This document shows, in pieces, positions 1-64,000 of a stretch of DNA of 64,000 nt. The DNA is from an uncultured Candidatus Saccharibacteria bacterium (GTDB lineage Bacteria; Patescibacteriota; Doudnabacteria; UBA920): assembly GCA_964600695.1 (NCBI GenBank), contig CAZRKK010000002.1, forward strand, positions 5,354-69,353, in the 5' to 3' direction. Positions within the stretch are counted from its first letter, which is position 1. Each line of letters begins with the position of its first letter. Below the pieces are notes generated by a model. That model ran no database searches, was not told the origin of the DNA, and worked only from the letters and a program-made list of their open reading frames with translations. Made by a program: the position numbers and the translations under genes.

Positions 1-1
1 T

Positions 2-184
2 CGAAGAAACCCAGATTACATAGGTAATATGAATGGTCCAGCGGGGAGTAGTTCAGTCTACGATATCTGTATCGATACAGATGGGAATATGTATTGGAAT
101 GAATGGCTTATTCGTGGGCAGATGTTTAATGATCCAAATTATCCTAATTTCCATCCAGGCTGGTTTTTCCCAGCAAATCAATAA
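2..184 (+). CDS. 3' end of an ORF truncated by the window edge (hypothetical protein)
   Basis: Frame 2 is open from the window edge to TAA at 182-184 (...DICIDTDGNMYWNEWLIRGQMFNDPNYPNFHPGWFFPANQ*). It is absent from the ORF track because no start is visible. No family recognised. Confidence 0.4.
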   Translation, partial: RRNPDYIGNMNGPAGSSSVYDICIDTDGNMYWNEWLIRGQMFNDPNYPNFHPGWFFPANQ

Positions 185-279
185 TGTCCAGATTTACTGA
201 TTTTGTTTGTGGATAACTTTTTTGGGAAATCTTAATAAACCACTATACTTATAGTAAGTAATTAAACTTTAGAAATAAA

Positions 280-564
280 ATGAAAATAGAGAAGCAGTCT
301 TTGTTTATTGGCTTAGCAATTGGAGCTGTTATGGGCGGGGCAATTATTGGTTATTTAGATGCCAATCGCCCAGAGCCGTTGTTTTCTTCGGCTGATGAAA
401 TGGGTAGTATTTGGATTCCATCTTTTGAATCATGCCCACAAGGATATTCACCAACAGGTGCTGTAAGAACGGTTAAGCGTGGTGGCATAGGTGGAAGTAA
501 TTTGACCCTAAAGGAATGCACAAACGAACCTCAAGAAGGTGGTGGACAACCCCTATTGGATTAG
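280..564 (+). CDS. small hypothetical protein with N-terminal hydrophobic helix (membrane-anchored or secreted)
   Basis: 94-aa ORF with N-terminal LFIGLAIGAVMGGAIIGYL helix, followed by a hairpin plus T-run. Confidence 0.5.
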   Translation: MKIEKQSLFIGLAIGAVMGGAIIGYLDANRPEPLFSSADEMGSIWIPSFESCPQGYSPTGAVRTVKRGGIGGSNLTLKECTNEPQEGGGQPLLD

Positions 565-581
565 TCTAAATAGTTAACAAA

Positions 582-617
582 AACTCTCCTCTACACTTTA
601 AGTAAGGGGAGTTTTTG
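582..617 (+). terminator. rho-independent terminator-like hairpin
   Basis: aactctcct (582-590) pairs with aggggagtt (605-613), one G-U pair, followed by tttt. Confidence 0.55.
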
Positions 618-683
618 TATTATTGACTAATTCTTAAATATATCGTAAAATAAACGCATTGAAATTTTAGGAGGAATTTATCA

Positions 684-1406
684 ATGATCAGTAATGAAGT
701 TGTAGATGATTTGGAAGACCGGATCACCAGCGCTGTTGATATCCGAGAAAAGGGTAATCCATTGTTAGCAGCCGGCTTGTTAACCGAAATTATAAATTTT
801 TGTTATGACAATTGTCTTGATGTGATTTGTGCAAGCGCACTTGGTGAAAGAATTGTTTGTAGCAAGCACATGTTTCAAAAAGAAGGATTGCAAATATATC
901 TTAATCAGATGCTGGCTGATATCAAAAAAGGAAAGACTTTGAATATTTCCGAGTCAGATCATGCCGTATTCTACCTCCGTCATGGGGATGTTTGTGCGTC
1001 TCTTGGCGAGCATGCAGAAGCGGAGGGTCTGTACTATCAAGCACATTGTTTAGTTAACAAAGGTGGCAGGGAAGAGGCGGAATATCTTGGTCATTATGCC
1101 GAAGCTTTGGCTACCAACCCAGAAGCAACCGAAGAGAAATTAGAGAAAGCTATGGACTTGCTTCGCAAGGCCTTTTTGATTCTCGAGGATGTTCCAGAAG
1201 AGCAGCTCGATATTAAGTATCGTTTGATCATTCTTTCTGGATTACATGGACGCTTAGCAAAAGTTGCTGTTAAGTCACGGTGTTATATCTTAGCGTTTAG
1301 AGCATTAACTGAGTGTTGGCGAATGTCACGCGAGTTGGCTTATAAGCACAATTACCCAATGCGATTAGAGCAGTTTTGGCTTCGCGCGCGAGGTAGAGGA
1401 GCTTAG
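684..1406 (+). CDS. hypothetical alpha-helical protein, no family recognised
   Basis: 240-aa ORF with GGAGGA 8 nt upstream of the ATG (aggaggaatttatcaATG) and a strong terminator downstream. Confidence 0.55.
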   Translation: MISNEVVDDLEDRITSAVDIREKGNPLLAAGLLTEIINFCYDNCLDVICASALGERIVCSKHMFQKEGLQIYLNQMLADIKKGKTLNISESDHAVFYLRHGDVCASLGEHAEAEGLYYQAHCLVNKGGREEAEYLGHYAEALATNPEATEEKLEKAMDLLRKAFLILEDVPEEQLDIKYRLIILSGLHGRLAKVAVKSRCYILAFRALTECWRMSRELAYKHNYPMRLEQFWLRARGRGA

Positions 1407-1411
1407 TTTTT

Positions 1412-1441
1412 ATCCCGGAACGTTGTTTCCGGGATTTTTTT
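1412..1441 (+). terminator. rho-independent terminator
   Basis: Perfect 9-bp stem atcccggaa (1412-1420) / ttccgggat (1427-1435), then a T7 run. Confidence 0.85.
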
Positions 1442-1516
1442 GTACTAAAATTTTTCCTTTGACGACAGAATATTATTGAGTTAAAATCAGCGTAGTTTGA
1501 ATGGAGGTTAGATAAA

Positions 1517-1966
1517 ATGACTCAACCACAATGGAAAAGCGTAGATTCTATTTCGCGCATGTTAAATTCGGCTTCCGTAGTCACTAATATAGTAAATCAT
1601 GTTGCAGAGGAGCTTGTTCAGATACCTCAAGAAAAACTGGTGGAATTATACAGGTTTAGATCTGCTACCATTCCAATTAAAAACCGTCATTTAGAAATTA
1701 ATTTTTCTCAACTGAGTGATAGGCAGAAAGAGGCTGTGATCGAAGGCGTTGGTGCGTTGGGAAGCGAACTAGGTTTTGAAATTGGTATCGAAGCCTGTGA
1801 ATTAGGCAATCCGAATGATTTGGAGTATTGTTTAATAATCTCAGAACCCATTGATGATGTTATTGATGGAGGTGGCGATGATGATAGTGATAGGCGAGTT
1901 GATCTGCCAATCACATCTTCGCAAGATGAAATCCATGCCCCAAAAGTAATGGCAGCTCATGGTTGA
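1517..1966 (+). CDS. hypothetical acidic protein
   Basis: 149-aa ORF with GGAGG upstream (atggaggttagataaaATG). C-terminus is D/G-rich. No family recognised. Confidence 0.5.
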   Translation: MTQPQWKSVDSISRMLNSASVVTNIVNHVAEELVQIPQEKLVELYRFRSATIPIKNRHLEINFSQLSDRQKEAVIEGVGALGSELGFEIGIEACELGNPNDLEYCLIISEPIDDVIDGGGDDDSDRRVDLPITSSQDEIHAPKVMAAHG

Positions 1967-1996
1967 CGCATAGTTCAATTCAAAAACTGTATATTA

Positions 1997-2027
1997 AAAG
2001 AAGCGTAATCTCGCTTCTTTTTATTTT
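1997..2027 (+). terminator. rho-independent terminator
   Basis: 9-bp stem aaagaagcg (1997-2005) / cgcttcttt (2012-2020) followed by a T-rich run. Confidence 0.8.
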
Positions 2028-2156
2028 TGTAAACAATAATGCGAATGATGCAATACAATTAATTAACTTATGAGAAATATATTAGTCTAGCATTATGGAA
2101 TATATTGGCTAATATGTCAACAATAGGGAAAAACCCAAAATTTCCTCAATAAAAAC

Positions 2157-2185
2157 TTGACACTAACCAGAATATGGGATAAAAT
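2157..2185 (+). promoter_or_regulatory. sigma70-type promoter of the S10 operon
   Basis: TTGACA (2157-2162), 17-nt spacer, TAAAAT (2180-2185), about 95 nt upstream of the rpsJ ATG. Confidence 0.55.
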
Positions 2186-2278
2186 TTTGATTAAGTTCTA
2201 CTAGCAATAAAGCTAGTGGTTTTAATTGCTGTAAAGTCCCTTAAATAAGACAAAAACAGCATATTGTCAATCTATTTT

Positions 2279-2602
2279 ATGGAAAAGGCCGAACACAAGC
2301 CAAAAATTCGCATCAAGATTCGCGCATACGATCACAAGTTAATTGATCAAAGTGCAAAGCAAATCGTTGATACTGCCAAGAGAACTGGTGCCAGCGTTTC
2401 TGGTCCAGTACCTTTGCCTACCGCAAAGCGAAAGTACACAGTGCTTCGTTCTACTTTTGTACATAAAGATAGCCGAGAACAGTTCGAAATGCGTACTCAT
2501 AAGCGTATGATCGATATCCTCGACCCAACCCCTAAAACCATCGATTCTCTCACTAACTTGGCTTTACCAGCTGGAGTAGATGTAGAGATCAAAATGAGTT
2601 AA
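2279..2602 (+). CDS. rpsJ: 30S ribosomal protein S10
   Basis: [22 protein letters not shown]...[24 protein letters not shown] is a canonical S10 sequence. I prefer the ATG at 2279 over the TTG at 2264 in the ORF track. Confidence 0.96.
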
Positions 2603-2806
2603 AGGCGTGCCGCAAAATATAGCGGCCGCTCGGTGTGAATCTGTTCTGAAATTTTAGAGTCCAAACAGCTCAAAACTTCAGATAACTATTCGCCAAATAC
2701 AAGCAAAGCATCCTAGATGATGAATTGTTTATATGTGGTGATTAGCCACATTTTTTTATTTAATAAGACGTGATGTCCACCACTTAAGTGGACCAATCAA
2801 AACCGT
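2603..2806 (+). promoter_or_regulatory. unusually long structured rpsJ-rplC spacer (candidate attenuator or r-protein leader)
   Basis: 204 nt of non-coding sequence inside an otherwise tightly packed operon. Hairpins at 2645-2682, 2733-2751 (followed by T7) and 2775-2793. Confidence 0.45.
2733..2757 (+). terminator. intrinsic terminator-like hairpin between rpsJ and rplC
   Basis: atgtgg (2733-2738) / ccacat (2746-2751), 7-nt loop, then ttttttt. Confidence 0.5.
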
Positions 2807-3478
2807 ATGAAATTTATTGTTGGAAAAAAGTTAAATATGACAACCTACTTCGCAGAAAATGGCGAAGTTATTCCTGCTACCGTAGTCAAAGCCCCAAACA
2901 TGGTGGTTACTCAGATTAAGACTGCAGACAGTAAAGATGGTTATAACGCTATTCAAGTTGGTATTAGCGCAGTTGTAGCTGGAAGTAAGAATTCAAACAA
3001 AGCAAAGACAGGTCACTCTAAAGATCTTGGTAAATTTGGAAAATTTGTTGAATTTCGTGTAGACAACCCTCAAGATTTTACTCTTGGTCAGAAGGTGGAA
3101 GTTTCTCAATTCGAAATTGGTGAAATGGTAGATGTAATTGGTGTGATGAAGGGACGCGGTTTCGCAGGTGCGATGAAGCGTCACGGTTTCCATGGATTCC
3201 CAATGAGTCACGGTCATAACCGTCCTCGTAGTGTAGGATCTATTGGTTCTCGTTACCCACAGCACGTTAACAAAGGCCGTCGTATGGCTGGTCATATGGG
3301 AACTCAACACGTTACTGTAAAAAATCTTCAAGTTGTTGATGTTGATGGTGGAAACGGTTTAATTTTAATCAAAGGTGCGGTTCCAGGAACTCGTAATGGC
3401 ATGGTTCGCATTTCTACAACTGGAGTAAAGAAGCCTTTGTTTGTAGCTGTTGTTGAAGATACTAAGAAAAAGAAATAG
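2807..3478 (+). CDS. rplC: 50S ribosomal protein L3
   Basis: L3-like sequence (GKKLNMT...GFAGAMKRHGFHG...) at the canonical position after S10. Confidence 0.95.
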   Translation: MKFIVGKKLNMTTYFAENGEVIPATVVKAPNMVVTQIKTADSKDGYNAIQVGISAVVAGSKNSNKAKTGHSKDLGKFGKFVEFRVDNPQDFTLGQKVEVSQFEIGEMVDVIGVMKGRGFAGAMKRHGFHGFPMSHGHNRPRSVGSIGSRYPQHVNKGRRMAGHMGTQHVTVKNLQVVDVDGGNGLILIKGAVPGTRNGMVRISTTGVKKPLFVAVVEDTKKKK

Positions 3479-3490
3479 TCTAATATCTAT

Positions 3491-4240
3491 ATGAAGATTC
3501 AAGTTTACAATCAGAACGCCGAAGCCGTAGGTGAAATGGAAGTTAGCGACAGCATCTTTGCTGTTAAGCCATCTTTGCATTTAATGGCCGAAAGTGTCCG
3601 TGCTCAAGCTAACAACGCTCGTAAAGGTTTAGCTAATACCAAAACTCGTGGTGAAGTTAGTGGTGGCGGTAAGAAGCCTTGGAAGCAAAAGGGAACTGGT
3701 CGCGCTCGCGCAGGTTCTACTCGTAGTCCAATTTGGCGTCATGGTGGAGTAACCTTTGGTCCAACTTCTGATCGTAACTGGAGTGTGAAGATCAACAAGA
3801 AAGCCAAGACTAAAGCTTTATTCATGTCTTTGTCCGACAAAGCTCGTGATGGCAAATTTATTATCATCGAAGGTATCAACCTAGAAACTCCAAAGACTAA
3901 AGAATTCATCAAGGTTATGGAAGCTTTCCATTCTAAGCTTACTGTTTTAGGCAACAAGCAGATGATGGTTCTACCAAAGAAAGATGATTCCTTAATCCGT
4001 GCTTCTCGTAACCTTCAAGAAATTAACACAGCTTTTGCAACTAGTTTAAATATCACAGATATCCTAAAAGCAGATTCCATGCTTGTCATGAAAGACAGCT
4101 TGAAAGTTATCGAACGAACTTATTTAAAAGAAGCAGGCAAAGCAGTTAAAGAAGAAAAGGCAGTCAAAGAAGTTAAAGCAGAAGATAAAGAAAAAGCTCC
4201 TGCAAAATCTGAAGCTAAGAAAGAAGTAACTAAAGAATAA
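3491..4240 (+). CDS. rplD: 50S ribosomal protein L4 with K/E/A-rich C-terminal extension
   Basis: SGGGKKPWKQKGTGRARAGSTRSPIWRHGGVTFGP motif. About 45 extra C-terminal residues (KEAGKAVKEEKAVKEVKAEDKEKAPAKSEAKKE). Confidence 0.95.
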   Translation: MKIQVYNQNAEAVGEMEVSDSIFAVKPSLHLMAESVRAQANNARKGLANTKTRGEVSGGGKKPWKQKGTGRARAGSTRSPIWRHGGVTFGPTSDRNWSVKINKKAKTKALFMSLSDKARDGKFIIIEGINLETPKTKEFIKVMEAFHSKLTVLGNKQMMVLPKKDDSLIRASRNLQEINTAFATSLNITDILKADSMLVMKDSLKVIERTYLKEAGKAVKEEKAVKEVKAEDKEKAPAKSEAKKEVTKE

Positions 4241-4263
4241 TTATTCCCCCTAACACTAATTAA

Positions 4264-4692
4264 ATGGCAATTTTTTCTAAAAAAGAGAATACTGACGAAG
4301 TTGTAGTTGATGCTCCTGTAGCAGATCAACCAACATCTTCTAAAGATACAGCTGTAACAGCTGACTCTGAATCCCCAAAAGCAATGGCGGATGTTGTTAA
4401 TAGTGGAATCGGCACTAAGGGTTTAATTGTTCCTCGAATTTCCGAAAAGGCTGGATTTGTAGCTCGCTTTAACCAATACATTTTTACCATTCACGGTAAG
4501 CTTAATAAAATTGAAGTTAAGAATGCTGTGCAAAAAATGTATGGAGTTAAAATCGCTAACATTAATATGATCCAAGTTGCTGGCAAGGGCCGTCGTTTTG
4601 GTACTAAAAAAGGAATGCGCAGCGGTTTTAAAAAGGCAGTAATTACCTTAACCCCAGATAGTAAGAAAATTGATATAGTAGAACCTAACTAA
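4264..4692 (+). CDS. rplW: 50S ribosomal protein L23 with N-terminal extension
   Basis: The L23 core (RISEKA...[26 protein letters not shown]) is preceded by about 45 aa of low-complexity sequence. Confidence 0.92.
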
Positions 4693-4696
4693 ATTT

Positions 4697-5542
4697 ATGG
4701 CAGTTAAAATTTACAAACCAACTACACCAGGCCGTCGTCAGACTAGCGTTATAGACTACGCTAAAGTCCTCAATAAAACCGAGAAAACTCCGAAGTTTTT
4801 GATTATGAGCAAGGCTAAGCAAGCTGGTCGTAATAATTCTGGAAAAATCACAGTTCGTCACCGTGGTGGTGGTGCACTTAAGAAAGTTCGTATCGTAGAT
4901 TTTATTCGTGCGGACCGAAAAGATATTCCTGGAACAGTTAAGACCATCGAATATGATCCAACTCGTACTTCATTTATTTCTCTAATCGATTACAATGATG
5001 GAGTAAAGCGTTTAATCATCACTCCGATTGGTTTAAAAGTTGGCGATAAAGTCATTTACAGCGAAACAGCAGAAATTCATCCTGGTAACCGATTGTCTAT
5101 TTCTAATATCCCAGTTGGTAGCTTAATCCACGATGTAGAATTAGTTCCTGGTCGCGGTGGTAAGCTTGCTCGAAGTGCTGGAAATAGCGTATTGTTACAG
5201 AACATCGAAGCTGGTTATGCCTTTCTAAAATTACCATCAGGTGAAATTCGTAAGGTTCGCGAAACATGTACCGCTAGCATTGGCCAAGTTTCTAATAATG
5301 ATTGGATGAATGTCCGAATCGGTAAAGCTGGTCGTAAGCGTCACATGGGTTGGAGACCTCAAGTCCGTGGTAAAGTTATGAACCCGGTAGATCACCCTCA
5401 TGGTGGTGGAGAAGGTAGTAACTCGATCGGTATGAAATATCCTAAGACTCCTTGGGGTAAGCATGCTCTCGGTGTAAAGACTCGTGATAAGAAAAAAGGC
5501 TCTTCCAAGTTTATTGTGAAGCGTCGAACTAAGAAGCGTTAA
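4697..5542 (+). CDS. rplB: 50S ribosomal protein L2
   Basis: Canonical L2 motifs ([29 protein letters not shown]). Confidence 0.97.
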
Positions 5543-5554
5543 TTAATATAATTT

Positions 5555-5842
5555 ATGTCTAGAAGTTTAAAAAAAGGTCCATTTATAGATCCTCGAGTGA
5601 TGAAGAAAGTTATCGCTGGTAAGCCTGGTGATAAAATCAAGACTTGGGCTCGCGATTGTGCTATCTCTCCAGAGATGGTTGGTTATACTTTTATGGTACA
5701 CAATGGCAAAACTCATCTCGAAGTATTCGTTACAGAGAACATGGTTGGACACAAACTTGGTGAATTTTCACCAACACGTAAATTTATTGGTCACGGTGGT
5801 AAACTTGCTAAAGAGCAAAAAGCCGAAGCTTCATCTAAATAA
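5555..5842 (+). CDS. rpsS: 30S ribosomal protein S19
   Basis: [12 protein letters not shown]...[24 protein letters not shown]. Confidence 0.97.
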
Positions 5843-5870
5843 TAATTTCCCGATATTTTAATCCCATTAT

Positions 5871-6524
5871 ATGGCAGAAAAAACTGTACAAAAGAATAAG
5901 AAGACCCCAGCGGCTAAGCCGTCTGTTAAGGCTGGATCTAAAACAGCAACTGCTGTTGTAGAAGCACCTAAGCAATTGGTACGTGCTCATGCTCGTAATC
6001 TTCGAATTTCCCCACGTAAATTACGCTTAGTTACAAACATGGTTAAGAACATGCGTGTTGGTGATGCTTTGGTACAGTTGCAATTTACCAATAAAAAAGG
6101 TGCACCGATGATCGCGAAGTTATTACAATCTGCTGTTGCTAACGCTGAACATAATTTTTCTTTAAATCGTGATGGGTTAATAATTAAGAGCATTACCTGC
6201 GACATGGGGCCAGTTCTCCAACGTGCCTTTCCGCGTGCCCGTGGTAGTGCTTTTGTAATCCGCCGTAAGATGAGCCATGTCAACGTCATCTTAGAAGAAA
6301 AGGCGATTAAGAAAACTGCTGGCGGCAAAAAGAAGCCAGCGGCAGCAAAAGTACCAAAGACTACTAAAGCAGATAAACCAGTACAAACAGTAGAAGGTTC
6401 AGCTGGCTTACCGGTCGAAAAAGTAACCAAGTTACCTAAAGAACAGAAAGTCAAAGAAGTTCATCACGAGAACGAAGGCAATCTAGTTGACCAAAAGACA
6501 GAACCAGAAAACTTAATAAAATAA
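5871..6524 (+). CDS. rplV: 50S ribosomal protein L22 with long N- and C-terminal extensions
   Basis: The L22 core (RISPRKLRLVTNMVKNMRVGDALVQLQF...) lies inside a 217-aa ORF, roughly twice the usual L22 length. Confidence 0.93.
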   Translation: MAEKTVQKNKKTPAAKPSVKAGSKTATAVVEAPKQLVRAHARNLRISPRKLRLVTNMVKNMRVGDALVQLQFTNKKGAPMIAKLLQSAVANAEHNFSLNRDGLIIKSITCDMGPVLQRAFPRARGSAFVIRRKMSHVNVILEEKAIKKTAGGKKKPAAAKVPKTTKADKPVQTVEGSAGLPVEKVTKLPKEQKVKEVHHENEGNLVDQKTEPENLIK

Positions 6525-6525
6525 T

Positions 6526-7182
6526 ATGGGAAATAAGATCAATCCAACTTCATTTAGACTTAAGATTACCGATACTTGGAAGTCCAAGTGGTACTCTAAA
6601 GGCAATTACGTAGAACAGCTTAAAGAAGATGTTGCTATTCGTGAATATCTCGAAAAGCATTTACGTAAGGCCGGTCTTGCTCGAATCGATATCGAACGTC
6701 TTAACGACGGTACTATCACTATCGTAATTCGTACTACTAAACCAGGTTTAATTATTGGTAAAGGTGGTGCGGGGATCGAAGAACTTAAGAAGCGCGTTAA
6801 GAAGCAACTTAAGATCAAGAGCGAACTCAAAGTTAACATCGAAGAAATTCGTGACGTTAACATGCATGCTCAAGTGATCGCTAACGGCATCGCCGAACAG
6901 ATCGAACGCCGTGTTGCATTCCGTCGTCTAATGAAGCAATCTCTAGAACAAATTATGCAGGCTGGTGCTAAGGGTGTAAAAGTAGCAATTGGTGGCCGTT
7001 TGAATGGAGCAGAAATTGCTCGTTCCGAACATTTGTCTAGTGGTAAGATTCCTCTTCATACACTTCGCGCAGATATTGATTACGCTAAAGCTACTGCTCA
7101 CACTACATATGGAACAATTGGTATTAAAGTGTGGATCTATCGAGGCGATGTGTTCTCCGAGAAAGCTAAAGAGATTAAGTAG
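6526..7182 (+). CDS. rpsC: 30S ribosomal protein S3
   Basis: MGNKINPTSFRL...KH-domain...GRLNGAEIARSE motifs. Confidence 0.97.
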   Translation: MGNKINPTSFRLKITDTWKSKWYSKGNYVEQLKEDVAIREYLEKHLRKAGLARIDIERLNDGTITIVIRTTKPGLIIGKGGAGIEELKKRVKKQLKIKSELKVNIEEIRDVNMHAQVIANGIAEQIERRVAFRRLMKQSLEQIMQAGAKGVKVAIGGRLNGAEIARSEHLSSGKIPLHTLRADIDYAKATAHTTYGTIGIKVWIYRGDVFSEKAKEIK

Positions 7183-7221
7183 TTAAATAAATTAAGTAAC
7201 GTTTAGTTTTATACAAAGATT

Positions 7222-7629
7222 ATGTTAATTCCAAAAAAGGTCAAACACCGCAAACACCATCGCGGTCATAACAAAGGTAAAGCAACTTCTGGTAATTTTA
7301 TTGCTTTTGGAAGCTTCGCTCTTAAGGCTATGGAAGGCAGTTTCGTAACTGCTCGCCAAATCGAAGCCGCTCGTCGAGCTATGACTCGTAGTGTTCAACG
7401 TGGTGGTAAAATCTGGATTCGTATTTTCCCAGACAAGCCAATGACTGATCACGGTAACGAATCTGTAATGGGTAGCGGTAAAGGTGCCGTATCTCACTTC
7501 GTAGCTGTAGTCAAATCTGGTCGCATCCTATTCGAAATGGATGGTGTCCCAGAAGTTGCTGCTCGCGAAGCGATGAGACTCGCTGCACACAAACTGCCTG
7601 TGAAGACTAAATTCCTAATCAAGCAATAA
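7222..7629 (+). CDS. rplP: 50S ribosomal protein L16
   Basis: [15 protein letters not shown]...[12 protein letters not shown]...[11 protein letters not shown]. Confidence 0.97.
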
Positions 7630-7630
7630 G

Positions 7631-7825
7631 ATGAAATATACAGAAATCACCTCACAATCTATAGAGGCGTTACGCAAAGAGCTAACGACTTTACAAGAAA
7701 AACGCGAGAACCTCAAGATGAAAACTAAGCTTGGTCAGGTTAAGAACACCAACCAATTGTCTATGGTTAAAAAAGACATTGCTCGCATTATGACCTTTCT
7801 AAGATCTAGCCAAGGGGCTAAATAG
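7631..7825 (+). CDS. rpmC: 50S ribosomal protein L29
   Basis: 64-aa helical protein ([18 protein letters not shown]) at the L29 position between L16 and S17. Confidence 0.9.
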
Positions 7826-7845
7826 AGCTAACTAATTATATTTAT

Positions 7846-8088
7846 ATGGAAAAGCAAGTTACAAAACAACAAATGTCCGGCACTGTAGTGTCAAATAAGA
7901 TGGATAAAACCGTTGTGGTTAAGGTTGATATTTTAAAACGTCACCCTAAGTATCACAAGAGTTACACAAAATCTTATCGCTACAAAGCACATGACGAAGA
8001 CAACAGTTGCCAGATTGGCGATAAGGTTGTAATCGAAGCTATTCGTCCTATGAGCCGCGACAAGAAGTTTACAGTTTTAAAGAGCTAA
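7846..8088 (+). CDS. rpsQ: 30S ribosomal protein S17
   Basis: [16 protein letters not shown]....HPKY.K...YKAHDE...GD.V.I...RP.S motifs. Confidence 0.95.
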
Positions 8089-8139
8089 GTCGCGGACAGC
8101 TAGTCGCAAATTACTCGTTACTAAATACTTAATAAATTT

Positions 8140-8511
8140 ATGTTACAAATAAGATCTTACATTAAAATCGCAGATAACACTGGCGCTAAAGTCGTCAACT
8201 TGTTCGCAGTGAACGGAAAAAACAAACGTCGCTTTGCACGAGTTGGGGATATTGTCGCTGGTTCAGTTCGCCAAGCTGCTCCTAATGGGCAGGTTAAGAA
8301 AGGTGATAAGATCTATGCAGTTATCGTTCGTACTAAAAAGGAAATTCGTCGTAAAGACGGTTCATACATCCGATTTGATGAGAACGCTGGCGTATTGGTA
8401 GATAAAGAAAAAGGTGAACCACGTGGTACTCGTATCTTTGGTCCAATCCCAAGAGAAGTCCGTGATGCTGGTTTTTCTAAAATCGCTTCATTGGCTCCAG
8501 AGGTTATCTAA
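8140..8511 (+). CDS. rplN: 50S ribosomal protein L14
   Basis: [17 protein letters not shown]...[11 protein letters not shown]; canonical L14. Confidence 0.97.
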
Positions 8512-8534
8512 CGCGACAAGTAATTTATTTATAT

Positions 8535-8858
8535 ATGACACAGATCAAGTTAAAAATTAAGAAAGGCGATACCGTTAAAGTATTGTCCGGTAAAGACAAG
8601 GGTAAGACTGGTAAAGTATTACGTGTTCTTCCAACTATCCAAAAAGTAGTTGTAGAAAACGTTAATATGCACACTAAGTTCGAGCGTAGCCGCCGAGCTG
8701 GTCAGCCAGGTCAGAAGATTGTATTTGCTGGAGTAATGGCTTCCTCTAAGGTTCAATTAATTGACCCTCATTCTGGTAAACCAACTCGGGTTAGCTTCCA
8801 GACCTTAGAAAATGGCACTAAGCAACGAATAGCTAAGCAGAGCGGAAAGGCCATCTAA
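8535..8858 (+). CDS. rplX: 50S ribosomal protein L24
   Basis: KIKKGDTVKVLSGKDKGKTGKVLRV KOW motif at the L24 position. Confidence 0.95.
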   Translation: MTQIKLKIKKGDTVKVLSGKDKGKTGKVLRVLPTIQKVVVENVNMHTKFERSRRAGQPGQKIVFAGVMASSKVQLIDPHSGKPTRVSFQTLENGTKQRIAKQSGKAI

Positions 8859-8862
8859 TTAT

Positions 8863-9402
8863 ATGAACAGATTACAAACACAATATAATAAAGAGATTGT
8901 CCCTGCGCTTAAAGAAAAGTTTGGTTACACAAATGTAATGGCAGTACCAAAGATTAAGCAAGTTAACCTCAACATTGGTGTCGGACGTTTCCTTAAAGAC
9001 AACAAGTTTATGGAATCAATTAAAAAAGATTTCACAAAGTTGGCTGGTCAAGCTCCGGTAGAAACCATGGCTCGTAAGTCTGTCGCTGGATTCAAAGTTC
9101 GTGAAGGCCAACAAGTCGGTCTAACAGTAACTATCCGCGGTAACCGCATGTACGAATTTCTAGATAAGTTGATCAGTGTGGCTATGCCTCGTGTCAAAGA
9201 TTTCCGTGGTGTGTCTCGTAAAGGTTTCGACGGACGTGGTAACTATAACCTTGGACTTAAAGAACATCTCGTATTCCCAGAAATTTCCCAAGAAGCTCTC
9301 GAACACATCTTCGGTCTTCAAGTAACGATAGTAACAAGCGCAGGTAAAGATGAACCTGCATATGAATTATTAAAGCAGATGAAGTTTCCCTTCAAAGATT
9401 AA
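8863..9402 (+). CDS. rplE: 50S ribosomal protein L5
   Basis: L5-like sequence (RLQTQYNKEIVPALKEKFGYTNVMAVPKI...GRGNYNLGLKE). Confidence 0.96.
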   Translation: MNRLQTQYNKEIVPALKEKFGYTNVMAVPKIKQVNLNIGVGRFLKDNKFMESIKKDFTKLAGQAPVETMARKSVAGFKVREGQQVGLTVTIRGNRMYEFLDKLISVAMPRVKDFRGVSRKGFDGRGNYNLGLKEHLVFPEISQEALEHIFGLQVTIVTSAGKDEPAYELLKQMKFPFKD

Positions 9403-9411
9403 TTAATAACA

Positions 9412-9606
9412 ATGGCTAAAAAATCTCTAATCGCAAAAGCTAATAGAAGTTTGATCAAACCGAAGTTTTCTACTCGGGTGATTCGTCGTTGTTTTAAGTG
9501 TGGTCGAAAAGCTGCTTTTATGAGAGATTTCTCTCTATGCCGTATTTGTTTCCGAGAACTAGCCAGCCGTGGAGAAATCCCTGGTGTATCTAAAGCCTCC
9601 TGGTAA
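9412..9606 (+). CDS. rpsN: 30S ribosomal protein S14, short zinc-ribbon (type Z) form
   Basis: 64 aa with CFKC...12 aa...CRIC and C-terminal [11 protein letters not shown]. Confidence 0.95.
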
Positions 9607-9623
9607 GAACTAATTAAACTACT

Positions 9624-10016
9624 ATGTACACAGATCCAATTTCAGACATGTTAACAAGAATCCGAAACGCGCTTGGGGCTTCCAAGCAGGATTTAGTTAT
9701 GCCTTACTCTAAGTTTAAACACAGCTTGGCTCAGGTTCTTTTAGAAGAAGGCTTTATTGCTGGCGTTAATGAACTTCCAGGTCGCATCAAGATGCTTCAA
9801 ATTAATTTAAAATATGATCAAACCGGTAATCCAGTAATCTCAGGTGTTAAGCGTGTTAGCACCCCAGGTCAAAGAATTTATATGCCTGTGACTAAAATTC
9901 CTCGTACTAATGGTGGATTTGGAATCACAATCGTATCAACTTCTAAAGGCTTAGTTACAGATAAGCGCGCACGTAAGGATCGTATTGGTGGAGAAGTAAT
10001 TTGCCAAGTCTGGTAA
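9624..10016 (+). CDS. rpsH: 30S ribosomal protein S8
   Basis: DPISDMLTRIRNA...GGEVICQVW. Confidence 0.97.
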   Translation: MYTDPISDMLTRIRNALGASKQDLVMPYSKFKHSLAQVLLEEGFIAGVNELPGRIKMLQINLKYDQTGNPVISGVKRVSTPGQRIYMPVTKIPRTNGGFGITIVSTSKGLVTDKRARKDRIGGEVICQVW

Positions 10017-10034
10017 TTTTTAAAGAATAAATAT

Positions 10035-10616
10035 ATGAGCAGAATAGGAAAAAAACCAGTAATCTTAACTCAAGGCATCACCGCTGAGCTTAAGGATAAG
10101 CACCTCACTATCAAAGGTAGTAAAGGTACTTTAGAGTTGGATATTCACCCAAAAGTTTTAGTTGAAGTAAAAGATGGGGAAATCACTGTTGATGTTGCCA
10201 AGAAGGAAGACAAGCGCGAAAAAGCTCTTTGGGGCCTGTCTCGAGCTTTGGTACAGAATATGGTAGATGGATTAACAACTGGTTTTTCTAAGCAGTTAGA
10301 TATTGTTGGAGTTGGTTTTAAAGCAGAAATGCGTGGTCAAACTTTAGTTCTGAACTTAGGTTTTTCTCATGCTATTGATTTTGAAATTCCTGCCGGAATC
10401 GAAGTTAAAGTAGAAAAAGATCCTTCTAAAGTAACTATTGCTCAGTATCAAACAACTGTATCTCTTTCTGGAATCGATAAGCATTTAGTTGGTCAAGTTG
10501 CTGCTAATATCCGTGAGCTTAAAAAGCCAGAACCTTACAAAGGTAAAGGGATTCGTTATAGCGATGAAAATATCTTGCGTAAGGCAGGTAAGGTTGTTAA
10601 AGCAGTAGGAAAGTAA
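10035..10616 (+). CDS. rplF: 50S ribosomal protein L6
   Basis: MSRIGKKPV...two-domain L6 pattern...PEPYKGKGIRY. Confidence 0.96.
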   Translation: MSRIGKKPVILTQGITAELKDKHLTIKGSKGTLELDIHPKVLVEVKDGEITVDVAKKEDKREKALWGLSRALVQNMVDGLTTGFSKQLDIVGVGFKAEMRGQTLVLNLGFSHAIDFEIPAGIEVKVEKDPSKVTIAQYQTTVSLSGIDKHLVGQVAANIRELKKPEPYKGKGIRYSDENILRKAGKVVKAVGK

Positions 10617-10638
10617 CCTCTAATAGAGAAATAATTAT

Positions 10639-10992
10639 ATGAACAAACAAGAGCATAAAATTTTAAAGCACAAATTACGTAAGGGTCGTGTTCGAAGCCG
10701 CGTCAGCGGTACCGAAGCGAGACCTCGTTTAAGCGTGTTTCGTTCTAATTCTCAAATCTACGCTCAAGTAATAGATGATATTTCTGGTAAGACTGTAGCT
10801 GCTACTTCTAGCATCAATATCAAATCAGCAGGTAAGAAAGTTGATCAAGCCACAGCTGTTGGTAAAGAAATTGCTGCTAAGGCAATCGCCAAAGGTGTTA
10901 AAGCAGTAGTGTTCGATAGAGGCGGTTATAAGTATCATGGTCGTGTAAAAGCATTAGCAGAAAGCGCTCGTGAAGCTGGGTTACAATTCTAA
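10639..10992 (+). CDS. rplR: 50S ribosomal protein L18
   Basis: [20 protein letters not shown]...[26 protein letters not shown]. Confidence 0.96.
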
Positions 10993-11005
10993 CTAATTTA
11001 AATAT

Positions 11006-11509
11006 ATGGAAAAAAGAACTCGTAGAAACAATTCAAGAGACGGCGGAGAAGCCCGTGAATTCGACCAAAAAGTGGTTGAGATTAAGCGTGTAACCCGTGT
11101 AGTTGCTGGTGGAAAACGTATGCGTTTTCGTGCACTTGTTGTAATTGGTGACCACAAAGGTAAAATCGGTATCGGTTTAAAGAAGGGGATGGATGTAACC
11201 GAAGCTGTAAACAAAGCTGTTAATGCTGCAAAGAAAAGCATGATCGTAGTACCAATTGTTAACGATACAGTTCCTCATCAAGTTAACATTAAGTATAAGT
11301 CTAGTAAGTTGTTAATGATGCCTGCTCGTCCTGGTACTGGTGTAATTGCTGGTGGTGCAGTTCGTAGCGTACTCGACCTTGCTGGTGTTAAGAATGTAAT
11401 CAGTAAAATGATTGGTTCTAACAACAAAACTAATAATGTCCGAGCCGCTTTCGAAGCTTTTAAAATGATGCGTAGTAAAGAAGAAATTTTAAAGAGCCGC
11501 GCAAAATAG
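11006..11509 (+). CDS. rpsE: 30S ribosomal protein S5
   Basis: VVEIKRVTRVVAGGKRMRFRALVVIGD.KG.IG.G.GK...V..A..KA motifs. Confidence 0.96.
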   Translation: MEKRTRRNNSRDGGEAREFDQKVVEIKRVTRVVAGGKRMRFRALVVIGDHKGKIGIGLKKGMDVTEAVNKAVNAAKKSMIVVPIVNDTVPHQVNIKYKSSKLLMMPARPGTGVIAGGAVRSVLDLAGVKNVISKMIGSNNKTNNVRAAFEAFKMMRSKEEILKSRAK

Positions 11510-11536
11510 TTCTCAGTTAAATTTAATTTCAATTAT

Positions 11537-11971
11537 ATGATCAAACTTCATCAATTAAAACGTCATCCAAAAGCTACAAAGCGCCGCAAAGTTGTCGGTC
11601 GTGGTATTGGTAGTGGTCACGGTACTTACTCTACTCGTGGTGCTAAGGGACAAAAGTCTCGTACAGGTCACTCTAAGTCTCCGGCACGTTTTGAAGGTGG
11701 TCGCCAACCATTGATTCGTCAAATTGGTAAACTTCGTGGATTCAAGAGCTTAGCTCCGAATGCATTTGCAGTTAAGTTGGATTTGTTAAACTCATTACCT
11801 GATGGTACAGAGGTTACATTAAATAGCTTAAAGGCACACGGCATCATTGATACTGGTGTTAAGAAGGTAAAGATTCTAAAAGGCGAACTTAAGCGAAAGC
11901 TAGTGGTTGCTGTTCCTGTTTCTGCTACTGCTAAGGCTTCTATTGAAGCTGCAGGCGGTAGTATCAAATAA
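11537..11971 (+). CDS. rplO: 50S ribosomal protein L15
   Basis: LKRHPKATKRRKVVGRGIGSGHGTYSTRGAKGQKSR. It starts 27 nt after rpsE, with no rpmD between them. Confidence 0.96.
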   Translation: MIKLHQLKRHPKATKRRKVVGRGIGSGHGTYSTRGAKGQKSRTGHSKSPARFEGGRQPLIRQIGKLRGFKSLAPNAFAVKLDLLNSLPDGTEVTLNSLKAHGIIDTGVKKVKILKGELKRKLVVAVPVSATAKASIEAAGGSIK

Positions 11972-11981
11972 ACTTATTAAG

Positions 11982-12095
11982 AGCCTATGGCAATTATTAA
12001 TTCCTGTCGCTAAACTGCTACGTCTGCTAAAAATTTCTTCGAAACTTTTGCATACTGGGCAGTGATGCTCCTTGAATCAACAATTGCCATAGGCT
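11982..12095 (+). other. 114-nt element closed by a perfect 14-bp long-range inverted repeat (candidate structured RNA)
   Basis: agcctatggcaatt (11982-11995) is the exact reverse complement of aattgccataggct (12082-12095). An internal hairpin lies within gcatactgggcagtgatgc. Confidence 0.5.
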
Positions 12096-12106
12096 TTAAA
12101 GTTTAA

Positions 12107-12136
12107 TTAGACCTGATTTGAGGATTAAAGTATAAT
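12107..12136 (+). promoter_or_regulatory. possible secY promoter
   Basis: TTAGAC (12107-12112), 18-nt spacer, TATAAT (12131-12136), 6 nt before the secY ATG region. Weak -35. Confidence 0.3.
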
Positions 12137-12142
12137 ACAAAT

Positions 12143-13420
12143 ATGAATAAATTAAGCTTAATTTGGAAAACTAAAGATTTGCGTTGGAAGATCTTCATGG
12201 TCATGATGTTGCTTTTAGTGACTCGTGTTTTGGCTCATGTCCCAATTCCTGGGATTAGCGTCACTGGCTTGAAGGCTTTCTTCGAAAGCAATCAATTTTT
12301 AAACTTATTGAACGTTTTTTCTGGTGGTGGACTAAGTAACTTTTCTATCGCTATGCTTGGTGTTGGACCATACATCACAGCATCTATTATTATGCAGTTG
12401 TTGGTCATGATTGTTCCTTCACTTACAGAACTACAGAAAGAAAGTGGAGAAGCTGGTCGAGTTAAAATCAACCAGTACACTCGTTTTTTGACTTTGCCAT
12501 TAGCAGTTTTGTCTGGTTTCGGAACTATTCGATTATTACAAAGCCAAGGTGGGGCAGAGTTACTTGGAACTTTCTCTCCTTTCCAGTGGTTCCTAACTTT
12601 GTTAACAGTTACCGCTGGTACAATGTTGGTTATGTGGATCGGTGAAATCATTTCCGAATACGGAATTGGTAATGGTGTATCTTTAGTAATTTTCGCCGGT
12701 ATCGTTTCTCAGTTACCTAAGAGCGTTGGTTCGTTGGTTCAGTTATATGATCCAAGCCAATTACCAACCATTATTGGATTTGCTATTGTCGCTTTGATCG
12801 TTATCGCCAGTGTAGTATTTGTGACTGAAGCTCAGCGCAATGTCCCGGTTACGTATGCAAAGCGGGTGAGTGGAGATAAACAAGTTGGTGGAGTTAACTC
12901 ATTCTTACCGTTACGTCTTAACCAAGCAGGTGTTATTCCAATCATCTTCGCAATTTCATTATTGTTGTTCCCAGCGATTATTGCTCAGTTCTTCTTAAAT
13001 GCCAAGACTCCTTTGATTGCTGAATATGCCCAAAAAGCTATTGATTTTACAAATAATCAAGGCGTTTGGTATGGCGTATCTTACTTCCTATTAGTTGTTA
13101 TATTCACTTATTTCTACACTAATATTGTTGTAAATCCAGATGAAGTTTCCGAAAACATGCAACGCAGTGGTGGCTTTGTTCCTGGTATTCGCCCCGGGAA
13201 GCAGACTGCTGATTACTTATACAAAGTTTTGAACCGCATCACTTTGCCTGGATCCTTATTCCTTGGTTTAATCGCTATCCTGCCTTTCATCTTACAAACA
13301 TGGACAGGAACCCGAGCATTAACATTTGGTGGTACTGGATTGCTGATTGTAGTAGCGGTAGTAATTGAAAGTATCAAGCAAGTCGAGGCTCAGCTAACTA
13401 TGCACGACTATCAAAAATAA
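12143..13420 (+). CDS. secY: preprotein translocase subunit SecY
   Basis: 425-aa 10-TM protein with SecY motifs (GISVTGLKAFF, GVGPYITASIIMQLL, NGVSLVIFAGI), after rplO. Confidence 0.96.
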   Translation: MNKLSLIWKTKDLRWKIFMVMMLLLVTRVLAHVPIPGISVTGLKAFFESNQFLNLLNVFSGGGLSNFSIAMLGVGPYITASIIMQLLVMIVPSLTELQKESGEAGRVKINQYTRFLTLPLAVLSGFGTIRLLQSQGGAELLGTFSPFQWFLTLLTVTAGTMLVMWIGEIISEYGIGNGVSLVIFAGIVSQLPKSVGSLVQLYDPSQLPTIIGFAIVALIVIASVVFVTEAQRNVPVTYAKRVSGDKQVGGVNSFLPLRLNQAGVIPIIFAISLLLFPAIIAQFFLNAKTPLIAEYAQKAIDFTNNQGVWYGVSYFLLVVIFTYFYTNIVVNPDEVSENMQRSGGFVPGIRPGKQTADYLYKVLNRITLPGSLFLGLIAILPFILQTWTGTRALTFGGTGLLIVVAVVIESIKQVEAQLTMHDYQK

Positions 13421-13426
13421 ATTATT

Positions 13427-13458
13427 AACTCCCTCTAGTAATTAGGGGGAGTTTTTTT
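13427..13458 (+). terminator. rho-independent terminator after secY
   Basis: aactccctc (13427-13435) pairs with gggggagtt (13445-13453), one G-U pair, followed by a T7 run. Confidence 0.75.
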
Positions 13459-13481
13459 ATTGGTATTTATTAGGAGTTTTG

Positions 13482-13490
13482 TGGTATAAT
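13482..13490 (+). promoter_or_regulatory. extended -10 promoter (TGgTATAAT)
   Basis: Exact TGGTATAAT, ending 9 nt before the ATG at 13500. Confidence 0.55.
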
Positions 13491-13499
13491 ATTCATATT

Positions 13500-13874
13500 A
13501 TGGCAGAAGAAATAAGAAAAATTCCTGGATTCGAATCAGAGCAATCTGCGGAACCAAATAGCAACGAGTCCCCAGAATCAGAACAGACTGAATCTCTAGA
13601 AGCATCGTCTTCGGAAACTCTGAGTGATAATAACTTAGACCAGCAGGATTTGAACGAGACACCAATTGAAGAAGAAGTCGATACATCTAACTTATCGATC
13701 GAATCAGCTTTAGAGCCCAAATCAGGAGTGACTGCTTCTGATTCTATTGCTTCCGAAAGTAACGATGAAGTTCTTTCTGAAAGATTGTTAGCCGACAGTA
13801 AAGAATTAGAGACTGCCACCGAAGCCCGTAAACTTTTAAATGATATCTTAGGCACAACCGAAACTAAAAACTAG
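13500..13874 (+). CDS. acidic S/E/D-rich, probably disordered protein
   Basis: 124 aa from the ATG at 13500. The TTG at 13479 in the ORF track overlaps the promoter. Low-complexity acidic composition, no family recognised. Confidence 0.5.
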   Translation: MAEEIRKIPGFESEQSAEPNSNESPESEQTESLEASSSETLSDNNLDQQDLNETPIEEEVDTSNLSIESALEPKSGVTASDSIASESNDEVLSERLLADSKELETATEARKLLNDILGTTETKN

Positions 13875-13909
13875 GTTTGTAAAATAAAAGCAAAAAATAA
13901 AAATTATCA

Positions 13910-16468
13910 ATGCCTTTTGGATTTGAACTCAATACTGTAATTTATGCATCACTACTACTAGGAATTTTAGTAGTAGTGTTTTTGCTTGTCGCTGCTTATT
14001 ATATTCACAGGCATTGGTATTACAGTCATGTCATTTTACCCCGCACTAAAGAGTGGGTGTTTTTGGAAATTCAAATGCCAAAAGACAACAGCGAGGATAA
14101 AGAAAAATATCAACGCGATGAAGAAAAAAAATTACTAATTGGTATTGCCGAGCAATTATTCACAACTTTATCAGGAATTAGTCACACTAATTGGTTTTGG
14201 CAACCTAAAGAATATATAAGTTTTGAAATTGCGTGTACAGACAAAAAGATTTCCTTTTATATCAATTGTCCGCGTAAGCTTCAGGAGCTAATAGAAAAAC
14301 AAGTTCAAGCTCAGTACCCTCACGCTTTTATCGAGGAGATTAAAGGCTATAATCCCTTTCCAGAAACTGGGGAGATCGAAGCTACCGAGTTAAGATTGAC
14401 CAAGCCTTATATGTATCCTTTTCGTACTTACAAGAGTATGGAAACAGATCCATTGAATGCGTTAACAAACGCTATGTCAAAACTGAGCGATGGTGATGGG
14501 GCGGTTATTCAAATGATTTTGTATCCAGCAGGGGATCACTGGCAGCATCGTCCGCGGCACATGGCTTTAGAAATTCAGCAAGGTAAAAATCCGAACATTG
14601 TTGCCAAGAGTGCGTTTGGAAGATTTGCGCGCGAGGTAGGAAGCACAGCTAAGGATGGTGTCTTAGGTGGAACTCAGTTAAGTAAAGATCAAATGCAACA
14701 ACGTACCGATTTGTCGGGACGTTATTCGGCCATCAACTTAACTCCGATGCAACAAGACATGGTTAAGCGTTTCGAAGAAAAAGCTAGCCGCCCAGGCTTC
14801 TATACCAACATTCGTATTGTCACAGCATCACCAACTCCTGGAACAGCTAAAGTGAATATGCATAATTTAGTGTCTTCATTTTTGCAGTACAACATGCCGC
14901 CGTTTAATGGTTTTAGAGTTAAGCGTCGTGCTAAGAAGCGTATTATTAAAGATTATATTTTTAGAATTTATCGCCGCTACGGACGTAAGTCTATTTTAAA
15001 TACCGAAGAATTAACTAGTATTTGGCATCTTCCGACTCCATTTTTGGAAACACCTAATATTAAATGGTTGTTATCTAAAAAAGCTCCACCACCTATAAAC
15101 TTGCAACCAGAAGGAATATTACTAGGCCGAAATATATATCGTGGGCAGGAGACACCAATTCATATGGCACGTGATGATCGTCGTCGTCACATGTATATTT
15201 TGGGACGTACTGGTGTGGGTAAAACCGAAATCATGAAATACATGTCCGTTCAAGATATCAAGAACGGTGATGGAATTTGTATTATCGATCCTCATGGTGA
15301 TTTTATTGAAGATGTTTTACCTCACATTCCAAAAGAACGAGCCGAAGATGTAATCTTATTTGACCCATTCGATACCGACAGGCCGATGGGTTTGAACATG
15401 CTCGAAGTCACTAGTGAAGGTCAAAAAGATTTTGCTGTTCAAGAAATGATCTCTATCTTTTATAAATTAGTTACAGATCCTGCGATGCTTGGACCTATGT
15501 TCGAGCACAACATGCGTAATGCCATGCTAACCTTAATGGCTGACGAAGAAAATCCTGGAACTATTGTTGAAGTCCCACGTATATTTACGGACACTGAATT
15601 CCAAAAGTATAAAGTCTCTAAATTAAATGATCCTGTGGTAAGAGCATTTTGGGAGAAAGAAATGGCCAAGACTTCCGATTTTCATAAGTCGGAAATGTTA
15701 GGTTACTTAGTTTCTAAAGTAGGCCGCTTTGTAGAAAATTCCATGATGCGAAATATTGTTGGTCAACCAAAGAGTTCTTTTAACTTCCGTGATATCATGG
15801 ATAACAAAAAAATTCTTTTGGTGAATTTAGCAAAGGGTAAAGTAGGGGAGGTGAACGCAAAATTAATTGGCTTAATTTTAGTGAGTAAAATTCAAATGGC
15901 GGCATTGTCCCGTGCAGATATTCCAGAAAGCGAACGCCAAGATTTCTATTTATATGTTGATGAATTCCAAAACTTTATTACCGATGCTTTTTCTTCTATT
16001 TTGAGCGAAGCCCGTAAGTATCGATTGAATTTGATTATTGGTCATCAGTTCTTAGCTCAGTTGGGGCAAGCAGCTGGTGCGCAAGGTGCAGCTAGTAACG
16101 ATTTACGTGATGCTGTGTTTGGTAATGCTGGTAGTATGGTAACTTTCCGTATTGGTGTAGAAGATAGTGAAGTTATGGCAAAGGAGTTTGCACCAACTTT
16201 TAATGAGTTTGATTTATTAAATGTCGATAGATTTAATGCTTTTGTAAAGTTGATGATTAATGGAACAGCCAGCAAACCATTTAACATGGCCACATACCCC
16301 TTAGCTAAACCAACTGAAGATCAAAAGAAGACAGGGGATGCTATTCGACAGTTATCAAGGTTAAAATTTGGTCGTCCACGGGCCGAAGTTGAAGCAGAAA
16401 TCCTAGAAGCCAGCCAAGTTGCTGATATGATGGCGGCTGGTCCAGGGAGTATCGAGAAAACGGTTTAA
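13910..16468 (+). CDS. membrane-anchored P-loop NTPase, TraG/VirD4 (type IV coupling protein)-like, FtsK-HerA superfamily
   Basis: N-terminal TM helix (VIYASLLLGILVVVFLLVAAYYI). Walker A is LGRTGVGKTE and IIDPHGDF follows it. Walker B is FYLYVDEFQNF, then ARKYRLNLIIGHQFLAQL, resembling the TraG-D_C region. Confidence 0.7.
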   Translation: MPFGFELNTVIYASLLLGILVVVFLLVAAYYIHRHWYYSHVILPRTKEWVFLEIQMPKDNSEDKEKYQRDEEKKLLIGIAEQLFTTLSGISHTNWFWQPKEYISFEIACTDKKISFYINCPRKLQELIEKQVQAQYPHAFIEEIKGYNPFPETGEIEATELRLTKPYMYPFRTYKSMETDPLNALTNAMSKLSDGDGAVIQMILYPAGDHWQHRPRHMALEIQQGKNPNIVAKSAFGRFAREVGSTAKDGVLGGTQLSKDQMQQRTDLSGRYSAINLTPMQQDMVKRFEEKASRPGFYTNIRIVTASPTPGTAKVNMHNLVSSFLQYNMPPFNGFRVKRRAKKRIIKDYIFRIYRRYGRKSILNTEELTSIWHLPTPFLETPNIKWLLSKKAPPPINLQPEGILLGRNIYRGQETPIHMARDDRRRHMYILGRTGVGKTEIMKYMSVQDIKNGDGICIIDPHGDFIEDVLPHIPKERAEDVILFDPFDTDRPMGLNMLEVTSEGQKDFAVQEMISIFYKLVTDPAMLGPMFEHNMRNAMLTLMADEENPGTIVEVPRIFTDTEFQKYKVSKLNDPVVRAFWEKEMAKTSDFHKSEMLGYLVSKVGRFVENSMMRNIVGQPKSSFNFRDIMDNKKILLVNLAKGKVGEVNAKLIGLILVSKIQMAALSRADIPESERQDFYLYVDEFQNFITDAFSSILSEARKYRLNLIIGHQFLAQLGQAAGAQGAASNDLRDAVFGNAGSMVTFRIGVEDSEVMAKEFAPTFNEFDLLNVDRFNAFVKLMINGTASKPFNMATYPLAKPTEDQKKTGDAIRQLSRLKFGRPRAEVEAEILEASQVADMMAAGPGSIEKTV

Positions 16469-16509
16469 GTAGCTGTAAGCAGCCATAATTAGTAATAAGT
16501 CAGTGGGTA

Positions 16510-16538
16510 TTGACAAAATCAACTATTTGTGATATTAT
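16510..16538 (+). promoter_or_regulatory. near-consensus sigma70 promoter with extended -10
   Basis: TTGACA (16510-16515), 17-nt spacer, TGaTATTAT (16530-16538). Confidence 0.65.
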
Positions 16539-16593
16539 ATTCGCAGTAGTTTTTTTGTAGTTTAAATCAATTTAGTTGGAGGACTTTGTTAAT

Positions 16594-17064
16594 ATGTATA
16601 AAAACTCGTTGGTCATGAAGATGATCCTAACGTTTGCGGCCTTTAGCGCCGTCGTTGTATTCCTGAACTACGTGGTCGGCATGCCGACTACTAAGCGCAT
16701 GAACTTCGTCTTGATGAGCTATGGTGTTGGTTCGGCCACCATCTTGGCTCTCGCGGCCGTTTTTCCGAGCCGTCTGACATCGGCGCTGTGCCGTCTTGTG
16801 CAGATTGGTTGGGCAGTGGCCATCGTTCTCGGTGGTTTTGCTATGATTATTATCATTGTGGTTGGTTTGGGGCAGTTTAACCTGCCGTTCCTATCGCTAC
16901 AGTGGTATAGCCTGTTCATGGCTTTAGGAATCTTGGGGGCCAGCGTGTTCATGTTTGTCAACGACTCGTATTTTGAAGTCGTTAACGAATATGAAAGCAA
17001 AGCTGGGAAGCCTAAGGTGGTGACACCGCCGGCAAACAGCACTTCGTCGAGCGTTTCGGCATAG
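16594..17064 (+). CDS. 4-TM membrane protein, G+C/CpG-rich coding sequence, no family recognised
   Basis: GGAGGA at 16578-16583, 10 nt before the ATG at 16594, which I prefer over the TTG at 16576. Four hydrophobic helices. Codon usage differs from neighbouring genes. Confidence 0.6.
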   Translation: MYKNSLVMKMILTFAAFSAVVVFLNYVVGMPTTKRMNFVLMSYGVGSATILALAAVFPSRLTSALCRLVQIGWAVAIVLGGFAMIIIIVVGLGQFNLPFLSLQWYSLFMALGILGASVFMFVNDSYFEVVNEYESKAGKPKVVTPPANSTSSSVSA

Positions 17065-17091
17065 AAACTCCGCACAAGGGTTAGAAGTATT

Positions 17092-17128
17092 GGGTAAGAG
17101 CGAAAATATTCGCTTTTACCCTTTTTTT
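17092..17128 (+). terminator. rho-independent terminator
   Basis: 11-bp stem gggtaagagcg (17092-17102) / cgcttttaccc (17111-17121) with one G-U pair, then T7. Confidence 0.8.
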
Positions 17129-17169
17129 ATTGCCTAAAATTGCCATTTTAAAATTTCTGTTATCAGCTA

Positions 17170-17198
17170 TTGACAAAACATCAAAAATAGTGTATACT
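17170..17198 (+). promoter_or_regulatory. near-consensus sigma70 promoter
   Basis: TTGACA (17170-17175), 17-nt spacer, TATACT (17193-17198). It shares the tattgacaaaa context with the promoter at 16510. Confidence 0.65.
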
Positions 17199-17233
17199 GT
17201 TACTTAAACTAAATATTGGTTAGAAAGTGAATT

Positions 17234-17346
17234 ACCTTCAGAAATTCAGATTTATCGAGATATGGTTTTCTGAAGGTCATGCACGTGTATGACTGTTGTA
17301 GCGCTGTAAATAAAAAAACAGCATTGTAACGGTCAATCACATGACC
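17234..17346 (+). ncRNA. structured 5' leader (four consecutive hairpins), candidate cis-regulatory RNA
   Basis: P1 17234-17277 has an 11-bp stem. P2 17276-17293 is a near-palindrome. P3 17295-17330 has a 13-bp stem with G-U pairs that work only on the + strand. P4 is 17331-17346. Confidence 0.4.
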
Positions 17347-17385
17347 AAGTTTTCAAAAACAGCCTAAGGAGGGCTAATCAATACT

Positions 17386-18102
17386 ATGCAGAAATTCATT
17401 ATTTCGTTCGTTTTTGTCGCAATGTCACTTATGGCTGTTTCGTCGGCCTCGGCCCAGAATCCGGACTTGAACGTTCCGGTGCCTTCGGGAAAGACGCAGA
17501 CCACGAAGAGCCCGGACTTGAACGTTCCGGTGCCTAACAAGTCGGTTCAAAGTTCGGCTAACGTCTATAGGACGTACCGCAACACTACGGTCGTTAAGAA
17601 GTATTCCATGAACGGCGTCGACAAAGACGCTCGTGAAGTGAATGTCGCTCAGGACATTCGTATAAAAAAACTGGAAGACGGCAAGGCTAACTCGTCGGAC
17701 GTCGAAGCAGGATTTAAGTCGGTTGACGATCGTTTCGCGGCTAAGGATCAGGTGGATGCACGACAGGACCGAGAGCTCGGATATACTTTCTGGGCTTTCA
17801 TAATCATCCCGGTAGTCTTTCTGGTTCTGGCGTTGTTGTACTTCATGTTTGGAGGCAACAATAATAACGTTCAGGTTAACGGTGGTGGACATGCACCGGC
17901 ATACGTACCTCAGGCCCAGCCTGCAGTACAGCCGATACCATACTACCAGCCTATTCCTGCACAACCCGTTCCTGCGGCACAACCGGTTCCTGCAGCCAAC
18001 CAACAGCCAAGCGTAAATGTTCCGATCAATATTGCGGTCGAGCCGATTCAGATCGATCTCCGACCGTCGTTGCGTGGAACACCGCCGGCACCCGCTCAGT
18101 AG
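17386..18102 (+). CDS. secreted, TM-anchored protein with PDLNVPVP repeats and a P/Q-rich tail; G+C/CpG-rich coding sequence
   Basis: AAGGAGGG lies 9 nt upstream of the ATG. Signal peptide ends ...AVSSASA|Q. TM helix FWAFIIIPVVFLVLALLYFMF. 11 of 16 Ser codons are TCG. Confidence 0.65.
   Translation: MQKFIISFVFVAMSLMAVSSASAQNPDLNVPVPSGKTQTTKSPDLNVPVPNKSVQSSANVYRTYRNTTVVKKYSMNGVDKDAREVNVAQDIRIKKLEDGKANSSDVEAGFKSVDDRFAAKDQVDARQDRELGYTFWAFIIIPVVFLVLALLYFMFGGNNNNVQVNGGGHAPAYVPQAQPAVQPIPYYQPIPAQPVPAAQPVPAANQQPSVNVPINIAVEPIQIDLRPSLRGTPPAPAQ
17461..17535 (+). repeat. 24-nt exact direct repeat, two copies 51 nt apart
   Basis: ccggacttgaacgttccggtgcct occurs at 17461-17484 and 17512-17535, encoding PDLNVPVP twice. 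Confidence 0.9.
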
Positions 18103-18118
18103 TGAGCATCTCTCTTAC

Positions 18119-18149
18119 AGAGAGCAAGGTAAAACTTGCTCTCTTTTTT
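18119..18149 (+). terminator. rho-independent terminator
   Basis: Perfect 10-bp stem agagagcaag (18119-18128) / cttgctctct (18135-18144), then T6. Confidence 0.85.
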
Positions 18150-18167
18150 CATTTTTATAAAAAATAG

Positions 18168-18176
18168 TGGTATAAT
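18168..18176 (+). promoter_or_regulatory. extended -10 promoter (TGgTATAAT)
   Basis: Exact TGGTATAAT, 37 nt upstream of the ATG at 18213. Confidence 0.55.
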
Positions 18177-18212
18177 TAAAACAACTTTAAATTGTTAATT
18201 CGAAACAAAAAT

Positions 18213-21200
18213 ATGGCTAAAGCCGAAATGGCTCGTCAACCAGATCAAGGTCCAGAACCGGCAATTGACTTGTCGAAAACACTCAAAACCAGTGTAGATG
18301 ATGCTAAAAATAGAGCACGACCACGAGGCCGTGATGTTGATTTTGCTATCCAGCAGAATGATATGCGCGAAGCTAATTTAAGACAGGGTCATCCAGACAT
18401 ATCTGATAAAAAAGAGTTTATTCGACGGGAAAAGGCAAAGAACGAGGCGCGTAGTAAGTCTAAATCTGAAAAGGGACCTAAAAAGAATGAAGTAATTCTT
18501 CAACCTATAGCTCCGGCAGAAAAATTAAAAGCTGTAGTTAACCAAGAAAAAGCCGCGCAGAAACAAAAACCAGAGCAAAAGCCGGAAACACAGCCAGAAC
18601 AAAAGATAGCTCAACAAGAACAAAAAGCAGCCCAAGAAACCAGTAAAGTTGTAGAAAGTGTAGTTCAGGAAAGCACTAAAGAGATGTCCGCAGAAGTGGA
18701 CAAGGCACTTGCCGTACATGCAATTAGTCCAGAACATGCTCAGCAAGCCAAAGCAGTTATAAACAATGAACAGGTAAAGCAAGGAGTTTTTTCTAGAGCT
18801 TTTGGTGCTATAAAAGACAAAGCAGTGGGTGTTAAAGAGTGGTTTGCAGATAGTCCTAGGTTAACTTCACTTTTGGTTGGTGCGGGTACTGGTATGGGTG
18901 TTCGTTACGCTGTTAAGGCTGGGTTTATTGCTGCATTTGGAGCAAACTTACCTTGGTTGGTTGCCGCAGGTGCCACTGCAGGTGGTTTACTAGAAGGTGG
19001 GCGTTCATTTTGGCGTGAATCAAAATCCTATCAATCTAAAGAGATTATGGATCGGTTCAGAAGCGCGGATTATCTAGAAAAGGCAGCCATGCTTTCTAAG
19101 CTTGAGGAAGCATACAAAACCCAAAGATTTGATGCGTCTCCAGAAGGTTACCAAGAAATTGGTACAGCTTTGGCTCATGCTCGAACAGAAATGCAACTTG
19201 AATTAGACAAAAAGGATGGCAAGTTTGCTAATCATTCCGATCGAGATAAAATTCAATATATTTTAAATTTATCACAAGGTATTAAGGGTGAAATTCATAA
19301 AGATAATCGTGGTAAGGAAGCCAGAAAGCTTATTCGTGACATCGAAAAGAGCTTAGAGTACAAGCGTGATTTTAAAGGTGTCTTACAGAACAAAAAGATG
19401 GTAGTTGCCAAGGCAGCTCTTAAAGGTGCAGCTTATGGTGGGCTGGGTTCATTAATCGGTGGGGCAGTATCACACTATTTCTTCGAAAGTGGAACAACTC
19501 AAACTGTCAGCCATGTTGTCGAGAACAGACCTACTGTGGCAGATCATTTTACAAAACATTTAGATCATCGAGGTTTAACCGGTGGTGCTCGTGATTCATT
19601 GCATGATTTGATAGAAGAACAAAGAGGTATTGATCCTAATTTTGCCGAAGGAGTCACTGTAGAGCAACTAGTTTATGCAGAAGACACTCTCGCTAAAGAG
19701 GCTATTAAAAATGGCGTTAAGTCTGGCGTTTCGGAGCATACTTGGACTCATGATGAGTTGATGCGAGCCTTAGAAAAATCTGGAGCGGTTGGAGATAGTT
19801 CTACGCTTACTGAAGCAGGAGAAAGGAATATCGGACGATTGATTTCGCATCGACCTCATTTCTTGTCCGAAGCTACCAAAGAGAAAATGCTTGATTTTAC
19901 ACCTAAAGATTTTAATGTAGTTGTTGAGCAAATTACTTCTCAACCAGAAAATATCGTTCTCTCAAACGAAGATTATGCAGCTATTATTGGTGCACTAACC
20001 CTAGTAGCGGCTTCAGAAGTGGCTAGTGCCGCCGACAGAAGAATCGCTAAGAATCGGCTTGAACAAATGCAAGCGAATCCTCCAACTGGCCAGCCAGGGG
20101 ATGGTGTAGAAACAGCTCCAGCTAATAATGTTGTATGGCCTACAGAAGGTGTTCTTACTGCAGAAGAAGCACGTGTGGATAATAGAAAATTCCCTAATGG
20201 CCCACCACCGTCACCATTTGATGGTAATGTAGAAACTACTCCTACACCTAAACCAGAGGGTAGTCCTTTTGATGACGAAAAAAAGCAAAATGCAGAGTCG
20301 ACTACTAATAAAGCAGGTAAGGTTGAGGAAATTGACGAAGATGTTGAAGCTCAAGTGGATGTACAAGATTTGCCTGGTGTAGAAAAAATCAAAGACTCGG
20401 AAGTTACTCCCGATGCAATTAATCGAAAACTGAAGAGTGCAAAAGTTAATGCAGAAGTAGTACCATGGCCTTTAGAAAAGATTACCAACAAACAGAAAGG
20501 ACAAATTAACAGATTAACTGATTTATATATTTCTTCGGCACGCAAGTTAAACGCCTTAAATATTACAAATAAGGTTGTCTTGAATTTTTATCCAACAGGT
20601 TCAAGAGAGTTAGATTTTACAGATTCTGAATTTACCGCTGGTATTCCTCTTAGTGATAAAACTTATAATAAAAAGAGCTTCGAGAGCTTAGTAGATAGGA
20701 TGATTGAAACTAAGATTTCCGAAAAGTTTGCTGAAATACAAAATAACTATGCATTTCAAACAGAGATGCCTGTCATAGGAAATTCAGAGGATGATCAAGC
20801 TGTTGAACAGTATAAAGCTTTAGATAAATTCCAGCGAAACATGGAAGCAATCGACGCAAAAGAATTAAAACGACTAACTTCTGGACTTAAGAAAGTTACA
20901 ATTGGTGACTATTCATTTATAGGTACTGATGAGGTGGTTCTACCAATGTTTATTAGAGACAACAGGGGTTATCATTATAAATCTTTCAAGCCTAACCAAT
21001 TAAAGGGTATGTTGAAAGAGTATTCCAAAGATCGGTTTGCGTTAAAGCCGATGGATTTAAAAGAGCAGAATGATAAATATCCAAATATTGGAGCAGATAA
21101 AAACTTTTACGATAATATCGAGGAAGCTGAGAGGATAAAAGCAGAAGAATTAGTATACAGTGTTATTGAAAATGAATTCAAAGATGGTTTTCCACCAAAC

Positions 21201-21806
21201 GTAAAGGTATTGTTTTCGGATAGATTCCAGTCAAAGCCAGGTGTCTTATACCTCGACATGTCAAAGTTTGACCAAGCATATATTAGTCGTCAGCTTCACC
21301 AAGGATTGCGTCGTTCTGCGCCAGATCGTTTACAGCGCACTCCTGGTCCTGTTAAAGAGCGTTTAAAGCGGGTTTCTCCTGATTATGGGAATAAAAAGTC
21401 TGACCAAGACAAAGCCATTGAAGCAGCTGTTGATAGAATAATTCGACCCGAAGATTGGGAGAAAAAAGAAACTGGGCCAGCTAATTTAAACCATATTGAA
21501 GAACAGAACGGAGAAGATGAGCTCTATAGTTTACTTGGAGACATAGATAAGAAATATCCAGGGTCTATCTCCGAAAGCATGCAAAAAAAGATCTCTAGTT
21601 ACTTAAAAGACAATAATTTATCAGCAGAGGATTTACTAACCGCCGATAAATTACCTAAAATTACGAGTGTTCTTCCTAAAAAACTTGAGCAGTACATAGC
21701 CGAAGAGTCGTTTGCTAAACTAGAAAAACTGGCAATGGCCGACGAGGATTATACTGACGAAGGCATTAGATTAAAAAATCAGTTAGAAGAATTCATCAAA
21801 AAATAA
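18213..21806 (+). CDS. giant (~1197 aa) multi-TM protein, no family recognised
   Basis: I prefer the ATG at 18213 over the TTG at 18192. The protein has a K/Q/E-rich N-terminal region, G/A-rich hydrophobic segments (e.g. SLLVGAGTGMGV...LPWLVAAGATAGGLL), a P-rich linker and a ~500-aa C-terminal region. Confidence 0.6.
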   Translation: MAKAEMARQPDQGPEPAIDLSKTLKTSVDDAKNRARPRGRDVDFAIQQNDMREANLRQGHPDISDKKEFIRREKAKNEARSKSKSEKGPKKNEVILQPIAPAEKLKAVVNQEKAAQKQKPEQKPETQPEQKIAQQEQKAAQETSKVVESVVQESTKEMSAEVDKALAVHAISPEHAQQAKAVINNEQVKQGVFSRAFGAIKDKAVGVKEWFADSPRLTSLLVGAGTGMGVRYAVKAGFIAAFGANLPWLVAAGATAGGLLEGGRSFWRESKSYQSKEIMDRFRSADYLEKAAMLSKLEEAYKTQRFDASPEGYQEIGTALAHARTEMQLELDKKDGKFANHSDRDKIQYILNLSQGIKGEIHKDNRGKEARKLIRDIEKSLEYKRDFKGVLQNKKMVVAKAALKGAAYGGLGSLIGGAVSHYFFESGTTQTVSHVVENRPTVADHFTKHLDHRGLTGGARDSLHDLIEEQRGIDPNFAEGVTVEQLVYAEDTLAKEAIKNGVKSGVSEHTWTHDELMRALEKSGAVGDSSTLTEAGERNIGRLISHRPHFLSEATKEKMLDFTPKDFNVVVEQITSQPENIVLSNEDYAAIIGALTLVAASEVASAADRRIAKNRLEQMQANPPTGQPGDGVETAPANNVVWPTEGVLTAEEARVDNRKFPNGPPPSPFDGNVETTPTPKPEGSPFDDEKKQNAESTTNKAGKVEEIDEDVEAQVDVQDLPGVEKIKDSEVTPDAINRKLKSAKVNAEVVPWPLEKITNKQKGQINRLTDLYISSARKLNALNITNKVVLNFYPTGSRELDFTDSEFTAGIPLSDKTYNKKSFESLVDRMIETKISEKFAEIQNNYAFQTEMPVIGNSEDDQAVEQYKALDKFQRNMEAIDAKELKRLTSGLKKVTIGDYSFIGTDEVVLPMFIRDNRGYHYKSFKPNQLKGMLKEYSKDRFALKPMDLKEQNDKYPNIGADKNFYDNIEEAERIKAEELVYSVIENEFKDGFPPNVKVLFSDRFQSKPGVLYLDMSKFDQAYISRQLHQGLRRSAPDRLQRTPGPVKERLKRVSPDYGNKKSDQDKAIEAAVDRIIRPEDWEKKETGPANLNHIEEQNGEDELYSLLGDIDKKYPGSISESMQKKISSYLKDNNLSAEDLLTADKLPKITSVLPKKLEQYIAEESFAKLEKLAMADEDYTDEGIRLKNQLEEFIKK

Positions 21807-21809
21807 GCC

Positions 21810-22124
21810 ATGATTAAAGATACAATAGACAAGGTTCTTAAAGAGTTAAACGTCAACAATCTATCTGATGATGATAAGTTTGCGGTGATGGAGCAACTTA
21901 CAGAGCACTTTAACAAAATCATTCTAGACACAGTACTAGCTAATCTTAATGACGAGCAACTCCTCGAGTTTAAGAATATGGTTGATCTGGAGGATTTAGA
22001 TAAAATGGAAGAAGGAATTGCTCTTATTGTAGCCAAAATTCCCGCAATAAACTTTAAAATCGAAGAAGCCATTAATAATGAAATCGCTCATATTAAAGAA
22101 TCCAAAGCGATAATCGATCGATAG
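21810..22124 (+). CDS. small acidic helical protein, hypothetical
   Basis: 104-aa ORF starting 3 nt after the giant gene's stop, so probably co-transcribed. Confidence 0.5.
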   Translation: MIKDTIDKVLKELNVNNLSDDDKFAVMEQLTEHFNKIILDTVLANLNDEQLLEFKNMVDLEDLDKMEEGIALIVAKIPAINFKIEEAINNEIAHIKESKAIIDR

Positions 22125-22148
22125 TTACTTTCTTTTTAAACATAGTTG

Positions 22149-22157
22149 TGGTATAGT
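22149..22157 (+). promoter_or_regulatory. extended -10-like promoter (TGgTATAGT)
   Basis: TGGTATAGT, 78 nt upstream of the ATG at 22235. Confidence 0.4.
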
Positions 22158-22234
22158 TCTGGTAACTGTCTAGGACTGAATTTATTGCGGAAACAGAAAT
22201 CAAAATTTAAAAATCAAAGAAAACCAAAAACAAA

Positions 22235-22882
22235 ATGGATAAATCAGCAAATTTTGCTTTGATCGTGCAAATGATCGAAGCTGCAGAAAAGAATATTCAA
22301 TCGGCTAAGCATTTATTGCGAGAAATGGCCGGTGGAACTGTATCTAAATCTTCCACTAACTTTTTAGAAAAGGCTAGTGGTCTTGATGTTAGTCAAGGTG
22401 GTAAAGTTGTCGAGGGTGTGTTTGATGGACAAAACATGATTGGTCCGGATAGCAAACAGTACCCAGTTCCAGCTAATTATGCATCCAAATCCAAATTAGT
22501 TGAAGGTGATGTGCTTAAATTAACAATCGCAGATGACGGCTCGTTTATTTATAAGCAGATTGGGCCAGTTGAGCGTCGCAAGTTGATTGGTGTGTTAATG
22601 CAGGACGAAAATGGTGATTATAAAGTTATCGCAGATGGCAAAACTTTTCGGGTTTTATTGGCTTCACTTACTTATTTTAAAGCTCAGGGTGGTGACGAAG
22701 TAACTATTGTTGTCCCTAGTGAAGGTGATACTCAATGGGCTGCAGTAGAAAATGTGATCAAGCATTTAGGTGGTGACGGAAGTTCCGACGGGGAATTTAG
22801 TGCATCCGCTGGGCTGCAAGACCAAAAAGATGAAGACATGGAAGCTGAGGGTTTAGCCTCTGGCGAGACAGAAGAATTTTAA
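22235..22882 (+). CDS. hypothetical protein with acidic C-terminal tail
   Basis: 215-aa ORF, no family recognised. Confidence 0.5.
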   Translation: MDKSANFALIVQMIEAAEKNIQSAKHLLREMAGGTVSKSSTNFLEKASGLDVSQGGKVVEGVFDGQNMIGPDSKQYPVPANYASKSKLVEGDVLKLTIADDGSFIYKQIGPVERRKLIGVLMQDENGDYKVIADGKTFRVLLASLTYFKAQGGDEVTIVVPSEGDTQWAAVENVIKHLGGDGSSDGEFSASAGLQDQKDEDMEAEGLASGETEEF

Positions 22883-22909
22883 TTTTTAATCTTAATTAGG
22901 ATTAGTTTT

Positions 22910-23578
22910 ATGGAAGGTCAGTTGCTTACATTCAATCAAAAACTAACTCAATTGCTGGCAAATAAACCAGTTATTTTGCAAATTCTAAAATTTGCTGCTA
23001 TAGGTGCTCTTAACACAGCTTTAGATTTTATTATTCTCAATTATGTTACTAAAGCTTTTGGTGTGGAATCAGGACTTAATTTAGGCCTTTTAAATGTCAT
23101 TAGTTTTGGAGCAGCAATGATTCAGAGCTACTTATGGAATCGGGCATGGACCTTTGCAGCATCTAATTCTTCTCCTTTATCTAATCTATTTCGGTTGATA
23201 GTTGTTGGTGGTTTGGGGTTTGTTAGCTTTTTATTGGTGGTTATAGGTGGAATTTACAGCGTAGTCGATACCTATTACTTATTCATTTTAATAGTATTTT
23301 TAATTGCAGAAATCTTGATTTGGTATGGTTTTAACCTTAATTTAGGTAGTGATTCCAGTGTTGGTGTCGGTCATCAGTTTGGAATATTCATGATTGTTAG
23401 TTTAATTGGGTTATTGATAAATAGCGGAATTGTAGTAATTGCTTCTATGGCTCTAGCCCCGACATTATCTAATTTAATTAATGTGGATTCTGTAAAGAAT
23501 GTAGCTAAGATCCTGGCAACCATGGTTTCTTTGATCTGGAATTTTGTAGGTTATAAGCTATTTGTGTTCAAGAAATAA
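22910..23578 (+). CDS. GtrA-like membrane protein (polysaccharide synthesis/translocation family)
   Basis: LKFAAIGALNTALDFIILNYV near the N-terminus and WNFVGYKLFVFKK at the C-terminus are typical GtrA-family ends. Contains an extra internal TM segment. Confidence 0.65.
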   Translation: MEGQLLTFNQKLTQLLANKPVILQILKFAAIGALNTALDFIILNYVTKAFGVESGLNLGLLNVISFGAAMIQSYLWNRAWTFAASNSSPLSNLFRLIVVGGLGFVSFLLVVIGGIYSVVDTYYLFILIVFLIAEILIWYGFNLNLGSDSSVGVGHQFGIFMIVSLIGLLINSGIVVIASMALAPTLSNLINVDSVKNVAKILATMVSLIWNFVGYKLFVFKK

Positions 23579-23612
23579 TTTTTAAAAAAGTAGCATAATT
23601 AAGCTAAATTTT

Positions 23613-23635
23613 ACTGGCGTATAGCCAGTTTTTTT
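23613..23635 (+). terminator. rho-independent terminator
   Basis: actggc (23613-23618) / gccagt (23624-23629), followed by T7. Confidence 0.6.
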
Positions 23636-23636
23636 A

Positions 23637-23645
23637 TGGTATAAT
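23637..23645 (+). promoter_or_regulatory. extended -10 promoter (TGgTATAAT) for dnaX
   Basis: Exact TGGTATAAT, 78 nt upstream of the dnaX ATG. Confidence 0.55.
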
Positions 23646-23722
23646 ATAAGGAGCAAAGACAGTGATTTACTCAGCAAAACACTAGCAAATCTGGTATCAA
23701 AATAAATTAGAAACAAATTTAA

Positions 23723-25273
23723 ATGGCAGTATTTTACCAAACATATCGACCACAAAATTTTTTGGAAGTCATTGGCCAAGAGGCGATTGTTAAAACCCTT
23801 CAACAAGCTGTTGCAAGCGGGAAGATTGGTCATGCTTATTTGTTTACCGGCAGTCGTGGTATAGGAAAAACTACACTAGCAAGGATACTGGCTAAGGCCG
23901 CTAACTGTAATACTCTTAAAGATGGTAACCCTTGTGGGATTTGTGATATTTGTTTAAATATCGCCAATGGTTCCTTCTTGGATGTAATAGAAATTGACGC
24001 TGCATCTCATACTGGTGTAGATAACATCCGCGAACTCATCGAACATATTAGATTTCAACCTTCACAGGGTAGAACTAAAGTTTTTGTAATAGACGAAGTA
24101 CATATGCTTTCCAAAGCAGCCTTTAATGCTTTACTCAAAACTTTAGAAGAACCACCATCACATGTCTTGTTCATTTTAGCTACTACTGACATAGAAAAAG
24201 TTCCGGATACGATTATTTCTCGAACTCAGCGATTTGATTTTAGAAAGATTACTACCGATCAAATTAAAAAAGCTTTGCAACAAATTGTTAAGGTAGAAAA
24301 ATTATCTTTGCCAGAAGAGGCTATTGATGTCATTGTCGAAAATAGTGAAGGTGGTTTACGAGATGCTTTATCTCAATTATCATTAGCTGCTCATTTAGAT
24401 AGCTCTGCAAAGGCAGAAGACATTCATTTGTTGTTGGGAACAACATCACGGTCATCAGTTTTGGAGTTGTTGAATTTAATTTCCGAAGGTAAGACTTATG
24501 AGTTAAACGCTTTTTTTAACAAATTAACTCAAGCTAATTTTGATGCTGTTTCTTTTGCCAGAAAGACTTTAGTTATTTTACAGGAGCATTTAGAGGCAAA
24601 TCTTTCTGCTTCGAGTGACGGTAAAAATGGCGCTAATGATTTGATTGCAAGTCTTAGCCTTGCTCAGTTACTTTACATTATTCGATTGTTTATGCGAGCT
24701 TACAAAGAGATTGATAAAGCCTTAACTCCAGAACTTCCCTTGCTAATGGCTAGTATCGAAGCGGCGTTATTTATTAAACCTAACTCGACAATTTCTGTGG
24801 AAAAAGGCCGAAGTGAGCAAAGTAGCTCCGCGGCTACAGCATCGATAATTTCTACAAGTGAATTAGTGGATATACCAATTCAAAAGCAACCAGTTTTTGC
24901 TACAGAAAATATCGAGCCCGAGCAGGATAGTGATTTAAATTTAACAGCTGAACAGGTTAAAGAGTGGTGGCCTGGTCTTGTAGCAGAAGTGAAGGCAGTG
25001 AACAGCCCTTTGTCTACTTTGTTAAAAAATTCTCCTATCCATGAGGTTTCCGGTAATCGAGTCAGTGTAATGGTTAGATACCTTTTCCATAAAGAACATT
25101 TAGAAAATGCCAAGATTCGCGTGATGATTTCCAATTATCTAGGCGAAAAAGCTGGTGGAAACGTAGAATTTAGAGTAGTGATCCAAAAAGATTCGGTTGG
25201 AGAACAAATCGTTGATACGGCCTCTGCTGTATCTGATGCAATAAAAATATTCGGTGGCGAATTGGTGGAGTAA
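23723..25273 (+). CDS. dnaX: DNA polymerase III subunit gamma/tau
   Basis: YRPQNFLEVIGQE...GHAYLFTGSRGIGKTTLARILAKAANC...C..C..C zinc module...FVIDEVHMLS...SRTQRFDF. Confidence 0.93.
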   Translation: MAVFYQTYRPQNFLEVIGQEAIVKTLQQAVASGKIGHAYLFTGSRGIGKTTLARILAKAANCNTLKDGNPCGICDICLNIANGSFLDVIEIDAASHTGVDNIRELIEHIRFQPSQGRTKVFVIDEVHMLSKAAFNALLKTLEEPPSHVLFILATTDIEKVPDTIISRTQRFDFRKITTDQIKKALQQIVKVEKLSLPEEAIDVIVENSEGGLRDALSQLSLAAHLDSSAKAEDIHLLLGTTSRSSVLELLNLISEGKTYELNAFFNKLTQANFDAVSFARKTLVILQEHLEANLSASSDGKNGANDLIASLSLAQLLYIIRLFMRAYKEIDKALTPELPLLMASIEAALFIKPNSTISVEKGRSEQSSSAATASIISTSELVDIPIQKQPVFATENIEPEQDSDLNLTAEQVKEWWPGLVAEVKAVNSPLSTLLKNSPIHEVSGNRVSVMVRYLFHKEHLENAKIRVMISNYLGEKAGGNVEFRVVIQKDSVGEQIVDTASAVSDAIKIFGGELVE

Positions 25274-25360
25274 ATATTCTTCAAAATTCCAAGGCTCATA
25301 AGCAACTTAGATCAATCATAAAAATAAAGTTAAAATCTAAATTAAAATAAAAATATTAAA

Positions 25361-26995
25361 ATGTTTACTAACCCAGAACAAAAAAATAAAAAGATTACCT
25401 TTGCAGTAATAGCGATGGCGGTCGTTGCTTTGGCCGTGGTAACAATATGGCAACCAGGAGAGTTAAGCTTCACGGATAAAACAGATTACAATGCTGAGAC
25501 ACAAAGAGCTCAGGCTGAATTAGCACAATACAAAGCCTTTTTAGCGGAACTTGAACCAAATTACGAAGCTAGTCAACAGTTATTAAAAAAGATTGCTAGT
25601 GCAGATGTAGTTCGTGCAGAAGTTGAGCAGACTTTACAGACAAAGCAGAAAATTGTTATTCCACAAATCGCCAACTCCGAATTAAATATCAGCGATCGTA
25701 AGGATAAAGACTTTGTTTTAAATTATTTGAACACAGTTAGTTCCATGGTGGCTAATTACAAAAATGCAGTTCAACCCGGAACTAATGATTTATTTGTTGA
25801 TAATGCCAACTCTGCTAGTTTGGCTAGGGCTAAGTCGGAAACCGATAGATTTTTAGCAAATTTACGCGGTGTGTCTGTGCCTGCTAGTTTAGTTGAATTA
25901 CACAAAGCTAATATTGTTTCTTTTCAAAAGTACGGACAAATTTTTAATGATGCAGCAAGTTATAGCGAGGGAAGTAACATCGATCCATGGCCAAGTTTCT
26001 ACCAGAGTTACGCTGTGATCGATAATAGATTAGCTGTAGTAAGTAACGAATTAACAAAAGTTGGAAATCAGTTTGCTTTAGCCGAAGAGTTAGAGCGCGC
26101 AACAGGGCCACCATTTATTAAAGTAGCTCAAGCTCAATTAGGTGGTGTGGTAGTAGTTTCTACAGATTTAAAGCGTGATATTTTGGAAGGCATTAAAGAA
26201 GGTTTGGCTAAGTCTTTTGCAAACTTTTCCATGAAGATGCTAGATAAATTAGTCTCTCATATCGAAAAAAGTTTTGCTATTGCTAGTCAACTATATTATT
26301 CCAATGAGCTTGGTAGGTTCTATTCTGTTGAGTATATGAAGAAATTTGTTTCTGATCCACTGGACCAAAGTATTATCCAAAAGTTTTTACCCGAATACTT
26401 TTGTATCGCGCCAAACAAAAAAGATTTGAATAAAATCTTTGTAGCCAAGGCAGCCGAAAATGTGGGTAATGATATAACCATTAATCCGAATGATCCAGAC
26501 TTTGTAGAAAAACTAGCACGGTTGGGAAGTGATGAAAAAAATTATCCACAATGGTGGGAAGGTTACTATCAAGGTTTGGCAGCACAAACAAAGGCAGAGG
26601 CCGAAAGTGCTTCTACTAAAGAAGTTTTGAGCCCTGGAGTAAAAACCGGGAGAGACATAATTACTAACCAAGTTAACAAAACAGTTTCGGCAATTTTCAG
26701 TGTACAAGAAGCGGCAATTTCTGGAGCAATTAACTTAGGAACCAATAACACAGGTAGCCCTGTGAGTCAGTTAGTTTCTGGTGTGGTAGAAGGCTTGGTT
26801 AATAAATTTGTGTTTACCCCAATAAGTGGTGGAGCTTCTAGTGGCGGTGGGATTGGCGTTATCCAAGAAAAAAATGTTTGTCTACAAACTCAAGAGATTA
26901 AGCCTTTGATTCCATTACCTTCATCGGAATACGAAACACCTACAGGAACAACTACAGCTCCAGTTACATCACCACCGTTTGTACCACGTAATTAA
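25361..26995 (+). CDS. membrane-anchored or secreted hypothetical protein
   Basis: 544 aa with N-terminal TM helix (ITFAVIAMAVVALAVVTIW) and a G/S/T/P-rich C-terminus. No family recognised. Confidence 0.55.
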   Translation: MFTNPEQKNKKITFAVIAMAVVALAVVTIWQPGELSFTDKTDYNAETQRAQAELAQYKAFLAELEPNYEASQQLLKKIASADVVRAEVEQTLQTKQKIVIPQIANSELNISDRKDKDFVLNYLNTVSSMVANYKNAVQPGTNDLFVDNANSASLARAKSETDRFLANLRGVSVPASLVELHKANIVSFQKYGQIFNDAASYSEGSNIDPWPSFYQSYAVIDNRLAVVSNELTKVGNQFALAEELERATGPPFIKVAQAQLGGVVVVSTDLKRDILEGIKEGLAKSFANFSMKMLDKLVSHIEKSFAIASQLYYSNELGRFYSVEYMKKFVSDPLDQSIIQKFLPEYFCIAPNKKDLNKIFVAKAAENVGNDITINPNDPDFVEKLARLGSDEKNYPQWWEGYYQGLAAQTKAEAESASTKEVLSPGVKTGRDIITNQVNKTVSAIFSVQEAAISGAINLGTNNTGSPVSQLVSGVVEGLVNKFVFTPISGGASSGGGIGVIQEKNVCLQTQEIKPLIPLPSSEYETPTGTTTAPVTSPPFVPRN

Positions 26996-27017
26996 GGAAT
27001 TAATTTTTAGTTTAACC

Positions 27018-28238
27018 ATGAATGATTTAGAAACTCAACAATCAAATAATAATTCAGAAATCACCGGCCAAAAACTTGGTATCGTTGTGTTGGCTCTGGT
27101 GTTTGGTATTGTCGGAGGGTTATACGGATCATTAGATTTAGCTCGTCGACCATTTTTCCAAAAGATATTTGGTGGAAATAATTCAACCAATTCTGGATAC
27201 ACTCAAAATTTAGTTTTAAACGAACAATCAGCTACAACCGATGTTGTAAAAAAGGCTGGTCCAGCAGTGGTCTCGATAGTAGTTTCCAAAGATATTAGTC
27301 AATCACAGCAATTTAGGTTTGACCCATTTAACTTTTTTGGGCAGATGCCTAACCAAAATTTACCTAAAACACCAAATGTTCAAGAAGTGGGTGCTGGGAG
27401 TGGGTTTTTTGTTAGCAGTGATGGGATGATTATGACTAATAAGCATGTGGTCAGTGATACATCGGCAAAGTATTCTGTAATTACTAACGATGGAAAATCT
27501 TATGATGCCACGGTATTATCTTTAGACCCAACAAATGATATCGCCATTATAAAAATTGATATTAAAGACGCACCATTTTTGGAGTTAGCAGATTCTAGTC
27601 AATTGCAGTTAGGTCAACATGTTATAGCAATCGGAAATTCTTTAGGTCAATATCAAAACACTGTAACTACTGGAATTATCTCCGGTATTGGTAGAAGTAT
27701 TACCGCAGGTGGAGCAGGGGAATTGGAACAGCTAGATGGTGTTATCCAAACTGATGCTGCGATAAACTCTGGTAATTCTGGTGGGCCTTTACTTGATCTT
27801 GCTGGAAGAGTTGTGGGTATCAACACCGCTGTTGACCAACAGGGCCAATCTATTGGTTTTGCTTTACCTGCTAATGATGTAAAAATTGCTCTAGAGAGTT
27901 ATAAGAAAGACGGCAAGATTACTCGACCATATTTGGGAGTTAGATATTTTATGATCACTGATGCCATTGCGAAGACAGAAAAGTTACCTAAAGATTATGG
28001 TGCATTTATAGTCGGTGGTAATAATGCAGACGCCGCTGTTGTACCTGGTAGTCCAGCCGATCAAGCAGGTCTTAAAGAGAATGATATTATTTTAGAAATT
28101 GAAGGAAATAAGTTAACAGATAATTATTCATTATCTAGAGCAATGAAGAAGTATCGACCTAACGATCAGGTGAGTATAAAAATTTTTAGAGATGGTGAAG
28201 AAAAAAATGTAACAGTAACATTAGGCGAAACTAAATGA
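27018..28238 (+). CDS. htrA: HtrA/DegP-family serine protease with PDZ domain
   Basis: Catalytic His (TNKHVV), Asp (NDIAIIKI) and Ser (GNSGGPLLD), with a C-terminal PDZ-like region. I prefer the ATG at 27018 over the TTG at 26979. Confidence 0.88.
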   Translation: MNDLETQQSNNNSEITGQKLGIVVLALVFGIVGGLYGSLDLARRPFFQKIFGGNNSTNSGYTQNLVLNEQSATTDVVKKAGPAVVSIVVSKDISQSQQFRFDPFNFFGQMPNQNLPKTPNVQEVGAGSGFFVSSDGMIMTNKHVVSDTSAKYSVITNDGKSYDATVLSLDPTNDIAIIKIDIKDAPFLELADSSQLQLGQHVIAIGNSLGQYQNTVTTGIISGIGRSITAGGAGELEQLDGVIQTDAAINSGNSGGPLLDLAGRVVGINTAVDQQGQSIGFALPANDVKIALESYKKDGKITRPYLGVRYFMITDAIAKTEKLPKDYGAFIVGGNNADAAVVPGSPADQAGLKENDIILEIEGNKLTDNYSLSRAMKKYRPNDQVSIKIFRDGEEKNVTVTLGETK

Positions 28239-28639
28239 AGATATTAGGAATGGATTATGGTACTAAACGAATTGGCTTAGCTATTTCGGACGAGACTCAT
28301 ACTTTGGCTAGGGAATATGCCATTTGGCCAGCAGTAGAAGTTGATGATGAGTTCTGGAAAAAACTTGCTGAGCTTATAGAAGCCGAAGATATAGAAAAAA
28401 TTGTTCTAGGGATGCCACTGAATATGTCTGGTGAGTCAACTCAAAAATCTGAAGAGGTCCAAAAGTTTAATCAAGTTTTACAAGAGCAAGTAAGTGTACC
28501 AGTGGAATTAGTTGATGAAAGACTCTCGAGTGTGATGGCCGAAAACTTATCTGGGCAAATGTCCGGCCAGCACCATCAAATAGATAGCTTAGCCGCTCAA
28601 ATCTTCTTACAAAATTATTTAAACCAAAATAAAAAATAA
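28235..28639 (+). CDS. ruvX: YqgF/RuvX putative pre-16S rRNA nuclease (Holliday junction resolvase-like)
   Basis: MKILGMDYGTKRIGLAISDE N-terminus. ATGA start/stop overlap with htrA. Confidence 0.88.
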   Translation: MKILGMDYGTKRIGLAISDETHTLAREYAIWPAVEVDDEFWKKLAELIEAEDIEKIVLGMPLNMSGESTQKSEEVQKFNQVLQEQVSVPVELVDERLSSVMAENLSGQMSGQHHQIDSLAAQIFLQNYLNQNKK

Positions 28640-28641
28640 CA

Positions 28642-29664
28642 ATGTCACAATTTAGACGCAATCCAATCAATAAACAGTGGGTATTAATTGCCCCAGGTCG
28701 CGGCAAACGACCTGAGGATTTTCGAACATACAGTGTAAGTTATGGGCTTCCAGAGCTTGACCCGACTTGTATTTTTTGTCCAGGAAATGAAGGAAAAAAC
28801 CCAGACTTGTCAACTGATTCTAGTCGAATTCCAAATAATAAGGATTGGCAATTGCGTGTGATTCCTAATAAGTTCCGGTCGTTGGAGCAGACTAAAGTTT
28901 ATAGTAATAAGGATTTTTATGAATCTCGCTCTGGTTATGGTGATCACGAAGTAATTATTACTCGTAAACATAATGAACCACCGGCTTTGCAATCCGCAGT
29001 GCTTGTTCAACAAAGTTTGAAGTTATTCCAGGATCGGATTAAAGAAATTCAAAAAGACCCAGAGATAAATTATGTTCAAATATTCCACAATCATGGTCGT
29101 GATGCTGGGGCTTCGTTGGTTCATCCTCATTACCAAATTTTAGCGACTCCAATGGTGCCTCCTCATGTACATGAGGAACTTCGTGGTTGTTACCATCATT
29201 ATCAAGAGACTGGTAAGTGTTTGTATTGCGAGATAGTCAAAGAAGAGCTTAAGCATAAAGATCGAATCGTTTATGAAGATGATTATTTTGTAGTCATGTC
29301 TGCTTATGCATCTCGTAGTCCGTTTGAGACTTGGATTTTGCCAAAACGTCATCATTCCAGATTCGAAACAACTTCTGATGTGGAATTACTTCACTTAGCT
29401 CATGTCTTAAAAAAAGTACTCGGTACATTATATGTGAAGCTTGCTGACCCCCCTTTGAATTATTATATTCATACTATGCCTCGCTCGAGTGATAAGCATT
29501 TAGTGCACGAAGAGAAAAGTTACCACTGGCATTTAACAGTATTCCCACGTTTAACTATTTGGGCAGGCTTTGAATATGGAACAGGGATTCCTGTAAACCC
29601 AATGCCTCCAGAAGAGACAGCTAAGTTTTTAAGAGGGGATGCAAATCTTGGGAGGTCTAACTAA
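28642..29664 (+). CDS. galT: galactose-1-phosphate uridylyltransferase-like HIT-family nucleotidyltransferase
   Basis: R.NP....WVLIAP.R..RP, CIFCPGNE and the HPHYQI histidine-triad-type motif. Confidence 0.75.
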   Translation: MSQFRRNPINKQWVLIAPGRGKRPEDFRTYSVSYGLPELDPTCIFCPGNEGKNPDLSTDSSRIPNNKDWQLRVIPNKFRSLEQTKVYSNKDFYESRSGYGDHEVIITRKHNEPPALQSAVLVQQSLKLFQDRIKEIQKDPEINYVQIFHNHGRDAGASLVHPHYQILATPMVPPHVHEELRGCYHHYQETGKCLYCEIVKEELKHKDRIVYEDDYFVVMSAYASRSPFETWILPKRHHSRFETTSDVELLHLAHVLKKVLGTLYVKLADPPLNYYIHTMPRSSDKHLVHEEKSYHWHLTVFPRLTIWAGFEYGTGIPVNPMPPEETAKFLRGDANLGRSN

Positions 29665-30347
29665 TGTCAAAAATAATTATTGCTAACTGGAAGCTGAATC
29701 CTATGACTGCTCGCGAGGCTACAGATTTAGCAAGAAAAATTGATGTAGTTTCTAAATATGAAGTTGTGTTATGTCCACCAACTCCATTTTTGGGAGTGAT
29801 TGAATATATGCACAAAGGAGCTCAAGATGTCAGCTCTCAAATTAAAGGACCCTACACTGGTCAAATTTCGAGTGCCAACCTAGCAAGCCTTGGAGTGACT
29901 TATTGCATAGTTGGTCATAGTGAAAGAAGAGCTTTAGGCGAAACCGACACACAAATCAACGAAAAAATTCATGCTTTGCTAGATTATAAAATTACTCCAA
30001 TTTTGTGTGTTGGCTATGGCACAGCAGTGAATCAGGACGAACTAGAAGTTACAGATGTATTAGCTTCTCAACTCCGACAAGATTTAGATGAAGTTGATGT
30101 TAAAAAAGTTATTGTCGCTTACGAACCAGTATGGGCAATCGGTTCTGGAAGGCCAGCTACACCAGATCACGCCGAGCAAATTGCTTTGTATATCAGTACA
30201 AAGTTTGGAGTACGGTCTGTGATATATGGTGGTAGTGTAAATAGTACTAATAGCGCTAACTTTTTAAGTCAGCATAATGTTGGCGGTCTATTGGTTGGTG
30301 GAGCTTCATTGCTTGCCGACGATTTTAATAAAATTATTCAGTCATAA
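29664..30347 (+). CDS. tpiA: triosephosphate isomerase
   Basis: IIANWKLN, VGHSERR, AYEPVWAIGSG, IYGGSV motifs. Confidence 0.92.
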   Translation: MSKIIIANWKLNPMTAREATDLARKIDVVSKYEVVLCPPTPFLGVIEYMHKGAQDVSSQIKGPYTGQISSANLASLGVTYCIVGHSERRALGETDTQINEKIHALLDYKITPILCVGYGTAVNQDELEVTDVLASQLRQDLDEVDVKKVIVAYEPVWAIGSGRPATPDHAEQIALYISTKFGVRSVIYGGSVNSTNSANFLSQHNVGGLLVGGASLLADDFNKIIQS

Positions 30348-30370
30348 CGCGGCTCAGCCGCAATACAAAA

Positions 30371-30841
30371 ATGATTTACATTGGAGCCGATCACGGCGGA
30401 TACAAATTAAAGGAACATATTAAAAAGTTTTTAGTTAAAGAGTGGAACCGAGAGTCTGGTGGCCAACAGCTCGAACTAAAGGATCTTGGAGCAAGCAAGT
30501 TTAAAGATGGGGATGATTACCCTGATTATGCTGCCAGAGTAGCTAAGCAGGTTTCCGCAAATCCTTTAGCTAATTTAGGAATCTTGATTTGTCGCAGTGG
30601 GCAAGGTGTATGCATAGTGGCTAATAAGTTTAAAGGGGTTCGAGCAGTATTAGTATGGAACGAACTCGAAGCCAAAATGAGTAGAAATGACGATATGAGC
30701 AACGTGTTATGTTTGCCAAGTGATTATATAGATACAAAGATGGCAGAAAAGATTGTTAAGGCGTGGCTCGAGACGCCATTTTCGACGGAGCAGAGGCATA
30801 TGCGACGTGTGAAGAAGATCAGTGCTTTAGAAAATAATTAG
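30371..30841 (+). CDS. rpiB: ribose-5-phosphate isomerase B
   Basis: IYIGADHGGYKLKEHI and ICRSGQGVCIVANK (RpiB/LacAB family). Confidence 0.87.
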   Translation: MIYIGADHGGYKLKEHIKKFLVKEWNRESGGQQLELKDLGASKFKDGDDYPDYAARVAKQVSANPLANLGILICRSGQGVCIVANKFKGVRAVLVWNELEAKMSRNDDMSNVLCLPSDYIDTKMAEKIVKAWLETPFSTEQRHMRRVKKISALENN

Positions 30842-30850
30842 AAAACATAA

Positions 30851-31489
30851 ATGCTTATTCCGGCAATATTAGAAAATAATAAAAAGAAATATTTAGAAAA
30901 TCTAAAAGCAGTTTTAGCATTGAAGAATATCAAGTCTATACAAATAGATTTTGCCGATGGGGAATTTGTGGCCACTAAAACTTTACCAATCGCCGAGATA
31001 GAACTTCCTGCAAGGTCTAAAATTTTGTTCGAAGCACATTTGATGGTTAAAGAACCCAAGGATTTTGTTTTGTATCAAAAGGCTGGGTTTAAAAAAATCA
31101 TCGTTCATTACGAAGCTTTTAAAAGTGAACTTGATTTAGAAGCAGCTATAGAAGAAATAAAAAAGTTAAAAATGATTCCTGCAATAGCCATTTCTCCAAC
31201 TAGTGAAATTTCTGTAATTCGTTATCATACTGATACAATCAAGGACTTCACTTTGTTGGCTGTGGTTCCGGGTAGGCAAGGACAAAAAATGTTACCAGAA
31301 ACTTTTGATCGACTTCGAGAATTAAGAGATCATGCCCCAGGTGCAAATATCGAGATAGATGGCGGAGTTGATGGTAAAAATATTGCTTCTTTAATAGACG
31401 CCGGCGCAACAGATTGCGTAGCAGGTTCAAGTTTACTAAGAGGTGATATTAAAGAGAATTATAAAGTGCTTATGGAGGCTTTAAAATAA
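30851..31489 (+). CDS. rpe: ribulose-phosphate 3-epimerase (divergent)
   Basis: 212 aa with IDFADGEFV, HLMV, VHYEA, VVPGRQGQK and IEIDGGV, aligned with the Rpe barrel pattern. Confidence 0.72.
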   Translation: MLIPAILENNKKKYLENLKAVLALKNIKSIQIDFADGEFVATKTLPIAEIELPARSKILFEAHLMVKEPKDFVLYQKAGFKKIIVHYEAFKSELDLEAAIEEIKKLKMIPAIAISPTSEISVIRYHTDTIKDFTLLAVVPGRQGQKMLPETFDRLRELRDHAPGANIEIDGGVDGKNIASLIDAGATDCVAGSSLLRGDIKENYKVLMEALK

Positions 31490-32340
31490 TGTCAAAACTT
31501 TCATCAACAGATTTACAACTAACTGCTAATAAAATTCGAGAAGATATTATCAGTATGTTAGTGGAGGCGGGGAGTGGTCACAGCGCCGGACCTTTAGGTA
31601 TGGCTGATGTTTTCACTGCTTTGTATTTTGAAGTCATGAATATTAATCCTCATGACCCTAATTGGGAAGAACGTGATTGGTTAATTTTATCGTGTGGCCA
31701 TATTTGTCCAGTGTTGTACGCAACAATGTCTGAACGTGGCTATTTCCCAGCGTCAGAATTAAAATCGCTTCGCAAGCTTGGTACTCGTTTGCAAGGACAT
31801 CCTCATAACTTATCTTTACCTGGCATAGAAACAACTAGCGGACCCTTAGCACAGGGTGCTTCTCAGGCTGTGGGAGTAGCTTTAGCAATGCGGATGAGTG
31901 GTAAAAAGAATCGTGTTTATTTAGTGATGTCGGATGGTGAGCAAAATGAAGGTCAGATTTGGGAAGCTGTTATGTTGGCTGGCAAAGAAAAACTTCATAA
32001 TCTTACTGCCATTATAGACCGCAATAATATTCAAATTGATGGTTATACAGAAGATGTTATGCCTTTGGACAATTTGAAAGCAAAGTACGAAGCCTTTAAT
32101 TGGCACGTTATAGAAGTTGATGGACACAATATTCAGGCAGTGATTAATGCCTATCGTGAAGCAGAGGCGGTGTATGAAAAACCAACAGTCATTATTGCGC
32201 ATACCATTCCAGGGAAGGGCGTGGACTTTATGGAGGGTAAGTTTGAATGGCATGGTAAACCACCAAAAGCTGACGAAGCCAAATTAGCTCTGCAAGAGCT
32301 ACGTACATTGCAAGGAAAAATTAAAAGTGAACATGAATAA
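31489..32340 (+). CDS. tkt: transketolase, N-terminal (TPP-binding) subunit
   Basis: GSGHSAGPLGMADV, GHP and SDGEQNEGQIWEA motifs. 283 aa, the split-type subunit. Confidence 0.9.
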   Translation: MSKLSSTDLQLTANKIREDIISMLVEAGSGHSAGPLGMADVFTALYFEVMNINPHDPNWEERDWLILSCGHICPVLYATMSERGYFPASELKSLRKLGTRLQGHPHNLSLPGIETTSGPLAQGASQAVGVALAMRMSGKKNRVYLVMSDGEQNEGQIWEAVMLAGKEKLHNLTAIIDRNNIQIDGYTEDVMPLDNLKAKYEAFNWHVIEVDGHNIQAVINAYREAEAVYEKPTVIIAHTIPGKGVDFMEGKFEWHGKPPKADEAKLALQELRTLQGKIKSEHE

Positions 32341-32367
32341 TTTTATTAATATAATTAACCAAAAATC

Positions 32368-34125
32368 ATGACAATTCTAATAGGGCTTATTGTAATAATA
32401 TTTTTAATTACTTTAAGCAGAAGAGTTTCTAAAATTGAAGATGCTCTTAAAATCAATCCTGCATTAGGTCGGGCTGTACAACAGCCAGTACCACAGCCAC
32501 AAACCGCACAACCATTACAAGTTGCTCAAACAGCAAAGGTTGCCCAAAAAGCTAGTGCTACTCAACCGGTTGTTGTTGAAACTAATCATCTTGATTCAAA
32601 ATCTTTTGTTAATGCCTTGCCAAAAATTGGGGTCATTGCTCTAGTATTTGGTTTAGCATTTTTCCTAAAATATGCGATTGATCAAGGATGGATTAGTGAA
32701 TCTTTGCGTTTGGGTTTGGGTGCAGTGGTTGGTGGATTGTTATTGGTTCTATTTTATTTATGGAAAGAAAAATATGCTAAGTATGCCTTAGTCTTGGCTG
32801 GTGGAGGATTAGCTATTTGGTATTTAACAATTTTTGCAGCAGTAGAAATGTATGCCATGTTGAGCATGAATGGTGGATTAATCATTTTGTCGATAGTTAC
32901 TATAATCGGTTTATTGCTGGCATATAAAACAAAGTCTCCGAGTTTATCAGCTTTGGCTTGGGGAGGCGCATTTTTATCTCCAATCATATTGTCGTTTAAT
33001 TCCAGTTCTTATAGTTTAATGTTGATTTATATCAGCATCGTCGTGTTGGGATTACTAACATCTATTGTTTATACGAAGTCTTACAAATTATTTGCACTTA
33101 TAATTGCTGGAACTGCCGTTAACTTATTATTCGGGTTGTTCGCAGGATTGTTCACAGAAGAATATTATATTAGAACTCTAATCTTTTTAATAATCCATCT
33201 ATGTGCTAATACGTTTGTAATTACTAATCTTATTCGATCCGATAAAGCAGAGAATAAAGAAATAAATCAAACAGAGTTCGGGCTTTTATTAGTTTTGATA
33301 TTTGCAATTTTTGTGTTGCCAACAGCGTTGATTGCATACTTTAAGTTTAATGATTACTCTACACTTATCATGACTGCTTTGGCTGTTTGGACTTTCCTAA
33401 TTTATGCATTTATTGATCGATTAGAGCTCACTAAGCTTAATTATTTGTTGTCTGGGTTTGGCACATCTCTTTTAGTAATTAGTGTGATTTGGCAGTTTGG
33501 TGATAATTCTCAAGTAGTTATGTTTTATATTCTGGGTTTGGTGGGGATTATCGTTGGTTATATTCAAAAACGAGCGGAACTTCGAGCGTGGGGAGTTTCT
33601 ACAGTTATGGTTGGTCTAGTCTCAGCTTGTTTGGTTAGTTATGGTTCTGTTCCACAGTTGATTGTCACTCAAAAATTTGGTCTCGAAATGCTCGGGTTGG
33701 TAGCATTGGGTGTCGCATATATTTTCTTTAAGGAAGATCAACTCTCAGAATTCGAACATGATATTCATTTAGCAATTCAGTATCTCATAGCTGGATTTGC
33801 ATGGTTCTTTATTTCTTGGGACTTGTATAACTACTATTCTGCTTTCGACCAAGTTAATCAAAGAAATCTATCCTTAAGTTTGTGGTGGTTGGTTTATGCA
33901 ACACTCTTACTTGGAGCTTCTGTTACTCACGTTCTTAAACCTTTAAGAAAAGTAGGTTTGTTGCTATTTGGTTTAGTAATTATCAAAGTGTTTCTTTATG
34001 ACGTGCAGAGTCTAGATATGGTTTATAGAATAATTTCATTTATCAGTTTAGGTGTAATTCTGTTGGTGGTCTCATTTATCTATCAACACAACAAAGAAAA
34101 AATTATCAAATATATTGAATCTTAA
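32368..34125 (+). CDS. large polytopic membrane protein (DUF2339-like architecture)
   Basis: 585 aa: N-terminal TM helix, a P/Q-rich linker (QQPVPQPQTAQPLQVAQTAKVAQ), then more than 15 hydrophobic helices. Sits between the two transketolase subunit genes. Confidence 0.6.
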   Translation: MTILIGLIVIIFLITLSRRVSKIEDALKINPALGRAVQQPVPQPQTAQPLQVAQTAKVAQKASATQPVVVETNHLDSKSFVNALPKIGVIALVFGLAFFLKYAIDQGWISESLRLGLGAVVGGLLLVLFYLWKEKYAKYALVLAGGGLAIWYLTIFAAVEMYAMLSMNGGLIILSIVTIIGLLLAYKTKSPSLSALAWGGAFLSPIILSFNSSSYSLMLIYISIVVLGLLTSIVYTKSYKLFALIIAGTAVNLLFGLFAGLFTEEYYIRTLIFLIIHLCANTFVITNLIRSDKAENKEINQTEFGLLLVLIFAIFVLPTALIAYFKFNDYSTLIMTALAVWTFLIYAFIDRLELTKLNYLLSGFGTSLLVISVIWQFGDNSQVVMFYILGLVGIIVGYIQKRAELRAWGVSTVMVGLVSACLVSYGSVPQLIVTQKFGLEMLGLVALGVAYIFFKEDQLSEFEHDIHLAIQYLIAGFAWFFISWDLYNYYSAFDQVNQRNLSLSLWWLVYATLLLGASVTHVLKPLRKVGLLLFGLVIIKVFLYDVQSLDMVYRIISFISLGVILLVVSFIYQHNKEKIIKYIES

Positions 34126-35135
34126 TGTTTAACCCAACGCAAAAACTTAATCCCAAACTTAGCGTGATGAGCGCAAGCGATCTGGACAACCTAATAGAGC
34201 AAAAACCGACTCGGGATGGTTTTGGCGAAGCTTTGTTGCGTCTAGGTGAGCAAGACGAACGAATTGTTGTTCTAACCGGCGACTTAAAAGAAAGTACGCG
34301 CGTGCAAGCTTTTGCAGATAAATTTCCTGATAGATTTGTAGAATGTGGGGTTGCAGAACAAAATATGATGGGTGTGGCGGCAGGACTAGCGCTTGCAGGA
34401 AAAATCCCTTTTGCTGCTAGTTACGCTACTTTTAGCCCTGGACGTAATTGGGATCAATTTCGAGTCTCGGTTTGTTATAGCAAGGCTAATGTGAAGGTAA
34501 TAGGTGCTCATACAGGGGTTTCTGTGGGCCCTGACGGTGCAACTCATCAAGCTCTAGAAGATATAGCTATTACCCGTGTGCTTCCAAATTTAACTGTACT
34601 GCAACCAATCGACGCCATCGAAGCCTCAAAAGCAGTGATCGCGATGAGTGATATAGATGGGCCAGTGTATATTCGATTAACTAGAGAAAAAAGTCCTGTT
34701 ATTACAACGCCGGATTCTCCATTCGAAATTGGGAAAGCAAATATATTAAGAGATGGTACGGATGTAGCGATAATAGGGTGTGGCCCAATACTGTATAATG
34801 CTATTAAGGCCGCAGTAGAGTTAGAGAAACAAAATATTAGTGTTTTGATAATCAACAACCATACTATCAAGCCAATCGATAAAAATACTATTCTGTGGGC
34901 AGCTAAGTTAACTAAGGCGGTTGTGACAGTAGAAGAGCACCAAATAGATGGTGGCTTGGGAAGCGCAGTGGCAGAAGTCTTAGCCAGAAATTACCCTGTG
35001 CCTGTCGAGATGGTGGGGATGCCAAATACTTTTGGTGAAAGTGGAACCCCAGAAGAATTATTCGAAAAATATGGCATGGGTGTACAGTCTATAGTTAAGT
35101 CAATAAAGAAAGCGATATCTAGAAAACAAAGTTAA
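34125..35135 (+). CDS. tkt: transketolase, C-terminal (pyrimidine-binding) subunit
   Basis: TRDGFGEAL, ECGVAEQNMMGVAAGLA and GATHQALEDIA motifs. TAATG overlap with the upstream membrane gene. Confidence 0.9.
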   Translation: MFNPTQKLNPKLSVMSASDLDNLIEQKPTRDGFGEALLRLGEQDERIVVLTGDLKESTRVQAFADKFPDRFVECGVAEQNMMGVAAGLALAGKIPFAASYATFSPGRNWDQFRVSVCYSKANVKVIGAHTGVSVGPDGATHQALEDIAITRVLPNLTVLQPIDAIEASKAVIAMSDIDGPVYIRLTREKSPVITTPDSPFEIGKANILRDGTDVAIIGCGPILYNAIKAAVELEKQNISVLIINNHTIKPIDKNTILWAAKLTKAVVTVEEHQIDGGLGSAVAEVLARNYPVPVEMVGMPNTFGESGTPEELFEKYGMGVQSIVKSIKKAISRKQS

Positions 35136-35155
35136 AGAAATTATTAAAATAAATT

Positions 35156-36181
35156 ATGCCGAAAACCAAATTTGATTTAATCGCCATTGGTGATCCTACA
35201 ATAGATACTTTTTTGTTGGTCGATGATATTGAAGTAAAAAAAATTAACGGACAACTAAAAGCTATTATAAGCTGGGGTGATAAACTGCCAGTGCAAAAAT
35301 TTTATCGTACAGTTGCTGGGAATGCTGCTAATAATGCTGTTGGAAGTAGTCGATTGGGTCTTAAAACGGCTTTCTATACAGTTCTCGCTCATGATGCAGG
35401 TGGAAGAGAGATTATTCACAAAATGCAAAAAGAAAAAGTTGTTACAGATTATATTGTCATCGATGACAAGCACCCAACTAACGCATCTACAGTACTAAGC
35501 CATAACGGCGAACGGACTATCTTTGTATATCATGAGCATCGAAAATATGTTTTGCCAAAATTGGCACCAGCAAAATGGGTTTACTTAACAAGCTTGGGTG
35601 ATGGCTTCGAAAAAATTTATAAAGATTTGGCTAAGTATTTAGATAAGAATAAAGTCGAGCTAGCTTTTAATCCGGGAACATTTCAACTTCGTAAAGGCCC
35701 TAAGTTTAATAAATTAATGCTCGAAAGAACTTCTGTATTGTCATTAAATAAAGAGGAAGCGCAAAGCTGGGTAGGGAATAGTGAAGATATCGAAGTCTTG
35801 GCGAAAAAATTACAGAAACTTGGGCCAAAGTGTGTAGTAATTACAGATGGTCGTAAAGGTGCTTATAGTTATAGTAACGAAGGTTATTTTTATATCACAG
35901 AATTTCCTGGACCACGCATAGATGCAACAGGGGCAGGTGATAGTTTTACCACTGCGTATGTCGCAGCTTTGGCAAGTGGGCAATCTCATAAGGAGGCCTT
36001 ACGGTGGGGTCCTGTGAATGCTGCTAGTGTCGTTAATAAAATTGGTCCACAGGAAGGCCTGCTCACTAAGAAGGAACTAGCAGGAAAACTTTCTAGAAGT
36101 AAAAGTTATCAGGCCACAGAAATGAAAGACGAAAAAATTAAATCTAAGATTGCTGCTATGGTAGGAAAGATGAAGGATTAA
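35156..36181 (+). CDS. PfkB-family carbohydrate kinase
   Basis: Ribokinase-like fold signature DATGAGDSF near the C-terminus, plus GG dipeptide region. Substrate cannot be assigned from sequence alone. Confidence 0.8.
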   Translation: MPKTKFDLIAIGDPTIDTFLLVDDIEVKKINGQLKAIISWGDKLPVQKFYRTVAGNAANNAVGSSRLGLKTAFYTVLAHDAGGREIIHKMQKEKVVTDYIVIDDKHPTNASTVLSHNGERTIFVYHEHRKYVLPKLAPAKWVYLTSLGDGFEKIYKDLAKYLDKNKVELAFNPGTFQLRKGPKFNKLMLERTSVLSLNKEEAQSWVGNSEDIEVLAKKLQKLGPKCVVITDGRKGAYSYSNEGYFYITEFPGPRIDATGAGDSFTTAYVAALASGQSHKEALRWGPVNAASVVNKIGPQEGLLTKKELAGKLSRSKSYQATEMKDEKIKSKIAAMVGKMKD

Positions 36182-36182
36182 A

Positions 36183-37049
36183 ATGTTAGTTCATATCAAA
36201 GAACTTTTCAACTCAGAAGTTAGGGGAAAGTTTGCTTACCCAGCCTTCAATACTATGAATCTCGAAATAACTCGAGGTATTATTGAAGCTGCCGAGGAAT
36301 TAAATACTCCAATTATTATAGAGACAAGTGAAGGAGCCATTAAGTATGCTGGGCTTGAGCCTATGTTCGAAATAATTGCTAGCCTTGCAATTAAAGCCAA
36401 GATTCCAGTAGCTTTGCATATGGATCATGGTAAAGATATGGAACAGTTGCAGAGAGGTATTGAACTCGGATATTCTTCAGTGATGATTGATCATTCTTCT
36501 TTACCTATTAATGAGAATATAAAGAACACCAAAGCAATGGTTGAATTTGCACATAAGGAAGGCGCTTGGGTTCAGGGTGAAGTGGGCCGTATCCGTGGAA
36601 GTGAAGACTGGGTGTCTGTATCTGAGAGTGAAAGTTTGCTGACTGAGCCCCAAGAAGCTTTAAAATTTTGGCAGGACACCAATGTTGATAGTTTAGCTTG
36701 TTCTTTTGGTACAATTCACGGTATTATTAAGATGAGTGGAAAGGCTGAAGCTAATGTAGACATCGACCGCATTAAACAGGTGTCTGAACTAGTTCCAGTT
36801 CCTTTAGTGTTACATGGTGCAAGCGGTGTACCTGATGATGTGATCGCCAATGCAATTAAAGCCGGCATCAGTATTATTAATATTGATACGGAGTTAAGGA
36901 TAGGGTTCACTAAAAATTTAAGACAGGCGTTATTAGAGCATCCTGATGAAGTTGACCCAAGAAAATATTTAACACCGGCAATTGAAGGTGTTAAGGATGC
37001 AGCAAAAAAGAAGTTATTAGCATTTAAAACAATTAATCAACTTAATTAA
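36183..37049 (+). CDS. fba: class II fructose-bisphosphate aldolase
   Basis: YPAFNT.N.E, HMDHG, LVLHGASG motifs. Confidence 0.9.
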   Translation: MLVHIKELFNSEVRGKFAYPAFNTMNLEITRGIIEAAEELNTPIIIETSEGAIKYAGLEPMFEIIASLAIKAKIPVALHMDHGKDMEQLQRGIELGYSSVMIDHSSLPINENIKNTKAMVEFAHKEGAWVQGEVGRIRGSEDWVSVSESESLLTEPQEALKFWQDTNVDSLACSFGTIHGIIKMSGKAEANVDIDRIKQVSELVPVPLVLHGASGVPDDVIANAIKAGISIINIDTELRIGFTKNLRQALLEHPDEVDPRKYLTPAIEGVKDAAKKKLLAFKTINQLN

Positions 37050-37050
37050 T

Positions 37051-37284
37051 ATGGGAATGGCTGGTTCCGGTTTATCGGACAAAAATGTAAGGTTACGTTT
37101 TTTAATCTATATTTTCATGGGGGTAATTGCTCTCGGTTCTGTGATGTATTGGAAAGTTAAACTTTTTGAGAATTCAGAATATGTAGAACTGACTTTCGGT
37201 ACTCATAAAGAAAAAGATCCATCACTCTTACAATCAGAAAATTATCAAATCGAAACATTCGAGACTTCACCAAGTGTAAAGTAG
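37051..37284 (+). CDS. small single-TM protein, hypothetical
   Basis: 77-aa ORF with an FLIYIFMGVIALGSVMYW helix, starting 1 nt after the fba stop. Confidence 0.4.
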   Translation: MGMAGSGLSDKNVRLRFLIYIFMGVIALGSVMYWKVKLFENSEYVELTFGTHKEKDPSLLQSENYQIETFETSPSVK

Positions 37285-37334
37285 TTATACGTAGCAACGC
37301 AAATAGACCGTAGTATTGAAATAAAAATAATAAA

Positions 37335-38366
37335 ATGCAAAATAAAATTAAAATTGGTATCAATGGATTTGGTCGTATAGGGCGACAGGCTTTTAAAATT
37401 GCTTTAGATAAACCAGAAATCGAGATTGTGGCGATAAATGATTTAACTAGCCCAGCAAGTTTGGCTCATCTTTTAAAATACGATAGTAACTATGGGAAGT
37501 TTGATCATACTATAGAGTCAAACGAAACTCATTTAATTGTAAATGGTAAAAGTTATTTAGTGACTGCAGAAAAAGATCCCGCTAACTTGCCTTGGGGCAA
37601 GCTTGGTGTAGATGTAGTTATCGAAAGTACAGGTAGATTTACAAGTGGAGAAAAGGCTAGTGGTCATTTAGCTGCGGGCGCGAAGAGGGTAATTATTTCT
37701 GCTCCAGCTAAAGATGAAGGTATTACTAAGACATATGTTTTAGGGGTAAACGAAGATGCTTATACCGACGAGGCTATCATTAGCAATGCCTCTTGCACCA
37801 CAAACTGTATTGCTCCTGTAGCGGCTGTTATGCATGCAAAGTTTGGAATCGAGAAAGCTATGATGACTACCATTCATAGTTACACAGCCGAACAAAACTT
37901 AGTAGATGGTCCTCCTCCAGGAGGGCACTCCGAAGATTTTCGTAGAGCACGAGCAGCAGCGGTAAATATTGTACCAACTACCACTGGGGCAGCTATTTCT
38001 GCCACAGAAACAATTCCAGAATTAAAAGGTTTGTTTGATGGTATGGCTATTCGCGTGCCTACTCCTGTTGGAAGTTTAACCGATTTTACCATGTTGTTAA
38101 AAAAAGATGTTACGGTCGAGGAAGTTAATCAAGCGTTTATAGATGCAACTACTCATCCTTTATACAAAGGCGTGTTAGTAGTAACAGATGAACAATTGGT
38201 TTCTTCTGATATCGTTGGTAACCCTGCTTCGGCTATTGTAGATTTATCTTTAACTAAAGTTACTGCCGGTAATTTTGTAAAAGTAATTGCTTGGTATGAT
38301 AATGAATTTGGTTATTCCAATAGACTTGTCGAACAAGTAATTTTAGTTGGCCAGAGTATTAAGTAG
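37335..38366 (+). CDS. gap: glyceraldehyde-3-phosphate dehydrogenase
   Basis: INGFGRIGR and SNASCTTNC catalytic motif, WYDNEFGYS. Confidence 0.96.
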   Translation: MQNKIKIGINGFGRIGRQAFKIALDKPEIEIVAINDLTSPASLAHLLKYDSNYGKFDHTIESNETHLIVNGKSYLVTAEKDPANLPWGKLGVDVVIESTGRFTSGEKASGHLAAGAKRVIISAPAKDEGITKTYVLGVNEDAYTDEAIISNASCTTNCIAPVAAVMHAKFGIEKAMMTTIHSYTAEQNLVDGPPPGGHSEDFRRARAAAVNIVPTTTGAAISATETIPELKGLFDGMAIRVPTPVGSLTDFTMLLKKDVTVEEVNQAFIDATTHPLYKGVLVVTDEQLVSSDIVGNPASAIVDLSLTKVTAGNFVKVIAWYDNEFGYSNRLVEQVILVGQSIK

Positions 38367-38375
38367 GTAAAGTGT

Positions 38376-38403
38376 AAAAAAAAAGAGCAGAAATTTCTGC
38401 TCT
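38376..38403 (-). terminator. rho-independent terminator oriented for the minus strand
   Basis: agagcag (38384-38390) / ctgctct (38397-38403). The A-run at 38376-38383 becomes the U-tract on the minus strand. There is no T-run on the plus-strand side. Confidence 0.7.
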
Positions 38404-38422
38404 GGATGAGGTGTAATTTGTT

Positions 38423-38509
38423 TTAGTTAGGGAGAAAGCTTATCCCTACGGCAAGAATTACAATCCCAAATAAGTAAGCGATGATTAAAATTTTAATATC
38501 TTTTCTCAT
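38423..38509 (-). CDS. 28-aa hydrophobic micro-protein (MRKDIKILIIAYLFGIVILAVGISFLPN)
   Basis: Not in the ORF track (too short). On the minus strand GGAGGA lies 3 nt before the ATG (ctggaggacaaATG), and the correctly oriented terminator starts 20 nt after the stop. Confidence 0.45.
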   Translation of the reverse strand: MRKDIKILIIAYLFGIVILAVGISFLPN

Positions 38510-38574
38510 TTGTCCTCCAGTCGATCGATGTAATAATTGATGTAGCACTAGTATTAAATCATAAATTATCAATT

Positions 38575-39822
38575 TTGTCAATAGAAAGCTTAACAAATAT
38601 TCTTAAAAAAGATGCAAAATCTCTCAAAAATAAGAGAGTTTTGTTAAGATTAGATTTAAACGAAGAGATATCCACAACTGGTAAGTTGCTAGATAATTTT
38701 AGGATTCAGTCGGCAATACCTACAATAAAAATTTTGCGTTCTGCTGGTGCAAAAATCATTATCGTCTCTCATTTGGGTCGGCCAGAAGGGAAGTGGGGTA
38801 CTAGCTTGTCCTTAAAACCAATCGCTAATTGTTTAGCAGAGATGTTGGATTATAAGTACGTAGAGACTGATGGTAAGTTACCGACATATTCAATTCCACA
38901 TCTCGTACTTTTTAAAAATGATATTACCAAGCCTGAGTCTTTAGAATTTCTAAATGATCAGTCAGCTCAGGATATTGTGATGTTAGAAAATATTCGCTTT
39001 TACGAAGGCGAAGATCTAAACTCAGATATTTTTTCGGAACAACTTTCTAAGACAGCTGATTTATTTGTTAATGATGCGTTTAGTGTTTGTCATAGAGCAG
39101 CTGCTTCTGTAGTTGGGGTTACTAAATACCTACCTAGTAGTGCAGGGCCCTTACTAGAAAAAGAAATTAAAGCACTAGAGTTCATGCTTTCTAATAAAGT
39201 TGCAAAACCATTTGTTCTTATGATGGGCGGAATTAAGATTGCCGACAAAGAACAAACTTTGCGTAACCTTGGTAAGCGAGCCGACAAGATTTTACTTGCC
39301 GGTGGTTTGGCTAATTTGTTTTTAAAAGCTCAGGGTTATGATGTTGGTGTTGATGTTGCAGATAAAAAAAGCCTGGCTTTAGCCAAAGAGTTATTACTAA
39401 ATTTTAAATCAAAACTAGTATTACCTTCTGATGTTGCAGTTAAAACTATCAAAGCCCCAAATCAGGCACAAGCTAAACAGTTATCAGAAATTGTGGCTAC
39501 AGATAAACTTTATGATATTGGTCCGCAATCAATTTTGGCTTTTAGCAAGATATTAAAAACTGCTGGAACAATTTGTTGGAATGGCCCACTAGGGTATTTT
39601 GAGGATAAGTCTTTTCGGGCGGGGACAATGGCTATCTCCAATGTTATAGGTGGTTTAGGTAAACGCAAAGCTTACGTATTGGTAGGTGGTGGTGAAACCG
39701 TTGCCTCTGTTAGGTTGGCTGGCCAGTTAGAACACATTGACCATGTGTCTACAGGTGGTGGTGCTATGCTAGAATTTTTAGCCGGTGCTAAACTTCCTGG
39801 AATTGAAGCCTTAAGAAAATAA
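38575..39822 (+). CDS. pgk: phosphoglycerate kinase
   Basis: RLDLN, VSHLGRP, FYEGE, GGGD/GGGAMLEFL-type motifs. Apparent TTG start. Confidence 0.93.
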   Translation: MSIESLTNILKKDAKSLKNKRVLLRLDLNEEISTTGKLLDNFRIQSAIPTIKILRSAGAKIIIVSHLGRPEGKWGTSLSLKPIANCLAEMLDYKYVETDGKLPTYSIPHLVLFKNDITKPESLEFLNDQSAQDIVMLENIRFYEGEDLNSDIFSEQLSKTADLFVNDAFSVCHRAAASVVGVTKYLPSSAGPLLEKEIKALEFMLSNKVAKPFVLMMGGIKIADKEQTLRNLGKRADKILLAGGLANLFLKAQGYDVGVDVADKKSLALAKELLLNFKSKLVLPSDVAVKTIKAPNQAQAKQLSEIVATDKLYDIGPQSILAFSKILKTAGTICWNGPLGYFEDKSFRAGTMAISNVIGGLGKRKAYVLVGGGETVASVRLAGQLEHIDHVSTGGGAMLEFLAGAKLPGIEALRK

Positions 39823-39833
39823 TTTTTCTCTAT

Positions 39834-41087
39834 ATGATTTCCAAAATTAGCAAAATTACTGCTCGCCAAATTTTAGATAGCAGAGGCAATCCAACCTTAG
39901 AGGTTAGTGTGTATGCCGGTAAATCTTTTGCTGTGGCGTCTGTACCAAGTGGAGCCTCGACAGGAAGTCACGAGGCAGTAGAATTACGCGATGGCGGCAA
40001 AGCTTGGCGCGGTTTAGGGGTGCAAAAAGCAGTAAAAAACGTCGAGAAAATCATCACTCCCTTATTAAAAAATATTTCGGTTTTTGACCAAATGGAAATT
40101 GATAGACTAATGTTGGCTAAAGATAATACACCCGACAAGCGACGCTTAGGAGCCAATGCAATATTAGGAGTATCGTTGGCGGTATCACGCTTAGCTGCGC
40201 AATTAAAAAATCAAACTTTATATAATTATTTAGCTAAGACCTATCAGTTTAAAAAACCTTCCTCTCTACCAACACCTTTACTAAATGTTTTAAATGGAGG
40301 ACTTCATGCTGATTCTGGCACAGACGTGCAGGAGTTCTTCTTTATTCCAAAGCGGGGAAAATTTGCCCAAAAGTTAGAAATTGGTAGCCAAGCTATATCT
40401 GCATTAAAACAACTAATAAAAAAGAAAAAACTTTCTGTTGGTTTAGGTGACGAAGGTGGATTTGCTCCTAAGGTTCATTCTAACGAGAAGGCTTTACGTT
40501 TATTACTGGCTGCTGTGCATAAAGCTAAGTTTCGTTTAGGGAAAGATATCGCCTTAGGTATCGATGCTGCTGCCAGTGAATTTTTTGATGCCGAGAGAGA
40601 AGTCTATAATTTTAGTTCTGATAACAAACATTACAAACCTGCAAGTGTTTATAAGTTATATGCAAGTTGGGTAAAACGATTTGGTTTAGAAATAATCGAA
40701 GACGGATGCGCCGAGGATGATTTTGCGGGTTGGCAAAAGTTAACTTCAGCTTTAGGGGATAATATAACTCTGGTAGGTGATGATTTGTTTGTAACAAACC
40801 CTGCACGACTACAGGCTGGAATAATTTCTGGAATAGCTAACAGTGTACTAATTAAACCAAACCAAATTGGATCGGTGTCGGAAACAATGGCAACGATTAA
40901 GTTGGCCAAAAAGTTTAATTATAAAGTTGTCATTTCACATCGAAGCGGGGAAACGGCCGATGATTTTATTGCCGATTTAGCAGTTGCGGTTGGCGCGGAT
41001 TATATCAAGGCAGGTAGCTTAGCTCGAGGGGAGCGTTTAGCAAAGTATAATCGATTATTAAAAATTGCCGACGAACTTAAGCAGTAG
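39834..41087 (+). CDS. eno: enolase
   Basis: ITARQILDSRGNPTLEV, SHRSGETAD, IKAGSLARGERLAKYN. Confidence 0.96.
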   Translation: MISKISKITARQILDSRGNPTLEVSVYAGKSFAVASVPSGASTGSHEAVELRDGGKAWRGLGVQKAVKNVEKIITPLLKNISVFDQMEIDRLMLAKDNTPDKRRLGANAILGVSLAVSRLAAQLKNQTLYNYLAKTYQFKKPSSLPTPLLNVLNGGLHADSGTDVQEFFFIPKRGKFAQKLEIGSQAISALKQLIKKKKLSVGLGDEGGFAPKVHSNEKALRLLLAAVHKAKFRLGKDIALGIDAAASEFFDAEREVYNFSSDNKHYKPASVYKLYASWVKRFGLEIIEDGCAEDDFAGWQKLTSALGDNITLVGDDLFVTNPARLQAGIISGIANSVLIKPNQIGSVSETMATIKLAKKFNYKVVISHRSGETADDFIADLAVAVGADYIKAGSLARGERLAKYNRLLKIADELKQ

Positions 41088-41115
41088 AGCTTAGTTACGG
41101 GAACTTAATTTATAA

Positions 41116-42735
41116 ATGAAAAGAGTTTACAAAAAAATTGTCTTGGTGGTCTTAGATGGATTTGGTGTGGCTACATACAGTCACGGTAATGCCATTGCTT
41201 TGGCTAATCCAGAGGCGATGAACGATCTCATTGCTCACTATCCATCGTTAACTTTATTGGCTTCTGGTCCAGTGGTTGGTTTGCCGTGGGGTGAAGTAGG
41301 TAACTCTGAAGTTGGTCATTTGAATATGGGAGCTGGTAGGGTTGTTGGCCAAGATTTGCCGCGTATTAATGCGGCAATTTCGGACCATTCATTTTTAAGC
41401 AACCCAGTCTTTTTAGAAGCAATTGAGCATGCTCGAAAAAATAACTCAAAACTACATTTAGTTGGGTTGGTGAGTGACGGTGGTGTTCACAGTAGTTGTG
41501 AGCATTTATACGCGCTATTGGGTGTGGCAGCCGAGCAACAGTTTAATGAGGTTTATATCCATATGTTTACTGATGGACGTGATACAGGGCCAAAAGTCGC
41601 CTTAGAAAGCATTGCTAAACTCAAAGACACAATTGCGAAATTAGGTGTAGGGAAAATTGCTACAATCGCTGGGCGATTTTATGGCATGGACCGTGGTAAG
41701 CATTGGGATCAAACTGAAGCTATGTATAGAGCAATGGTTAAAGGCGCAGGTGCTGCTGCGGACTCTGCAGAAGATGCAATTTTAAATAACTATAATCAAA
41801 ATATTTTTGATGAAATGATTCCACCTACGGTAATTGTTTCTAGGGGTGAAGATGGAAGTATTAAACCTACTGGTGTTGTTTCTAGTAATGATGCAATAAT
41901 ATTTTTTAATTTTCGATCTGATCGAGCTATTCAGTTAACTAAAGCATTTGTGGTCCCACAGGATATGGATATCGAAAAAAAGCACCCTCCTTTGGATAAT
42001 TTATATTTTGCCACTATGACTGAGTATCTTAGTAACTTGCCGGTTCATGTGGCTTTTGCTCAACAGAATCTAAAAAATAATTTGGCCGAAGCTTTATCTA
42101 CCAGAGGAATTCGTCAGTATCACATTGCGGAAAGCGAAAAATTTGCTCACGTCACTTCATTCTTCAATGGGGGAGTAAGTGAGCCGTTTGCGGGTGAGGA
42201 GCGTACTATTGTGCAAAGCCCTATCAATGATAAGAATTATGTGGATCGACCTCAGATGTCGGGAATCGAAGTTGCAGACAAGTTAGTTCATAAGATTATG
42301 GAAGAAGACTTTCAATTCTATTTAGCTAACTTTGCAAACTCAGATATGGTTGGTCATACAGGGAATATTACTGCTGGGATTAAGGCTGTGCAGTATCTAG
42401 ATCGTTTCTTAGAACAAATTCGTAAGGCTGTGCTAAGTGTTGATGGTTTATTAATCATTAGTGCCGACCATGGTAACATCGAAGAAATGATCGACCGTAA
42501 GACTGGTGATATAAACACAGAGCATAGTACTAGCCCAGTTCCATTTATTGCCATGGCTAAAGACTTAGCTTTTCCTGTAGCTAAGAATCGTAACTATTTA
42601 TCATTATCCAGTATGATGCCTTCTGGGGTAGTTTCTGATATTGCGCCAACCATCCTAGAATTTTTTGGTATTCCTAAGCCAGCAGAGATGACTTCTGTAA
42701 GTTTAGTGGATCAAATCGAGGCCCAGCTAAAATAG
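41116..42735 (+). CDS. gpmI: 2,3-bisphosphoglycerate-independent phosphoglycerate mutase
   Basis: VLVVLDGFG, NSEVGHLNMGAGR, SDGGVHS, ADHGN motifs. Confidence 0.94.
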   Translation: MKRVYKKIVLVVLDGFGVATYSHGNAIALANPEAMNDLIAHYPSLTLLASGPVVGLPWGEVGNSEVGHLNMGAGRVVGQDLPRINAAISDHSFLSNPVFLEAIEHARKNNSKLHLVGLVSDGGVHSSCEHLYALLGVAAEQQFNEVYIHMFTDGRDTGPKVALESIAKLKDTIAKLGVGKIATIAGRFYGMDRGKHWDQTEAMYRAMVKGAGAAADSAEDAILNNYNQNIFDEMIPPTVIVSRGEDGSIKPTGVVSSNDAIIFFNFRSDRAIQLTKAFVVPQDMDIEKKHPPLDNLYFATMTEYLSNLPVHVAFAQQNLKNNLAEALSTRGIRQYHIAESEKFAHVTSFFNGGVSEPFAGEERTIVQSPINDKNYVDRPQMSGIEVADKLVHKIMEEDFQFYLANFANSDMVGHTGNITAGIKAVQYLDRFLEQIRKAVLSVDGLLIISADHGNIEEMIDRKTGDINTEHSTSPVPFIAMAKDLAFPVAKNRNYLSLSSMMPSGVVSDIAPTILEFFGIPKPAEMTSVSLVDQIEAQLK

Positions 42736-42771
42736 TGTTGTCGAGTTGGGAGGTTGTGTTATGATGCCTAT

Positions 42772-44667
42772 ATGGCAAAATACTGGCAATTAAAACAACC
42801 TGTTCCACCGGCAATTTTGGAACAATTTCCAGAAATTTCTACACTGCAAGTGCAGTTGCTTTATAATTTGGGCTTATCCGATCCAGATCGTGTGGATTGG
42901 TTTTTAAATCCTGATTATCATAATCTATACGACCCATTTTTATTCGGACAAATGCAGACTGCAGTCGACAGGACTTGGGAGGCTATAGAAAAAGGCGAAA
43001 AAATCCTAATTTATGGAGATTATGACGCCGACGCTGTGACTGCCAATGCCGTTCTTCAACAAACTTTTCGATATTTAGGTATAAATGATGTAGAAAGTTA
43101 TATCCCAGACCGTTTTTCTGAAGGATATGGGCTTAACTTAGAGGCTTTTCAAAAAATTAAGGACATGGGGGTAAAGTTAGTAATTACGGTTGATTGTGGG
43201 ACAAACTCTGTTGAAGAAGCCAAATTTTGCAAAGCTAATGGCATTGATTTAATTATCACCGATCATCACGAAATTACTGGGGATATCCCGGACAGTTTTG
43301 CTTTGGTTAATCCAAAAAACCCAGAAGAACTTTATCCAGATAAACAGGTAACTGGTGTGGGGGTGGCCTATAAATTTGCTAAGGCTCTATTAAGTAATCA
43401 TGAAAAAGTTATTGCTCAAAAGAAAATTGAACCAGACCAACATAATCCGGAATGGGATAAATGGTTATTAGATTTAGTTGCTATTGGTACCGTTGCAGAT
43501 TGTCATTCTTTACTTGGAGAAAATAGAATCTTAGTAAAGTTTGGATTAAAGGTTTTACAAAAGACTCGCTGGTTAGGCCTTCGTTTATTAATAGAGAATG
43601 CAGGCTTAGATTTTCGTAAGAAAACTCCCGACTCAATCACAATTGGTTTTAATATTGCACCGCGTATCAATGCCGCAGGACGTTTAGAACATGCCGACAT
43701 TGCGTTAAAATTACTTACCACTACCGATTATGCAGAGGGTATTGATCTTGCCAATCGTATCGAAGAAATTAACCGTCGACGTCAAGATATTACCGCGCGG
43801 ATAGTTTCTGAGGCAAAAGAAAAAGCGGCATTAATATCTGATCGAAAAATTTTAGTGTTAGCCGATGAGGCTTGGCCAAAAGGAGTTGTAGGGATTGTTG
43901 CCGGAAAATTAGCCGACCATTATAAGAAACCAGTTATTGTAATGCAAAAGGGCGAAACTGAATCTACAGGATCCGCTCGCACAGCTCGCGGGTTTGATAT
44001 TGTTTCGGCTCTTATTGCTTGTCGAGAAAAGATTAAAAAATTTGGTGGTCACAAGGAGGCCGCTGGTCTGACAGTGGAGAACGATAAGATGGATGAGTTT
44101 TACATGGAGCTGCTTAAATATACAGAACTTCATTGGCCAGAAGAATTACCTCCAGCTATTTTAGAACTAGATGCTGAATTATCAGAAACAGATTTATCTT
44201 TTGATCGATATGCTGAAATCGAAGCCTTAGAACCCTATGGAGCAGGAAACCCTAAACCAAAGTTTATTTTGGCAGAAAGCACTGTAATTTCTCATCGATT
44301 GGTTGGGGCTACTAGTCAGCATTTGCAGTTACAAGTATTATGCGGCGAAACTTTACTAGAAACTATTGGTTTTAGTATGGCGTACGCGGCAATTGGTTTA
44401 GAAGCTGGGAAGGAAGTCTCTCTTGCTGGAGAGCTAATGGTCGACAGTTGGAATGGAACAAAAAAGTTAAAAATGCGCCTAATTGATGTTAAACTTAAAG
44501 AGGCTCTGGAAGAGGCAGAAGCCATTGCAGTGCCGGACGTAGAAGTAGTCTCGGGCGTAGAAGTAGCCTCGGAAGCAGTTGAAGCGCCGATCGCCGTAGC
44601 GCCGGCAGCGTCAGAGTCAAATTTAGAAACAATAACCTTAAAACAAAATGAAGAAATTACAGCTTAG
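42772..44667 (+). CDS. recJ: single-stranded-DNA-specific exonuclease RecJ
   Basis: DHH-family motifs (YGDYDADAVT, TVDCG, ITDHHE). I prefer the ATG at 42772 over the TTG at 42754. The C-terminal tail is A/V/E-rich and CpG-rich. Confidence 0.9.
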   Translation: MAKYWQLKQPVPPAILEQFPEISTLQVQLLYNLGLSDPDRVDWFLNPDYHNLYDPFLFGQMQTAVDRTWEAIEKGEKILIYGDYDADAVTANAVLQQTFRYLGINDVESYIPDRFSEGYGLNLEAFQKIKDMGVKLVITVDCGTNSVEEAKFCKANGIDLIITDHHEITGDIPDSFALVNPKNPEELYPDKQVTGVGVAYKFAKALLSNHEKVIAQKKIEPDQHNPEWDKWLLDLVAIGTVADCHSLLGENRILVKFGLKVLQKTRWLGLRLLIENAGLDFRKKTPDSITIGFNIAPRINAAGRLEHADIALKLLTTTDYAEGIDLANRIEEINRRRQDITARIVSEAKEKAALISDRKILVLADEAWPKGVVGIVAGKLADHYKKPVIVMQKGETESTGSARTARGFDIVSALIACREKIKKFGGHKEAAGLTVENDKMDEFYMELLKYTELHWPEELPPAILELDAELSETDLSFDRYAEIEALEPYGAGNPKPKFILAESTVISHRLVGATSQHLQLQVLCGETLLETIGFSMAYAAIGLEAGKEVSLAGELMVDSWNGTKKLKMRLIDVKLKEALEEAEAIAVPDVEVVSGVEVASEAVEAPIAVAPAASESNLETITLKQNEEITA

Positions 44668-45058
44668 TACAGATGGTGGAGCAAGGGGTAACCCTGGTCC
44701 GGCAGGTGCTGGTTTAGTTATAAAAGATGAGAATGGCAATATACTTCTTGAGCACGGTCAGTACTTAGGAGAGACTACTAATAATGTAGCCGAGTATTCT
44801 GCGCTAATAGAGGCTCTGAAGTTTGCAAAAACACTAGGCGGCACCGACTTGGAAATTTTTATGGATTCCGAGTTGATTGTTAAGCAAATGTTGGGTCAGT
44901 ATAAAATAAAACAGCCTCATCTGCAGGAATTGGCTGTTAAGGTTAAAGCTTTGCTAGCGGAATTTGATAGCTATACTTTTAAACATATTTTGCGTGAGTA
45001 TAACAAGGAAGCCGATCGAATGGTTAATCAAGCTATCGATCAAGCATTGGGGCTCTGA
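44648..45058 (+). CDS. rnhA: RNase HI-family ribonuclease H
   Basis: TDGGARGNPGPAGAG...NNVAEYSALIEAL...DSELIVKQM pattern. 20-nt overlap with recJ. Confidence 0.8.
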   Translation: MKKLQLSTDGGARGNPGPAGAGLVIKDENGNILLEHGQYLGETTNNVAEYSALIEALKFAKTLGGTDLEIFMDSELIVKQMLGQYKIKQPHLQELAVKVKALLAEFDSYTFKHILREYNKEADRMVNQAIDQALGL

Positions 45059-45061
45059 GTT

Positions 45062-46360
45062 TTAATTAACAATAATTGAATACAATTTTTGGCCAGCTAG
45101 AACAACTAGCTGGTTTTCATTTCCAGAAAGTTGCATCATTGAAGGGGTGTTGTTTTCGAGTAGGGAGTATCTGTTCTGTCCATTGCGGTTGTCTATTTCT
45201 ACTGCTGTAACGTCTTTTGTAGTCGACACAAAGCCGTAACCCAACTCCGGTACAACTACTGCTTGAGTTAATGTTTGGCTGTTGCGATAGAATAATTCGG
45301 TTTTGCTAGAAATAAAATTATAGAAATAAATTTCTGTAGGAGTGGTAAATGTGAGTTCCTGCCGTGTTGAATTAAAATTAACTAATTGAACCTGGTTGTT
45401 TAGTAATTCTGGTTGGCTGTTGATTCTAAATAAAGAAGAATCTACTAACAGAAACAATTCTTTATGGTCTGTTAAGAATAATTGAGTGGACTTTCCCTTT
45501 AATATTTCTCCAGAGAATAGAACACCTTGCTTGGTTAAGGTTTTGCCATCCCAGTAGTAAGTTTGTAAACTGTCTGTTCCAGACTTTGCAGCATAGATAA
45601 TATTATCGCTAAGAGTAAACCCTCTCACATCATCTAGAATAACTTTGGCTGTTCCCTTGGTTTTTAAATTATACGAATAAATGGAGTTATCTTTTAAGGC
45701 AACAATAATATTTTCGGAAATTATATTAATATTGGAGCTATCTTTAAATTGAGTTGGCAAGTCGATTAGTTTTAAATTGCCAACATCTAGTAAGGATAAT
45801 TTTCCAGAGCTAGAAGTTGTTATAACAAAATTGTTAGATTGCGTCTCTTTAAACTTAATAATTTCTTCTGGTAAGGCATTGCTTTGATTAACAACTTTTT
45901 TCTGGCTTAAGTCGTAGAGTGTTATGGTTTTATCAGCACTGCTAAATAAAACTTGGTTGTTAATTACCAAAGCACTGCTTACGATCTTGTCAGTAAAGTT
46001 AATAGGGGTCGAATCTGGTAACAAAATGATTGCCTCGTCGAGACTACCCGCATAGGTTACTTTACCAGCTTCAATAAATAAACTTTTGGACCAGCTTCGA
46101 TAACCGTCTTTTTTTATTTCAATTTGATAGGTACCCTGTTTAACAAAACGCATTGTAGCTGGGGTGGTATCGGATTTCTTTCCATTTAAGTATACTTGAG
46201 CGCTGCTAGGGTCTGTCTGCACATCTAAGATACCAGTGCCATTAGTAGAGTCACTAAAGTTGAGTCCTTTACCGCTCACATAAATTACAATCAGTGGAGC
46301 TAAAGCAAAGAACACTATACAGATAAATAAGAGAATTAAATAACGAGTAATTTTGTCCAT
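45062..46360 (-). CDS. membrane-anchored PEGA-domain protein with repeat-rich (beta-propeller-like) ectodomain
   Basis: N-terminal TM helix, then a PEGA-type module (VQTDPSSAQVYLNGKKSDTTPATMRFVKQGTYQIEIKKDGYRSWS). Confidence 0.7.
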   Translation of the reverse strand: MDKITRYLILLFICIVFFALAPLIVIYVSGKGLNFSDSTNGTGILDVQTDPSSAQVYLNGKKSDTTPATMRFVKQGTYQIEIKKDGYRSWSKSLFIEAGKVTYAGSLDEAIILLPDSTPINFTDKIVSSALVINNQVLFSSADKTITLYDLSQKKVVNQSNALPEEIIKFKETQSNNFVITTSSSGKLSLLDVGNLKLIDLPTQFKDSSNINIISENIIVALKDNSIYSYNLKTKGTAKVILDDVRGFTLSDNIIYAAKSGTDSLQTYYWDGKTLTKQGVLFSGEILKGKSTQLFLTDHKELFLLVDSSLFRINSQPELLNNQVQLVNFNSTRQELTFTTPTEIYFYNFISSKTELFYRNSQTLTQAVVVPELGYGFVSTTKDVTAVEIDNRNGQNRYSLLENNTPSMMQLSGNENQLVVLAGQKLYSIIVN

Positions 46361-46462
46361 TTGTCTATTAATTATACCAAATTTAGCTTAGTTAATAAAT
46401 CAATTTAGTCACTAGTTTTACTGATTGATGATTTTGGTCGAAACAGCTAGAATATAAGGACT

Positions 46463-47785
46463 ATGTCGGATCAAAAACAAACCCACGGCTCTTCTGATAA
46501 TGACAAGTTTATCATTACCGGAGGACAAAAATTAGAAGGAAATATCTCGGTTCGAGGTGCAAAAAACGCTGCTTTAAAGGCTTTAGCAGTGAGTTTAATT
46601 TTAGACGAACCTTCAAAGATTTTAAATGTTCCAGAAATCGAAGATATTAGTCGGTTGGTAGAAATTATGGAAGATCTTGGAGTAGAAATTAATAAACTCG
46701 ATCAAGGCACAGCCCTTGAACGTGGTTACGAAATAAAAAATCCTCGTATTCAGAAAAATAGTATTGCTCCTCATCTGCATCAGAAGACTCGGTCATCAAT
46801 GATGTTAGCTGCACCAATTTTGCTTCAGCACGGCGAAGTAACTTTTGCTTATCCAGGTGGTTGTGTTATTGGGAATCGACCCATAGATTTTTTCTTACAA
46901 GGTTTTAAGGAATTTGGAATCGAAGTTGAAGATCATGATAATGGTTATACTTTGCGAACTGGTGGTAAATTGCATCCAGCTAAAATTGTTTTTTCTCGTA
47001 TAAGTGTCACAGGAACAGAAGCCATGATGATGGTTGCTTGCAAAGTTGCTGGTCGTAGTGAAATTATAAACGCCGCCATGGAACCAGAAGTAGTTGCATT
47101 AGCAGAATTTTTGAATTCATGTGGTGCAAAAATTTCTGGAATTGGTTCGCCTCATTTAGTAATCGAAGGAGTGGAAAAATTAAGAGGGGGAGTTTACACC
47201 ACTATTTCAGATCGAATTGAAGCTGGTACTTTTGCAATTATGGCAGCAGCAACGAATTCTAATCTTACAGTGATGGGGATTGTCCCAGAGCATTTAGAGG
47301 TCTTATGGCAGTTCTTTAACCAGATTGGTGTTAACTATGAGCTAGGCGAAAATAGTGTTACGATAAAGCCATCAGGACAGTCGCTAAAAGCTGTAGCAAA
47401 AGATATAATTACGCATGAATATCCGGGTTTTCCGACAGACCTTCAGGCTCCAATGACAATTCTGATGACTCAAGCTCACGGTTCGTCCCTAATTTTTGAG
47501 ACCATTTATGAAGGCCGATTATTCTATATCGACAAGTTAAACTCGATGGGAGCAAATATATTTATGGCTGATCCACATCGGGTAATGGTAAATGGTCCAA
47601 CAAAATTAGTCGGTAAAAAAATTGCTTCACCAGATATTCGAGCAGGTATGGCGATGGTTATCGCTGGGTTAATAGCAGAAGGCGAGACAGAAATAGACAA
47701 TATTTATCAGATTGACCGAGGTTACGAACGAATCGAAGAACGTTTACAAGCTATCGGTGCAAAAATTAAAAGGGTGCAAGATTAA
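46463..47785 (+). CDS. murA: UDP-N-acetylglucosamine 1-carboxyvinyltransferase
   Basis: ITGGQKLEGNISVRGAKNAALKAL and overall MurA-like sequence including the GC.IGNRPID loop. Confidence 0.94.
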   Translation: MSDQKQTHGSSDNDKFIITGGQKLEGNISVRGAKNAALKALAVSLILDEPSKILNVPEIEDISRLVEIMEDLGVEINKLDQGTALERGYEIKNPRIQKNSIAPHLHQKTRSSMMLAAPILLQHGEVTFAYPGGCVIGNRPIDFFLQGFKEFGIEVEDHDNGYTLRTGGKLHPAKIVFSRISVTGTEAMMMVACKVAGRSEIINAAMEPEVVALAEFLNSCGAKISGIGSPHLVIEGVEKLRGGVYTTISDRIEAGTFAIMAAATNSNLTVMGIVPEHLEVLWQFFNQIGVNYELGENSVTIKPSGQSLKAVAKDIITHEYPGFPTDLQAPMTILMTQAHGSSLIFETIYEGRLFYIDKLNSMGANIFMADPHRVMVNGPTKLVGKKIASPDIRAGMAMVIAGLIAEGETEIDNIYQIDRGYERIEERLQAIGAKIKRVQD

Positions 47786-47811
47786 GGTTACACAGCATTA
47801 AGTTTAAGTTT

Positions 47812-48819
47812 ATGTTTCAAAGTAAAATTGGTATCGATTTGGGAACTGCAAATGTATTAGTTCATGTTCCTAAGCGAGGTATTATCATAAATGAACCAAC
47901 AGTAGTTGCTATCTCTGTGGATGACAATCGCGTTTTAGCGGTTGGTCAAGAAGCTAAAGAGATGTTGGGTCGCACTCCCGAAACTATTATTGCTAATCGG
48001 CCGATGCGAGATGGAGTAATTGCAGACTACAGAGTTACAGAGGCTATGCTTCGTTATTTTATTAACAAAGCTTTAGGTAAGGTTCGCTTTTTTCGTCCAG
48101 AAGTAATGATTAGTGTTCCTGGTGGGATCACTTCAACAGAAAGACGTGCGGTTATCGATGCGGCTCGTAGTGCTGGTGCAAAAACTGCCTTTGTAATTAA
48201 AGAAACCGTTGCGGCGGCGATTGGGGCAGGTATTCCTATTTCTTCGGCAAGCGGAAATTTGATTATTGATATGGGTGGTGGCACAACCGATGTGGCAGTA
48301 CTGTCGCTTGGTGGAATTGTAAATTCAACTTCAGTGCGTGTTGCAGGAAATAAAATTGACGCAGCCATCATTGAATACATTCGCAAGAAACATAGTTTAG
48401 CTGTAGGGGAGAGAACTGCCGAAGAAATAAAGATTAATATTGGCAGTGCTTTAGCTTTACCAGAAGAAGAAGTCATGGAAATTAAAGGCCGCGACAACAT
48501 TAGTGGTCTTCCAAAAACTGTAACAATTTCTACTAACGAAGTAGTAGAAGCTATTCAAGAAGAAATTAAAGAAATTGTGAAAGCTGTTAAAACTGTATTA
48601 CAAGATACTCCACCAGAACTAGCCAGTGATATTATTGATAAAGGCATGATTATGACCGGTGGTACTGCGATGCTTCGAAACCTGGATCAGTATATTTCTA
48701 AAGCTGTGGGAGTGCCGTGTTATGTAGCCGAAGAACCTTTGTTGTGTGTGGCTAAGGGCACAGCTATTGCGCTTGAACATCTAGACAGTTACAAGAAGAG
48801 TATTTTGAGTATAAAATAA
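47812..48819 (+). CDS. mreB: rod-shape-determining protein MreB
   Basis: IGIDLGTANVLV, DMGGGTTDVAVLSLGG, GGTAMLRNLD. Confidence 0.95.
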   Translation: MFQSKIGIDLGTANVLVHVPKRGIIINEPTVVAISVDDNRVLAVGQEAKEMLGRTPETIIANRPMRDGVIADYRVTEAMLRYFINKALGKVRFFRPEVMISVPGGITSTERRAVIDAARSAGAKTAFVIKETVAAAIGAGIPISSASGNLIIDMGGGTTDVAVLSLGGIVNSTSVRVAGNKIDAAIIEYIRKKHSLAVGERTAEEIKINIGSALALPEEEVMEIKGRDNISGLPKTVTISTNEVVEAIQEEIKEIVKAVKTVLQDTPPELASDIIDKGMIMTGGTAMLRNLDQYISKAVGVPCYVAEEPLLCVAKGTAIALEHLDSYKKSILSIK

Positions 48820-48830
48820 TTTCAAAAATA

Positions 48831-48852
48831 AAAACGGTTGCGGCCGTTTTTT
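48831..48852 (+). terminator. rho-independent terminator (first of two in tandem)
   Basis: aaaacgg (48831-48837) / ccgtttt (48844-48850) with T-run. Confidence 0.7.
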
Positions 48853-48863
48853 AGGTAAAAAAG

Positions 48864-48894
48864 AGACGACCGAATTCGGTCGTCTTTATTTTCA
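48864..48894 (+). terminator. rho-independent terminator (second of two in tandem)
   Basis: Perfect 22-nt palindrome agacgaccgaattcggtcgtct (48864-48885), followed by tttatttt. Confidence 0.8.
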
Positions 48895-48961
48895 GGTAAA
48901 CAGAATGTTCTTTAGAAATTTTTTACACTTATTAAAAAGTATAGGAATATAACCCTAAGTA

Positions 48962-48970
48962 TGGTATAAT
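48962..48970 (+). promoter_or_regulatory. extended -10 promoter (TGgTATAAT)
   Basis: Exact TGGTATAAT, 93 nt upstream of the ATG at 49063. Confidence 0.55.
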
Positions 48971-49062
48971 TTATTTAAAGAAAGCTCTGTGAGTTGAAGC
49001 TCTGTCTTAGATATAGACTCAGGCTCAGCAAGCAAACACAGAAGAAATAAATACAAAAAATT

Positions 49063-49632
49063 ATGACTAATGCAAAACGTAAGGCGTTATATTTGTTTTT
49101 GACATCACTGTTAGGGATTTTATTATTACTGATGTTCCATAGATCTCTATTTGTAATCTATGATATCCTCGGTGGATTTTTCCCAACAAACCCATTTTTT
49201 AATGTTCGTTCGGAAGTGGTATTCACTTTAGATTTCTTCACTATGATAATAGCTATGTTTTTGGGTGGATGGTACGGAGTGTGGCTTGGTTTAGATTGGT
49301 ATAAGATGATTTATGAAGAACGTGAAAGCCGAGAATGGTTCCATGGTTTCTTACCTCATCATTGGAGAGGTTATCATGCTCGCAAGCACAAAACACAAAA
49401 AAATTCTGAACCAGAGTTCGAAAAGTTAGATGCAATGTCTAGCCCAAAACGTATTGTGGTAAAAGGACCTGTGGCTGCTTCTCGCCGAGTAGAAAGCTTT
49501 GCCTCTTTTAAAACTGCGCCAGCAGACACCGCTTGGAGCTTTGACGATGTAGCTGCTCCTTCGGAAACTGCTAAGCCAAAACGCAAAGCCGTTGCTAAAA
49601 AACGAGTTGTCAAAAAGAAGGTTGCTAAATAG
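49063..49632 (+). CDS. membrane protein with basic K/R-rich C-terminal tail, hypothetical
   Basis: 189 aa with two N-terminal TM helices and a C-terminal AKPKRKAVAKKRVVKKKVAK. Confidence 0.5.
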   Translation: MTNAKRKALYLFLTSLLGILLLLMFHRSLFVIYDILGGFFPTNPFFNVRSEVVFTLDFFTMIIAMFLGGWYGVWLGLDWYKMIYEERESREWFHGFLPHHWRGYHARKHKTQKNSEPEFEKLDAMSSPKRIVVKGPVAASRRVESFASFKTAPADTAWSFDDVAAPSETAKPKRKAVAKKRVVKKKVAK

Positions 49633-49650
49633 TATATCTAAAATATTCGT

Positions 49651-50025
49651 ATGAAGTTAGATCAGTTAATACTCAAGACAATCATTGTTCAAGTTTTATT
49701 AATGATCACAAAGGTCATATTTTTTAGGTTTCTAAATACAGACTTGTTGCCAATATTGATTTTGTATTATTTAATTCTGGCCGCGATTTCGATTGCAATA
49801 GTCAGAAGGATGGGTGTTTTAAATTATTTTGAAGGTATTCTAGTTACCATAATTTGGTTAGTCTTGAATATTTTAATTGATTTACTAATTACTCAAGCTA
49901 TAATCGATAATGGTGTATTCTCCAATGGTCATTTCTGGATATCTTATTTAGTTTTACCTTTAGCTGTTTTAATTTTCCATAAGAAGGCCCATGTTGAAAC
50001 TAGAAAAGCCTTAAGAAATAGCTAG
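49651..50025 (+). CDS. small 4-TM membrane protein, hypothetical
   Basis: 124-aa hydrophobic ORF with a terminator downstream. Confidence 0.5.
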   Translation: MKLDQLILKTIIVQVLLMITKVIFFRFLNTDLLPILILYYLILAAISIAIVRRMGVLNYFEGILVTIIWLVLNILIDLLITQAIIDNGVFSNGHFWISYLVLPLAVLIFHKKAHVETRKALRNS

Positions 50026-50048
50026 GACCAACGAACGTAGTTAAAACT

Positions 50049-50073
50049 TCACCTTTAAATAAGGTGATTTTTA
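50049..50073 (+). terminator. rho-independent terminator
   Basis: tcacctt (50049-50055) / aaggtga (50061-50067), followed by ttttt. Confidence 0.75.
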
Positions 50074-50114
50074 TTTAAATTGACTTTAGGTGAACGATTG
50101 TATACCATAACAAT

Positions 50115-51431
50115 ATGCAACCAATCATCGCTCATATTGATATGAATTCGTATTTCGCCACAGTGGAACAGCAGGATAACCCTGCTTGGCGTGGTCATCC
50201 TGTGGCAGTGTGTGAGCACTTGGGTGGAATTATTATTGCCGCCAGTGTAGAAGCCAAAAGATGGGGGATTAAAACCGGTACTCCTGTATGGAAAGCTCGC
50301 CGCATTTATCCAAAAATTATTTTAACTAAAACTAGCCCAGAGAGGTATAGATTTTATACGGCAAGGTTTTTAAAAGTATTTGAAGATTATACAGATAGAG
50401 TCGAAAAATATAGTATTGATGAAGCTTTTTTAGATTTAACTAAGTCTTGTAATATCCGTGGTTACAAAGATGGGATTTTACAAAAGTTGGACCCATGGCA
50501 AGAAGCCGCGCGAGTGATTAATGAAATTAAAACTCGCATGAAGACCGAAGTCGGAGATTGGATTACTTGCAGTGCCGGTGTCTCTTATTCAAAGTTAGTT
50601 GCTAAAATTGCTTCGGATTTGCAAAAGCCAGACGGCTTAGTAATTGTTCGTTCCGAGGACAAAGCCGCTCTGTATGATCGCCTTGCCTTAACAGATATTC
50701 CAGGTATTGGATCTCGCATGGAGATTCGTTTAAATAAGTTGGGTGTTAAAACTTTGTCGGAGTTGCGCGATTTTCCACTAACAAAGTTAGTAAGCTATTT
50801 TGGAATTCAAGGTTATCATTTACATAGCATGGGTCAATTAGAGGGGAGTTGGAAAGAAGAATTTGCAGATAACGATGACCAACCAGAAACTGCTTCCATG
50901 AAGTCTATTGGTCATATGTATACTATTCCGCAAGAGTTCCGTAAACAAAAAATTATGAAGCCGGTGTTGTATAAGTTATCAGAGATGGTTGGGGCTCGAT
51001 TGCGGGTTAATGGTTTAGCCGGTGGTGTTGTACATGTTCACGTGCACGACCCAGAGCGGTTGTGTGCCAATCGTGGTGGTAAAATTGGTTATTCCGTGCA
51101 AGATGGCCGCGATATATATTTAGAATGCCTAGCATTGTTAAAGCAAACCGGTATTAGTATGGAGGAGTTAGAAAGTAAGAGTTACTTAGTTGGTGTAACT
51201 GTGGCAGGTTTACAGCCCGTTATAGAGCAACCAAGCTTATTTAAAACTAAGCGCCATACCGGTAAATTAATGGAAGCACTCGATATTATAAACCAAAAAT
51301 ATGAAGATTTTACCATCGCTCGCGTACCAGCGTTCTTAGCCCGCGACATTATCCGTGACTCAATTGGTTTTGGCCGAATGAAAGAATTTAAAACCACTTT
51401 TATGCGAGGTGGGCAAGGCGGTTTTAAATAA
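50115..51431 (+). CDS. dinB: Y-family DNA polymerase IV
   Basis: IAHIDMNSYFATVEQ, SIDEAFLDLT, SAGVSYSKLVAKIASDLQKPDG. Confidence 0.9.
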   Translation: MQPIIAHIDMNSYFATVEQQDNPAWRGHPVAVCEHLGGIIIAASVEAKRWGIKTGTPVWKARRIYPKIILTKTSPERYRFYTARFLKVFEDYTDRVEKYSIDEAFLDLTKSCNIRGYKDGILQKLDPWQEAARVINEIKTRMKTEVGDWITCSAGVSYSKLVAKIASDLQKPDGLVIVRSEDKAALYDRLALTDIPGIGSRMEIRLNKLGVKTLSELRDFPLTKLVSYFGIQGYHLHSMGQLEGSWKEEFADNDDQPETASMKSIGHMYTIPQEFRKQKIMKPVLYKLSEMVGARLRVNGLAGGVVHVHVHDPERLCANRGGKIGYSVQDGRDIYLECLALLKQTGISMEELESKSYLVGVTVAGLQPVIEQPSLFKTKRHTGKLMEALDIINQKYEDFTIARVPAFLARDIIRDSIGFGRMKEFKTTFMRGGQGGFK

Positions 51432-51434
51432 AAT

Positions 51435-51465
51435 AAAAAACGCTTCATTCAAGGAACAAAGCGTT
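51435..51465 (-). terminator. hairpin terminator, U-tract on the minus strand
   Basis: aacgctt (51439-51445) / aagcgtt (51459-51465). The preceding A-run gives a U-tract for the minus-strand gene ending at 51473. Confidence 0.55.
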
Positions 51466-51472
51466 GGGAATT

Positions 51473-52006
51473 TTAACTACTTGCTGTAACTGCATGAGTT
51501 TCTTTAACTGCAAAAAAGTTTTCAGCCCACTTTTTTATACGGCTCTTTTGCGGTGGCAATGGGGTGCAGGCTAGTAAGATCCAAAATAAAGTATAGGCAA
51601 TATGTTCGACTAATCTTGCTGCACTGACGGGGGTAATAATCCTTGTTAGATATTCATAAATTACAGAATAAGCAAAGTATAATGTCATTCCGTAAAGGAA
51701 AATCCTAACAAATTTATGAAATGAATCGATGCGGTTAGGGTTACAGGTGTTGCTTACTGGTTTTATAGTTTCATCGACTTTATCCGCCCACCATACCAGA
51801 ATTAAAGGGAATAAGAAGATAAATATCGTAAAAATTCCTGTCGAAAGGTCTAAGCCTTTGATCATTATCTTATCTACTGCAACGACACAGGATGCAACTG
51901 CATAAACTAAGATTGCCGCATATTTAATTAACTTTAGACTGATTCCAAAGTTTCTTTGTAATCGATGGCAGGTTTTTTCGACTTTATCACAAATCCAGTC
52001 ATCCAT
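51473..52006 (-). CDS. multi-TM membrane protein, hypothetical
   Basis: 177-aa ORF with AAGGAGGAAT upstream on the minus strand (plus-strand attcctcctt at 52011-52020). Confidence 0.55.
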   Translation of the reverse strand: MDDWICDKVEKTCHRLQRNFGISLKLIKYAAILVYAVASCVVAVDKIMIKGLDLSTGIFTIFIFLFPLILVWWADKVDETIKPVSNTCNPNRIDSFHKFVRIFLYGMTLYFAYSVIYEYLTRIITPVSAARLVEHIAYTLFWILLACTPLPPQKSRIKKWAENFFAVKETHAVTASS

Positions 52007-52066
52007 ATTAATTCCTCCTTTTGAAAAATAAGATTACCTCAAAATTTGGGTTTTGTCAATGGTTTG

Positions 52067-52075
52067 TGGTATAAT
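52067..52075 (+). promoter_or_regulatory. extended -10 promoter (TGgTATAAT)
   Basis: Exact TGGTATAAT, 107 nt upstream of the ATG at 52182. A leader hairpin gaaggtg/caccttc lies at 52107-52129. Confidence 0.5.
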
Positions 52076-52181
52076 TAGCTTACAAAATATAGTAAATGAA
52101 AGTGTGGAAGGTGATTTTTTCGCACCTTCTTCCTAGCATTCTGAAATCAAAATTCAAACTAAAAATAGATAACAAAACAAA

Positions 52182-52505
52182 ATGGTTGCGATTCAATTTT
52201 ATAGAAAGTTTATAACCGAATTTGTTCGAGAACAGATGATTGTTCTCGGTCCAAATTTAGCTGTCGACACAGCGAACCGTGCCGAAGGTATAACGATTAA
52301 TAATCGTGGACAGGTTGTAGAAATCGTAGGTGATGGGAGCCAGGTTTTGTATTTGGTCGTGCAGGAGTATTTAAAACTTTCACCACAGCTAACTAACCAT
52401 TCAATCCATTCATTATTCGTTAAATATCCAGACATTGCAGAAGAATATCCAGAACATTTTACAAAAGTTAGCTTAATTTGTCCGTTAATGATTCCTGAAG
52501 CATGA
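52182..52505 (+). CDS. hypothetical protein, first gene of the histidine kinase operon
   Basis: 107-aa ORF overlapping the kinase start by 4 nt (ATGA). Confidence 0.5.
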   Translation: MVAIQFYRKFITEFVREQMIVLGPNLAVDTANRAEGITINNRGQVVEIVGDGSQVLYLVVQEYLKLSPQLTNHSIHSLFVKYPDIAEEYPEHFTKVSLICPLMIPEA

Positions 52506-54169
52506 TCATAGAATTATTATTACTTGCTGATTTTGCGGTTTTAGGAGTAGTCTTAGCTATCTATTTAAGACGTATTTATCGTGAGCGAAATAAGTTGGTT
52601 GGAGAAGCTAGCCGAACTTTAGAGCTACAGCAGAGAATGTATCAGATTCAGGTGCTTCAGGAGATCAGCGAAAGAATCGGTTACTCATTAGAAGGTAGTA
52701 AGATAATTGAAATCATTACCAACAGTATCGGGAACTTGCTCGAATATGAAACAGTATCATTCATGCTGTACAGCAAGAGTGATTCTGTAGTATTTAAGTG
52801 CCATGTTCATAAAGAAGTTAATCATCGGTTCATTCTTCAGGTCAAAGACCATATGATGGCCGCCACTAACGCTTTGTGTCGTCCTAAAAATCTAAATATA
52901 AAATTGGATGAAAGAATCGGCGGGGCAATTTTAGATGATCAACTTCAAGTTGATGTTAAATCATTTGTAAACATTCCTGTAATTATCGGAACGGAATTAC
53001 TTGGTTTGATAAATATTTCGTCATCTAAACCTGGTTTGTTCGGTTGGCAGCAAGCAGCAGTTTTGTTTACGATTACAAACCAAGCAGCGGTTGCAGTGTC
53101 TCAACTGCAAACCATGTTGGAAAGCGAAAAGGGAAAACTCACAGGGGTAATTTCTGCTATGACAGACGGGGTTTTGATGCTCGATTTAAATAATCAACTT
53201 CAGATTTATAATCCCGCAGTTGTGGATTTACTCGATTTGCCGGTGGGTAGAAAAATTACCATGTTTGATATAGTCGATAGCTTAGCCGGAAAAGTAGATT
53301 TGCGAACTAAAATTGACGAGTCATTAGTTAAGGGAATCCCTATTGAAATAAAAGAATTGTTTGTTCATGATAAAGCTTTAGAGATTACTATCACACCAGT
53401 GCGGGATCATTCCGGGGAGCATCGAGGAGTAGCTGTAATTTTGCATGATGTCACTTCTGATAAAGCTTTAGATAAACTCAGGCAGGAATTTACCGCCATG
53501 ATGGTCCATGAATTACGAGCTCCTCTTACAGCGGTTAGATGGTCAAGCGAAGCGTTGCTTAAAAACTTATCTGGTGCACAACAACAGTTGGAAGCAGTAA
53601 AAGTAAAGGACAGTGTTACCAATATTGATATTGCAGCAACCAACATGCTAGAGCTGGTAAATGATTTGTTAGATGTTGCAAAGATTGAAGCTGGGAAGTT
53701 TGATTTAAATATTCAGGAGTATGATTTGTCGGATGTTATCAATCAAGAGATTCAAACTTTTACACCTCAAGCAGAAGGCAAACACTTAGCTTTGAATTTT
53801 ATTACACCTGGGGTAACGAAAGTAAAGTTTGATAAAGTTCGCATCGGACAAGTATTAGGTAACTTGTTGAGTAATGCTATCAAATATACTGACAGTGGGC
53901 AGATAGATGTAAATTTAACCGTAGATTCTTCTAAAGATGAAGTCGTGATTGCGATAAAAGATACAGGTTTGGGTGTAAGTAGAGAAGATCTCTCTGTATT
54001 GTTTTCTAAATTTAAACAACTGAAAACCTTTGACCGCTCACGCAAAGGCACAGGATTAGGCTTGGTAGTTTCGAGGGGAATTATTGAAGCTCATAAAGGT
54101 AGAATTTGGGCAGAGAGTGCTGGTGAGAACTTAGGGTCCACTTTTTCGTTCAGCTTGCCGATGAAGTAA
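52502..54169 (+). CDS. sensor histidine kinase (TM, GAF-like, PAS-like, HisKA, HATPase_c)
   Basis: H-box MVHELRAPLT, N-box LSNAIKYT, G-boxes DTGLGV and GTGLGL. N-terminal TM helix. Confidence 0.9.
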   Translation: MIIELLLLADFAVLGVVLAIYLRRIYRERNKLVGEASRTLELQQRMYQIQVLQEISERIGYSLEGSKIIEIITNSIGNLLEYETVSFMLYSKSDSVVFKCHVHKEVNHRFILQVKDHMMAATNALCRPKNLNIKLDERIGGAILDDQLQVDVKSFVNIPVIIGTELLGLINISSSKPGLFGWQQAAVLFTITNQAAVAVSQLQTMLESEKGKLTGVISAMTDGVLMLDLNNQLQIYNPAVVDLLDLPVGRKITMFDIVDSLAGKVDLRTKIDESLVKGIPIEIKELFVHDKALEITITPVRDHSGEHRGVAVILHDVTSDKALDKLRQEFTAMMVHELRAPLTAVRWSSEALLKNLSGAQQQLEAVKVKDSVTNIDIAATNMLELVNDLLDVAKIEAGKFDLNIQEYDLSDVINQEIQTFTPQAEGKHLALNFITPGVTKVKFDKVRIGQVLGNLLSNAIKYTDSGQIDVNLTVDSSKDEVVIAIKDTGLGVSREDLSVLFSKFKQLKTFDRSRKGTGLGLVVSRGIIEAHKGRIWAESAGENLGSTFSFSLPMK

Positions 54170-54239
54170 TTAGTATTTCTGTGGATAACTTTTTTTTGCT
54201 CAGAGAGGTATAATATATTTATATTAGTAACTTAAAAAA

Positions 54240-54614
54240 ATGCTGAAAATTGTTTGTGCGGAAGATGACAAAATGATAGCAACTTCTTTGACAGAAGGCT
54301 TTAAAACCGGGGGTTTCGAAGTAACTCCAGCTTATGACGGAGAAGAAGCTTTAGCCAAGATTAAACAAGTTAAGCCTGATGTGGTGCTTTTAGATATTAT
54401 GATGCCAAAGCTTGACGGTATAGGTGTAGTTTGGGAAATGAAGGCAGATTCAGAAATAGCCGACATCCCAGTTGTAATGCTTACTAACTTAAGTGATCCT
54501 GCTACTGTTAGTAAAATTTTAGAAGCCGGTGTTACTGATTATCTTTTGAAGAGTGAACAGACTATAGATCAGATTGTAGAGAAGGTTCATGAAGTAATGA
54601 ACCGCGGGAAATAA
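54240..54614 (+). CDS. single-domain (CheY-like) response regulator
   Basis: Receiver-domain pattern with DD...VLLDIMMPKLDG...K and no output domain (124 aa). Confidence 0.88.
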   Translation: MLKIVCAEDDKMIATSLTEGFKTGGFEVTPAYDGEEALAKIKQVKPDVVLLDIMMPKLDGIGVVWEMKADSEIADIPVVMLTNLSDPATVSKILEAGVTDYLLKSEQTIDQIVEKVHEVMNRGK

Positions 54615-54625
54615 ATATTATCTAA

Positions 54626-55249
54626 ATGGATGTAATAGCCCATACACTGTGGACAAACGCAGTTTTTCATTTTAAGTATAAGAATCAACGCAGAATGCGG
54701 TATCTTGCCGCTTTTTTTGGTGTTGCTCCGGACTTAGTAGGCTTTACGCCACTCTTTATTTACTTAATTATTTCCGGACGAGTCTTTAATGGAGAAAGAC
54801 TTTCGTTTTTGTATCAAACTCATTGGACTTTCCGATTTGCAGAGGAGGCTTATAACTACACTCATAGCTTAGTTATTTTCGGAATTTGTTTTTTATCAGT
54901 TTTAATACTAGGTAATTTATACAAACATTTAAAGCGTGGTTCTTTGCAAAGCTTTTCTTGGCGGAAGGCATGGTTTTTTTGGCCAATGTTAGGCTGGGCT
55001 TTGCATATCTTGATTGACATACCAACTCATCCAGATTTTTACTCTACGCCTTTCTTGTACCCAATTTCTAGTTTTGAGAATCATCATGGTATGCCCTGGA
55101 GTCATCCAGTATTTATGGTAGTAAATTACACTTTGCTGGCAATGGCTTACGCAGCAATTTCTGTTTACCATCGCCGTCGCCGCAATGCAAAAATCTTAAG
55201 TAAAAGTTTAAATAAAGATGGCAAAAAAAATCACTCGAACAATAAATAA
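54626..55249 (+). CDS. membrane protein, possibly YdjM/DUF457-like metal-dependent hydrolase
   Basis: MDVIAHTLW start, conserved-looking His/Asp positions (APDL, YTHSL, HILIDIPTHPD), hydrophobic helices. Weak call. Confidence 0.4.
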   Translation: MDVIAHTLWTNAVFHFKYKNQRRMRYLAAFFGVAPDLVGFTPLFIYLIISGRVFNGERLSFLYQTHWTFRFAEEAYNYTHSLVIFGICFLSVLILGNLYKHLKRGSLQSFSWRKAWFFWPMLGWALHILIDIPTHPDFYSTPFLYPISSFENHHGMPWSHPVFMVVNYTLLAMAYAAISVYHRRRRNAKILSKSLNKDGKKNHSNNK

Positions 55250-55745
55250 TCGACCAATAAATAACCAGCCCACAAATAATCACCTGTATGTAATTGCTCA
55301 TAACATTCGGTCTTTGCATAATGTGGGATCGATTTTTCGTACAGCAGATAGTTTTGGGGTAGATAAAGTCTATCTAACTGGTTACACTGGAGCACCAGTT
55401 GATAAAAATGCAGACAAAATTTCGAAAGTTGCACTTGGGGCAGAAAAGTTTGTGCCGTGGGAGCAATCTAAATCTTTGTTAAGAGTGGTAAAAAAGCTTA
55501 AATTAGCCGGAGTCAGGATTATAGCTTTAGAGAATAATGTAAAGTTTAAGACCACTGCTTTAAATAAATATAAACCGCAGTTTCCGTCGGCTTTGATCTT
55601 AGGTGAAGAAACCAAAGGTCATACTAAAAAAACCTTAGAATTAGTTGATGATATTGTGGAAATTCCCATGCATGGCCAAAAAGAAAGCTTGAATGTCTCT
55701 GTGGCTTGTGGTGTTGCATTGTATGGTTTGCGGTCAAACGATTAG
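55218..55745 (+). CDS. SpoU/TrmH-family RNA 2'-O-methyltransferase
   Basis: HNVGSIFRTADSFG, LGEETKG, IPMHGQKESLNVSVACGVALY. 32-nt overlap with the upstream gene. Confidence 0.85.
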   Translation: MAKKITRTINNRPINNQPTNNHLYVIAHNIRSLHNVGSIFRTADSFGVDKVYLTGYTGAPVDKNADKISKVALGAEKFVPWEQSKSLLRVVKKLKLAGVRIIALENNVKFKTTALNKYKPQFPSALILGEETKGHTKKTLELVDDIVEIPMHGQKESLNVSVACGVALYGLRSND

Positions 55746-55756
55746 TAAAATAAAAA

Positions 55757-55792
55757 ATACCGAACCCAAATAAAAATAGGTTTCGGTATTTT
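55757..55792. terminator. bidirectional hairpin terminator shared by convergent genes
   Basis: ataccgaa (55757-55764) / ttcggtat (55782-55789), flanked by an A-run and a T-run. Confidence 0.65.
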
Positions 55793-55795
55793 AAT

Positions 55796-56602
55796 TTAGC
55801 TACGAGCTAAATTAATAGTATCTGTGGCAGCTTTTAGATAGTTTTTACATCTGTTTAAGCTTAGCTCACCGGTTTCTGGATCGTGCAGATTTCCTTCCGC
55901 ATCAAAGCTGAATGGCTTGTATGATCGATTCCATTTAAGGAAGGGAAGTAATTCTGGGAAGTTATTTGCCGACAATCCTCCTGCGAACCCAAGTCCAAAC
56001 AGTGTCGGTAAATGCAGTTCGTCGAAGGCGGAGATGTATTCGTTTGCTTCATCTGTGTTCAACAATTTTCCTTGACCAGCCGATTTATCAAATAGTAAGT
56101 AATTGGTTATCCCAGCATATTGCCGTAGTCTTTTGGCCAATGATGTAGGGGTTTTAAATCTGTTGATTACTTTGCTATTCAACTGAATGACGATCTTTAA
56201 GTCTGGATTTGAATCTCTGATCTCAAATAAGTCTTCTGGATCTGGGAGATTCATATTGAGTTGAAAACCATCCAGTCTAACATTGGCCTCGCGACAAATT
56301 TGAATGTAGTTATAGATTAGAACGTACATATCACTCGCGTGGTTGGCATTGTCAGGGACATGAAGATGGATTAAATTCAAACATCTCTCGTCATCAATAA
56401 AGATTTTCGGTAGGTCTATTGTTTTAGGATGCCGGGGTGGTTTTTTATCTTCACCTCGGCCATCTTTGTCAAAATAATGGCCGCCGTGGGCTAGGCCTCC
56501 TACCATTAGTTTATAACCTGGTGGTAATGATAAATCCATGAGCACGGATTCAACTTGTTCTCGTTTCATAAACCCTGTAATCCCGATATAAGGTGTTTCC
56601 AT
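55796..56602 (-). CDS. TIM-barrel protein resembling phosphoribosylanthranilate isomerase (TrpF-like)
   Basis: IGITGF...DGFQLN...LLFDKSAGQGKLLN...GFAGGLSANN...FDAEGNL matches the order of PRAI motifs (GIT, QLHG, LDs..GGtG, LAGGL, DvsSG). GGAGG upstream on the minus strand. Confidence 0.4.
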   Translation of the reverse strand: METPYIGITGFMKREQVESVLMDLSLPPGYKLMVGGLAHGGHYFDKDGRGEDKKPPRHPKTIDLPKIFIDDERCLNLIHLHVPDNANHASDMYVLIYNYIQICREANVRLDGFQLNMNLPDPEDLFEIRDSNPDLKIVIQLNSKVINRFKTPTSLAKRLRQYAGITNYLLFDKSAGQGKLLNTDEANEYISAFDELHLPTLFGLGFAGGLSANNFPELLPFLKWNRSYKPFSFDAEGNLHDPETGELSLNRCKNYLKAATDTINLARS

Positions 56603-56651
56603 AATTCCTCCGTATTAACTTGGTAGAATAACAGCTGTGCAGGGAAGAGTC

Positions 56652-56676
56652 AAAAAAAAGAGGCACGGCCTCTTTT
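56652..56676. terminator. hairpin terminator flanked by A- and T-runs
   Basis: agaggc (56659-56664) / gcctct (56668-56673), A8 upstream and T4 downstream. It terminates the minus-strand 75-aa gene. Confidence 0.7.
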
Positions 56677-56684
56677 AATTAGAC

Positions 56685-56912
56685 TTAATTGAAGAATGAT
56701 AAAACTTTGTCCAACATTGTTCTAAGCTTTTTCTTGAGATTATTTCTCAGCTTCATTTCCTCCGGAATATGATAGTACTTACTATTTTTAACTGCTCGAT
56801 CAAACGCAACCTTGAAGGGGATCCCTTCTTCTTTTGCTTTGTCGAAGATAGAGCGGGTATCGGCAGCTTTTCTAAGTGGTTCTTGCGAAAAAATATTCCC
56901 TAGATCTGACAT
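56685..56912 (-). CDS. small hypothetical protein (75 aa)
   Basis: I prefer the second ATG (MSDLGNIF...) because AAGGAGGA precedes it by 7 nt and the predicted transcription start lies at about 56931. Confidence 0.5.
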   Translation of the reverse strand: MSDLGNIFSQEPLRKAADTRSIFDKAKEEGIPFKVAFDRAVKNSKYYHIPEEMKLRNNLKKKLRTMLDKVLSFFN

Positions 56913-56937
56913 TATATCTCCTCCTTTTCTCATTAGT

Positions 56938-56946
56938 ATTATACCA
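56938..56946 (-). promoter_or_regulatory. extended -10 promoter (TGgTATAAT) on the minus strand
   Basis: Plus-strand attatacca is the reverse complement of tggtataat. Confidence 0.5.
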
Positions 56947-57077
56947 AAACCTACTTAACTTAACAAAAGATAACTAGTATTTTGCTGTACTGTGGATAGC
57001 TGGGAAACATCCTTGCGAAACATTTAAATCTCCTTTAAATACAAGGAGTTTTTTAATTTTTTATGTTTGTGGAACCT

Positions 57078-57106
57078 TTGCTAGATGGGGGAATGTGGGT
57101 TATAAT
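57078..57106 (+). promoter_or_regulatory. candidate Pmra promoter of the dcw cluster
   Basis: TTGCTA (57078-57083), 17-nt spacer, TATAAT (57101-57106). Confidence 0.5.
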
Positions 57107-57160
57107 GAATTCAAGTGGTGAGGAGTGGGGACAAGTGGGGACAAGTGGGTGGATAAGTGG
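57095..57160 (+). promoter_or_regulatory. array of GTGG(G) direct repeats with 10-nt phasing, candidate MraZ operator
   Basis: GTGG(G) starts at 57095, 57115, 57125, 57135, 57145 and 57157. Four consecutive boxes are exactly 10 nt apart (agtggggaca agtggggaca agtgggtgga). Confidence 0.6.
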
Positions 57161-57289
57161 ATAACTCAAAACCATGAATTGCGAATTTCCTAACAAATAT
57201 TAAAATTTGGCTACTAGAATGTGAGTTGGTGTTTACTGCTAAGGAATCACAAACTAACGTTCTACTAGCTCAAGCTGGTAACGTACATT

Positions 57290-57721
57290 ATGTTCATTGG
57301 AGAATACAACGCATCAATCGATGATAAAGCTCGGGTAATTATCCCGGCTAAGTTTCGATCTGATTTAAAAAATAAAGTTGTAGTTACTCGTGGTTTAGAT
57401 AATTCGTTGGTTCTGTATACATTAGACGAATGGAAGAAGCTTGCAGAAAAATTGGCTAGTCTCCCAATTTCTACTGCCAACACACGTGCTTTTTCTCGTC
57501 TAATGCTTGCAGGAGCAATGGACTGCGAAATCGATAAGCAGGGCCGAATCATCTTGCCGGGGTACTTAAAACAGTATGCCAAGATCAACAAAAAAATGGT
57601 CTTCGCTGGTCTTTATTCCCGCATTGAATTGTGGAGTGAAGAACTCTGGACTAAGTACAAGACACAAACAGAAAAACAAAGTAATCAAATTGCAGAACAG
57701 TTAGGTGACTTAGGGGTATAA
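57290..57721 (+). CDS. mraZ: transcriptional regulator MraZ
   Basis: MFIGEYNASIDDKARVIIPAKFR and a second SpoVT/AbrB-like half with DKQGRIILP. Confidence 0.93.
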   Translation: MFIGEYNASIDDKARVIIPAKFRSDLKNKVVVTRGLDNSLVLYTLDEWKKLAEKLASLPISTANTRAFSRLMLAGAMDCEIDKQGRIILPGYLKQYAKINKKMVFAGLYSRIELWSEELWTKYKTQTEKQSNQIAEQLGDLGV

Positions 57722-57723
57722 AC

Positions 57724-58698
57724 ATGACACCTAAGAAATACACCCATATCCCAGTTCTTTTAAATGAAGTACTCGAGCTATTAGATCCTAAACAAAATAA
57801 AAATTATGTGGATTCAACTTTGGGCGGCGGCGGTTACACAGAGAAGTTACTTGAAGCTAATGCCCCGAATGGCAAAGTACTATCGATTGACCTTGACCAA
57901 GCGGCGCTAGACAATGCTAAAGAAAGATTTTCTAAAGCAGGGGATAGGCTGACATTGGTTCATGGAAACTTTAGAGATTTTGATAAGTTGATCAATCATC
58001 ACGAATTTAGCGGGATTGCAGGAATAGTAGCCGACATAGGATTATCTAGCTATCAGTTAGATGAATCCGAGCGGGGGATATCTTTCCAAAAGAAAGAATT
58101 ACTCGATATGCGGTTTGATAGTTCTAGTGATCAACCAGATGCTAGATTTTTACTTCACCATCGTTCTGTAGAAGAGTTAACCAAAATATTCCGAGATTAT
58201 AGCGAAGAAAAGCATAGCTACAAGATTGCTCAGAATATAGCAAAAGCCTTGGATAAAGCTCGAAGCGAGCATGGAAATACTAACGAAGTTCTAAAGTATA
58301 CAACTGACTTAGTAGAAATTATTCAAGATTCGCTCCCAAAGCCAGAAAAACATCGATGGACAGATACCGCTCGCAGAATTTTTCAGGCCTTAAGGATAGA
58401 AGTTAATCATGAGCTGGTTAACCTCGAGACATTTCTCCCCAAAGCTTTCGCTTTATTAGAACCAGAGGGTAGGCTGGCAGTAGTAACCTTTCATTCCTTA
58501 GAAGATAGAATAGTAAAAAAGTATTTTAAAGAATTAGCCACTGGATGTATTTGTCCGCCAGAATTTCCAATTTGCAAATGTGGATTAACTCCTCAAGGAA
58601 AAATATTAACCAAAAAAGCAGTTACAGCAACCGAGGAAGAACTAGAGCATAATCCACGGGCTAAATCTGCCAAGCTCCGAGTAGTCCAAAAATTGTAA
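57724..58698 (+). CDS. rsmH: 16S rRNA (cytosine1402-N4)-methyltransferase
   Basis: HIPVLLNEVLELL, DSTLGGGGY, DLGLSSYQLD, SLEDRIVK. Confidence 0.94.
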   Translation: MTPKKYTHIPVLLNEVLELLDPKQNKNYVDSTLGGGGYTEKLLEANAPNGKVLSIDLDQAALDNAKERFSKAGDRLTLVHGNFRDFDKLINHHEFSGIAGIVADIGLSSYQLDESERGISFQKKELLDMRFDSSSDQPDARFLLHHRSVEELTKIFRDYSEEKHSYKIAQNIAKALDKARSEHGNTNEVLKYTTDLVEIIQDSLPKPEKHRWTDTARRIFQALRIEVNHELVNLETFLPKAFALLEPEGRLAVVTFHSLEDRIVKKYFKELATGCICPPEFPICKCGLTPQGKILTKKAVTATEEELEHNPRAKSAKLRVVQKL

Positions 58699-58739
58699 AC
58701 AAAAATCTAAAACCTAAATAAAAATTTAAATCAAAACAA

Positions 58740-59159
58740 ATGTTCAAATCCGCAGCCTTATCTTTTATAGCCCCCCGCGTTAGTTCAAAAATAAAAACTC
58801 AAACCACACCTACTGTTAAAGCCGCAACCATTACTTGGGCAGGTACACGTACTAAGTCCAAATCTGTGGATGTTTTGTCTGGTAATGTAGTTCCTTTAAC
58901 CGCGGTCTTGTTAGTTGTTGCTATTGGTGGAATGATGGCTCTGCATTTATTTTGGATCAACACTTATTCATCTAAAGGTGCTCAATTGAAAAAAGTTCAG
59001 ACTTCCATAGCCGAACAGACAGAAATTCAAAAGAAATTACTAGTTAAGCAATCCTTATTAAACTCTACTGTAAGTTTGAGTGATTTAGAAAATACCGGTT
59101 TGGTTCCTGTAACCGAAGCGGAAAATTTAGTTAGTAATACTTTTGCACAGGCCAAATAA
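58740..59159 (+). CDS. FtsL-like single-TM, coiled-coil division protein (by position and architecture)
   Basis: 139 aa with one TM helix (LTAVLLVVAIGGMMALHLFWI) followed by a helical region. It occupies the ftsL slot between rsmH and ftsI. Confidence 0.45.
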   Translation: MFKSAALSFIAPRVSSKIKTQTTPTVKAATITWAGTRTKSKSVDVLSGNVVPLTAVLLVVAIGGMMALHLFWINTYSSKGAQLKKVQTSIAEQTEIQKKLLVKQSLLNSTVSLSDLENTGLVPVTEAENLVSNTFAQAK

Positions 59160-59186
59160 TAGGCCATATCACTAAAATAATTTATC

Positions 59187-60917
59187 ATGGTTGCAGCGCA
59201 AGCTTCATTTGAAAAAGTTTTTAAAAAGAGAATAGTCTTCCTGGCTGTTTTTTTCATTTTCTGCTTGTTACTGATAATTGCGCGATTAGCTTACATGCAA
59301 CTTTTCCGCCAATCATACTACAAGGCGATGGCGAATAATCAGCATTTAGGTGAACAGACCATTTTACCAACTAGGGGTGAGATTTTAATACAAGACAGTT
59401 TCACTGGCCAACCATACACAGTCGCGACATCAGACGAAAAAATTCTAGTGTATGGCAATCCGAGTGAGATTACAGACATGGGAGCGGTTCTCGATAAGCT
59501 TTCGCAGATTTTAAAAATTGATCGAGCTGTATTAGAAGAAAAATTAAAAGATTCTGAAAAACACTACATTGTTCTAAAGAAAGATTTGAGCGAAGAGGAA
59601 GAACAGCAGATTAAAGATGCCAAGCTTGCAGGTGTAAATTTTGATAAAGAAACTTCACGCTTATATCCAGAAAGTACGATGTTGGCCCAATTGTTAGGAT
59701 TCGTAGGTTATAAGGGTGATCAGAAACAAGGTGTTTATGGCTTAGAGTCCGCCTACGATAAAGAATTGGCTGGATCGGCTGGGACTTTGTTGCAAGAAAA
59801 AGATAATAGCGGCAGTTGGATTTTTGGAGGGAAGAGAGATCGGATCCCTGCTAAAGATGGGGATTCACTCCTTTTGACAATTGATAAATCTATTCAGTTA
59901 AAGGTGGAGGCTGTTCTTAAAGAGACTGTCGAAAAACATGGAGCAGATAGTGGAAGTGTGGTAGTTATGGATCCTAAGACAGGCGCGATTCTGGGAATGG
60001 CTACATATCCAACCTTTGATCTAAACACTTTTTCTAAGGTCAGTGACCCAGAGATTTATAACAATCAAGTTGCTTTGGGAGCTTATGAGCCAGGTTCAAT
60101 TTTTAAACCATTAACAATGGCTGCTGGAGTTAATGAAGGGTTGGTTTCGGCTAGTACCACTTTCGTTGATACTGGTGAGGTTAATGTTGATGGCTACACA
60201 ATTAAAAACTCTGACGAAAAAGCCCATGGTACTCAGACAATGAGTCAGGTTTTGGAGGAGTCATTGAACACAGGTACTGTGTTTGTTCAAGATAAAGTTG
60301 GAAACAAAAAGTTTTTAGAATATATTAACAATTTTGGATTTGGAAAGAAGACTGGCTTTGAAACTCCAGAAAGCGCTGGAGACTTAGGAAATTTAAAAGG
60401 TAATATCCAAGTCAACTATGATACCGCTAGTTTTGGACAGGGGATTAGTGTAACTCCACTGCAGTTAGTTCAAGCTTTTTCTAGTTTAGCTAATGGCGGT
60501 GTTATGACTAAGCCTTATGTTGTTAAGCAAATTATCAGAGAGAATGGAAAAGTGGAAGACGTTGCAAAGACCGAAAAGAAACAAGTTATTTCTGCTAAAG
60601 CGGCTAGTGAAGTTGCGGCAATGATGGTCAATGTGGTAGAAAAAGGCCATGGTAAAAAAGCCGCCGTATCTGGGTATTATGTAGCAGGAAAAACTGGAAC
60701 AGCTCAAGTGCCATTGAAGAATGGAAAAGGTTATGACCCAAATAATAATATTGGTTCCTTTATTGGATTTGCTCCTGTAGAAGATCCTAAATTTGTAATG
60801 TTAGTTAGGGTCAATCATCCGCGCAGTGTTAAATTCGCAGAGAGTACAGCCGCACCAGCGTGGGGTTCTATCGGTGCATTTTTACTCCAGTATTTTAAAG
60901 TGCCACCAACTCGTTAA
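59187..60917 (+). CDS. ftsI: class B penicillin-binding protein (FtsI/PBP2-type transpeptidase)
   Basis: N-terminal TM helix, PBP dimerisation region, SIFKP (SxxK) and KTGTAQ (KTG) motifs. Confidence 0.85.
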   Translation: MVAAQASFEKVFKKRIVFLAVFFIFCLLLIIARLAYMQLFRQSYYKAMANNQHLGEQTILPTRGEILIQDSFTGQPYTVATSDEKILVYGNPSEITDMGAVLDKLSQILKIDRAVLEEKLKDSEKHYIVLKKDLSEEEEQQIKDAKLAGVNFDKETSRLYPESTMLAQLLGFVGYKGDQKQGVYGLESAYDKELAGSAGTLLQEKDNSGSWIFGGKRDRIPAKDGDSLLLTIDKSIQLKVEAVLKETVEKHGADSGSVVVMDPKTGAILGMATYPTFDLNTFSKVSDPEIYNNQVALGAYEPGSIFKPLTMAAGVNEGLVSASTTFVDTGEVNVDGYTIKNSDEKAHGTQTMSQVLEESLNTGTVFVQDKVGNKKFLEYINNFGFGKKTGFETPESAGDLGNLKGNIQVNYDTASFGQGISVTPLQLVQAFSSLANGGVMTKPYVVKQIIRENGKVEDVAKTEKKQVISAKAASEVAAMMVNVVEKGHGKKAAVSGYYVAGKTGTAQVPLKNGKGYDPNNNIGSFIGFAPVEDPKFVMLVRVNHPRSVKFAESTAAPAWGSIGAFLLQYFKVPPTR

Positions 60918-60936
60918 AGTTAAGCATTCTTCCTAT

Positions 60937-60964
60937 TTGACAATATTGCTAGATTCGATACAGT
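60937..60964 (+). promoter_or_regulatory. possible promoter for the small basic protein gene
   Basis: TTGACA (60937-60942), 16-nt spacer, TACAGT (60959-60964). The -10 is weak. Confidence 0.35.
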
Positions 60965-61001
60965 ATAGGCGTCAGACTATTCTAAAATAAGGAGGTTGAT
61001 T

Positions 61002-61319
61002 ATGAATAGTACCGAAATTGCTAGGGTCAAAAGGCGTTTTGATAAGAAGAGAGTAAGACATCACAAACCTTTGTTGATGGTAACCAGGGAAGATTTGAGG
61101 TCTGTGAGGATCATTGGTAACGAAGTTATTCATCTAACTGATTTACCCGAAGGTGTTTACGAGGTTAGGGTTATAGCCAATCCAGATCGTTCTAAGCGTC
61201 GCAGAGGAACGAGTTGGGTGGTTACTCTCAGAAATAAACGGCTAATCGGAGCCGCAAAAAGCTACTTTAAGAGTTTAGTTCGAGATGGGGTAATCGAATT
61301 TTATGTCGAGAAGCGGTGA
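61002..61319 (+). CDS. small basic protein (105 aa), hypothetical
   Basis: AAGGAGG (60989-60995) lies 6 nt before the ATG at 61002. The protein is R/K-rich, uses AGG/AGA Arg codons and has its own terminator. Confidence 0.55.
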   Translation: MNSTEIARVKRRFDKKRVRHHKPLLMVTREDLRSVRIIGNEVIHLTDLPEGVYEVRVIANPDRSKRRRGTSWVVTLRNKRLIGAAKSYFKSLVRDGVIEFYVEKR

Positions 61320-61350
61320 GCATGAAGGAATTATAAACTTCATGCTTTTT
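61320..61350 (+). terminator. rho-independent terminator
   Basis: 8-bp stem gcatgaag (61320-61327) / cttcatgc (61338-61345), then ttttt. Confidence 0.8.
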
Positions 61351-61394
61351 CTATTTCCACAAGTTGAGTTTTTAAGCTAAAATGGAGTAAAGAG

Positions 61395-63521
61395 ATGAAC
61401 TTCAAAAATATTTTTTACTGGGTCAGAAAATCAACTTTGCTGTTAGTTGTAACAGTGATTTTTGGATTTGGTTCGGTGTTCTTAGTTATCGGCTTAGCCT
61501 CTGGTGCCTACCTGATTGCTGTGAATTCATCTTTGCCAAACTATCAAGAAATCGAAAATCGTAACGTACCAGAATCAAGTAAATTATATTCACGTGACGG
61601 AACTTTATTGTATGAGTTTTACGGTGAGTACAAACGTTCTAAAGTTTCTTTGGATAAAATTTCCCCAACACTAAAAAATGCTACCATCGCTATAGAAGAT
61701 AAAGATTTTTACAATCATGGAGCTATTTCTTTACCATCGATTGCCAGAGCCATGCTTGCGAACTCTAAGTCCGGTGCTGTTTCTCAAGGGGGAAGCACTA
61801 TCACTCAACAGTTTGCTAAGAATGCTTTATTAGATAGGCAAAAACTATACAGTCGCAAAGTCCGCGAAGTTTTACTTGCCTATAAAATTGAATCACATTT
61901 TAGTAAAGATGCTATTTTAGAATTATATTTAAATGAAATTCCTTACGGGCGTAATAGCTATGGCGCCGAAGCTGCAAGTAAAACTTATTTTGGAAAATCT
62001 GCCACCGAGTTAAGCTTAGCCGAAAGTGCTTACTTAGCTGCATTACCTCAAGCTCCAAGTTTCTATAGTCCAACCGGTGCGAACACAGAAGCATTGGATA
62101 ATCGTAAGGATTTGGTTTTACAAAAAATGTTTGAGCAGGGCTATATCTCCGAACAAGATATGTATCAAGCTAAAACAGCTCAAGTGGCTTTCTTGCCAGC
62201 AACTAATAAAATGATTGCCCCATATTATGTGTCTTGGGTTCGTAACTATTTAGTAGATAAGTATGGAACAGAATTCTTAAAAGAAGGTGGTCTAAAAGTA
62301 TATAGTTCCTTAGATTTAAATTTACAAAAATTAGCCGAACAAGTTGTTAAAGAAGGAGCAGAAATCAACAAAACTAAATATCGAGCTTACAATGCTGCTA
62401 TCGTTGCCGTTGATCCTGTCACTAACAAGGTCGTGGCTATGGCCGGTGGAAAAGATTATTTTGGTGAAGCCGAACCTAGTGGTTGTAAAGTAGGGAAGAA
62501 TTGTAAATTTGAACCTAATGTTAACGTTGCATCGAGTATGCGTCAGCCGGGGAGTAGTTTTAAGCCTTACGCTTATTTAACTGCTTTCAAACCAGAATTT
62601 GGTTACACACCACTATCAAAAGTTTTGGATGTACCAACATCTTTTGGAACAGCTGGTGGACGACCATATATTCCACGAAACTATGATGGTTCTTCTCATG
62701 GTTTGATTACAATTCGAAAAGCATTGGCTGGGAGTTTGAATGTTCCTGCTGTTCGTACGTTGGCTGCTGTGGGAGTAGAAAATGTTGTGGCTACCGCAAA
62801 AAGTCTAGGCATCACATCACCCTTAAAGAATTGTGGATTGTCTTTGGTTTTGGGTGGATGCGAGGTTCAACTAGTTGATCATGTCACAGCATTCTCTGTG
62901 TTAGCTAATGGTGGAAAAGGGGATCTTAGTAGTCCATTTATCAGAATCGAAGACAAACACGGCAAAACTTTAGAGTCATCAAGTGGTAATCCAGAGCAGA
63001 TTGTAAATCCAGAAGCAGTATATGAATTAATAAGTATTATGACGGATGATCTATCACGTCAATATGTTTTTGGAAAGAAAAACCCTTTAACTTTACCAGA
63101 TCGAGTTGTTGCGGCTAAGACTGGAACTACTCAAAATTGGAAAGATGGATGGACATTAGGTTTTACTCCTCAATTAGCAGTTGGTGTTTGGACTGGTAAC
63201 AACGATAGTTCCTTAATGCGCGCTGGGGCTGATGGGGTATTTACTGCAGCACCTATTTGGCATAAATTTATGGAAGCTGCTATGGCTGGTCAGCCTGTGA
63301 AGGATTTTGAAGTTCCTGCTGGAGTTATTCAAGTAGCGTATGATATTTATTCTAATAAACCAGTTTCGAAGGATTCAAAAAATGTACGCATGGAGCCAGT
63401 GCCTTGGTACGCTTTACCAAAGGATATTCAAATTTCTGCTGCTCCAAAGAATTTACAGAAATCTTTAATAGGCCCAATTGGTCAAGTTGCAGGTGCAGTT
63501 ACTACCGAGCCTTCTCAGTAA
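61395..63521 (+). CDS. class A bifunctional penicillin-binding protein (PBP1A-type glycosyltransferase/transpeptidase)
   Basis: GT51 motifs EDKDFYNHGAI, GGSTITQQ, RKVREVLLAYKIE. Transpeptidase motifs SSFKP and KTGTTQ. Confidence 0.92.
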   Translation: MNFKNIFYWVRKSTLLLVVTVIFGFGSVFLVIGLASGAYLIAVNSSLPNYQEIENRNVPESSKLYSRDGTLLYEFYGEYKRSKVSLDKISPTLKNATIAIEDKDFYNHGAISLPSIARAMLANSKSGAVSQGGSTITQQFAKNALLDRQKLYSRKVREVLLAYKIESHFSKDAILELYLNEIPYGRNSYGAEAASKTYFGKSATELSLAESAYLAALPQAPSFYSPTGANTEALDNRKDLVLQKMFEQGYISEQDMYQAKTAQVAFLPATNKMIAPYYVSWVRNYLVDKYGTEFLKEGGLKVYSSLDLNLQKLAEQVVKEGAEINKTKYRAYNAAIVAVDPVTNKVVAMAGGKDYFGEAEPSGCKVGKNCKFEPNVNVASSMRQPGSSFKPYAYLTAFKPEFGYTPLSKVLDVPTSFGTAGGRPYIPRNYDGSSHGLITIRKALAGSLNVPAVRTLAAVGVENVVATAKSLGITSPLKNCGLSLVLGGCEVQLVDHVTAFSVLANGGKGDLSSPFIRIEDKHGKTLESSSGNPEQIVNPEAVYELISIMTDDLSRQYVFGKKNPLTLPDRVVAAKTGTTQNWKDGWTLGFTPQLAVGVWTGNNDSSLMRAGADGVFTAAPIWHKFMEAAMAGQPVKDFEVPAGVIQVAYDIYSNKPVSKDSKNVRMEPVPWYALPKDIQISAAPKNLQKSLIGPIGQVAGAVTTEPSQ

Positions 63522-63528
63522 ATTTTTT

Positions 63529-63557
63529 AAAAACCACCGTATTGAGCGGTGGTTTTT
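63529..63557. terminator. bidirectional rho-independent terminator
   Basis: aaaaaccaccg (63529-63539) / cggtggttttt (63547-63557), between convergent genes. Confidence 0.8.
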
Positions 63558-63560
63558 TGT

Positions 63561-64000
63561 TTAAACTGATTTACGATATAGATAAACTGCCAAAGGCACA
63601 AAGACTACCAGAATTGCATCAATCCAAATAATTGAGTACCAGATATCCGGTGTAGATGGTAAGCCTAATGTTAGGTTGCGCACAGCATTTACGGTTACTG
63701 TGATAGGGCTGATTTTAGCAAAAGTTTGTAGCCAGTTTGGCATCGAGCTAATTGGCACAAAAATAGAACTTGCAAAAACTAAAGGAAACACCCAAATGAA
63801 TCCTGCTACTTGGGCAGTTTCAACATTTTTTACTAATAAGCCAATTGTGGCCGAGATCCAAGAAAAAGCGAATCCAAAAGCTAAAGTTAAACCAATTGCT
63901 GCTAAGGCTGCGCCAATTCCTTGGTTAAATCGATAGCCAATTAATAGTCCCACACCAACCATTAAGAACATGGTAAATAGATTGCGAGCCGTGTCAGATA
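63561..64000 (-). CDS. ABC-2-type transporter permease, C-terminal part (N-terminus beyond the window)
   Basis: Hydrophobic ABC-2-like sequence (...FIWVFPLVFASSIFVPISSMPNWLQTFAKISPITVTVNAVR...). The minus-strand frame stays open upstream of the Met at 63971 to the window edge. Confidence 0.65.
   Translation of the reverse strand, partial: SDTARNLFTMFLMVGVGLLIGYRFNQGIGAALAAIGLTLAFGFAFSWISATIGLLVKNVETAQVAGFIWVFPLVFASSIFVPISSMPNWLQTFAKISPITVTVNAVRNLTLGLPSTPDIWYSIIWIDAILVVFVPLAVYLYRKSV

What the first reader, a model, noticed from the sequence alone, without database searches (positions are those of the whole stretch)
2603..2806. 204-nt structured spacer with an intrinsic-terminator-like hairpin between rpsJ and rplC
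Seen:
- All other junctions in the S10-spc cluster are 1-51 nt, but S10 and L3 are separated by 204 nt.
- The spacer contains an imperfect hairpin at 2645-2682 (tctgaa...ttcaga), a textbook terminator shape atgtgg-N7-ccacat followed by T7 (2733-2757), and a further hairpin gtccac-N7-gtggac (2775-2793) just before the rplC ATG.

Established: the E. coli S10 operon is autoregulated by L4 through transcription attenuation and translational control, but there the element lies in the leader upstream of rpsJ.

Inference: this may be a relocated or independently evolved r-protein-responsive attenuator that lets rpsJ be expressed separately from rplC onwards. It could also be a decayed insertion remnant.
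Basis: partly seen in the sequence, partly recalled or inferred. Interest (0 to 1): 0.5.

Follow-up and report, generated by a model that had tools for sequence, protein, structure and literature searches.

The report
Conserved attenuator RNA before rplC
The long gap between the S10 and L3 ribosomal-protein genes of this candidate-phyla-radiation bacterium holds a conserved RNA switch, missing from Rfam 15, that can fold either into a transcription terminator or into a shape that blocks it, so it probably throttles the ribosomal-protein genes downstream.

Summary

Comparison with 160 related loci shows a conserved cis-regulatory RNA rather than decay. A covariance model of its 5' part finds 30 members. 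Every hit lies on the + strand in the rpsJ-rplC spacer of Doudnabacteria-like Patescibacteria, and nowhere else.

All 29 complete members have four segments that form three mutually exclusive structures:
- **P0+P1**, a bulged hairpin (anti-antiterminator).
- **P2**, a long hairpin (antiterminator).
- **T**, an intrinsic terminator with a U-run.

P0+P1 covaries strongly: 89.7% of cells pair against 34-43% in slid controls, and 16 of 19 pairs change on both sides. For P0, P2 and T, each strand pairs better with its own partner than with partners from other members (0/5000 permutations each). The read-through and terminated folds are nearly equal in energy.

In nine members the terminator ends 5-25 nt before the rplC ATG. 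That leaves no room for a promoter, so termination must be conditional.

The most likely mechanism is that a ribosomal protein from the operon (L4 by precedent, or L3) locks P0+P1 and so triggers termination. This is inferred, not shown. Rfam 15 has no match. I rate it a new member of a known kind.

The parts
2279..2602 (+). rpsJ (S10/NusE) coding sequence, the gene upstream of the element
   Evidence: ORF and translation. 81-93% identical to S10 of loci L001-L011. Start taken at ATG 2279, from the alignment with relatives.
2604..2630 (+). G+C-rich hairpin just after the rpsJ stop. It is specific to this window and is not part of the conserved element.
   Evidence: Present in the MFE fold of the spacer. 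Absent from relatives, where the stop-to-P0 distance is 0-120 nt with unrelated sequence.
2635..2641 (+). Segment 1: 5' strand of helix P0 (GUGAAUC)
   Evidence: Pairs in a fixed register with 2687-2693. In all 30 members 5-7 of 7 positions pair. All 7 P0 pairs show changes on both sides.
2643..2686 (+). P1 bulged hairpin. Pairs: invariant G2643-C2686 and U2644-A2685; 2-nt bulge 2683-2684; basal stem 2645-2650 / 2677-2682; middle stem 2652-2655 / 2672-2675; apical stem 2657-2660 / 2668-2671; 7-nt loop 2661-2667. P0 plus P1 forms the proposed anti-antiterminator and ligand site.
Evidence: Folds. Models R1 and R2 hit only this site in the window. Covariation table.
2686..2699 (+). Segment 2: 2687-2693 is the 3' strand of P0, and 2686-2699 is the 5' strand of P2. 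It is the shared strand that makes P0 and P2 mutually exclusive.
2686..2745 (+). P2, the long antiterminator hairpin (-19.8 kcal/mol here). Its 3' strand (about 2731-2745) covers the 5' arm and the loop of the terminator.
   Evidence: P2 forms in the MFE fold of all 29 complete members. 6-10 nt of each terminator 5' arm are paired within it. Cognate versus non-cognate duplex energy is -12.16 versus -7.88 kcal/mol, 0/5000 permutations.
2733..2757 (+). Intrinsic terminator T: stem AUGUGGU / GCCACAU (2733-2739 / 2745-2751), loop 2740-2744, U-run 2751-2757
   Evidence: A hairpin followed by a U-rich tail is present in all 29 complete members; the tail is weak in L010 and L098. Cognate versus non-cognate arm energy is -11.34 versus -6.15 kcal/mol, 0/5000 permutations.
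2772..2798 (+). P4 hairpin (GAUGUCCAC...GUGGACCAAUC), 8 nt before the rplC ATG. A sub-clade add-on of unknown role.
   Evidence: Shared only with L001, L002 and L081, with compensatory changes in the stem. Absent from the other members. No other copy in the window.
2807..3478 (+). rplC (L3), the first gene downstream of the element. It is followed by rplD, rplW, rplB and so on to rplO, with 1-51 nt junctions.
2157..2219 (+). Context: the rpsJ promoter-like site TTGACA-17-TAAAAT (2157-2185) and a leader hairpin (2198-2219). This is the likely start of the transcript that carries the element.
   Evidence: Best promoter match in 14 kb, 11 of 12 positions. The promoter and a covarying hairpin are conserved upstream of rpsJ in relatives.

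Best explanation
The rpsJ-rplC spacer encodes a cis-acting transcription attenuator in the rpsJ-rplC mRNA. It belongs to a family of at least 30 such leaders in Doudnabacteria-like Patescibacteria.

Anatomy (shown). Four segments can pair as 1:2, 2:3 or 3:4.
- Segment 1 (2635-2641) pairs with segment 2 (2687-2693) to form P0. P0 closes the bulged hairpin P1 (2643-2686).
- Segment 2 can instead pair with segment 3 (about 2731-2745) to form the long hairpin P2.
- Segment 3 can instead pair with segment 4 (2745-2751) to form the terminator T, which is followed by U7.

Mechanism (inferred). P0+P1 is transcribed first. Unless something holds it, the longer and more stable P2 displaces P0, the terminator cannot form, and RNA polymerase reads on into rplC, rplD and the rest of the S10-spc cluster. 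When a trans-acting factor binds the invariant bulged junction of P0/P1 (A-GU...NA-AC), P0+P1 is locked, segment 3 is left free, T forms, and transcription stops at about 2757.

Ligand (inferred). The factor is most likely a ribosomal protein of the operon that is in excess over rRNA. L4 is favoured by precedent and L3 by proximity. This would be negative feedback on the genes from rplC onwards. It leaves rpsJ (S10, which is also NusE) outside the loop.

In members where T abuts the start codon, the same hairpin could also hinder translation initiation.

The ligand, the direction of the switch and actual termination are not shown here. The confidence given is for the whole statement. I put about 0.9 on the narrower claim that this is a conserved cis-regulatory attenuator.
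For: Position and specificity
- Models R1 and R2 of the 5' module hit only the + strand of the rpsJ-rplC spacer. The hits are the 12 seeds (44-61 bits) and 18 metagenome contigs (17.6-53 bits; the weakest, L090, has E = 0.67 and was kept for its architecture). There is nothing else in the 64-kb window or in the other 130 loci.

P0+P1 is real
- On a MAFFT alignment of 30 distinct sequences, 89.7% of cells pair, against 34-43% when partners are slid. 16 of 19 pairs change on both sides. 0 of 500 shuffles reach any of the five measures.
- Many G-U pairs fit the + strand, although both strands fold about equally well by energy.

P2 and T
- All 29 complete members have a terminator hairpin followed by a U-rich tail, which is weak in L010 and L098.
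- P2 forms in every member's own MFE fold and uses 6-10 nt of the terminator 5' arm.
- P2 is more stable than T in all 29: -12.6 to -28.4 kcal/mol against -7 to -18.

Co-evolution of the strands
- Cognate versus non-cognate duplex energies: P0 -4.86 versus -3.37, P2 -12.16 versus -7.88, T -11.34 versus -6.15 kcal/mol. Each gives 0/5000 permutations.

Bistability
- The best fold with the terminator 3' arm unpaired and the best fold with the terminator enforced differ by only a few kcal/mol (window -28.7 versus -29.8).
- When the terminator is enforced, P0+P1 appears on its own in the three structures printed: window, L005 and L110.

Termination must be conditional
- The distance from T to the rplC ATG is 5-25 nt in nine members, so rplC can only be transcribed by read-through.
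- No + strand promoter-like site lies in the spacer.

Precedent
- B. subtilis rplJL uses an anti-antiterminator that L10(L12)4 stabilises (PMC4538822).
- L20 attenuates the B. subtilis infC operon (PMC1865079).
- L4 attenuates the E. coli S10 operon (PMC3616713).
- Candidate leaders upstream of rplC are reported in Archaeoglobi (PMC7247131) and cyanobacteria (PMC12873609).
Against: - No ligand is identified.
- Model R2 finds nothing in E. coli 16S or 23S rRNA, even with filters off. Word and fold inspection of the L4 and L3 regions of E. coli 23S shows no mimic. The organism's own rRNA was not available.
- The four invariant junction nucleotides (G, U, A, C) cannot covary, so their pairing is assumed.
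- Equilibrium energies slightly favour the terminated state in most members. The direction of the switch, whether the factor promotes termination or read-through, therefore rests on co-transcriptional folding logic and on precedent.
- The terminator stem in the window is weak (-8.5 kcal/mol, 3 G-C pairs).
- The alignments used for P2 and T were fitted per sequence, not aligned independently.
- The sequences are related, so the shuffle counts are not probabilities.
- There are no expression data.
Confidence: 0.6

Rival explanations
1. Nus-factor element. The invariant GUUC...GA(N)AAC would be a boxA-like site bound by NusB together with S10 (NusE, the product of the gene just upstream). Binding would modify RNA polymerase or remodel the leader and so set read-through at the terminator. 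That would tie rplC-operon transcription to the level of free S10.
For: The two conserved halves resemble GUUCUUUGAAAAC, the conserved rRNA-spacer box of Firmicutes and Mollicutes (my recollection; the string turns up in papers on mycoplasma detection). BoxA elements do regulate genes other than rRNA, including rpsJ in some gamma-proteobacteria (PMC5725501). BoxA consensus varies between phyla (PMC7665894). rpsJ lies immediately upstream.
Against: A boxA is a contiguous, single-stranded 11-12-mer. Here the halves are 30-50 nt apart. The fifth base of GUUCU covaries with its partner as an ordinary helix pair (UA 21, CG 6, UG 2). The next pair inward also covaries. The boxA of this lineage's rRNA operons is unknown. 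No rRNA is present in the window.
Confidence: 0.1
2. Riboswitch-like sensor of something other than a ribosomal protein, such as a small molecule, an alarmone or an RNA. P0+P1 would be an aptamer whose occupancy decides between P2 and T.
For: The switch architecture would serve any ligand. Conserved unpaired bases sit in the junction, the internal loop (CCAAA / UCAA) and the 7-nt apical loop.
Against: The conserved part is one irregular hairpin with no multi-helix junction or pseudoknot, and few invariant unpaired bases. It occurs only ahead of rplC. No Rfam riboswitch matches, even at E up to 10.
Confidence: 0.1
3. Translation-coupled attenuation. The ribosome finishing rpsJ covers segment 1, prevents P0, favours P2 and allows read-through. 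When rpsJ translation lags, P0+P1 and T form. No protein ligand would be needed.
For: The rpsJ stop codon is only 0-14 nt from P0 in 10 of 30 members. The 1:2 / 2:3 / 3:4 layout is that of leader-peptide attenuators (general knowledge of the trp leader).
Against: The stop-to-P0 distance ranges up to 120 nt. It is 32 nt in the window, with a hairpin in between. This is too far for a terminating ribosome to mask segment 1 in most members. The model does not explain the invariant junction bases or the conserved P1.
Confidence: 0.1
4. Plain operon boundary. T would be a constitutive terminator ending a monocistronic rpsJ transcript, and rplC would have its own promoter.
For: rpsJ has its own strong promoter-like site. 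The window has 53 nt between T and the ATG.
Against: No + strand promoter-like site lies in the spacer. In nine members only 5-25 nt separate T from the ATG. A conserved antiterminator that overlaps the terminator in all 29 members has no purpose at a constitutive terminator.
Confidence: 0.05
5. Decayed insertion or mobile-element remnant with chance hairpins.
For: Several relatives do carry unrelated insertions in the same spacer, such as a palindromic GTCATTCTGAGCGAAGCGAAGAATC element in L001 and L081.
Against: The element sits at the orthologous position, on one strand only, with compensatory changes in 30 loci. There are no other copies in the window.
Confidence: 0.02

Closest known systems
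Bacillus subtilis rplJL leader (L10(L12)4-dependent attenuator; PMC4538822)
   Same: Three mutually exclusive RNA structures: anti-antiterminator, antiterminator and intrinsic terminator. In B. subtilis the ribosomal-protein complex stabilises the 5' anti-antiterminator and so promotes termination. This is the mechanism proposed here.
   Different: Different operon, different RNA sequence and fold, and different phylum. The Rfam scans, whose library should include an L10 leader family, gave no match. Ligand binding is shown there and only inferred here.
E. coli S10 operon leader (L4-interacting RNA; PMC3616713, PMC10931766)
   Same: It controls the same block of genes (rplC, rplD, rplW, rplB and so on) by premature intrinsic termination. 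It may also act on translation.
   Different: The E. coli element lies upstream of rpsJ, has five hairpins (HA-HE), and works by L4 with NusA stabilising a paused complex at the terminator, not by an alternative-pairing switch. It is largely confined to Gammaproteobacteria. Here the element lies after rpsJ, so S10 itself is outside the control.
Candidate leaders upstream of rplC: L4 r-leader of Archaeoglobi (PMC7247131) and the conserved structure upstream of rplC in cyanobacteria (PMC12873609)
   Same: Conserved RNA structure immediately upstream of rplC, assumed to sense a protein of the operon.
   Different: Other lineages. No sequence or structure match in the Rfam scans. Whether those motifs contain terminators was not examined here.
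B. subtilis infC-rpmI-rplT leader (L20-dependent attenuation; PMC1865079)
   Same: Ribosomal-protein feedback through alternative leader structures and a terminator.
   Different: Different operon and RNA. There the L20 site mimics 23S rRNA, and no mimicry could be shown here.
rRNA-operon boxA / NusB-NusE site (PMC5725501, PMC3177189)
   Same: Short words GUUC and GA(N)AAC, and proximity to the NusE gene.
   Different: BoxA is contiguous and single-stranded. Here the words are separated by a hairpin and are part of, or adjoin, covarying helices.

Membership tests
Protein-dependent transcription attenuator with anti-antiterminator, antiterminator and terminator (class typified by the B. subtilis rplJL and pyr leaders) | Three mutually exclusive structures that share strands (1:2, 2:3, 3:4) | tested here: met
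   P0 and P2 share 2687-2693. P2 and T share 2733-2745. The same layout is seen in all 29 complete members.
Protein-dependent transcription attenuator with anti-antiterminator, antiterminator and terminator (class typified by the B. subtilis rplJL and pyr leaders) | Intrinsic terminator (G+C-containing hairpin followed by a U-run) upstream of the regulated gene | tested here: met
   2733-2751 plus U7. A hairpin followed by a U-rich tail is present in 29 of 29 complete members; the tail is weak in L010 and L098. Actual termination was not measured.
Protein-dependent transcription attenuator with anti-antiterminator, antiterminator and terminator (class typified by the B. subtilis rplJL and pyr leaders) | The structures are maintained by selection (covariation) | tested here: met
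   for P0+P1. for P0, P2 and T (cognate versus non-cognate, 0/5000 each).
Protein-dependent transcription attenuator with anti-antiterminator, antiterminator and terminator (class typified by the B. subtilis rplJL and pyr leaders) | A protein binds the anti-antiterminator and raises termination | not testable with these tools
   Needs binding and in vitro transcription assays.
Autogenous ribosomal-protein leader (r-leader) | Conserved structured RNA in the untranslated region directly upstream of ribosomal-protein genes, found only there | tested here: met
   All 30 hits lie in the rpsJ-rplC spacer on the + strand. There are none elsewhere in about 0.84 Mb searched.
Autogenous ribosomal-protein leader (r-leader) | Resemblance to the rRNA site of the regulating protein (common but not universal) | tested here: inconclusive
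   No hit of R2 on E. coli rrsH/rrlH, with filters on or off. Words such as GAUAAC occur at chance frequency in the rRNA. The lineage's own rRNA was not available.
E. coli-type S10 leader (L4-interacting RNA) | Located in the 5' leader upstream of rpsJ, with hairpins HA-HE, HE being the terminator | tested here: not met
   The element lies downstream of rpsJ. Its architecture is P0/P1/P2/T, not five successive hairpins. The rpsJ leader of the window has one hairpin only.
Any Rfam 15 family (including the ribosomal-leader families it contains) | Score at or above the family's gathering threshold | tested here: not met
   0 hits in the window. 0 hits in 20 related loci. At E up to 10 on 1900-3000 there were only unrelated low scores of 19 bits or less.
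boxA (NusB-NusE binding site) | Contiguous single-stranded 11-12-nt box (GYUCUUUAANA in gamma-proteobacteria) | tested here: not met
   GUUC and GA(N)AAC are separated by 30-50 nt and are part of, or adjoin, covarying helices.

The most novel reading that the evidence does not exclude
The element may be one branch of a Patescibacteria-wide system. In that system the feedback point of the S10-spc ribosomal-protein cluster sits between rpsJ and rplC, not ahead of rpsJ. It would be built on a shared bulged-helix sensor of the form P0 - A(1-3) - G N - hairpin - N A - A C - P0'.

Two results point this way:
- A second variant of this sensor occurs in six more distant Patescibacteria loci, against 5 of 3100 shuffles.
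- 38 of 57 other Patescibacteria spacers carry a terminator-like hairpin, against 1 of 35 non-CPR spacers.

If true, a whole superphylum would uncouple S10/NusE from ribosomal-protein feedback. It would do so with an RNA-protein recognition motif not yet described. The sensed protein could even be S10 itself.
Probability: 0.3. Interest if true: 0.65.

Novelty: new member of a known kind. Interest (0 to 1): 0.5.

Why it matters
No ribosomal-protein leader turned up for the candidate phyla radiation in Rfam 15 or in one full-text search of the held papers.

This element gives a well-defined RNA of about 125 nt, with 30 natural variants and a clear three-state design. It can be tested in vitro without culturing the organisms.

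Its position after rpsJ implies that these bacteria regulate L3, L4 and the following proteins separately from S10, which also serves as transcription factor NusE. It also suggests where to look for the equivalent control in other Patescibacteria.

It adds a case to the picture that ribosomal-protein feedback RNAs arise independently in different lineages.

Tried and rejected
- **Rfam.** Gathering thresholds on the window and on 20 related loci, and E up to 10 on 1900-3000, gave nothing relevant.
- **RNAalifold on the raw MAFFT alignment.** On the full-length elements it found only 4 pairs, because the variable P2 tip misaligned the 3' half. I replaced it with an alignment of the 5' module alone and with alignment-free tests for P2 and T.
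- **rRNA mimicry.** Model R2 against E. coli rrsH-rrlH with filters on and off, word searches, and folds of the 23S regions 270-370, 2390-2460 and 2775-2904 gave no convincing match. The Stelzl 2003 paper on L4 mimicry is not held.
- **Extending the family with R2.** Against more distant Patescibacteria spacers, only L093 gave a weak hit (16.5 bits, E 0.49). L091, L092, L095 and L097 look related by eye but were not evaluated.
- **Promoter inside the spacer.** No + strand site was found.
- **Repeated-element idea for the third hairpin.** There is no other copy in the window.
- **Leader-peptide or small-ORF idea.** No ORF of 40 aa or more lies wholly inside the spacer on either strand, and spacer lengths vary widely between members. 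Shorter ORFs were not searched.
- **boxA reading.** Considered and kept only as a low-probability rival.
- **Not attempted.** A third covariance model for the full-length element or for the second motif variant, and any protein search.

Full report
**Observation**

rpsJ ends with TAA at 2600-2602. rplC starts at ATG 2807, and its N-terminus MKFIVGKKLNMT is the canonical L3 start. The spacer is therefore 2603-2806, 204 nt.

The middle one, followed by a T run, is also picked up by the terminator scan.

The junctions from rplC to rplO are 1-51 nt. The rplO-secY junction is 171 nt.

One terminator-like site is not remarkable in itself: 17 were found against 10.5 +/- 3.0 expected in 14 kb. The spacer does fold far better than shuffles, with z = -6.25. 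The core 2632-2759 gives z = -3.9.

**Organism and context**

The closest L3 sequences, at 59-78% identity, come from metagenome-assembled genomes labelled Candidatus Doudnabacteria, Saccharibacteria or Patescibacteria.

The cluster has candidate-phyla-radiation traits (that the missing L30 is such a hallmark is my own knowledge):
- There is no L30 gene between rpsE and rplO.
- L4, L23 and L22 carry long basic tails.
- No Shine-Dalgarno sequence precedes any of the 21 genes.

rpsJ has its own promoter-like site, TTGACA-17-TAAAAT at 2157-2185. This is the best match in 14 kb, and it is conserved in relatives.

**The spacer is conserved**

I fetched 80 genome loci with L3 as query and 80 metagenome loci with S10 as query.

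The spacers of the 11 closest genomes are 107-290 nt long. They share a core: AGUUCU, a hairpin, AGAnAACnAUUUACCC, a variable hairpin, GGGUAAAU..CCC, then a U-run.

A covariance model of the 5' half (R1) found the 12 seeds at 44-61 bits and 18 metagenome contigs at 17.6-53 bits. The weakest, L090 (E = 0.67), was kept because it shows the full architecture. Every hit is on the + strand just downstream of the S10 stop codon. There is nothing else in the 64-kb window or in the other 130 loci. A second model (R2) gave the same picture.

Rfam 15 has no match in the window or in 20 related loci.

**Anatomy**

Every member has the following parts.

- **P0.** Seven nucleotides upstream (window 2635-2641) pair with the seven nucleotides that follow an invariant AAC (2687-2693).
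- **P1.** A bulged hairpin (2643-2686). Its base is the invariant pairs G-C and U-A. A 2-nt bulge separates these from a covarying stem. There is an internal loop, and an apical AGC-N7-GCU stem-loop.
- **P2.** A long hairpin (2686-2745). Its 5' strand is the same nAUUUACCC stretch that forms P0.
- **T.** A terminator (2733-2751 plus U7). Its 5' arm and loop form the 3' strand of P2.

P0 and P2 therefore exclude each other, and so do P2 and T.

**Statistical support**

*P0+P1.* On a MAFFT alignment of the 5' module (30 distinct sequences, 71 columns), 89.7% of cells pair, against 34-43% when partners are slid by 1-3 columns. 16 of 19 pairs show changes on both sides. None of 500 column shuffles reaches the observed value on any of the five measures. 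The three remaining pairs are invariant and carry no information. Frequent G-U pairs fit the + strand, although the two strands fold about equally well by energy.

*P2 and T.* Their variable spacing defeated MAFFT and RNAalifold. I therefore compared each strand with its own partner and with the partners from the other 28 members.

| Helix | Cognate mean (kcal/mol) | Non-cognate mean (kcal/mol) | Permutations reaching observed |
|---|---|---|---|
| P0 | -4.86 | -3.37 | 0/5000 |
| P2 | -12.16 | -7.88 | 0/5000 |
| T | -11.34 | -6.15 | 0/5000 |

P2 appears in the unconstrained MFE fold of all 29 complete members and engages 6-10 nt of the terminator 5' arm.

Because the sequences are related, these counts show co-variation but are not exact probabilities.

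**A switch**

P2 is more stable than T in all 29 members: -12.6 to -28.4 kcal/mol against -7 to -18.

I compared two folds of each whole element:
- the best fold with the terminator 3' arm kept unpaired (read-through), and
- the best fold with the terminator enforced.

They differ by only a few kcal/mol in most members (window -28.7 against -29.8). In the three enforced-terminator folds that were printed (window, L005, L110), P0+P1 forms on its own.

In nine members the terminator ends 5-25 nt before the rplC ATG. No + strand promoter-like site lies in the window's spacer. rplC and the cluster behind it must therefore be transcribed through the terminator, which means termination is conditional.

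**Mechanism (inferred)**

P0+P1 is made first. P2 is longer and should displace P0 unless P0+P1 is held. If it is held, segment 3 stays free and T forms.

The invariant bases cluster at the P0/P1 junction (A-GU on one strand, NA-AC on the other). A small irregular helix of this kind is typical of a protein site.

The element occurs only ahead of rplC. The simplest reading is autogenous control by a ribosomal protein of the operon. L4 is the candidate by precedent (PMC3616713, PMC7247131) and L3 by proximity. The logic is the same as that shown for L10(L12)4 on the B. subtilis rplJL leader (PMC4538822).

I put about 0.9 on 'conserved cis-regulatory attenuator' and about 0.55-0.6 on 'a ribosomal protein stabilises P0+P1 and causes termination'.

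**Ligand tests that failed**

- R2 finds nothing in E. coli 16S or 23S rRNA, with or without filters.
- Words such as GAUAAC occur there at chance frequency.
- Folds of the L4 and L3 regions of 23S rRNA show no look-alike.

**Rivals**

- **boxA / Nus factors.** The halves GUUC and GA(N)AAC recall the Firmicute boxA GUUCUUUGAAAAC, and rpsJ encodes NusE. But the halves are 30-50 nt apart and are part of, or adjoin, covarying helices.
- **Ribosome masking.** A ribosome finishing rpsJ could mask segment 1 in the 10 members where the stop codon is 0-14 nt from P0. It could not do so in the others, where the distance is up to 120 nt and is 32 nt in the window.
- **Metabolite sensor.** It cannot be excluded, but it does not fit a single irregular hairpin found only ahead of rplC.
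- **Constitutive terminator with a downstream promoter, or a decayed insertion.** Both are contradicted by the data above.

**Beyond the family**

- Of 57 other Patescibacteria loci, 38 carry a terminator-like hairpin with a U-run in the rpsJ-rplC spacer (median spacer 227 nt). Only 1 of 35 non-CPR loci does.
- Six more distant loci (L019, L101, L103, L108, L111, L127) carry a variant sensor: P0 - AAA - GN - hairpin - NA - AC - P0'. Shuffled spacers gave 5 matches in 3100.
- L091, L092, L095 and L097 look related by eye, and L093 gives a weak model hit.
- Together these hint at a superphylum-wide arrangement, but I did not establish it.

**The other two hairpins**

The G+C-rich hairpin at 2604-2630 is specific to this window. 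The hairpin before the ATG (2772-2798) is shared, with compensatory changes, only with L001, L002 and L081, and has no other copy in the window. Neither is part of the conserved switch.

**Verdict**

The element is a new RNA family of a known mechanistic kind. It sits in an unusual place, inside the operon after rpsJ, in a poorly studied superphylum. Interest is moderate.

Noticed in passing
window 2157-2278: The rpsJ leader has a near-consensus promoter, TTGACA-17-TAAAAT (2157-2185). A hairpin follows at 2198-2219, then UUUUAAUUGCUGU. Both the promoter and a hairpin with compensatory changes recur upstream of rpsJ in L001, L081, L002, L003, L004 and others. This may be a second leader element or a 5' stabiliser. 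In L098, L109 and L110, rpsJ instead follows tuf directly.
   Followed up: partly
window 2604-2630: A G+C-rich hairpin (GGCG.GCCGC...GCGGCCGCU, containing GCGGCCGC) lies immediately after the rpsJ stop codon. It is absent from all relatives.
   Followed up: partly
window 2772-2798: The hairpin GAUGUCCAC...GUGGACCAAUC lies 8 nt before the rplC ATG. It is preceded by GUGAUGU and followed by CCAAUCAAAAC. It is conserved with compensatory changes only in L001, L002 and L081, where the stem encloses a large insertion. Its role is unknown.
   Followed up: partly
window 2279-13420: None of the 21 genes from rpsJ to secY has a Shine-Dalgarno sequence. Their upstream regions are A/U-rich (often UAAUUA or AUAU). 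There is no L30 gene between rpsE and rplO. L4 (249 aa), L23 (142 aa) and L22 (217 aa) carry long Lys/Ala-rich extensions.
   Followed up: no
window 11972-12142 and 13427-13453: The rplO-secY gap is 171 nt and holds a promoter-like site, TAGACC-17-TATAAT (12108-12136). A strong terminator-like hairpin follows secY at 13427-13453.
   Followed up: no
L001 about 2325-2400; L081 about 2965-3040; also L108, L123, L158 spacers: A palindromic element, GTCATTCTGAGCGAAGCGAAGAATC...GGATGAC, is inserted between the terminator and rplC in L001 and L081. Similar sequences occur in the rpsJ-rplC spacers of L108, L123 and L158. It looks like a small mobile or repeated element.
   Followed up: no
spacers of L010, L089, L096, L099, L104, L107: Short direct repeats of the TACGAAA / ATACGAAA type flank the conserved element, either upstream of P0 or between T and rplC, in several relatives.
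   Followed up: no
L019, L101, L103, L108, L111, L127 (rpsJ-rplC spacers): A second sensor variant has the form P0 - AAA - GN - hairpin - NA - AC - P0', for example UAUAGAG aaa GC UCCGGAU..AUCCGGA ua AC CUCUAUA. It is found in 6 of 62 other Patescibacteria spacers, against 5 of 3100 shuffles. L103, L111 and L127 also share a downstream UUAAGG(G)AGAUUAA box.
   Followed up: partly
L012-L160, rpsJ-rplC spacers: Long rpsJ-rplC spacers (median 227 nt) with a terminator-like hairpin and U-run occur in 38 of 57 Patescibacteria loci outside the family. Only 1 of 35 non-CPR loci has one (median spacer 83 nt).
   Followed up: partly
window 1-64000: No tRNA gene and no Rfam family at gathering threshold were found anywhere in the 64 kb.
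   Followed up: no

What the first reader, a model, noticed from the sequence alone, without database searches (positions are those of the whole stretch)
13427..23578. Ribosomal superoperon is broken after secY by a ~10 kb block of lineage-specific envelope genes built around an orphan TraG/VirD4-like ATPase
Seen:
- secY ends at 13420 with a hairpin plus T-run terminator (13427-13458).
- The genes that normally continue this conserved cluster (adk, map, infA, rpmJ, rpsM, rpsK, rpsD, rpoA, rplQ; established bacterial gene order) are absent from the remaining 50 kb.
- Nine co-oriented genes follow instead. They are a 124-aa S/E/D-rich acidic protein, an 852-aa membrane-anchored P-loop ATPase, a 4-TM protein and a signal-peptide/TM-anchored P/Q-rich protein. 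Then come a ~1197-aa multi-TM giant, 104-aa and 215-aa acidic proteins, and a GtrA-like protein.
- Only the ATPase core and GtrA match families I recognise.

Inference: this is a coupling-protein-like motor with no VirB4, VirB6, relaxase, pilin or secretin gene nearby, surrounded by membrane and surface proteins. That looks like an undescribed envelope translocation or cell-contact module rather than a classical T4SS. In an organism with CPR-like reduced gene content it could relate to host attachment or macromolecule exchange.
Basis: partly seen in the sequence, partly recalled or inferred. Interest (0 to 1): 0.75.

Follow-up and report, generated by a model that had tools for sequence, protein, structure and literature searches.

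The report
Orphan coupling-protein ATPase beside variable gene island
After secY this candidate-phyla-radiation genome carries a very conserved, chromosomal relative of conjugation 'coupling' ATPases with a small acidic partner, then a fast-changing island of lineage-specific membrane proteins, so it is not a single nine-gene machine.

Summary
The sequence description is largely right. secY ends at 13420 with a terminator, and adk through rplQ are absent downstream. Eight genes (not nine) follow, all co-oriented. Only the ATPase and GtrA match known families.

The "one envelope module" reading fails. The block has at least five promoter/terminator-bounded units. In about 90 related loci only three parts are conserved:
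- a small acidic ORF plus the ATPase;
- g7, a tandem OB-fold protein, plus GtrA;
- dnaX.

g3-g6 occur only in the closest relatives. They sit in a hotspot between the ATPase and g7 that ranges from 0.1 to over 12 kb. g3 and g4 have foreign codon usage.

The ATPase is a type IV coupling protein (T4CP) homologue, DUF8128 plus a TrwB-like NTPase domain, and not FtsK. It aligns over its full length with coupling proteins that sit beside relaxases on Bacillus and actinomycete plasmids. It is as conserved as SecY.

Orphan T4CPs in Patescibacteria were already reported in 2025. The likeliest role is a domesticated coupling or translocation motor, possibly acting on nucleic acid with g7.

The parts
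12143..13420 (+). secY, the last gene of the ribosomal-protein cluster. There is no L30 gene between S5 and L15, as is usual in the candidate phyla radiation.
   Evidence: ORF. 65-94% identical SecY orthologues lie upstream of the ATPase in 60 loci, with precomputed Pfam SecY in L001 and L002.
13427..13460 (+). Intrinsic-terminator-like hairpin (12 bp stem, 3 nt loop) plus a T-run after secY.
   Evidence: sequence read.
13482..13490 (+). Extended -10 promoter-like element (TGgTATAAT), 9 nt upstream of the g1 ATG. This implies a leaderless or near-leaderless g1-ATPase transcript (inferred).
   Evidence: Sequence read directly.
13500..13874 (+). g1: a 124-aa acidic (pI 4.05), low-complexity protein with a short C-terminal helix motif. 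It is the positionally conserved partner ORF of the ATPase.
   Evidence: A same-strand ORF of about 80-190 aa (mostly 111-156) lies within 400 bp upstream of the ATPase in 74 loci. Only the C-terminal L..LLNG....A.ELLN.L-like segment is weakly conserved. No family hit.
13910..16468 (+). g2: an 852-aa membrane-anchored ATPase of the T4CP (VirD4/TrwB) family. It has an N-terminal TM helix (about 10-28; N-out/C-in by the positive-inside rule), a cytoplasmic DUF8128 alpha/beta domain (about 49-400), and a P-loop NTPase domain (about 403-800) with an all-alpha insertion (about 504-620). Walker A is G432-K438 and Walker B is D684-E685. R702, K703, Q713 and Q717 are invariant.
16510..16538 (+). Promoter-like site (TTGACA, 17 nt spacer, TATTAT, with TG) for g3.
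   Evidence: 11 of 12 consensus positions matched.
16576..17064 (+). g3: a 162-aa (or 156-aa) protein with 4-5 TM segments. Variable-island cargo with GC3 0.64.
   Evidence: Homologues in only 4 related loci. No family hit.
17092..17131 (+). Terminator-like hairpin (13 bp) plus a T-run after g3.
17170..17385 (+). Promoter-like site (17170-17198; TTGACA, 17 nt spacer, TATACT), followed by a roughly 190-nt highly structured leader of g4.
   Evidence: Fold z-score -5.06. No Rfam family.
17386..18102 (+). g4: a 238-aa protein with a signal-peptide-like N-terminus, one TM segment (137-155) and a P/Q/A-rich tail. Variable-island cargo with GC3 0.57.
   Evidence: Homologues in 5 loci.
18119..18154 (+). 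Terminator-like hairpin plus a T-run after g4. An extended -10 element (TGgTATAAT, 18168-18176) for g5 follows.
   Evidence: sequence.
18213..21806 (+). g5: a 1197-aa lineage-restricted giant protein (1204 aa from the TTG at 18192). It has a K/E/Q-rich N-terminus and 1-3 weak hydrophobic segments. Variable-island cargo.
   Evidence: Only 12 homologues among 5.8 billion proteins and no Pfam domain. Present in 8 related loci. TM analysis.
21810..22124 (+). g6: a 104-aa acidic (pI 4.46) protein, probably helical, that always follows g5. It is remotely related to the 101-110 aa ORFs found next to other giants.
   Evidence: hhalign probability 91% to the L006/L007 family.
22149..22157 (+). Extended -10 promoter-like element (TGgTATAGT) for the g7-GtrA unit.
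   Evidence: Sequence read directly.
22235..22882 (+). g7: a 215-aa highly conserved protein. It has an N-terminal helix, two OB/S1/cold-shock-like beta-barrels and a disordered acidic tail ending in EEF.
22910..23578 (+). g8: a GtrA-family small polytopic membrane protein, 27 nt downstream of g7.
   Evidence: Pfam GtrA_DPMS_TM 4e-16, 59.7 bits against a cut-off of 26.1. Follows g7 in 53 loci.
23613..23636 (+). Terminator-like hairpin plus a T-run after GtrA. An extended -10 element (23637-23645) for dnaX follows.
   Evidence: sequence.
23723..25273 (+). dnaX (DNA polymerase III gamma/tau), the conserved right-hand neighbour of the block.
   Evidence: Pfam DNA_pol3_delta2 1.7e-45. Follows g7/GtrA in 49 loci and follows g7 directly in L084.

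Best explanation
The block is a mosaic of three parts, not one machine.

1. A conserved two-gene unit: g1, a small acidic and probably disordered protein, and g2. g2 is a chromosomal, vertically inherited descendant of the coupling proteins (T4CPs) of monoderm conjugative elements.
2. A hypervariable island (g3, g4, g5-g6) of lineage-specific membrane or surface proteins. It lies in a recombination-prone slot.
3. A conserved unit of g7 (tandem OB-fold protein) and GtrA, followed by dnaX.

Shown: g2 has the complete T4CP catalytic core, a single N-terminal membrane anchor and a cytoplasmic DUF8128 domain. It is as strongly conserved as SecY.

Inferred mechanism: g2 forms a membrane-tethered hexameric NTP-driven ring. 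The ring recruits a substrate and threads it towards a membrane channel. The most economical candidate channel is the chromosomal, relaxase-less type IV secretion system that most Patescibacteria encode elsewhere, typically near dnaA. g1 would act as an adaptor or regulator, by analogy with CagZ and Cag-beta. g7 links the unit to a single-stranded nucleic-acid substrate. The island genes need not be functionally tied to the motor. The giant g5 with its small acidic partner g6 could be a cargo-chaperone pair, but nothing tested here shows that.
For: T4CP identity of g2:
- Pfam TrwB_AAD_bind 1.2e-10, T4SS-DNA_transf 1.6e-6, DUF87 3e-8. NCBIfam TraD and VirD4-like CD1115.
- A profile search of PDB sequences gives TrwB 1e-7 and DotL 7.5e-7.
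- The AF2 model has pLDDT 85.5.
- Foldseek matches TrwB at E 5e-14, TM 0.63.
- Walker A, Walker B, Arg and Gln residues are invariant across 51 sequences down to 32% identity.

Conjugative ancestry:
- hhalign gives probability 100%, E 1e-49, over columns 88-792, including DUF8128. The target is a B. subtilis plasmid protein encoded next to a replication-relaxation relaxase, TcpE and an AAA_10 VirB4-like ATPase.
- An Embleya plasmid has the same layout.
- A metagenomic element does too (L086).

Housekeeping-level constraint:
- In 32 genomes the median identity is 71.0% for the ATPase, 69.2% for SecY, 61.0% for L15 and 42.5% for DnaX.
- There are 5,877 50%-identity clusters at E<=1e-30.

Mosaic structure:
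- Transcription signals.
- Synteny over more than 80 loci.
- GC3 of g3 and g4.
- Only 12 homologues for g5.

Partners:
- A small upstream ORF in 74 loci, and in all seven deeper lineages sampled (L084, L087, L088, L093, L094, L095).
- g7 lies beside the ATPase in three different arrangements.

Literature (PMC12102498):
- T4CP homologues occur in 2,918 of 3,035 Patescibacteria genomes, and only 148 of 5,713 lie near virB4.
- A VirB4-based T4SS is present in 2,417 genomes.
Against: - No T4SS gene lies in the window or in any of the related loci, so the coupling to a distant T4SS is purely inferred.
- T4CP homologues are more prevalent (96% of genomes) than VirB4 (80%) in PMC12102498.
- That paper also notes that the T4CP homologue of Southlakia epibionticum was not essential while the T4SS genes were. 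Both points favour a T4SS-independent role.
- I did not establish whether that Southlakia gene is the DUF8128 orthologue.
- The small upstream ORFs of different lineages are not demonstrably homologous to each other.
- g7 is absent from the available flanks in five of the deeper lineages (L087, L088, L089, L093, L095). Some of those flanks are only 1-4 kb.
- Nucleic-acid binding by g7 rests on fold similarity of modest Z (5-7.7).
Confidence: 0.5

Rival explanations
1. T4SS-independent housekeeping nucleic-acid translocase. The DUF8128-T4CP has been exapted, together with the tandem OB-fold protein g7. It moves or handles DNA or RNA at the membrane, for example nucleic-acid uptake or export, or a chromosome-processing step. 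It needs no VirB4-type channel.
For: - T4CP homologues occur in more Patescibacteria genomes (2,918) than VirB4 does (2,417), at about two copies per genome. They are almost never near virB4. The Southlakia homologue is dispensable while the T4SS is essential (PMC12102498).
- Conservation matches SecY.
- The recurrent neighbours are DNA-related. g7 has OB/CSD folds and an SSB-like acidic tail ending in EEF. dnaX is a neighbour in Doudnabacteria-type loci and in L084. gyrB-gyrA is a neighbour in L087 and L095.
- The fold clade (VirB4, TrwB, HerA, DndH) consists largely of DNA translocases.
Against: - No membrane channel partner is co-conserved. ComEC, for example, was not seen in any locus.
- Adjacency to dnaX or gyrase may only reflect clustering of housekeeping genes in tiny genomes.
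- FtsK is reported in Saccharibacteria transcriptome papers (listed; not read in detail), so a segregation role would be redundant.
- Nucleic-acid binding by g7 is untested.
Confidence: 0.27
2. All eight genes form one autonomous, undescribed envelope translocation or cell-contact module. The ATPase is the motor, and the membrane and giant proteins are channel, surface or substrate components.
For: - The genes are co-oriented and contiguous. Several are membrane, secreted or giant proteins.
- In other lineages the same slot again holds polytopic (7-10 TM) proteins and giants with a small acidic partner (hhalign 91% between g6 and the L006/L007 partner). In three loci it holds a protein with a weak SLT, VirB1-like lytic transglycosylase hit at 4.8e-5.
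- The slot is therefore consistently filled with envelope proteins next to a secretion-type ATPase.
Against: - g3-g6 are found in only 4-8 of more than 80 loci.
- Cargo differs between genomes whose ATPases are 88-92% identical.
- Eight genomes have no cargo at all; the ATPase abuts g7.
- Each gene has its own promoter and terminator.
- g3 and g4 have foreign codon usage.
- None of the cargo matches VirB6, VirB8, VirB3, pilin or any other family.
- A motor conserved like SecY is unlikely to depend on parts that are dispensable.
Confidence: 0.1
3. A decayed integrated conjugative or mobile element. The ATPase is a leftover T4CP of an element that inserted after secY, and the flanking genes are its remnants.
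For: - The closest non-Patescibacteria relatives are on conjugative-type plasmids and in Bacillus phages. phrog_5156 matches over the full length at E 2.8e-94, and phage G gp156 is a homologue.
- g3 and g4 look horizontally acquired.
Against: - The ATPase sits at the same locus in 60 related genomes.
- It has host-like GC and GC3 (0.39 and 0.33).
- All catalytic residues are intact and constraint is at SecY level.
- No integrase, relaxase, repeats or tRNA is present in the window.
- Vertical conservation extends across 5,877 clusters.
Confidence: 0.03

Closest known systems
Type IV coupling proteins of monoderm conjugative elements with a DUF8128-type N-domain. Examples are the 'DUF87 domain-containing protein' WP_213380696.1 of B. 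subtilis plasmid NZ_OX419568.1 and WP_331738717.1 of Embleya plasmid NZ_CP108778.1.
   Same: They share the whole architecture, N-domain plus TrwB-like NTPase domain, and align over about 660-700 residues. hhalign gives probability 100% and E 1e-49; tblastn identity is 23-25%.
   Different: - The plasmid proteins sit directly upstream of a replication-relaxation relaxase. They lie within a T4SS cluster with VirB4-like AAA_10, TcpE, PrgI and NlpC/P60.
- The window protein is chromosomal and vertically inherited.
- It has no relaxase or T4SS neighbour.
- It has its own conserved partners, g1 and g7.
TrwB (R388), VirD4, DotL and Cag-beta: the structurally characterised T4CPs.
   Same: - Walker A and B and the Arg/Gln motifs align.
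- An N-terminal membrane anchor.
- A small partner gene upstream, as with CagZ and Cag-beta (analogy only).
   Different: - Sequence identity is about 15-18%.
- There is one TM helix instead of two.
- An extra cytoplasmic domain of about 350 aa (DUF8128) lies between the anchor and the motor.
- The TraG-D_C hit is below Pfam's cut-off (19.5 against 22 bits).
- No cognate T4SS or relaxosome is nearby.
The orphan VirD4-type T4CP homologues of Patescibacteria reported by Quinonero-Coronel et al. 2025 (PMC12102498).
   Same: This is the same phenomenon. There are 5,713 T4CP homologues in 2,918 of 3,035 genomes, and only 148 lie near virB4. The authors say exaptation cannot be ruled out.
   Different: In the passages I read, that paper does not describe the following:
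- the DUF8128 architecture;
- the secY, g1, g7 and dnaX neighbourhood;
- the hypervariable slot;
- the SecY-level conservation.

I did not check its supplementary tables.
VirB4 and HerA-clade ATPases, including the DndH/DptH C-domain and Ced system ATPases.
   Same: - The two-domain layout (N-domain plus ATPase) is reminiscent of VirB4.
- There are weak NCBIfam hits to CedB and CedD and a PADLOC mad8 hit on the NTPase domain.
   Different: - There is no Pfam AAA_10 or CagE_TrbE_VirB hit.
- In the plasmids that carry its relatives, a separate VirB4 is present.
- No defence-system partner genes are present.
FtsK/SpoIIIE.
   Same: The same superfamily of ring translocases, with a membrane anchor.
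   Different: - No FtsK_SpoIIIE Pfam hit for the window protein.
- One TM helix instead of four.
- No gamma domain.

Membership tests
Type IV coupling protein (VirD4/TrwB/TraD/TraG) | P-loop NTPase domain of TrwB type with intact Walker A, Walker B and Arg/Gln motifs. | tested here: met
   - Pfam TrwB_AAD_bind scores 41.3 bits against a cut-off of 20.5, and T4SS-DNA_transf scores 27.7 against 20.1.
- G432, G435, K438, D684, E685, R702, K703, Q713 and Q717 are invariant in 51 sequences.
- The alignment to TrwB is shown.
Type IV coupling protein (VirD4/TrwB/TraD/TraG) | TrwB-like three-dimensional fold, including the all-alpha domain inserted in the NTPase domain. | tested here: met
   - AF2 model pLDDT 85.5 with a helical insertion at about 504-620.
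- Foldseek to TrwB: E 5e-14, TM 0.63 normalised to the target.
- The VirB4 C-terminal domain scores equally well, so fold alone does not separate T4CP from VirB4.
Type IV coupling protein (VirD4/TrwB/TraD/TraG) | N-terminal transmembrane anchor with the bulk of the protein in the cytoplasm. | tested here: met
   - One hydrophobic helix at 10-28, Kyte-Doolittle score 2.98.
- The model shows a helix at 7-47.
- Basic residues follow the helix, which gives N-out/C-in by the positive-inside rule.
- Canonical T4CPs have two TM helices.
Type IV coupling protein (VirD4/TrwB/TraD/TraG) | Orthology to proteins that occupy the T4CP position in conjugative elements, next to a relaxase and separate from VirB4. 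| tested here: met
   - hhalign probability 100%, E 1e-49, to the B. subtilis plasmid protein.
- Its context is a replication-relaxation relaxase, TcpE and AAA_10.
- The Embleya plasmid and L086 have the same context.
Type IV coupling protein (VirD4/TrwB/TraD/TraG) | Genomic association with a T4SS (VirB4, VirB6 and others) and/or a relaxase. | tested here: not met
   - No such family is found in any scanned ORF of the 64-kb window.
- None is seen in the flanks of the Patescibacteria loci inspected gene by gene; the other ~80 loci were screened only for the window's own genes.
- A T4SS elsewhere in the genome cannot be checked from the window.
Type IV coupling protein (VirD4/TrwB/TraD/TraG) | Function: delivers a substrate (relaxase-DNA or effector) to a T4SS channel. 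| not testable with these tools
   This needs genetics or biochemistry.
FtsK/SpoIIIE | FtsK_SpoIIIE motor domain, a multi-TM N-domain and a gamma (KOPS-binding) domain. | tested here: not met
   - No Pfam FtsK_SpoIIIE hit at E<=0.01.
- A single TM helix.
VirB4 | VirB4-specific sequence families (AAA_10, CagE_TrbE_VirB, TraC_F_IV). | tested here: not met
   These are absent from the Pfam hits of g2. They are present in the separate VirB4-like proteins of the plasmids that carry g2 relatives.
GtrA-like family (g8) | GtrA_DPMS_TM domain above the curated cut-off, in a small polytopic membrane protein. | tested here: met
   59.7 bits against a cut-off of 26.1, E 4e-16. There are 4-7 hydrophobic segments.
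   - g3 occurs in 4 loci, g4 in 5, g5 in 8 and g6 in 7, out of more than 80.
- The slot length ranges from 99 bp to over 12 kb.
- There are at least five promoter/terminator-bounded units.
OB-fold single-stranded nucleic-acid-binding proteins (g7) | OB, S1 or cold-shock beta-barrel fold. | tested here: inconclusive
   - The model has two barrels with pLDDT about 85-93.
- There is no sequence-family hit.
- Binding is not testable here.
Anti-phage defence systems with HerA, DndH or MADS ATPases | The ATPase is accompanied by the system's partner genes. | tested here: not met
   PADLOC finds only NTPase-domain hits: mad8 2.9e-16, HerA 3.7e-5 and DndH 6.7e-5. No neighbour gives any hit.

The most novel reading that the evidence does not exclude
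The DUF8128-T4CP, its small acidic partner and the tandem OB-fold protein g7 form a Patescibacteria-wide core machine that does not depend on a T4SS. The machine moves single-stranded nucleic acid across, or handles it at, the cytoplasmic membrane. One possible role is acquiring host nucleic acids in organisms that cannot make nucleotides. The adjacent hypervariable slot would encode lineage-specific surface proteins, and perhaps secreted giants with chaperones, that diversify under host-interaction pressure.
Probability: 0.2. Interest if true: 0.8.

Novelty: new variant of a known kind. Interest (0 to 1): 0.42.

Why it matters
Patescibacteria make up a large share of bacterial diversity, and how they exchange material with their hosts is unresolved. 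Their T4SS is essential in the one species tested, yet it has no recognised coupling protein nearby.

This analysis makes three points:
- A T4CP-family ATPase is conserved as strongly as SecY and is derived from monoderm conjugative coupling proteins.
- It is tied to a small acidic partner and to an equally conserved OB-fold protein.
- This gives a concrete, testable three-protein candidate, either for the missing coupling function or for a separate nucleic-acid handling system.

The analysis also corrects an attractive but wrong reading. The surrounding membrane and giant genes are a fast-turnover island and not parts of the motor. That island is itself a useful marker of where these genomes diversify their surface proteins.

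Tried and rejected
- **Defence system (MADS, Dnd, HerA-Sir2 type).** Only the NTPase domain hits, and the neighbours are silent.
- **Prophage or integrated element.** There is no integrase, tRNA or relaxase, and the ATPase has host-like composition. phrog_5156 and Bacillus phage homologues exist but are distant, at 20-23% identity.
- **Riboswitch or known RNA in the block.** None at Rfam gathering thresholds. Only chance-level hits appear at E<=1.
- **Variable-island proteins of other lineages.** Pfam and NCBIfam gave nothing, apart from one weak SLT hit.
- **Metagenome scan with a 40%-identical homologue (P0256).** It returned only two short loci.
- **The listing of cluster members on distant representatives.** It gave no taxonomy.
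- **P0374-type proteins (TPR plus ATPase domain, no DUF8128).** These lie in an ordinary non-CPR-looking context of ABC-transporter and metabolic genes and are a different architecture.
- **g7 against PDB sequences.** Nothing found.
- **Literature search for DUF8128.** No papers found.


Full report
**Observation**

The window is all + strand, about 38% GC, and carries a ribosomal-protein cluster ending in S5, L15 and secY. There is no L30 gene between S5 (ends 11509) and L15 (starts 11537), which is the usual state in the candidate phyla radiation.

secY stops at 13418-13420. A 12-bp hairpin (13427-13453) and a T-run follow.

Every non-nested ORF of at least 90 aa downstream of the block was scanned against Pfam. 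The genes found include:
- dnaX, HtrA, RuvX and GalT;
- pentose-phosphate and glycolysis genes;
- RecJ, RNase H, MurA-like EPSP synthase and MreB;
- DinB and a two-component system;
- MraZ, MraW and the PBPs.

None is adk, map, rpsM, rpsK, rpsD, rpoA or rplQ. tblastn with E. coli IF1, L36, S13, S11 and Adk found nothing.

Between 13427 and 23578 there are eight co-oriented genes, not nine:
- g1: 124 aa, pI 4.05
- g2: 852 aa
- g3: 162 aa, 4-5 TM segments
- g4: 238 aa
- g5: 1197 or 1204 aa
- g6: 104 aa, pI 4.46
- g7: 215 aa
- g8: 222 aa

Only g2 and g8 hit Pfam or NCBIfam. g2 hits TrwB_AAD_bind, T4SS-DNA_transf and DUF87. g8 hits GtrA. g5 has one clear hydrophobic segment and is not an obvious multi-TM protein.

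**Transcription units**

Reading the intergenic sequences together with the consensus scan gives the following layout:
- an extended -10 (TGgTATAAT, 13482-13490) only 9 nt before the g1 ATG;
- a near-consensus TTGACA/TATTAT promoter (16510-16538) before g3, and a terminator at 17092-17121;
- a TTGACA/TATACT promoter (17170-17198) with a 190-nt structured leader before g4, and a terminator at 18119-18144;
- an extended -10 at 18168-18176 before g5-g6;
- an extended -10 at 22149-22157 before g7-g8, and a terminator at 23613-23629;
- another extended -10 before dnaX.

These are consensus matches and not measurements. They nevertheless indicate at least five separate units.

**Synteny**

The ATPase has about 2,000 scored homologues that are 70-92% identical over the full length. 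I fetched 80 genome loci (Doudnabacteria-type MAGs), two more by exact look-up and eight deeper lineages.

blastp mapping of the window's genes gives a conserved backbone: L15, secY, 0-7 small genes, small ORF, ATPase, variable slot, g7, GtrA, dnaX, g10, HtrA, RuvX.
- secY lies upstream in 60 loci, so the break of the ribosomal cluster is ancestral to this class and not a recent insertion.
- g7 follows in 57 loci, GtrA in 53 and dnaX in 49.
- By contrast, g3, g4, g5 and g6 are found in only 4, 5, 8 and 7 loci, all from the closest sub-clade.
- The distance from the ATPase to g7 ranges from 99 bp to over 12 kb. Eight genomes have gaps of 99-221 bp with no gene in between.
- Genomes with ATPases 88-92% identical to the window's (L006, L007, L001) carry different cargo.
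- Other clades carry a 145-aa family (27 loci), unannotated proteins with 7-10 TM segments, and other giants.

g5 has only 12 homologues among 5.8 billion proteins. g3 and g4 have GC3 of 0.64 and 0.57, against 0.25-0.36 for every neighbour. The middle of the block is therefore a hypervariable, partly horizontally supplied island.

**The ATPase**

The sequence evidence points to a coupling protein:
- Sequence profiles place it with coupling proteins.
- Profile search of PDB sequences gives TrwB at 1e-7 and DotL at 7.5e-7.

The AF2 model, built from 51 sequences down to 32% identity, has pLDDT 85.5. It shows:
- an N-terminal helix;
- an alpha/beta domain of about 350 residues, precomputed Pfam DUF8128;
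- a P-loop domain with an all-helical insertion.

The structure searches give:
- Foldseek: TrwB at E 5e-14, TM 0.63.

Catalytic residues are invariant.

The most informative comparison is with plasmids. A profile of the family aligns over columns 88-792, including DUF8128, with a B. subtilis plasmid protein at probability 100% and E 1e-49. That protein is encoded directly upstream of a replication-relaxation relaxase, and near TcpE and an AAA_10 VirB4-like ATPase. An Embleya plasmid and a metagenomic element (L086) show the same arrangement. Distant homologues also occur in Bacillus phages and in phrog_5156.

g2 is therefore a chromosomal member of a monoderm conjugative T4CP lineage. It is neither FtsK nor part of a defence system.

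The family is large, with 5,877 50%-identity clusters at E<=1e-30. In 32 genomes that hold all the markers, its median identity is 71.0%, slightly above SecY at 69.2% and far above DnaX at 42.5%.

**Partners**

A same-strand ORF of about 80-190 aa (mostly 111-156) lies within 400 bp upstream of the ATPase in 74 loci. It is usually acidic and low-complexity, with only a weakly conserved C-terminal helix.

Each deeper lineage also has a small ORF immediately upstream, sometimes overlapping the ATPase start. These ORFs fall into at least two or three sequence types.

g7 is as conserved as the ATPase, at a median of 67.6%.
- Its homologue search saturated at 8,000 hits, with no Pfam domain.
- It carries the invariant motif YPVPANYASKSKL.
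- It has an acidic tail that usually ends in EEF or EEL.
- Its model has an N-terminal helix and two beta-barrels.

g7 lies next to the ATPase in three arrangements:
- downstream in the Doudnabacteria-type loci;
- downstream after a 101-aa ORF, and directly before dnaX, in L084 (ATPase 41% identical);
- upstream and divergent in L094 (ATPase 44% identical).

g7 is not in the available flanks of L087, L088, L089, L093 or L095. In L087 and L095 the downstream neighbours are gyrB-gyrA.

**Interpretation**

The block is a mosaic of a conserved g1-T4CP unit, a variable island, and a conserved g7-GtrA unit followed by dnaX.

The literature already reports that VirD4-type T4CP homologues occur in 2,918 of 3,035 Patescibacteria genomes. 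Only 148 of the 5,713 lie near virB4, and exaptation "cannot be ruled out". The T4SS itself is essential in Southlakia, but no coupling protein is recognised in its cluster (PMC12102498, PMC10633639, PMC12857230).

My preferred reading (0.5) is that g2 is a domesticated coupling or translocation motor. It would be a membrane-tethered hexamer that recruits a substrate, with g1 as adaptor or regulator. It would probably feed the distant chromosomal T4SS, and g7 points to a single-stranded nucleic-acid substrate. All steps beyond the fold, the catalytic motifs, the topology and the gene linkage are inferred.

The main rival (0.27) is a T4SS-independent nucleic-acid translocase. It is favoured by three points:
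- T4CP homologues are more prevalent than VirB4.
- The Southlakia homologue is dispensable.
- The recurrent neighbours are DNA-related.

One observation remains unexplained: the slot is repeatedly filled with envelope proteins and with giant-plus-small-acidic pairs (g6 relates to the L006/L007 partner at 91% hhalign probability). A decayed mobile element (0.03) is contradicted by the fixed locus, the host-like composition and the strong constraint.

**Verdict**

The ATPase identification and its orphan status hold; the module does not.

This is a new variant of a known kind. The existence of orphan T4CPs in Patescibacteria is published. To my knowledge from the papers searched, four things have not been described:
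- the DUF8128 conjugative ancestry;
- the SecY-level constraint;
- the g1 and g7 partnership;
- the adjacent hypervariable slot.

Interest is moderate at 0.42.

Noticed in passing
window 17199-17385: The roughly 190-nt leader of g4 lies downstream of a near-consensus promoter. It folds into two long hairpins (MFE -55.3 kcal/mol, z = -5.06 against shuffles) and matches no Rfam family. In related loci only the promoter part is clearly conserved; the leader is partly conserved in L005.
   Followed up: partly
window 16576-18102 (g3, g4): GC3 is 0.64 for g3 and 0.57 for g4, against 0.25-0.36 for all neighbouring genes. These are compositionally foreign genes inside the variable slot, which suggests recent horizontal acquisition.
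   Followed up: partly
window 22235-22882 (g7): A Patescibacteria-wide protein with no Pfam family whose homologue search saturated at 8,000 hits. It is as conserved as SecY and is predicted to have two OB/cold-shock-like barrels and an SSB-like acidic tail ending in EEF. It deserves study in its own right.
   Followed up: partly
window 11509-11537: No L30 (rpmD) gene lies between S5 and L15. This is consistent with a candidate-phyla-radiation origin.
   Followed up: no
window 31489-35135: Transketolase is split into an N-terminal gene (31489-32340) and a pyrimidine-binding/C-terminal gene (34125-35135). A 585-aa DUF2339 membrane protein (32368-34125) is encoded between the two halves.
   Followed up: no
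window 25361-26995 (g10): A 544-aa N-terminally anchored protein with no family hit. It is conserved between dnaX and HtrA in 30 related loci at only 26-71% identity.
   Followed up: no
L001 12622-14544 (-); also L006 and L007: A 630-646 aa membrane protein with a weak SLT lytic-transglycosylase (VirB1-like) Pfam hit (4.8e-5). It occupies the variable slot next to the ATPase in three close relatives and is absent from the window.
   Followed up: no
L087 11161-15860 and L095 11867-16488: In two deeper lineages the DUF8128-T4CP lies just upstream of gyrB-gyrA instead of g7-dnaX. This is again a neighbourhood of DNA-metabolism genes.
   Followed up: partly
Representative proteins P0267, P0270, P0271 and P0275-P0280: Many family members carry C-terminal extensions of 600-1,200 aa after the ATPase, giving total lengths of 1,400-2,000 aa. 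The content of these extensions is unknown. In L095 a separate 517-aa ORF follows the ATPase and could correspond to such an extension.
   Followed up: no
Bacillus phage G gp156 (JN638751.1 91012-93159) and phrog_5156: Full-length but distant (about 20-23% identity) homologues of the DUF8128-T4CP are encoded by large Bacillus phages. Their function is unknown.
   Followed up: no
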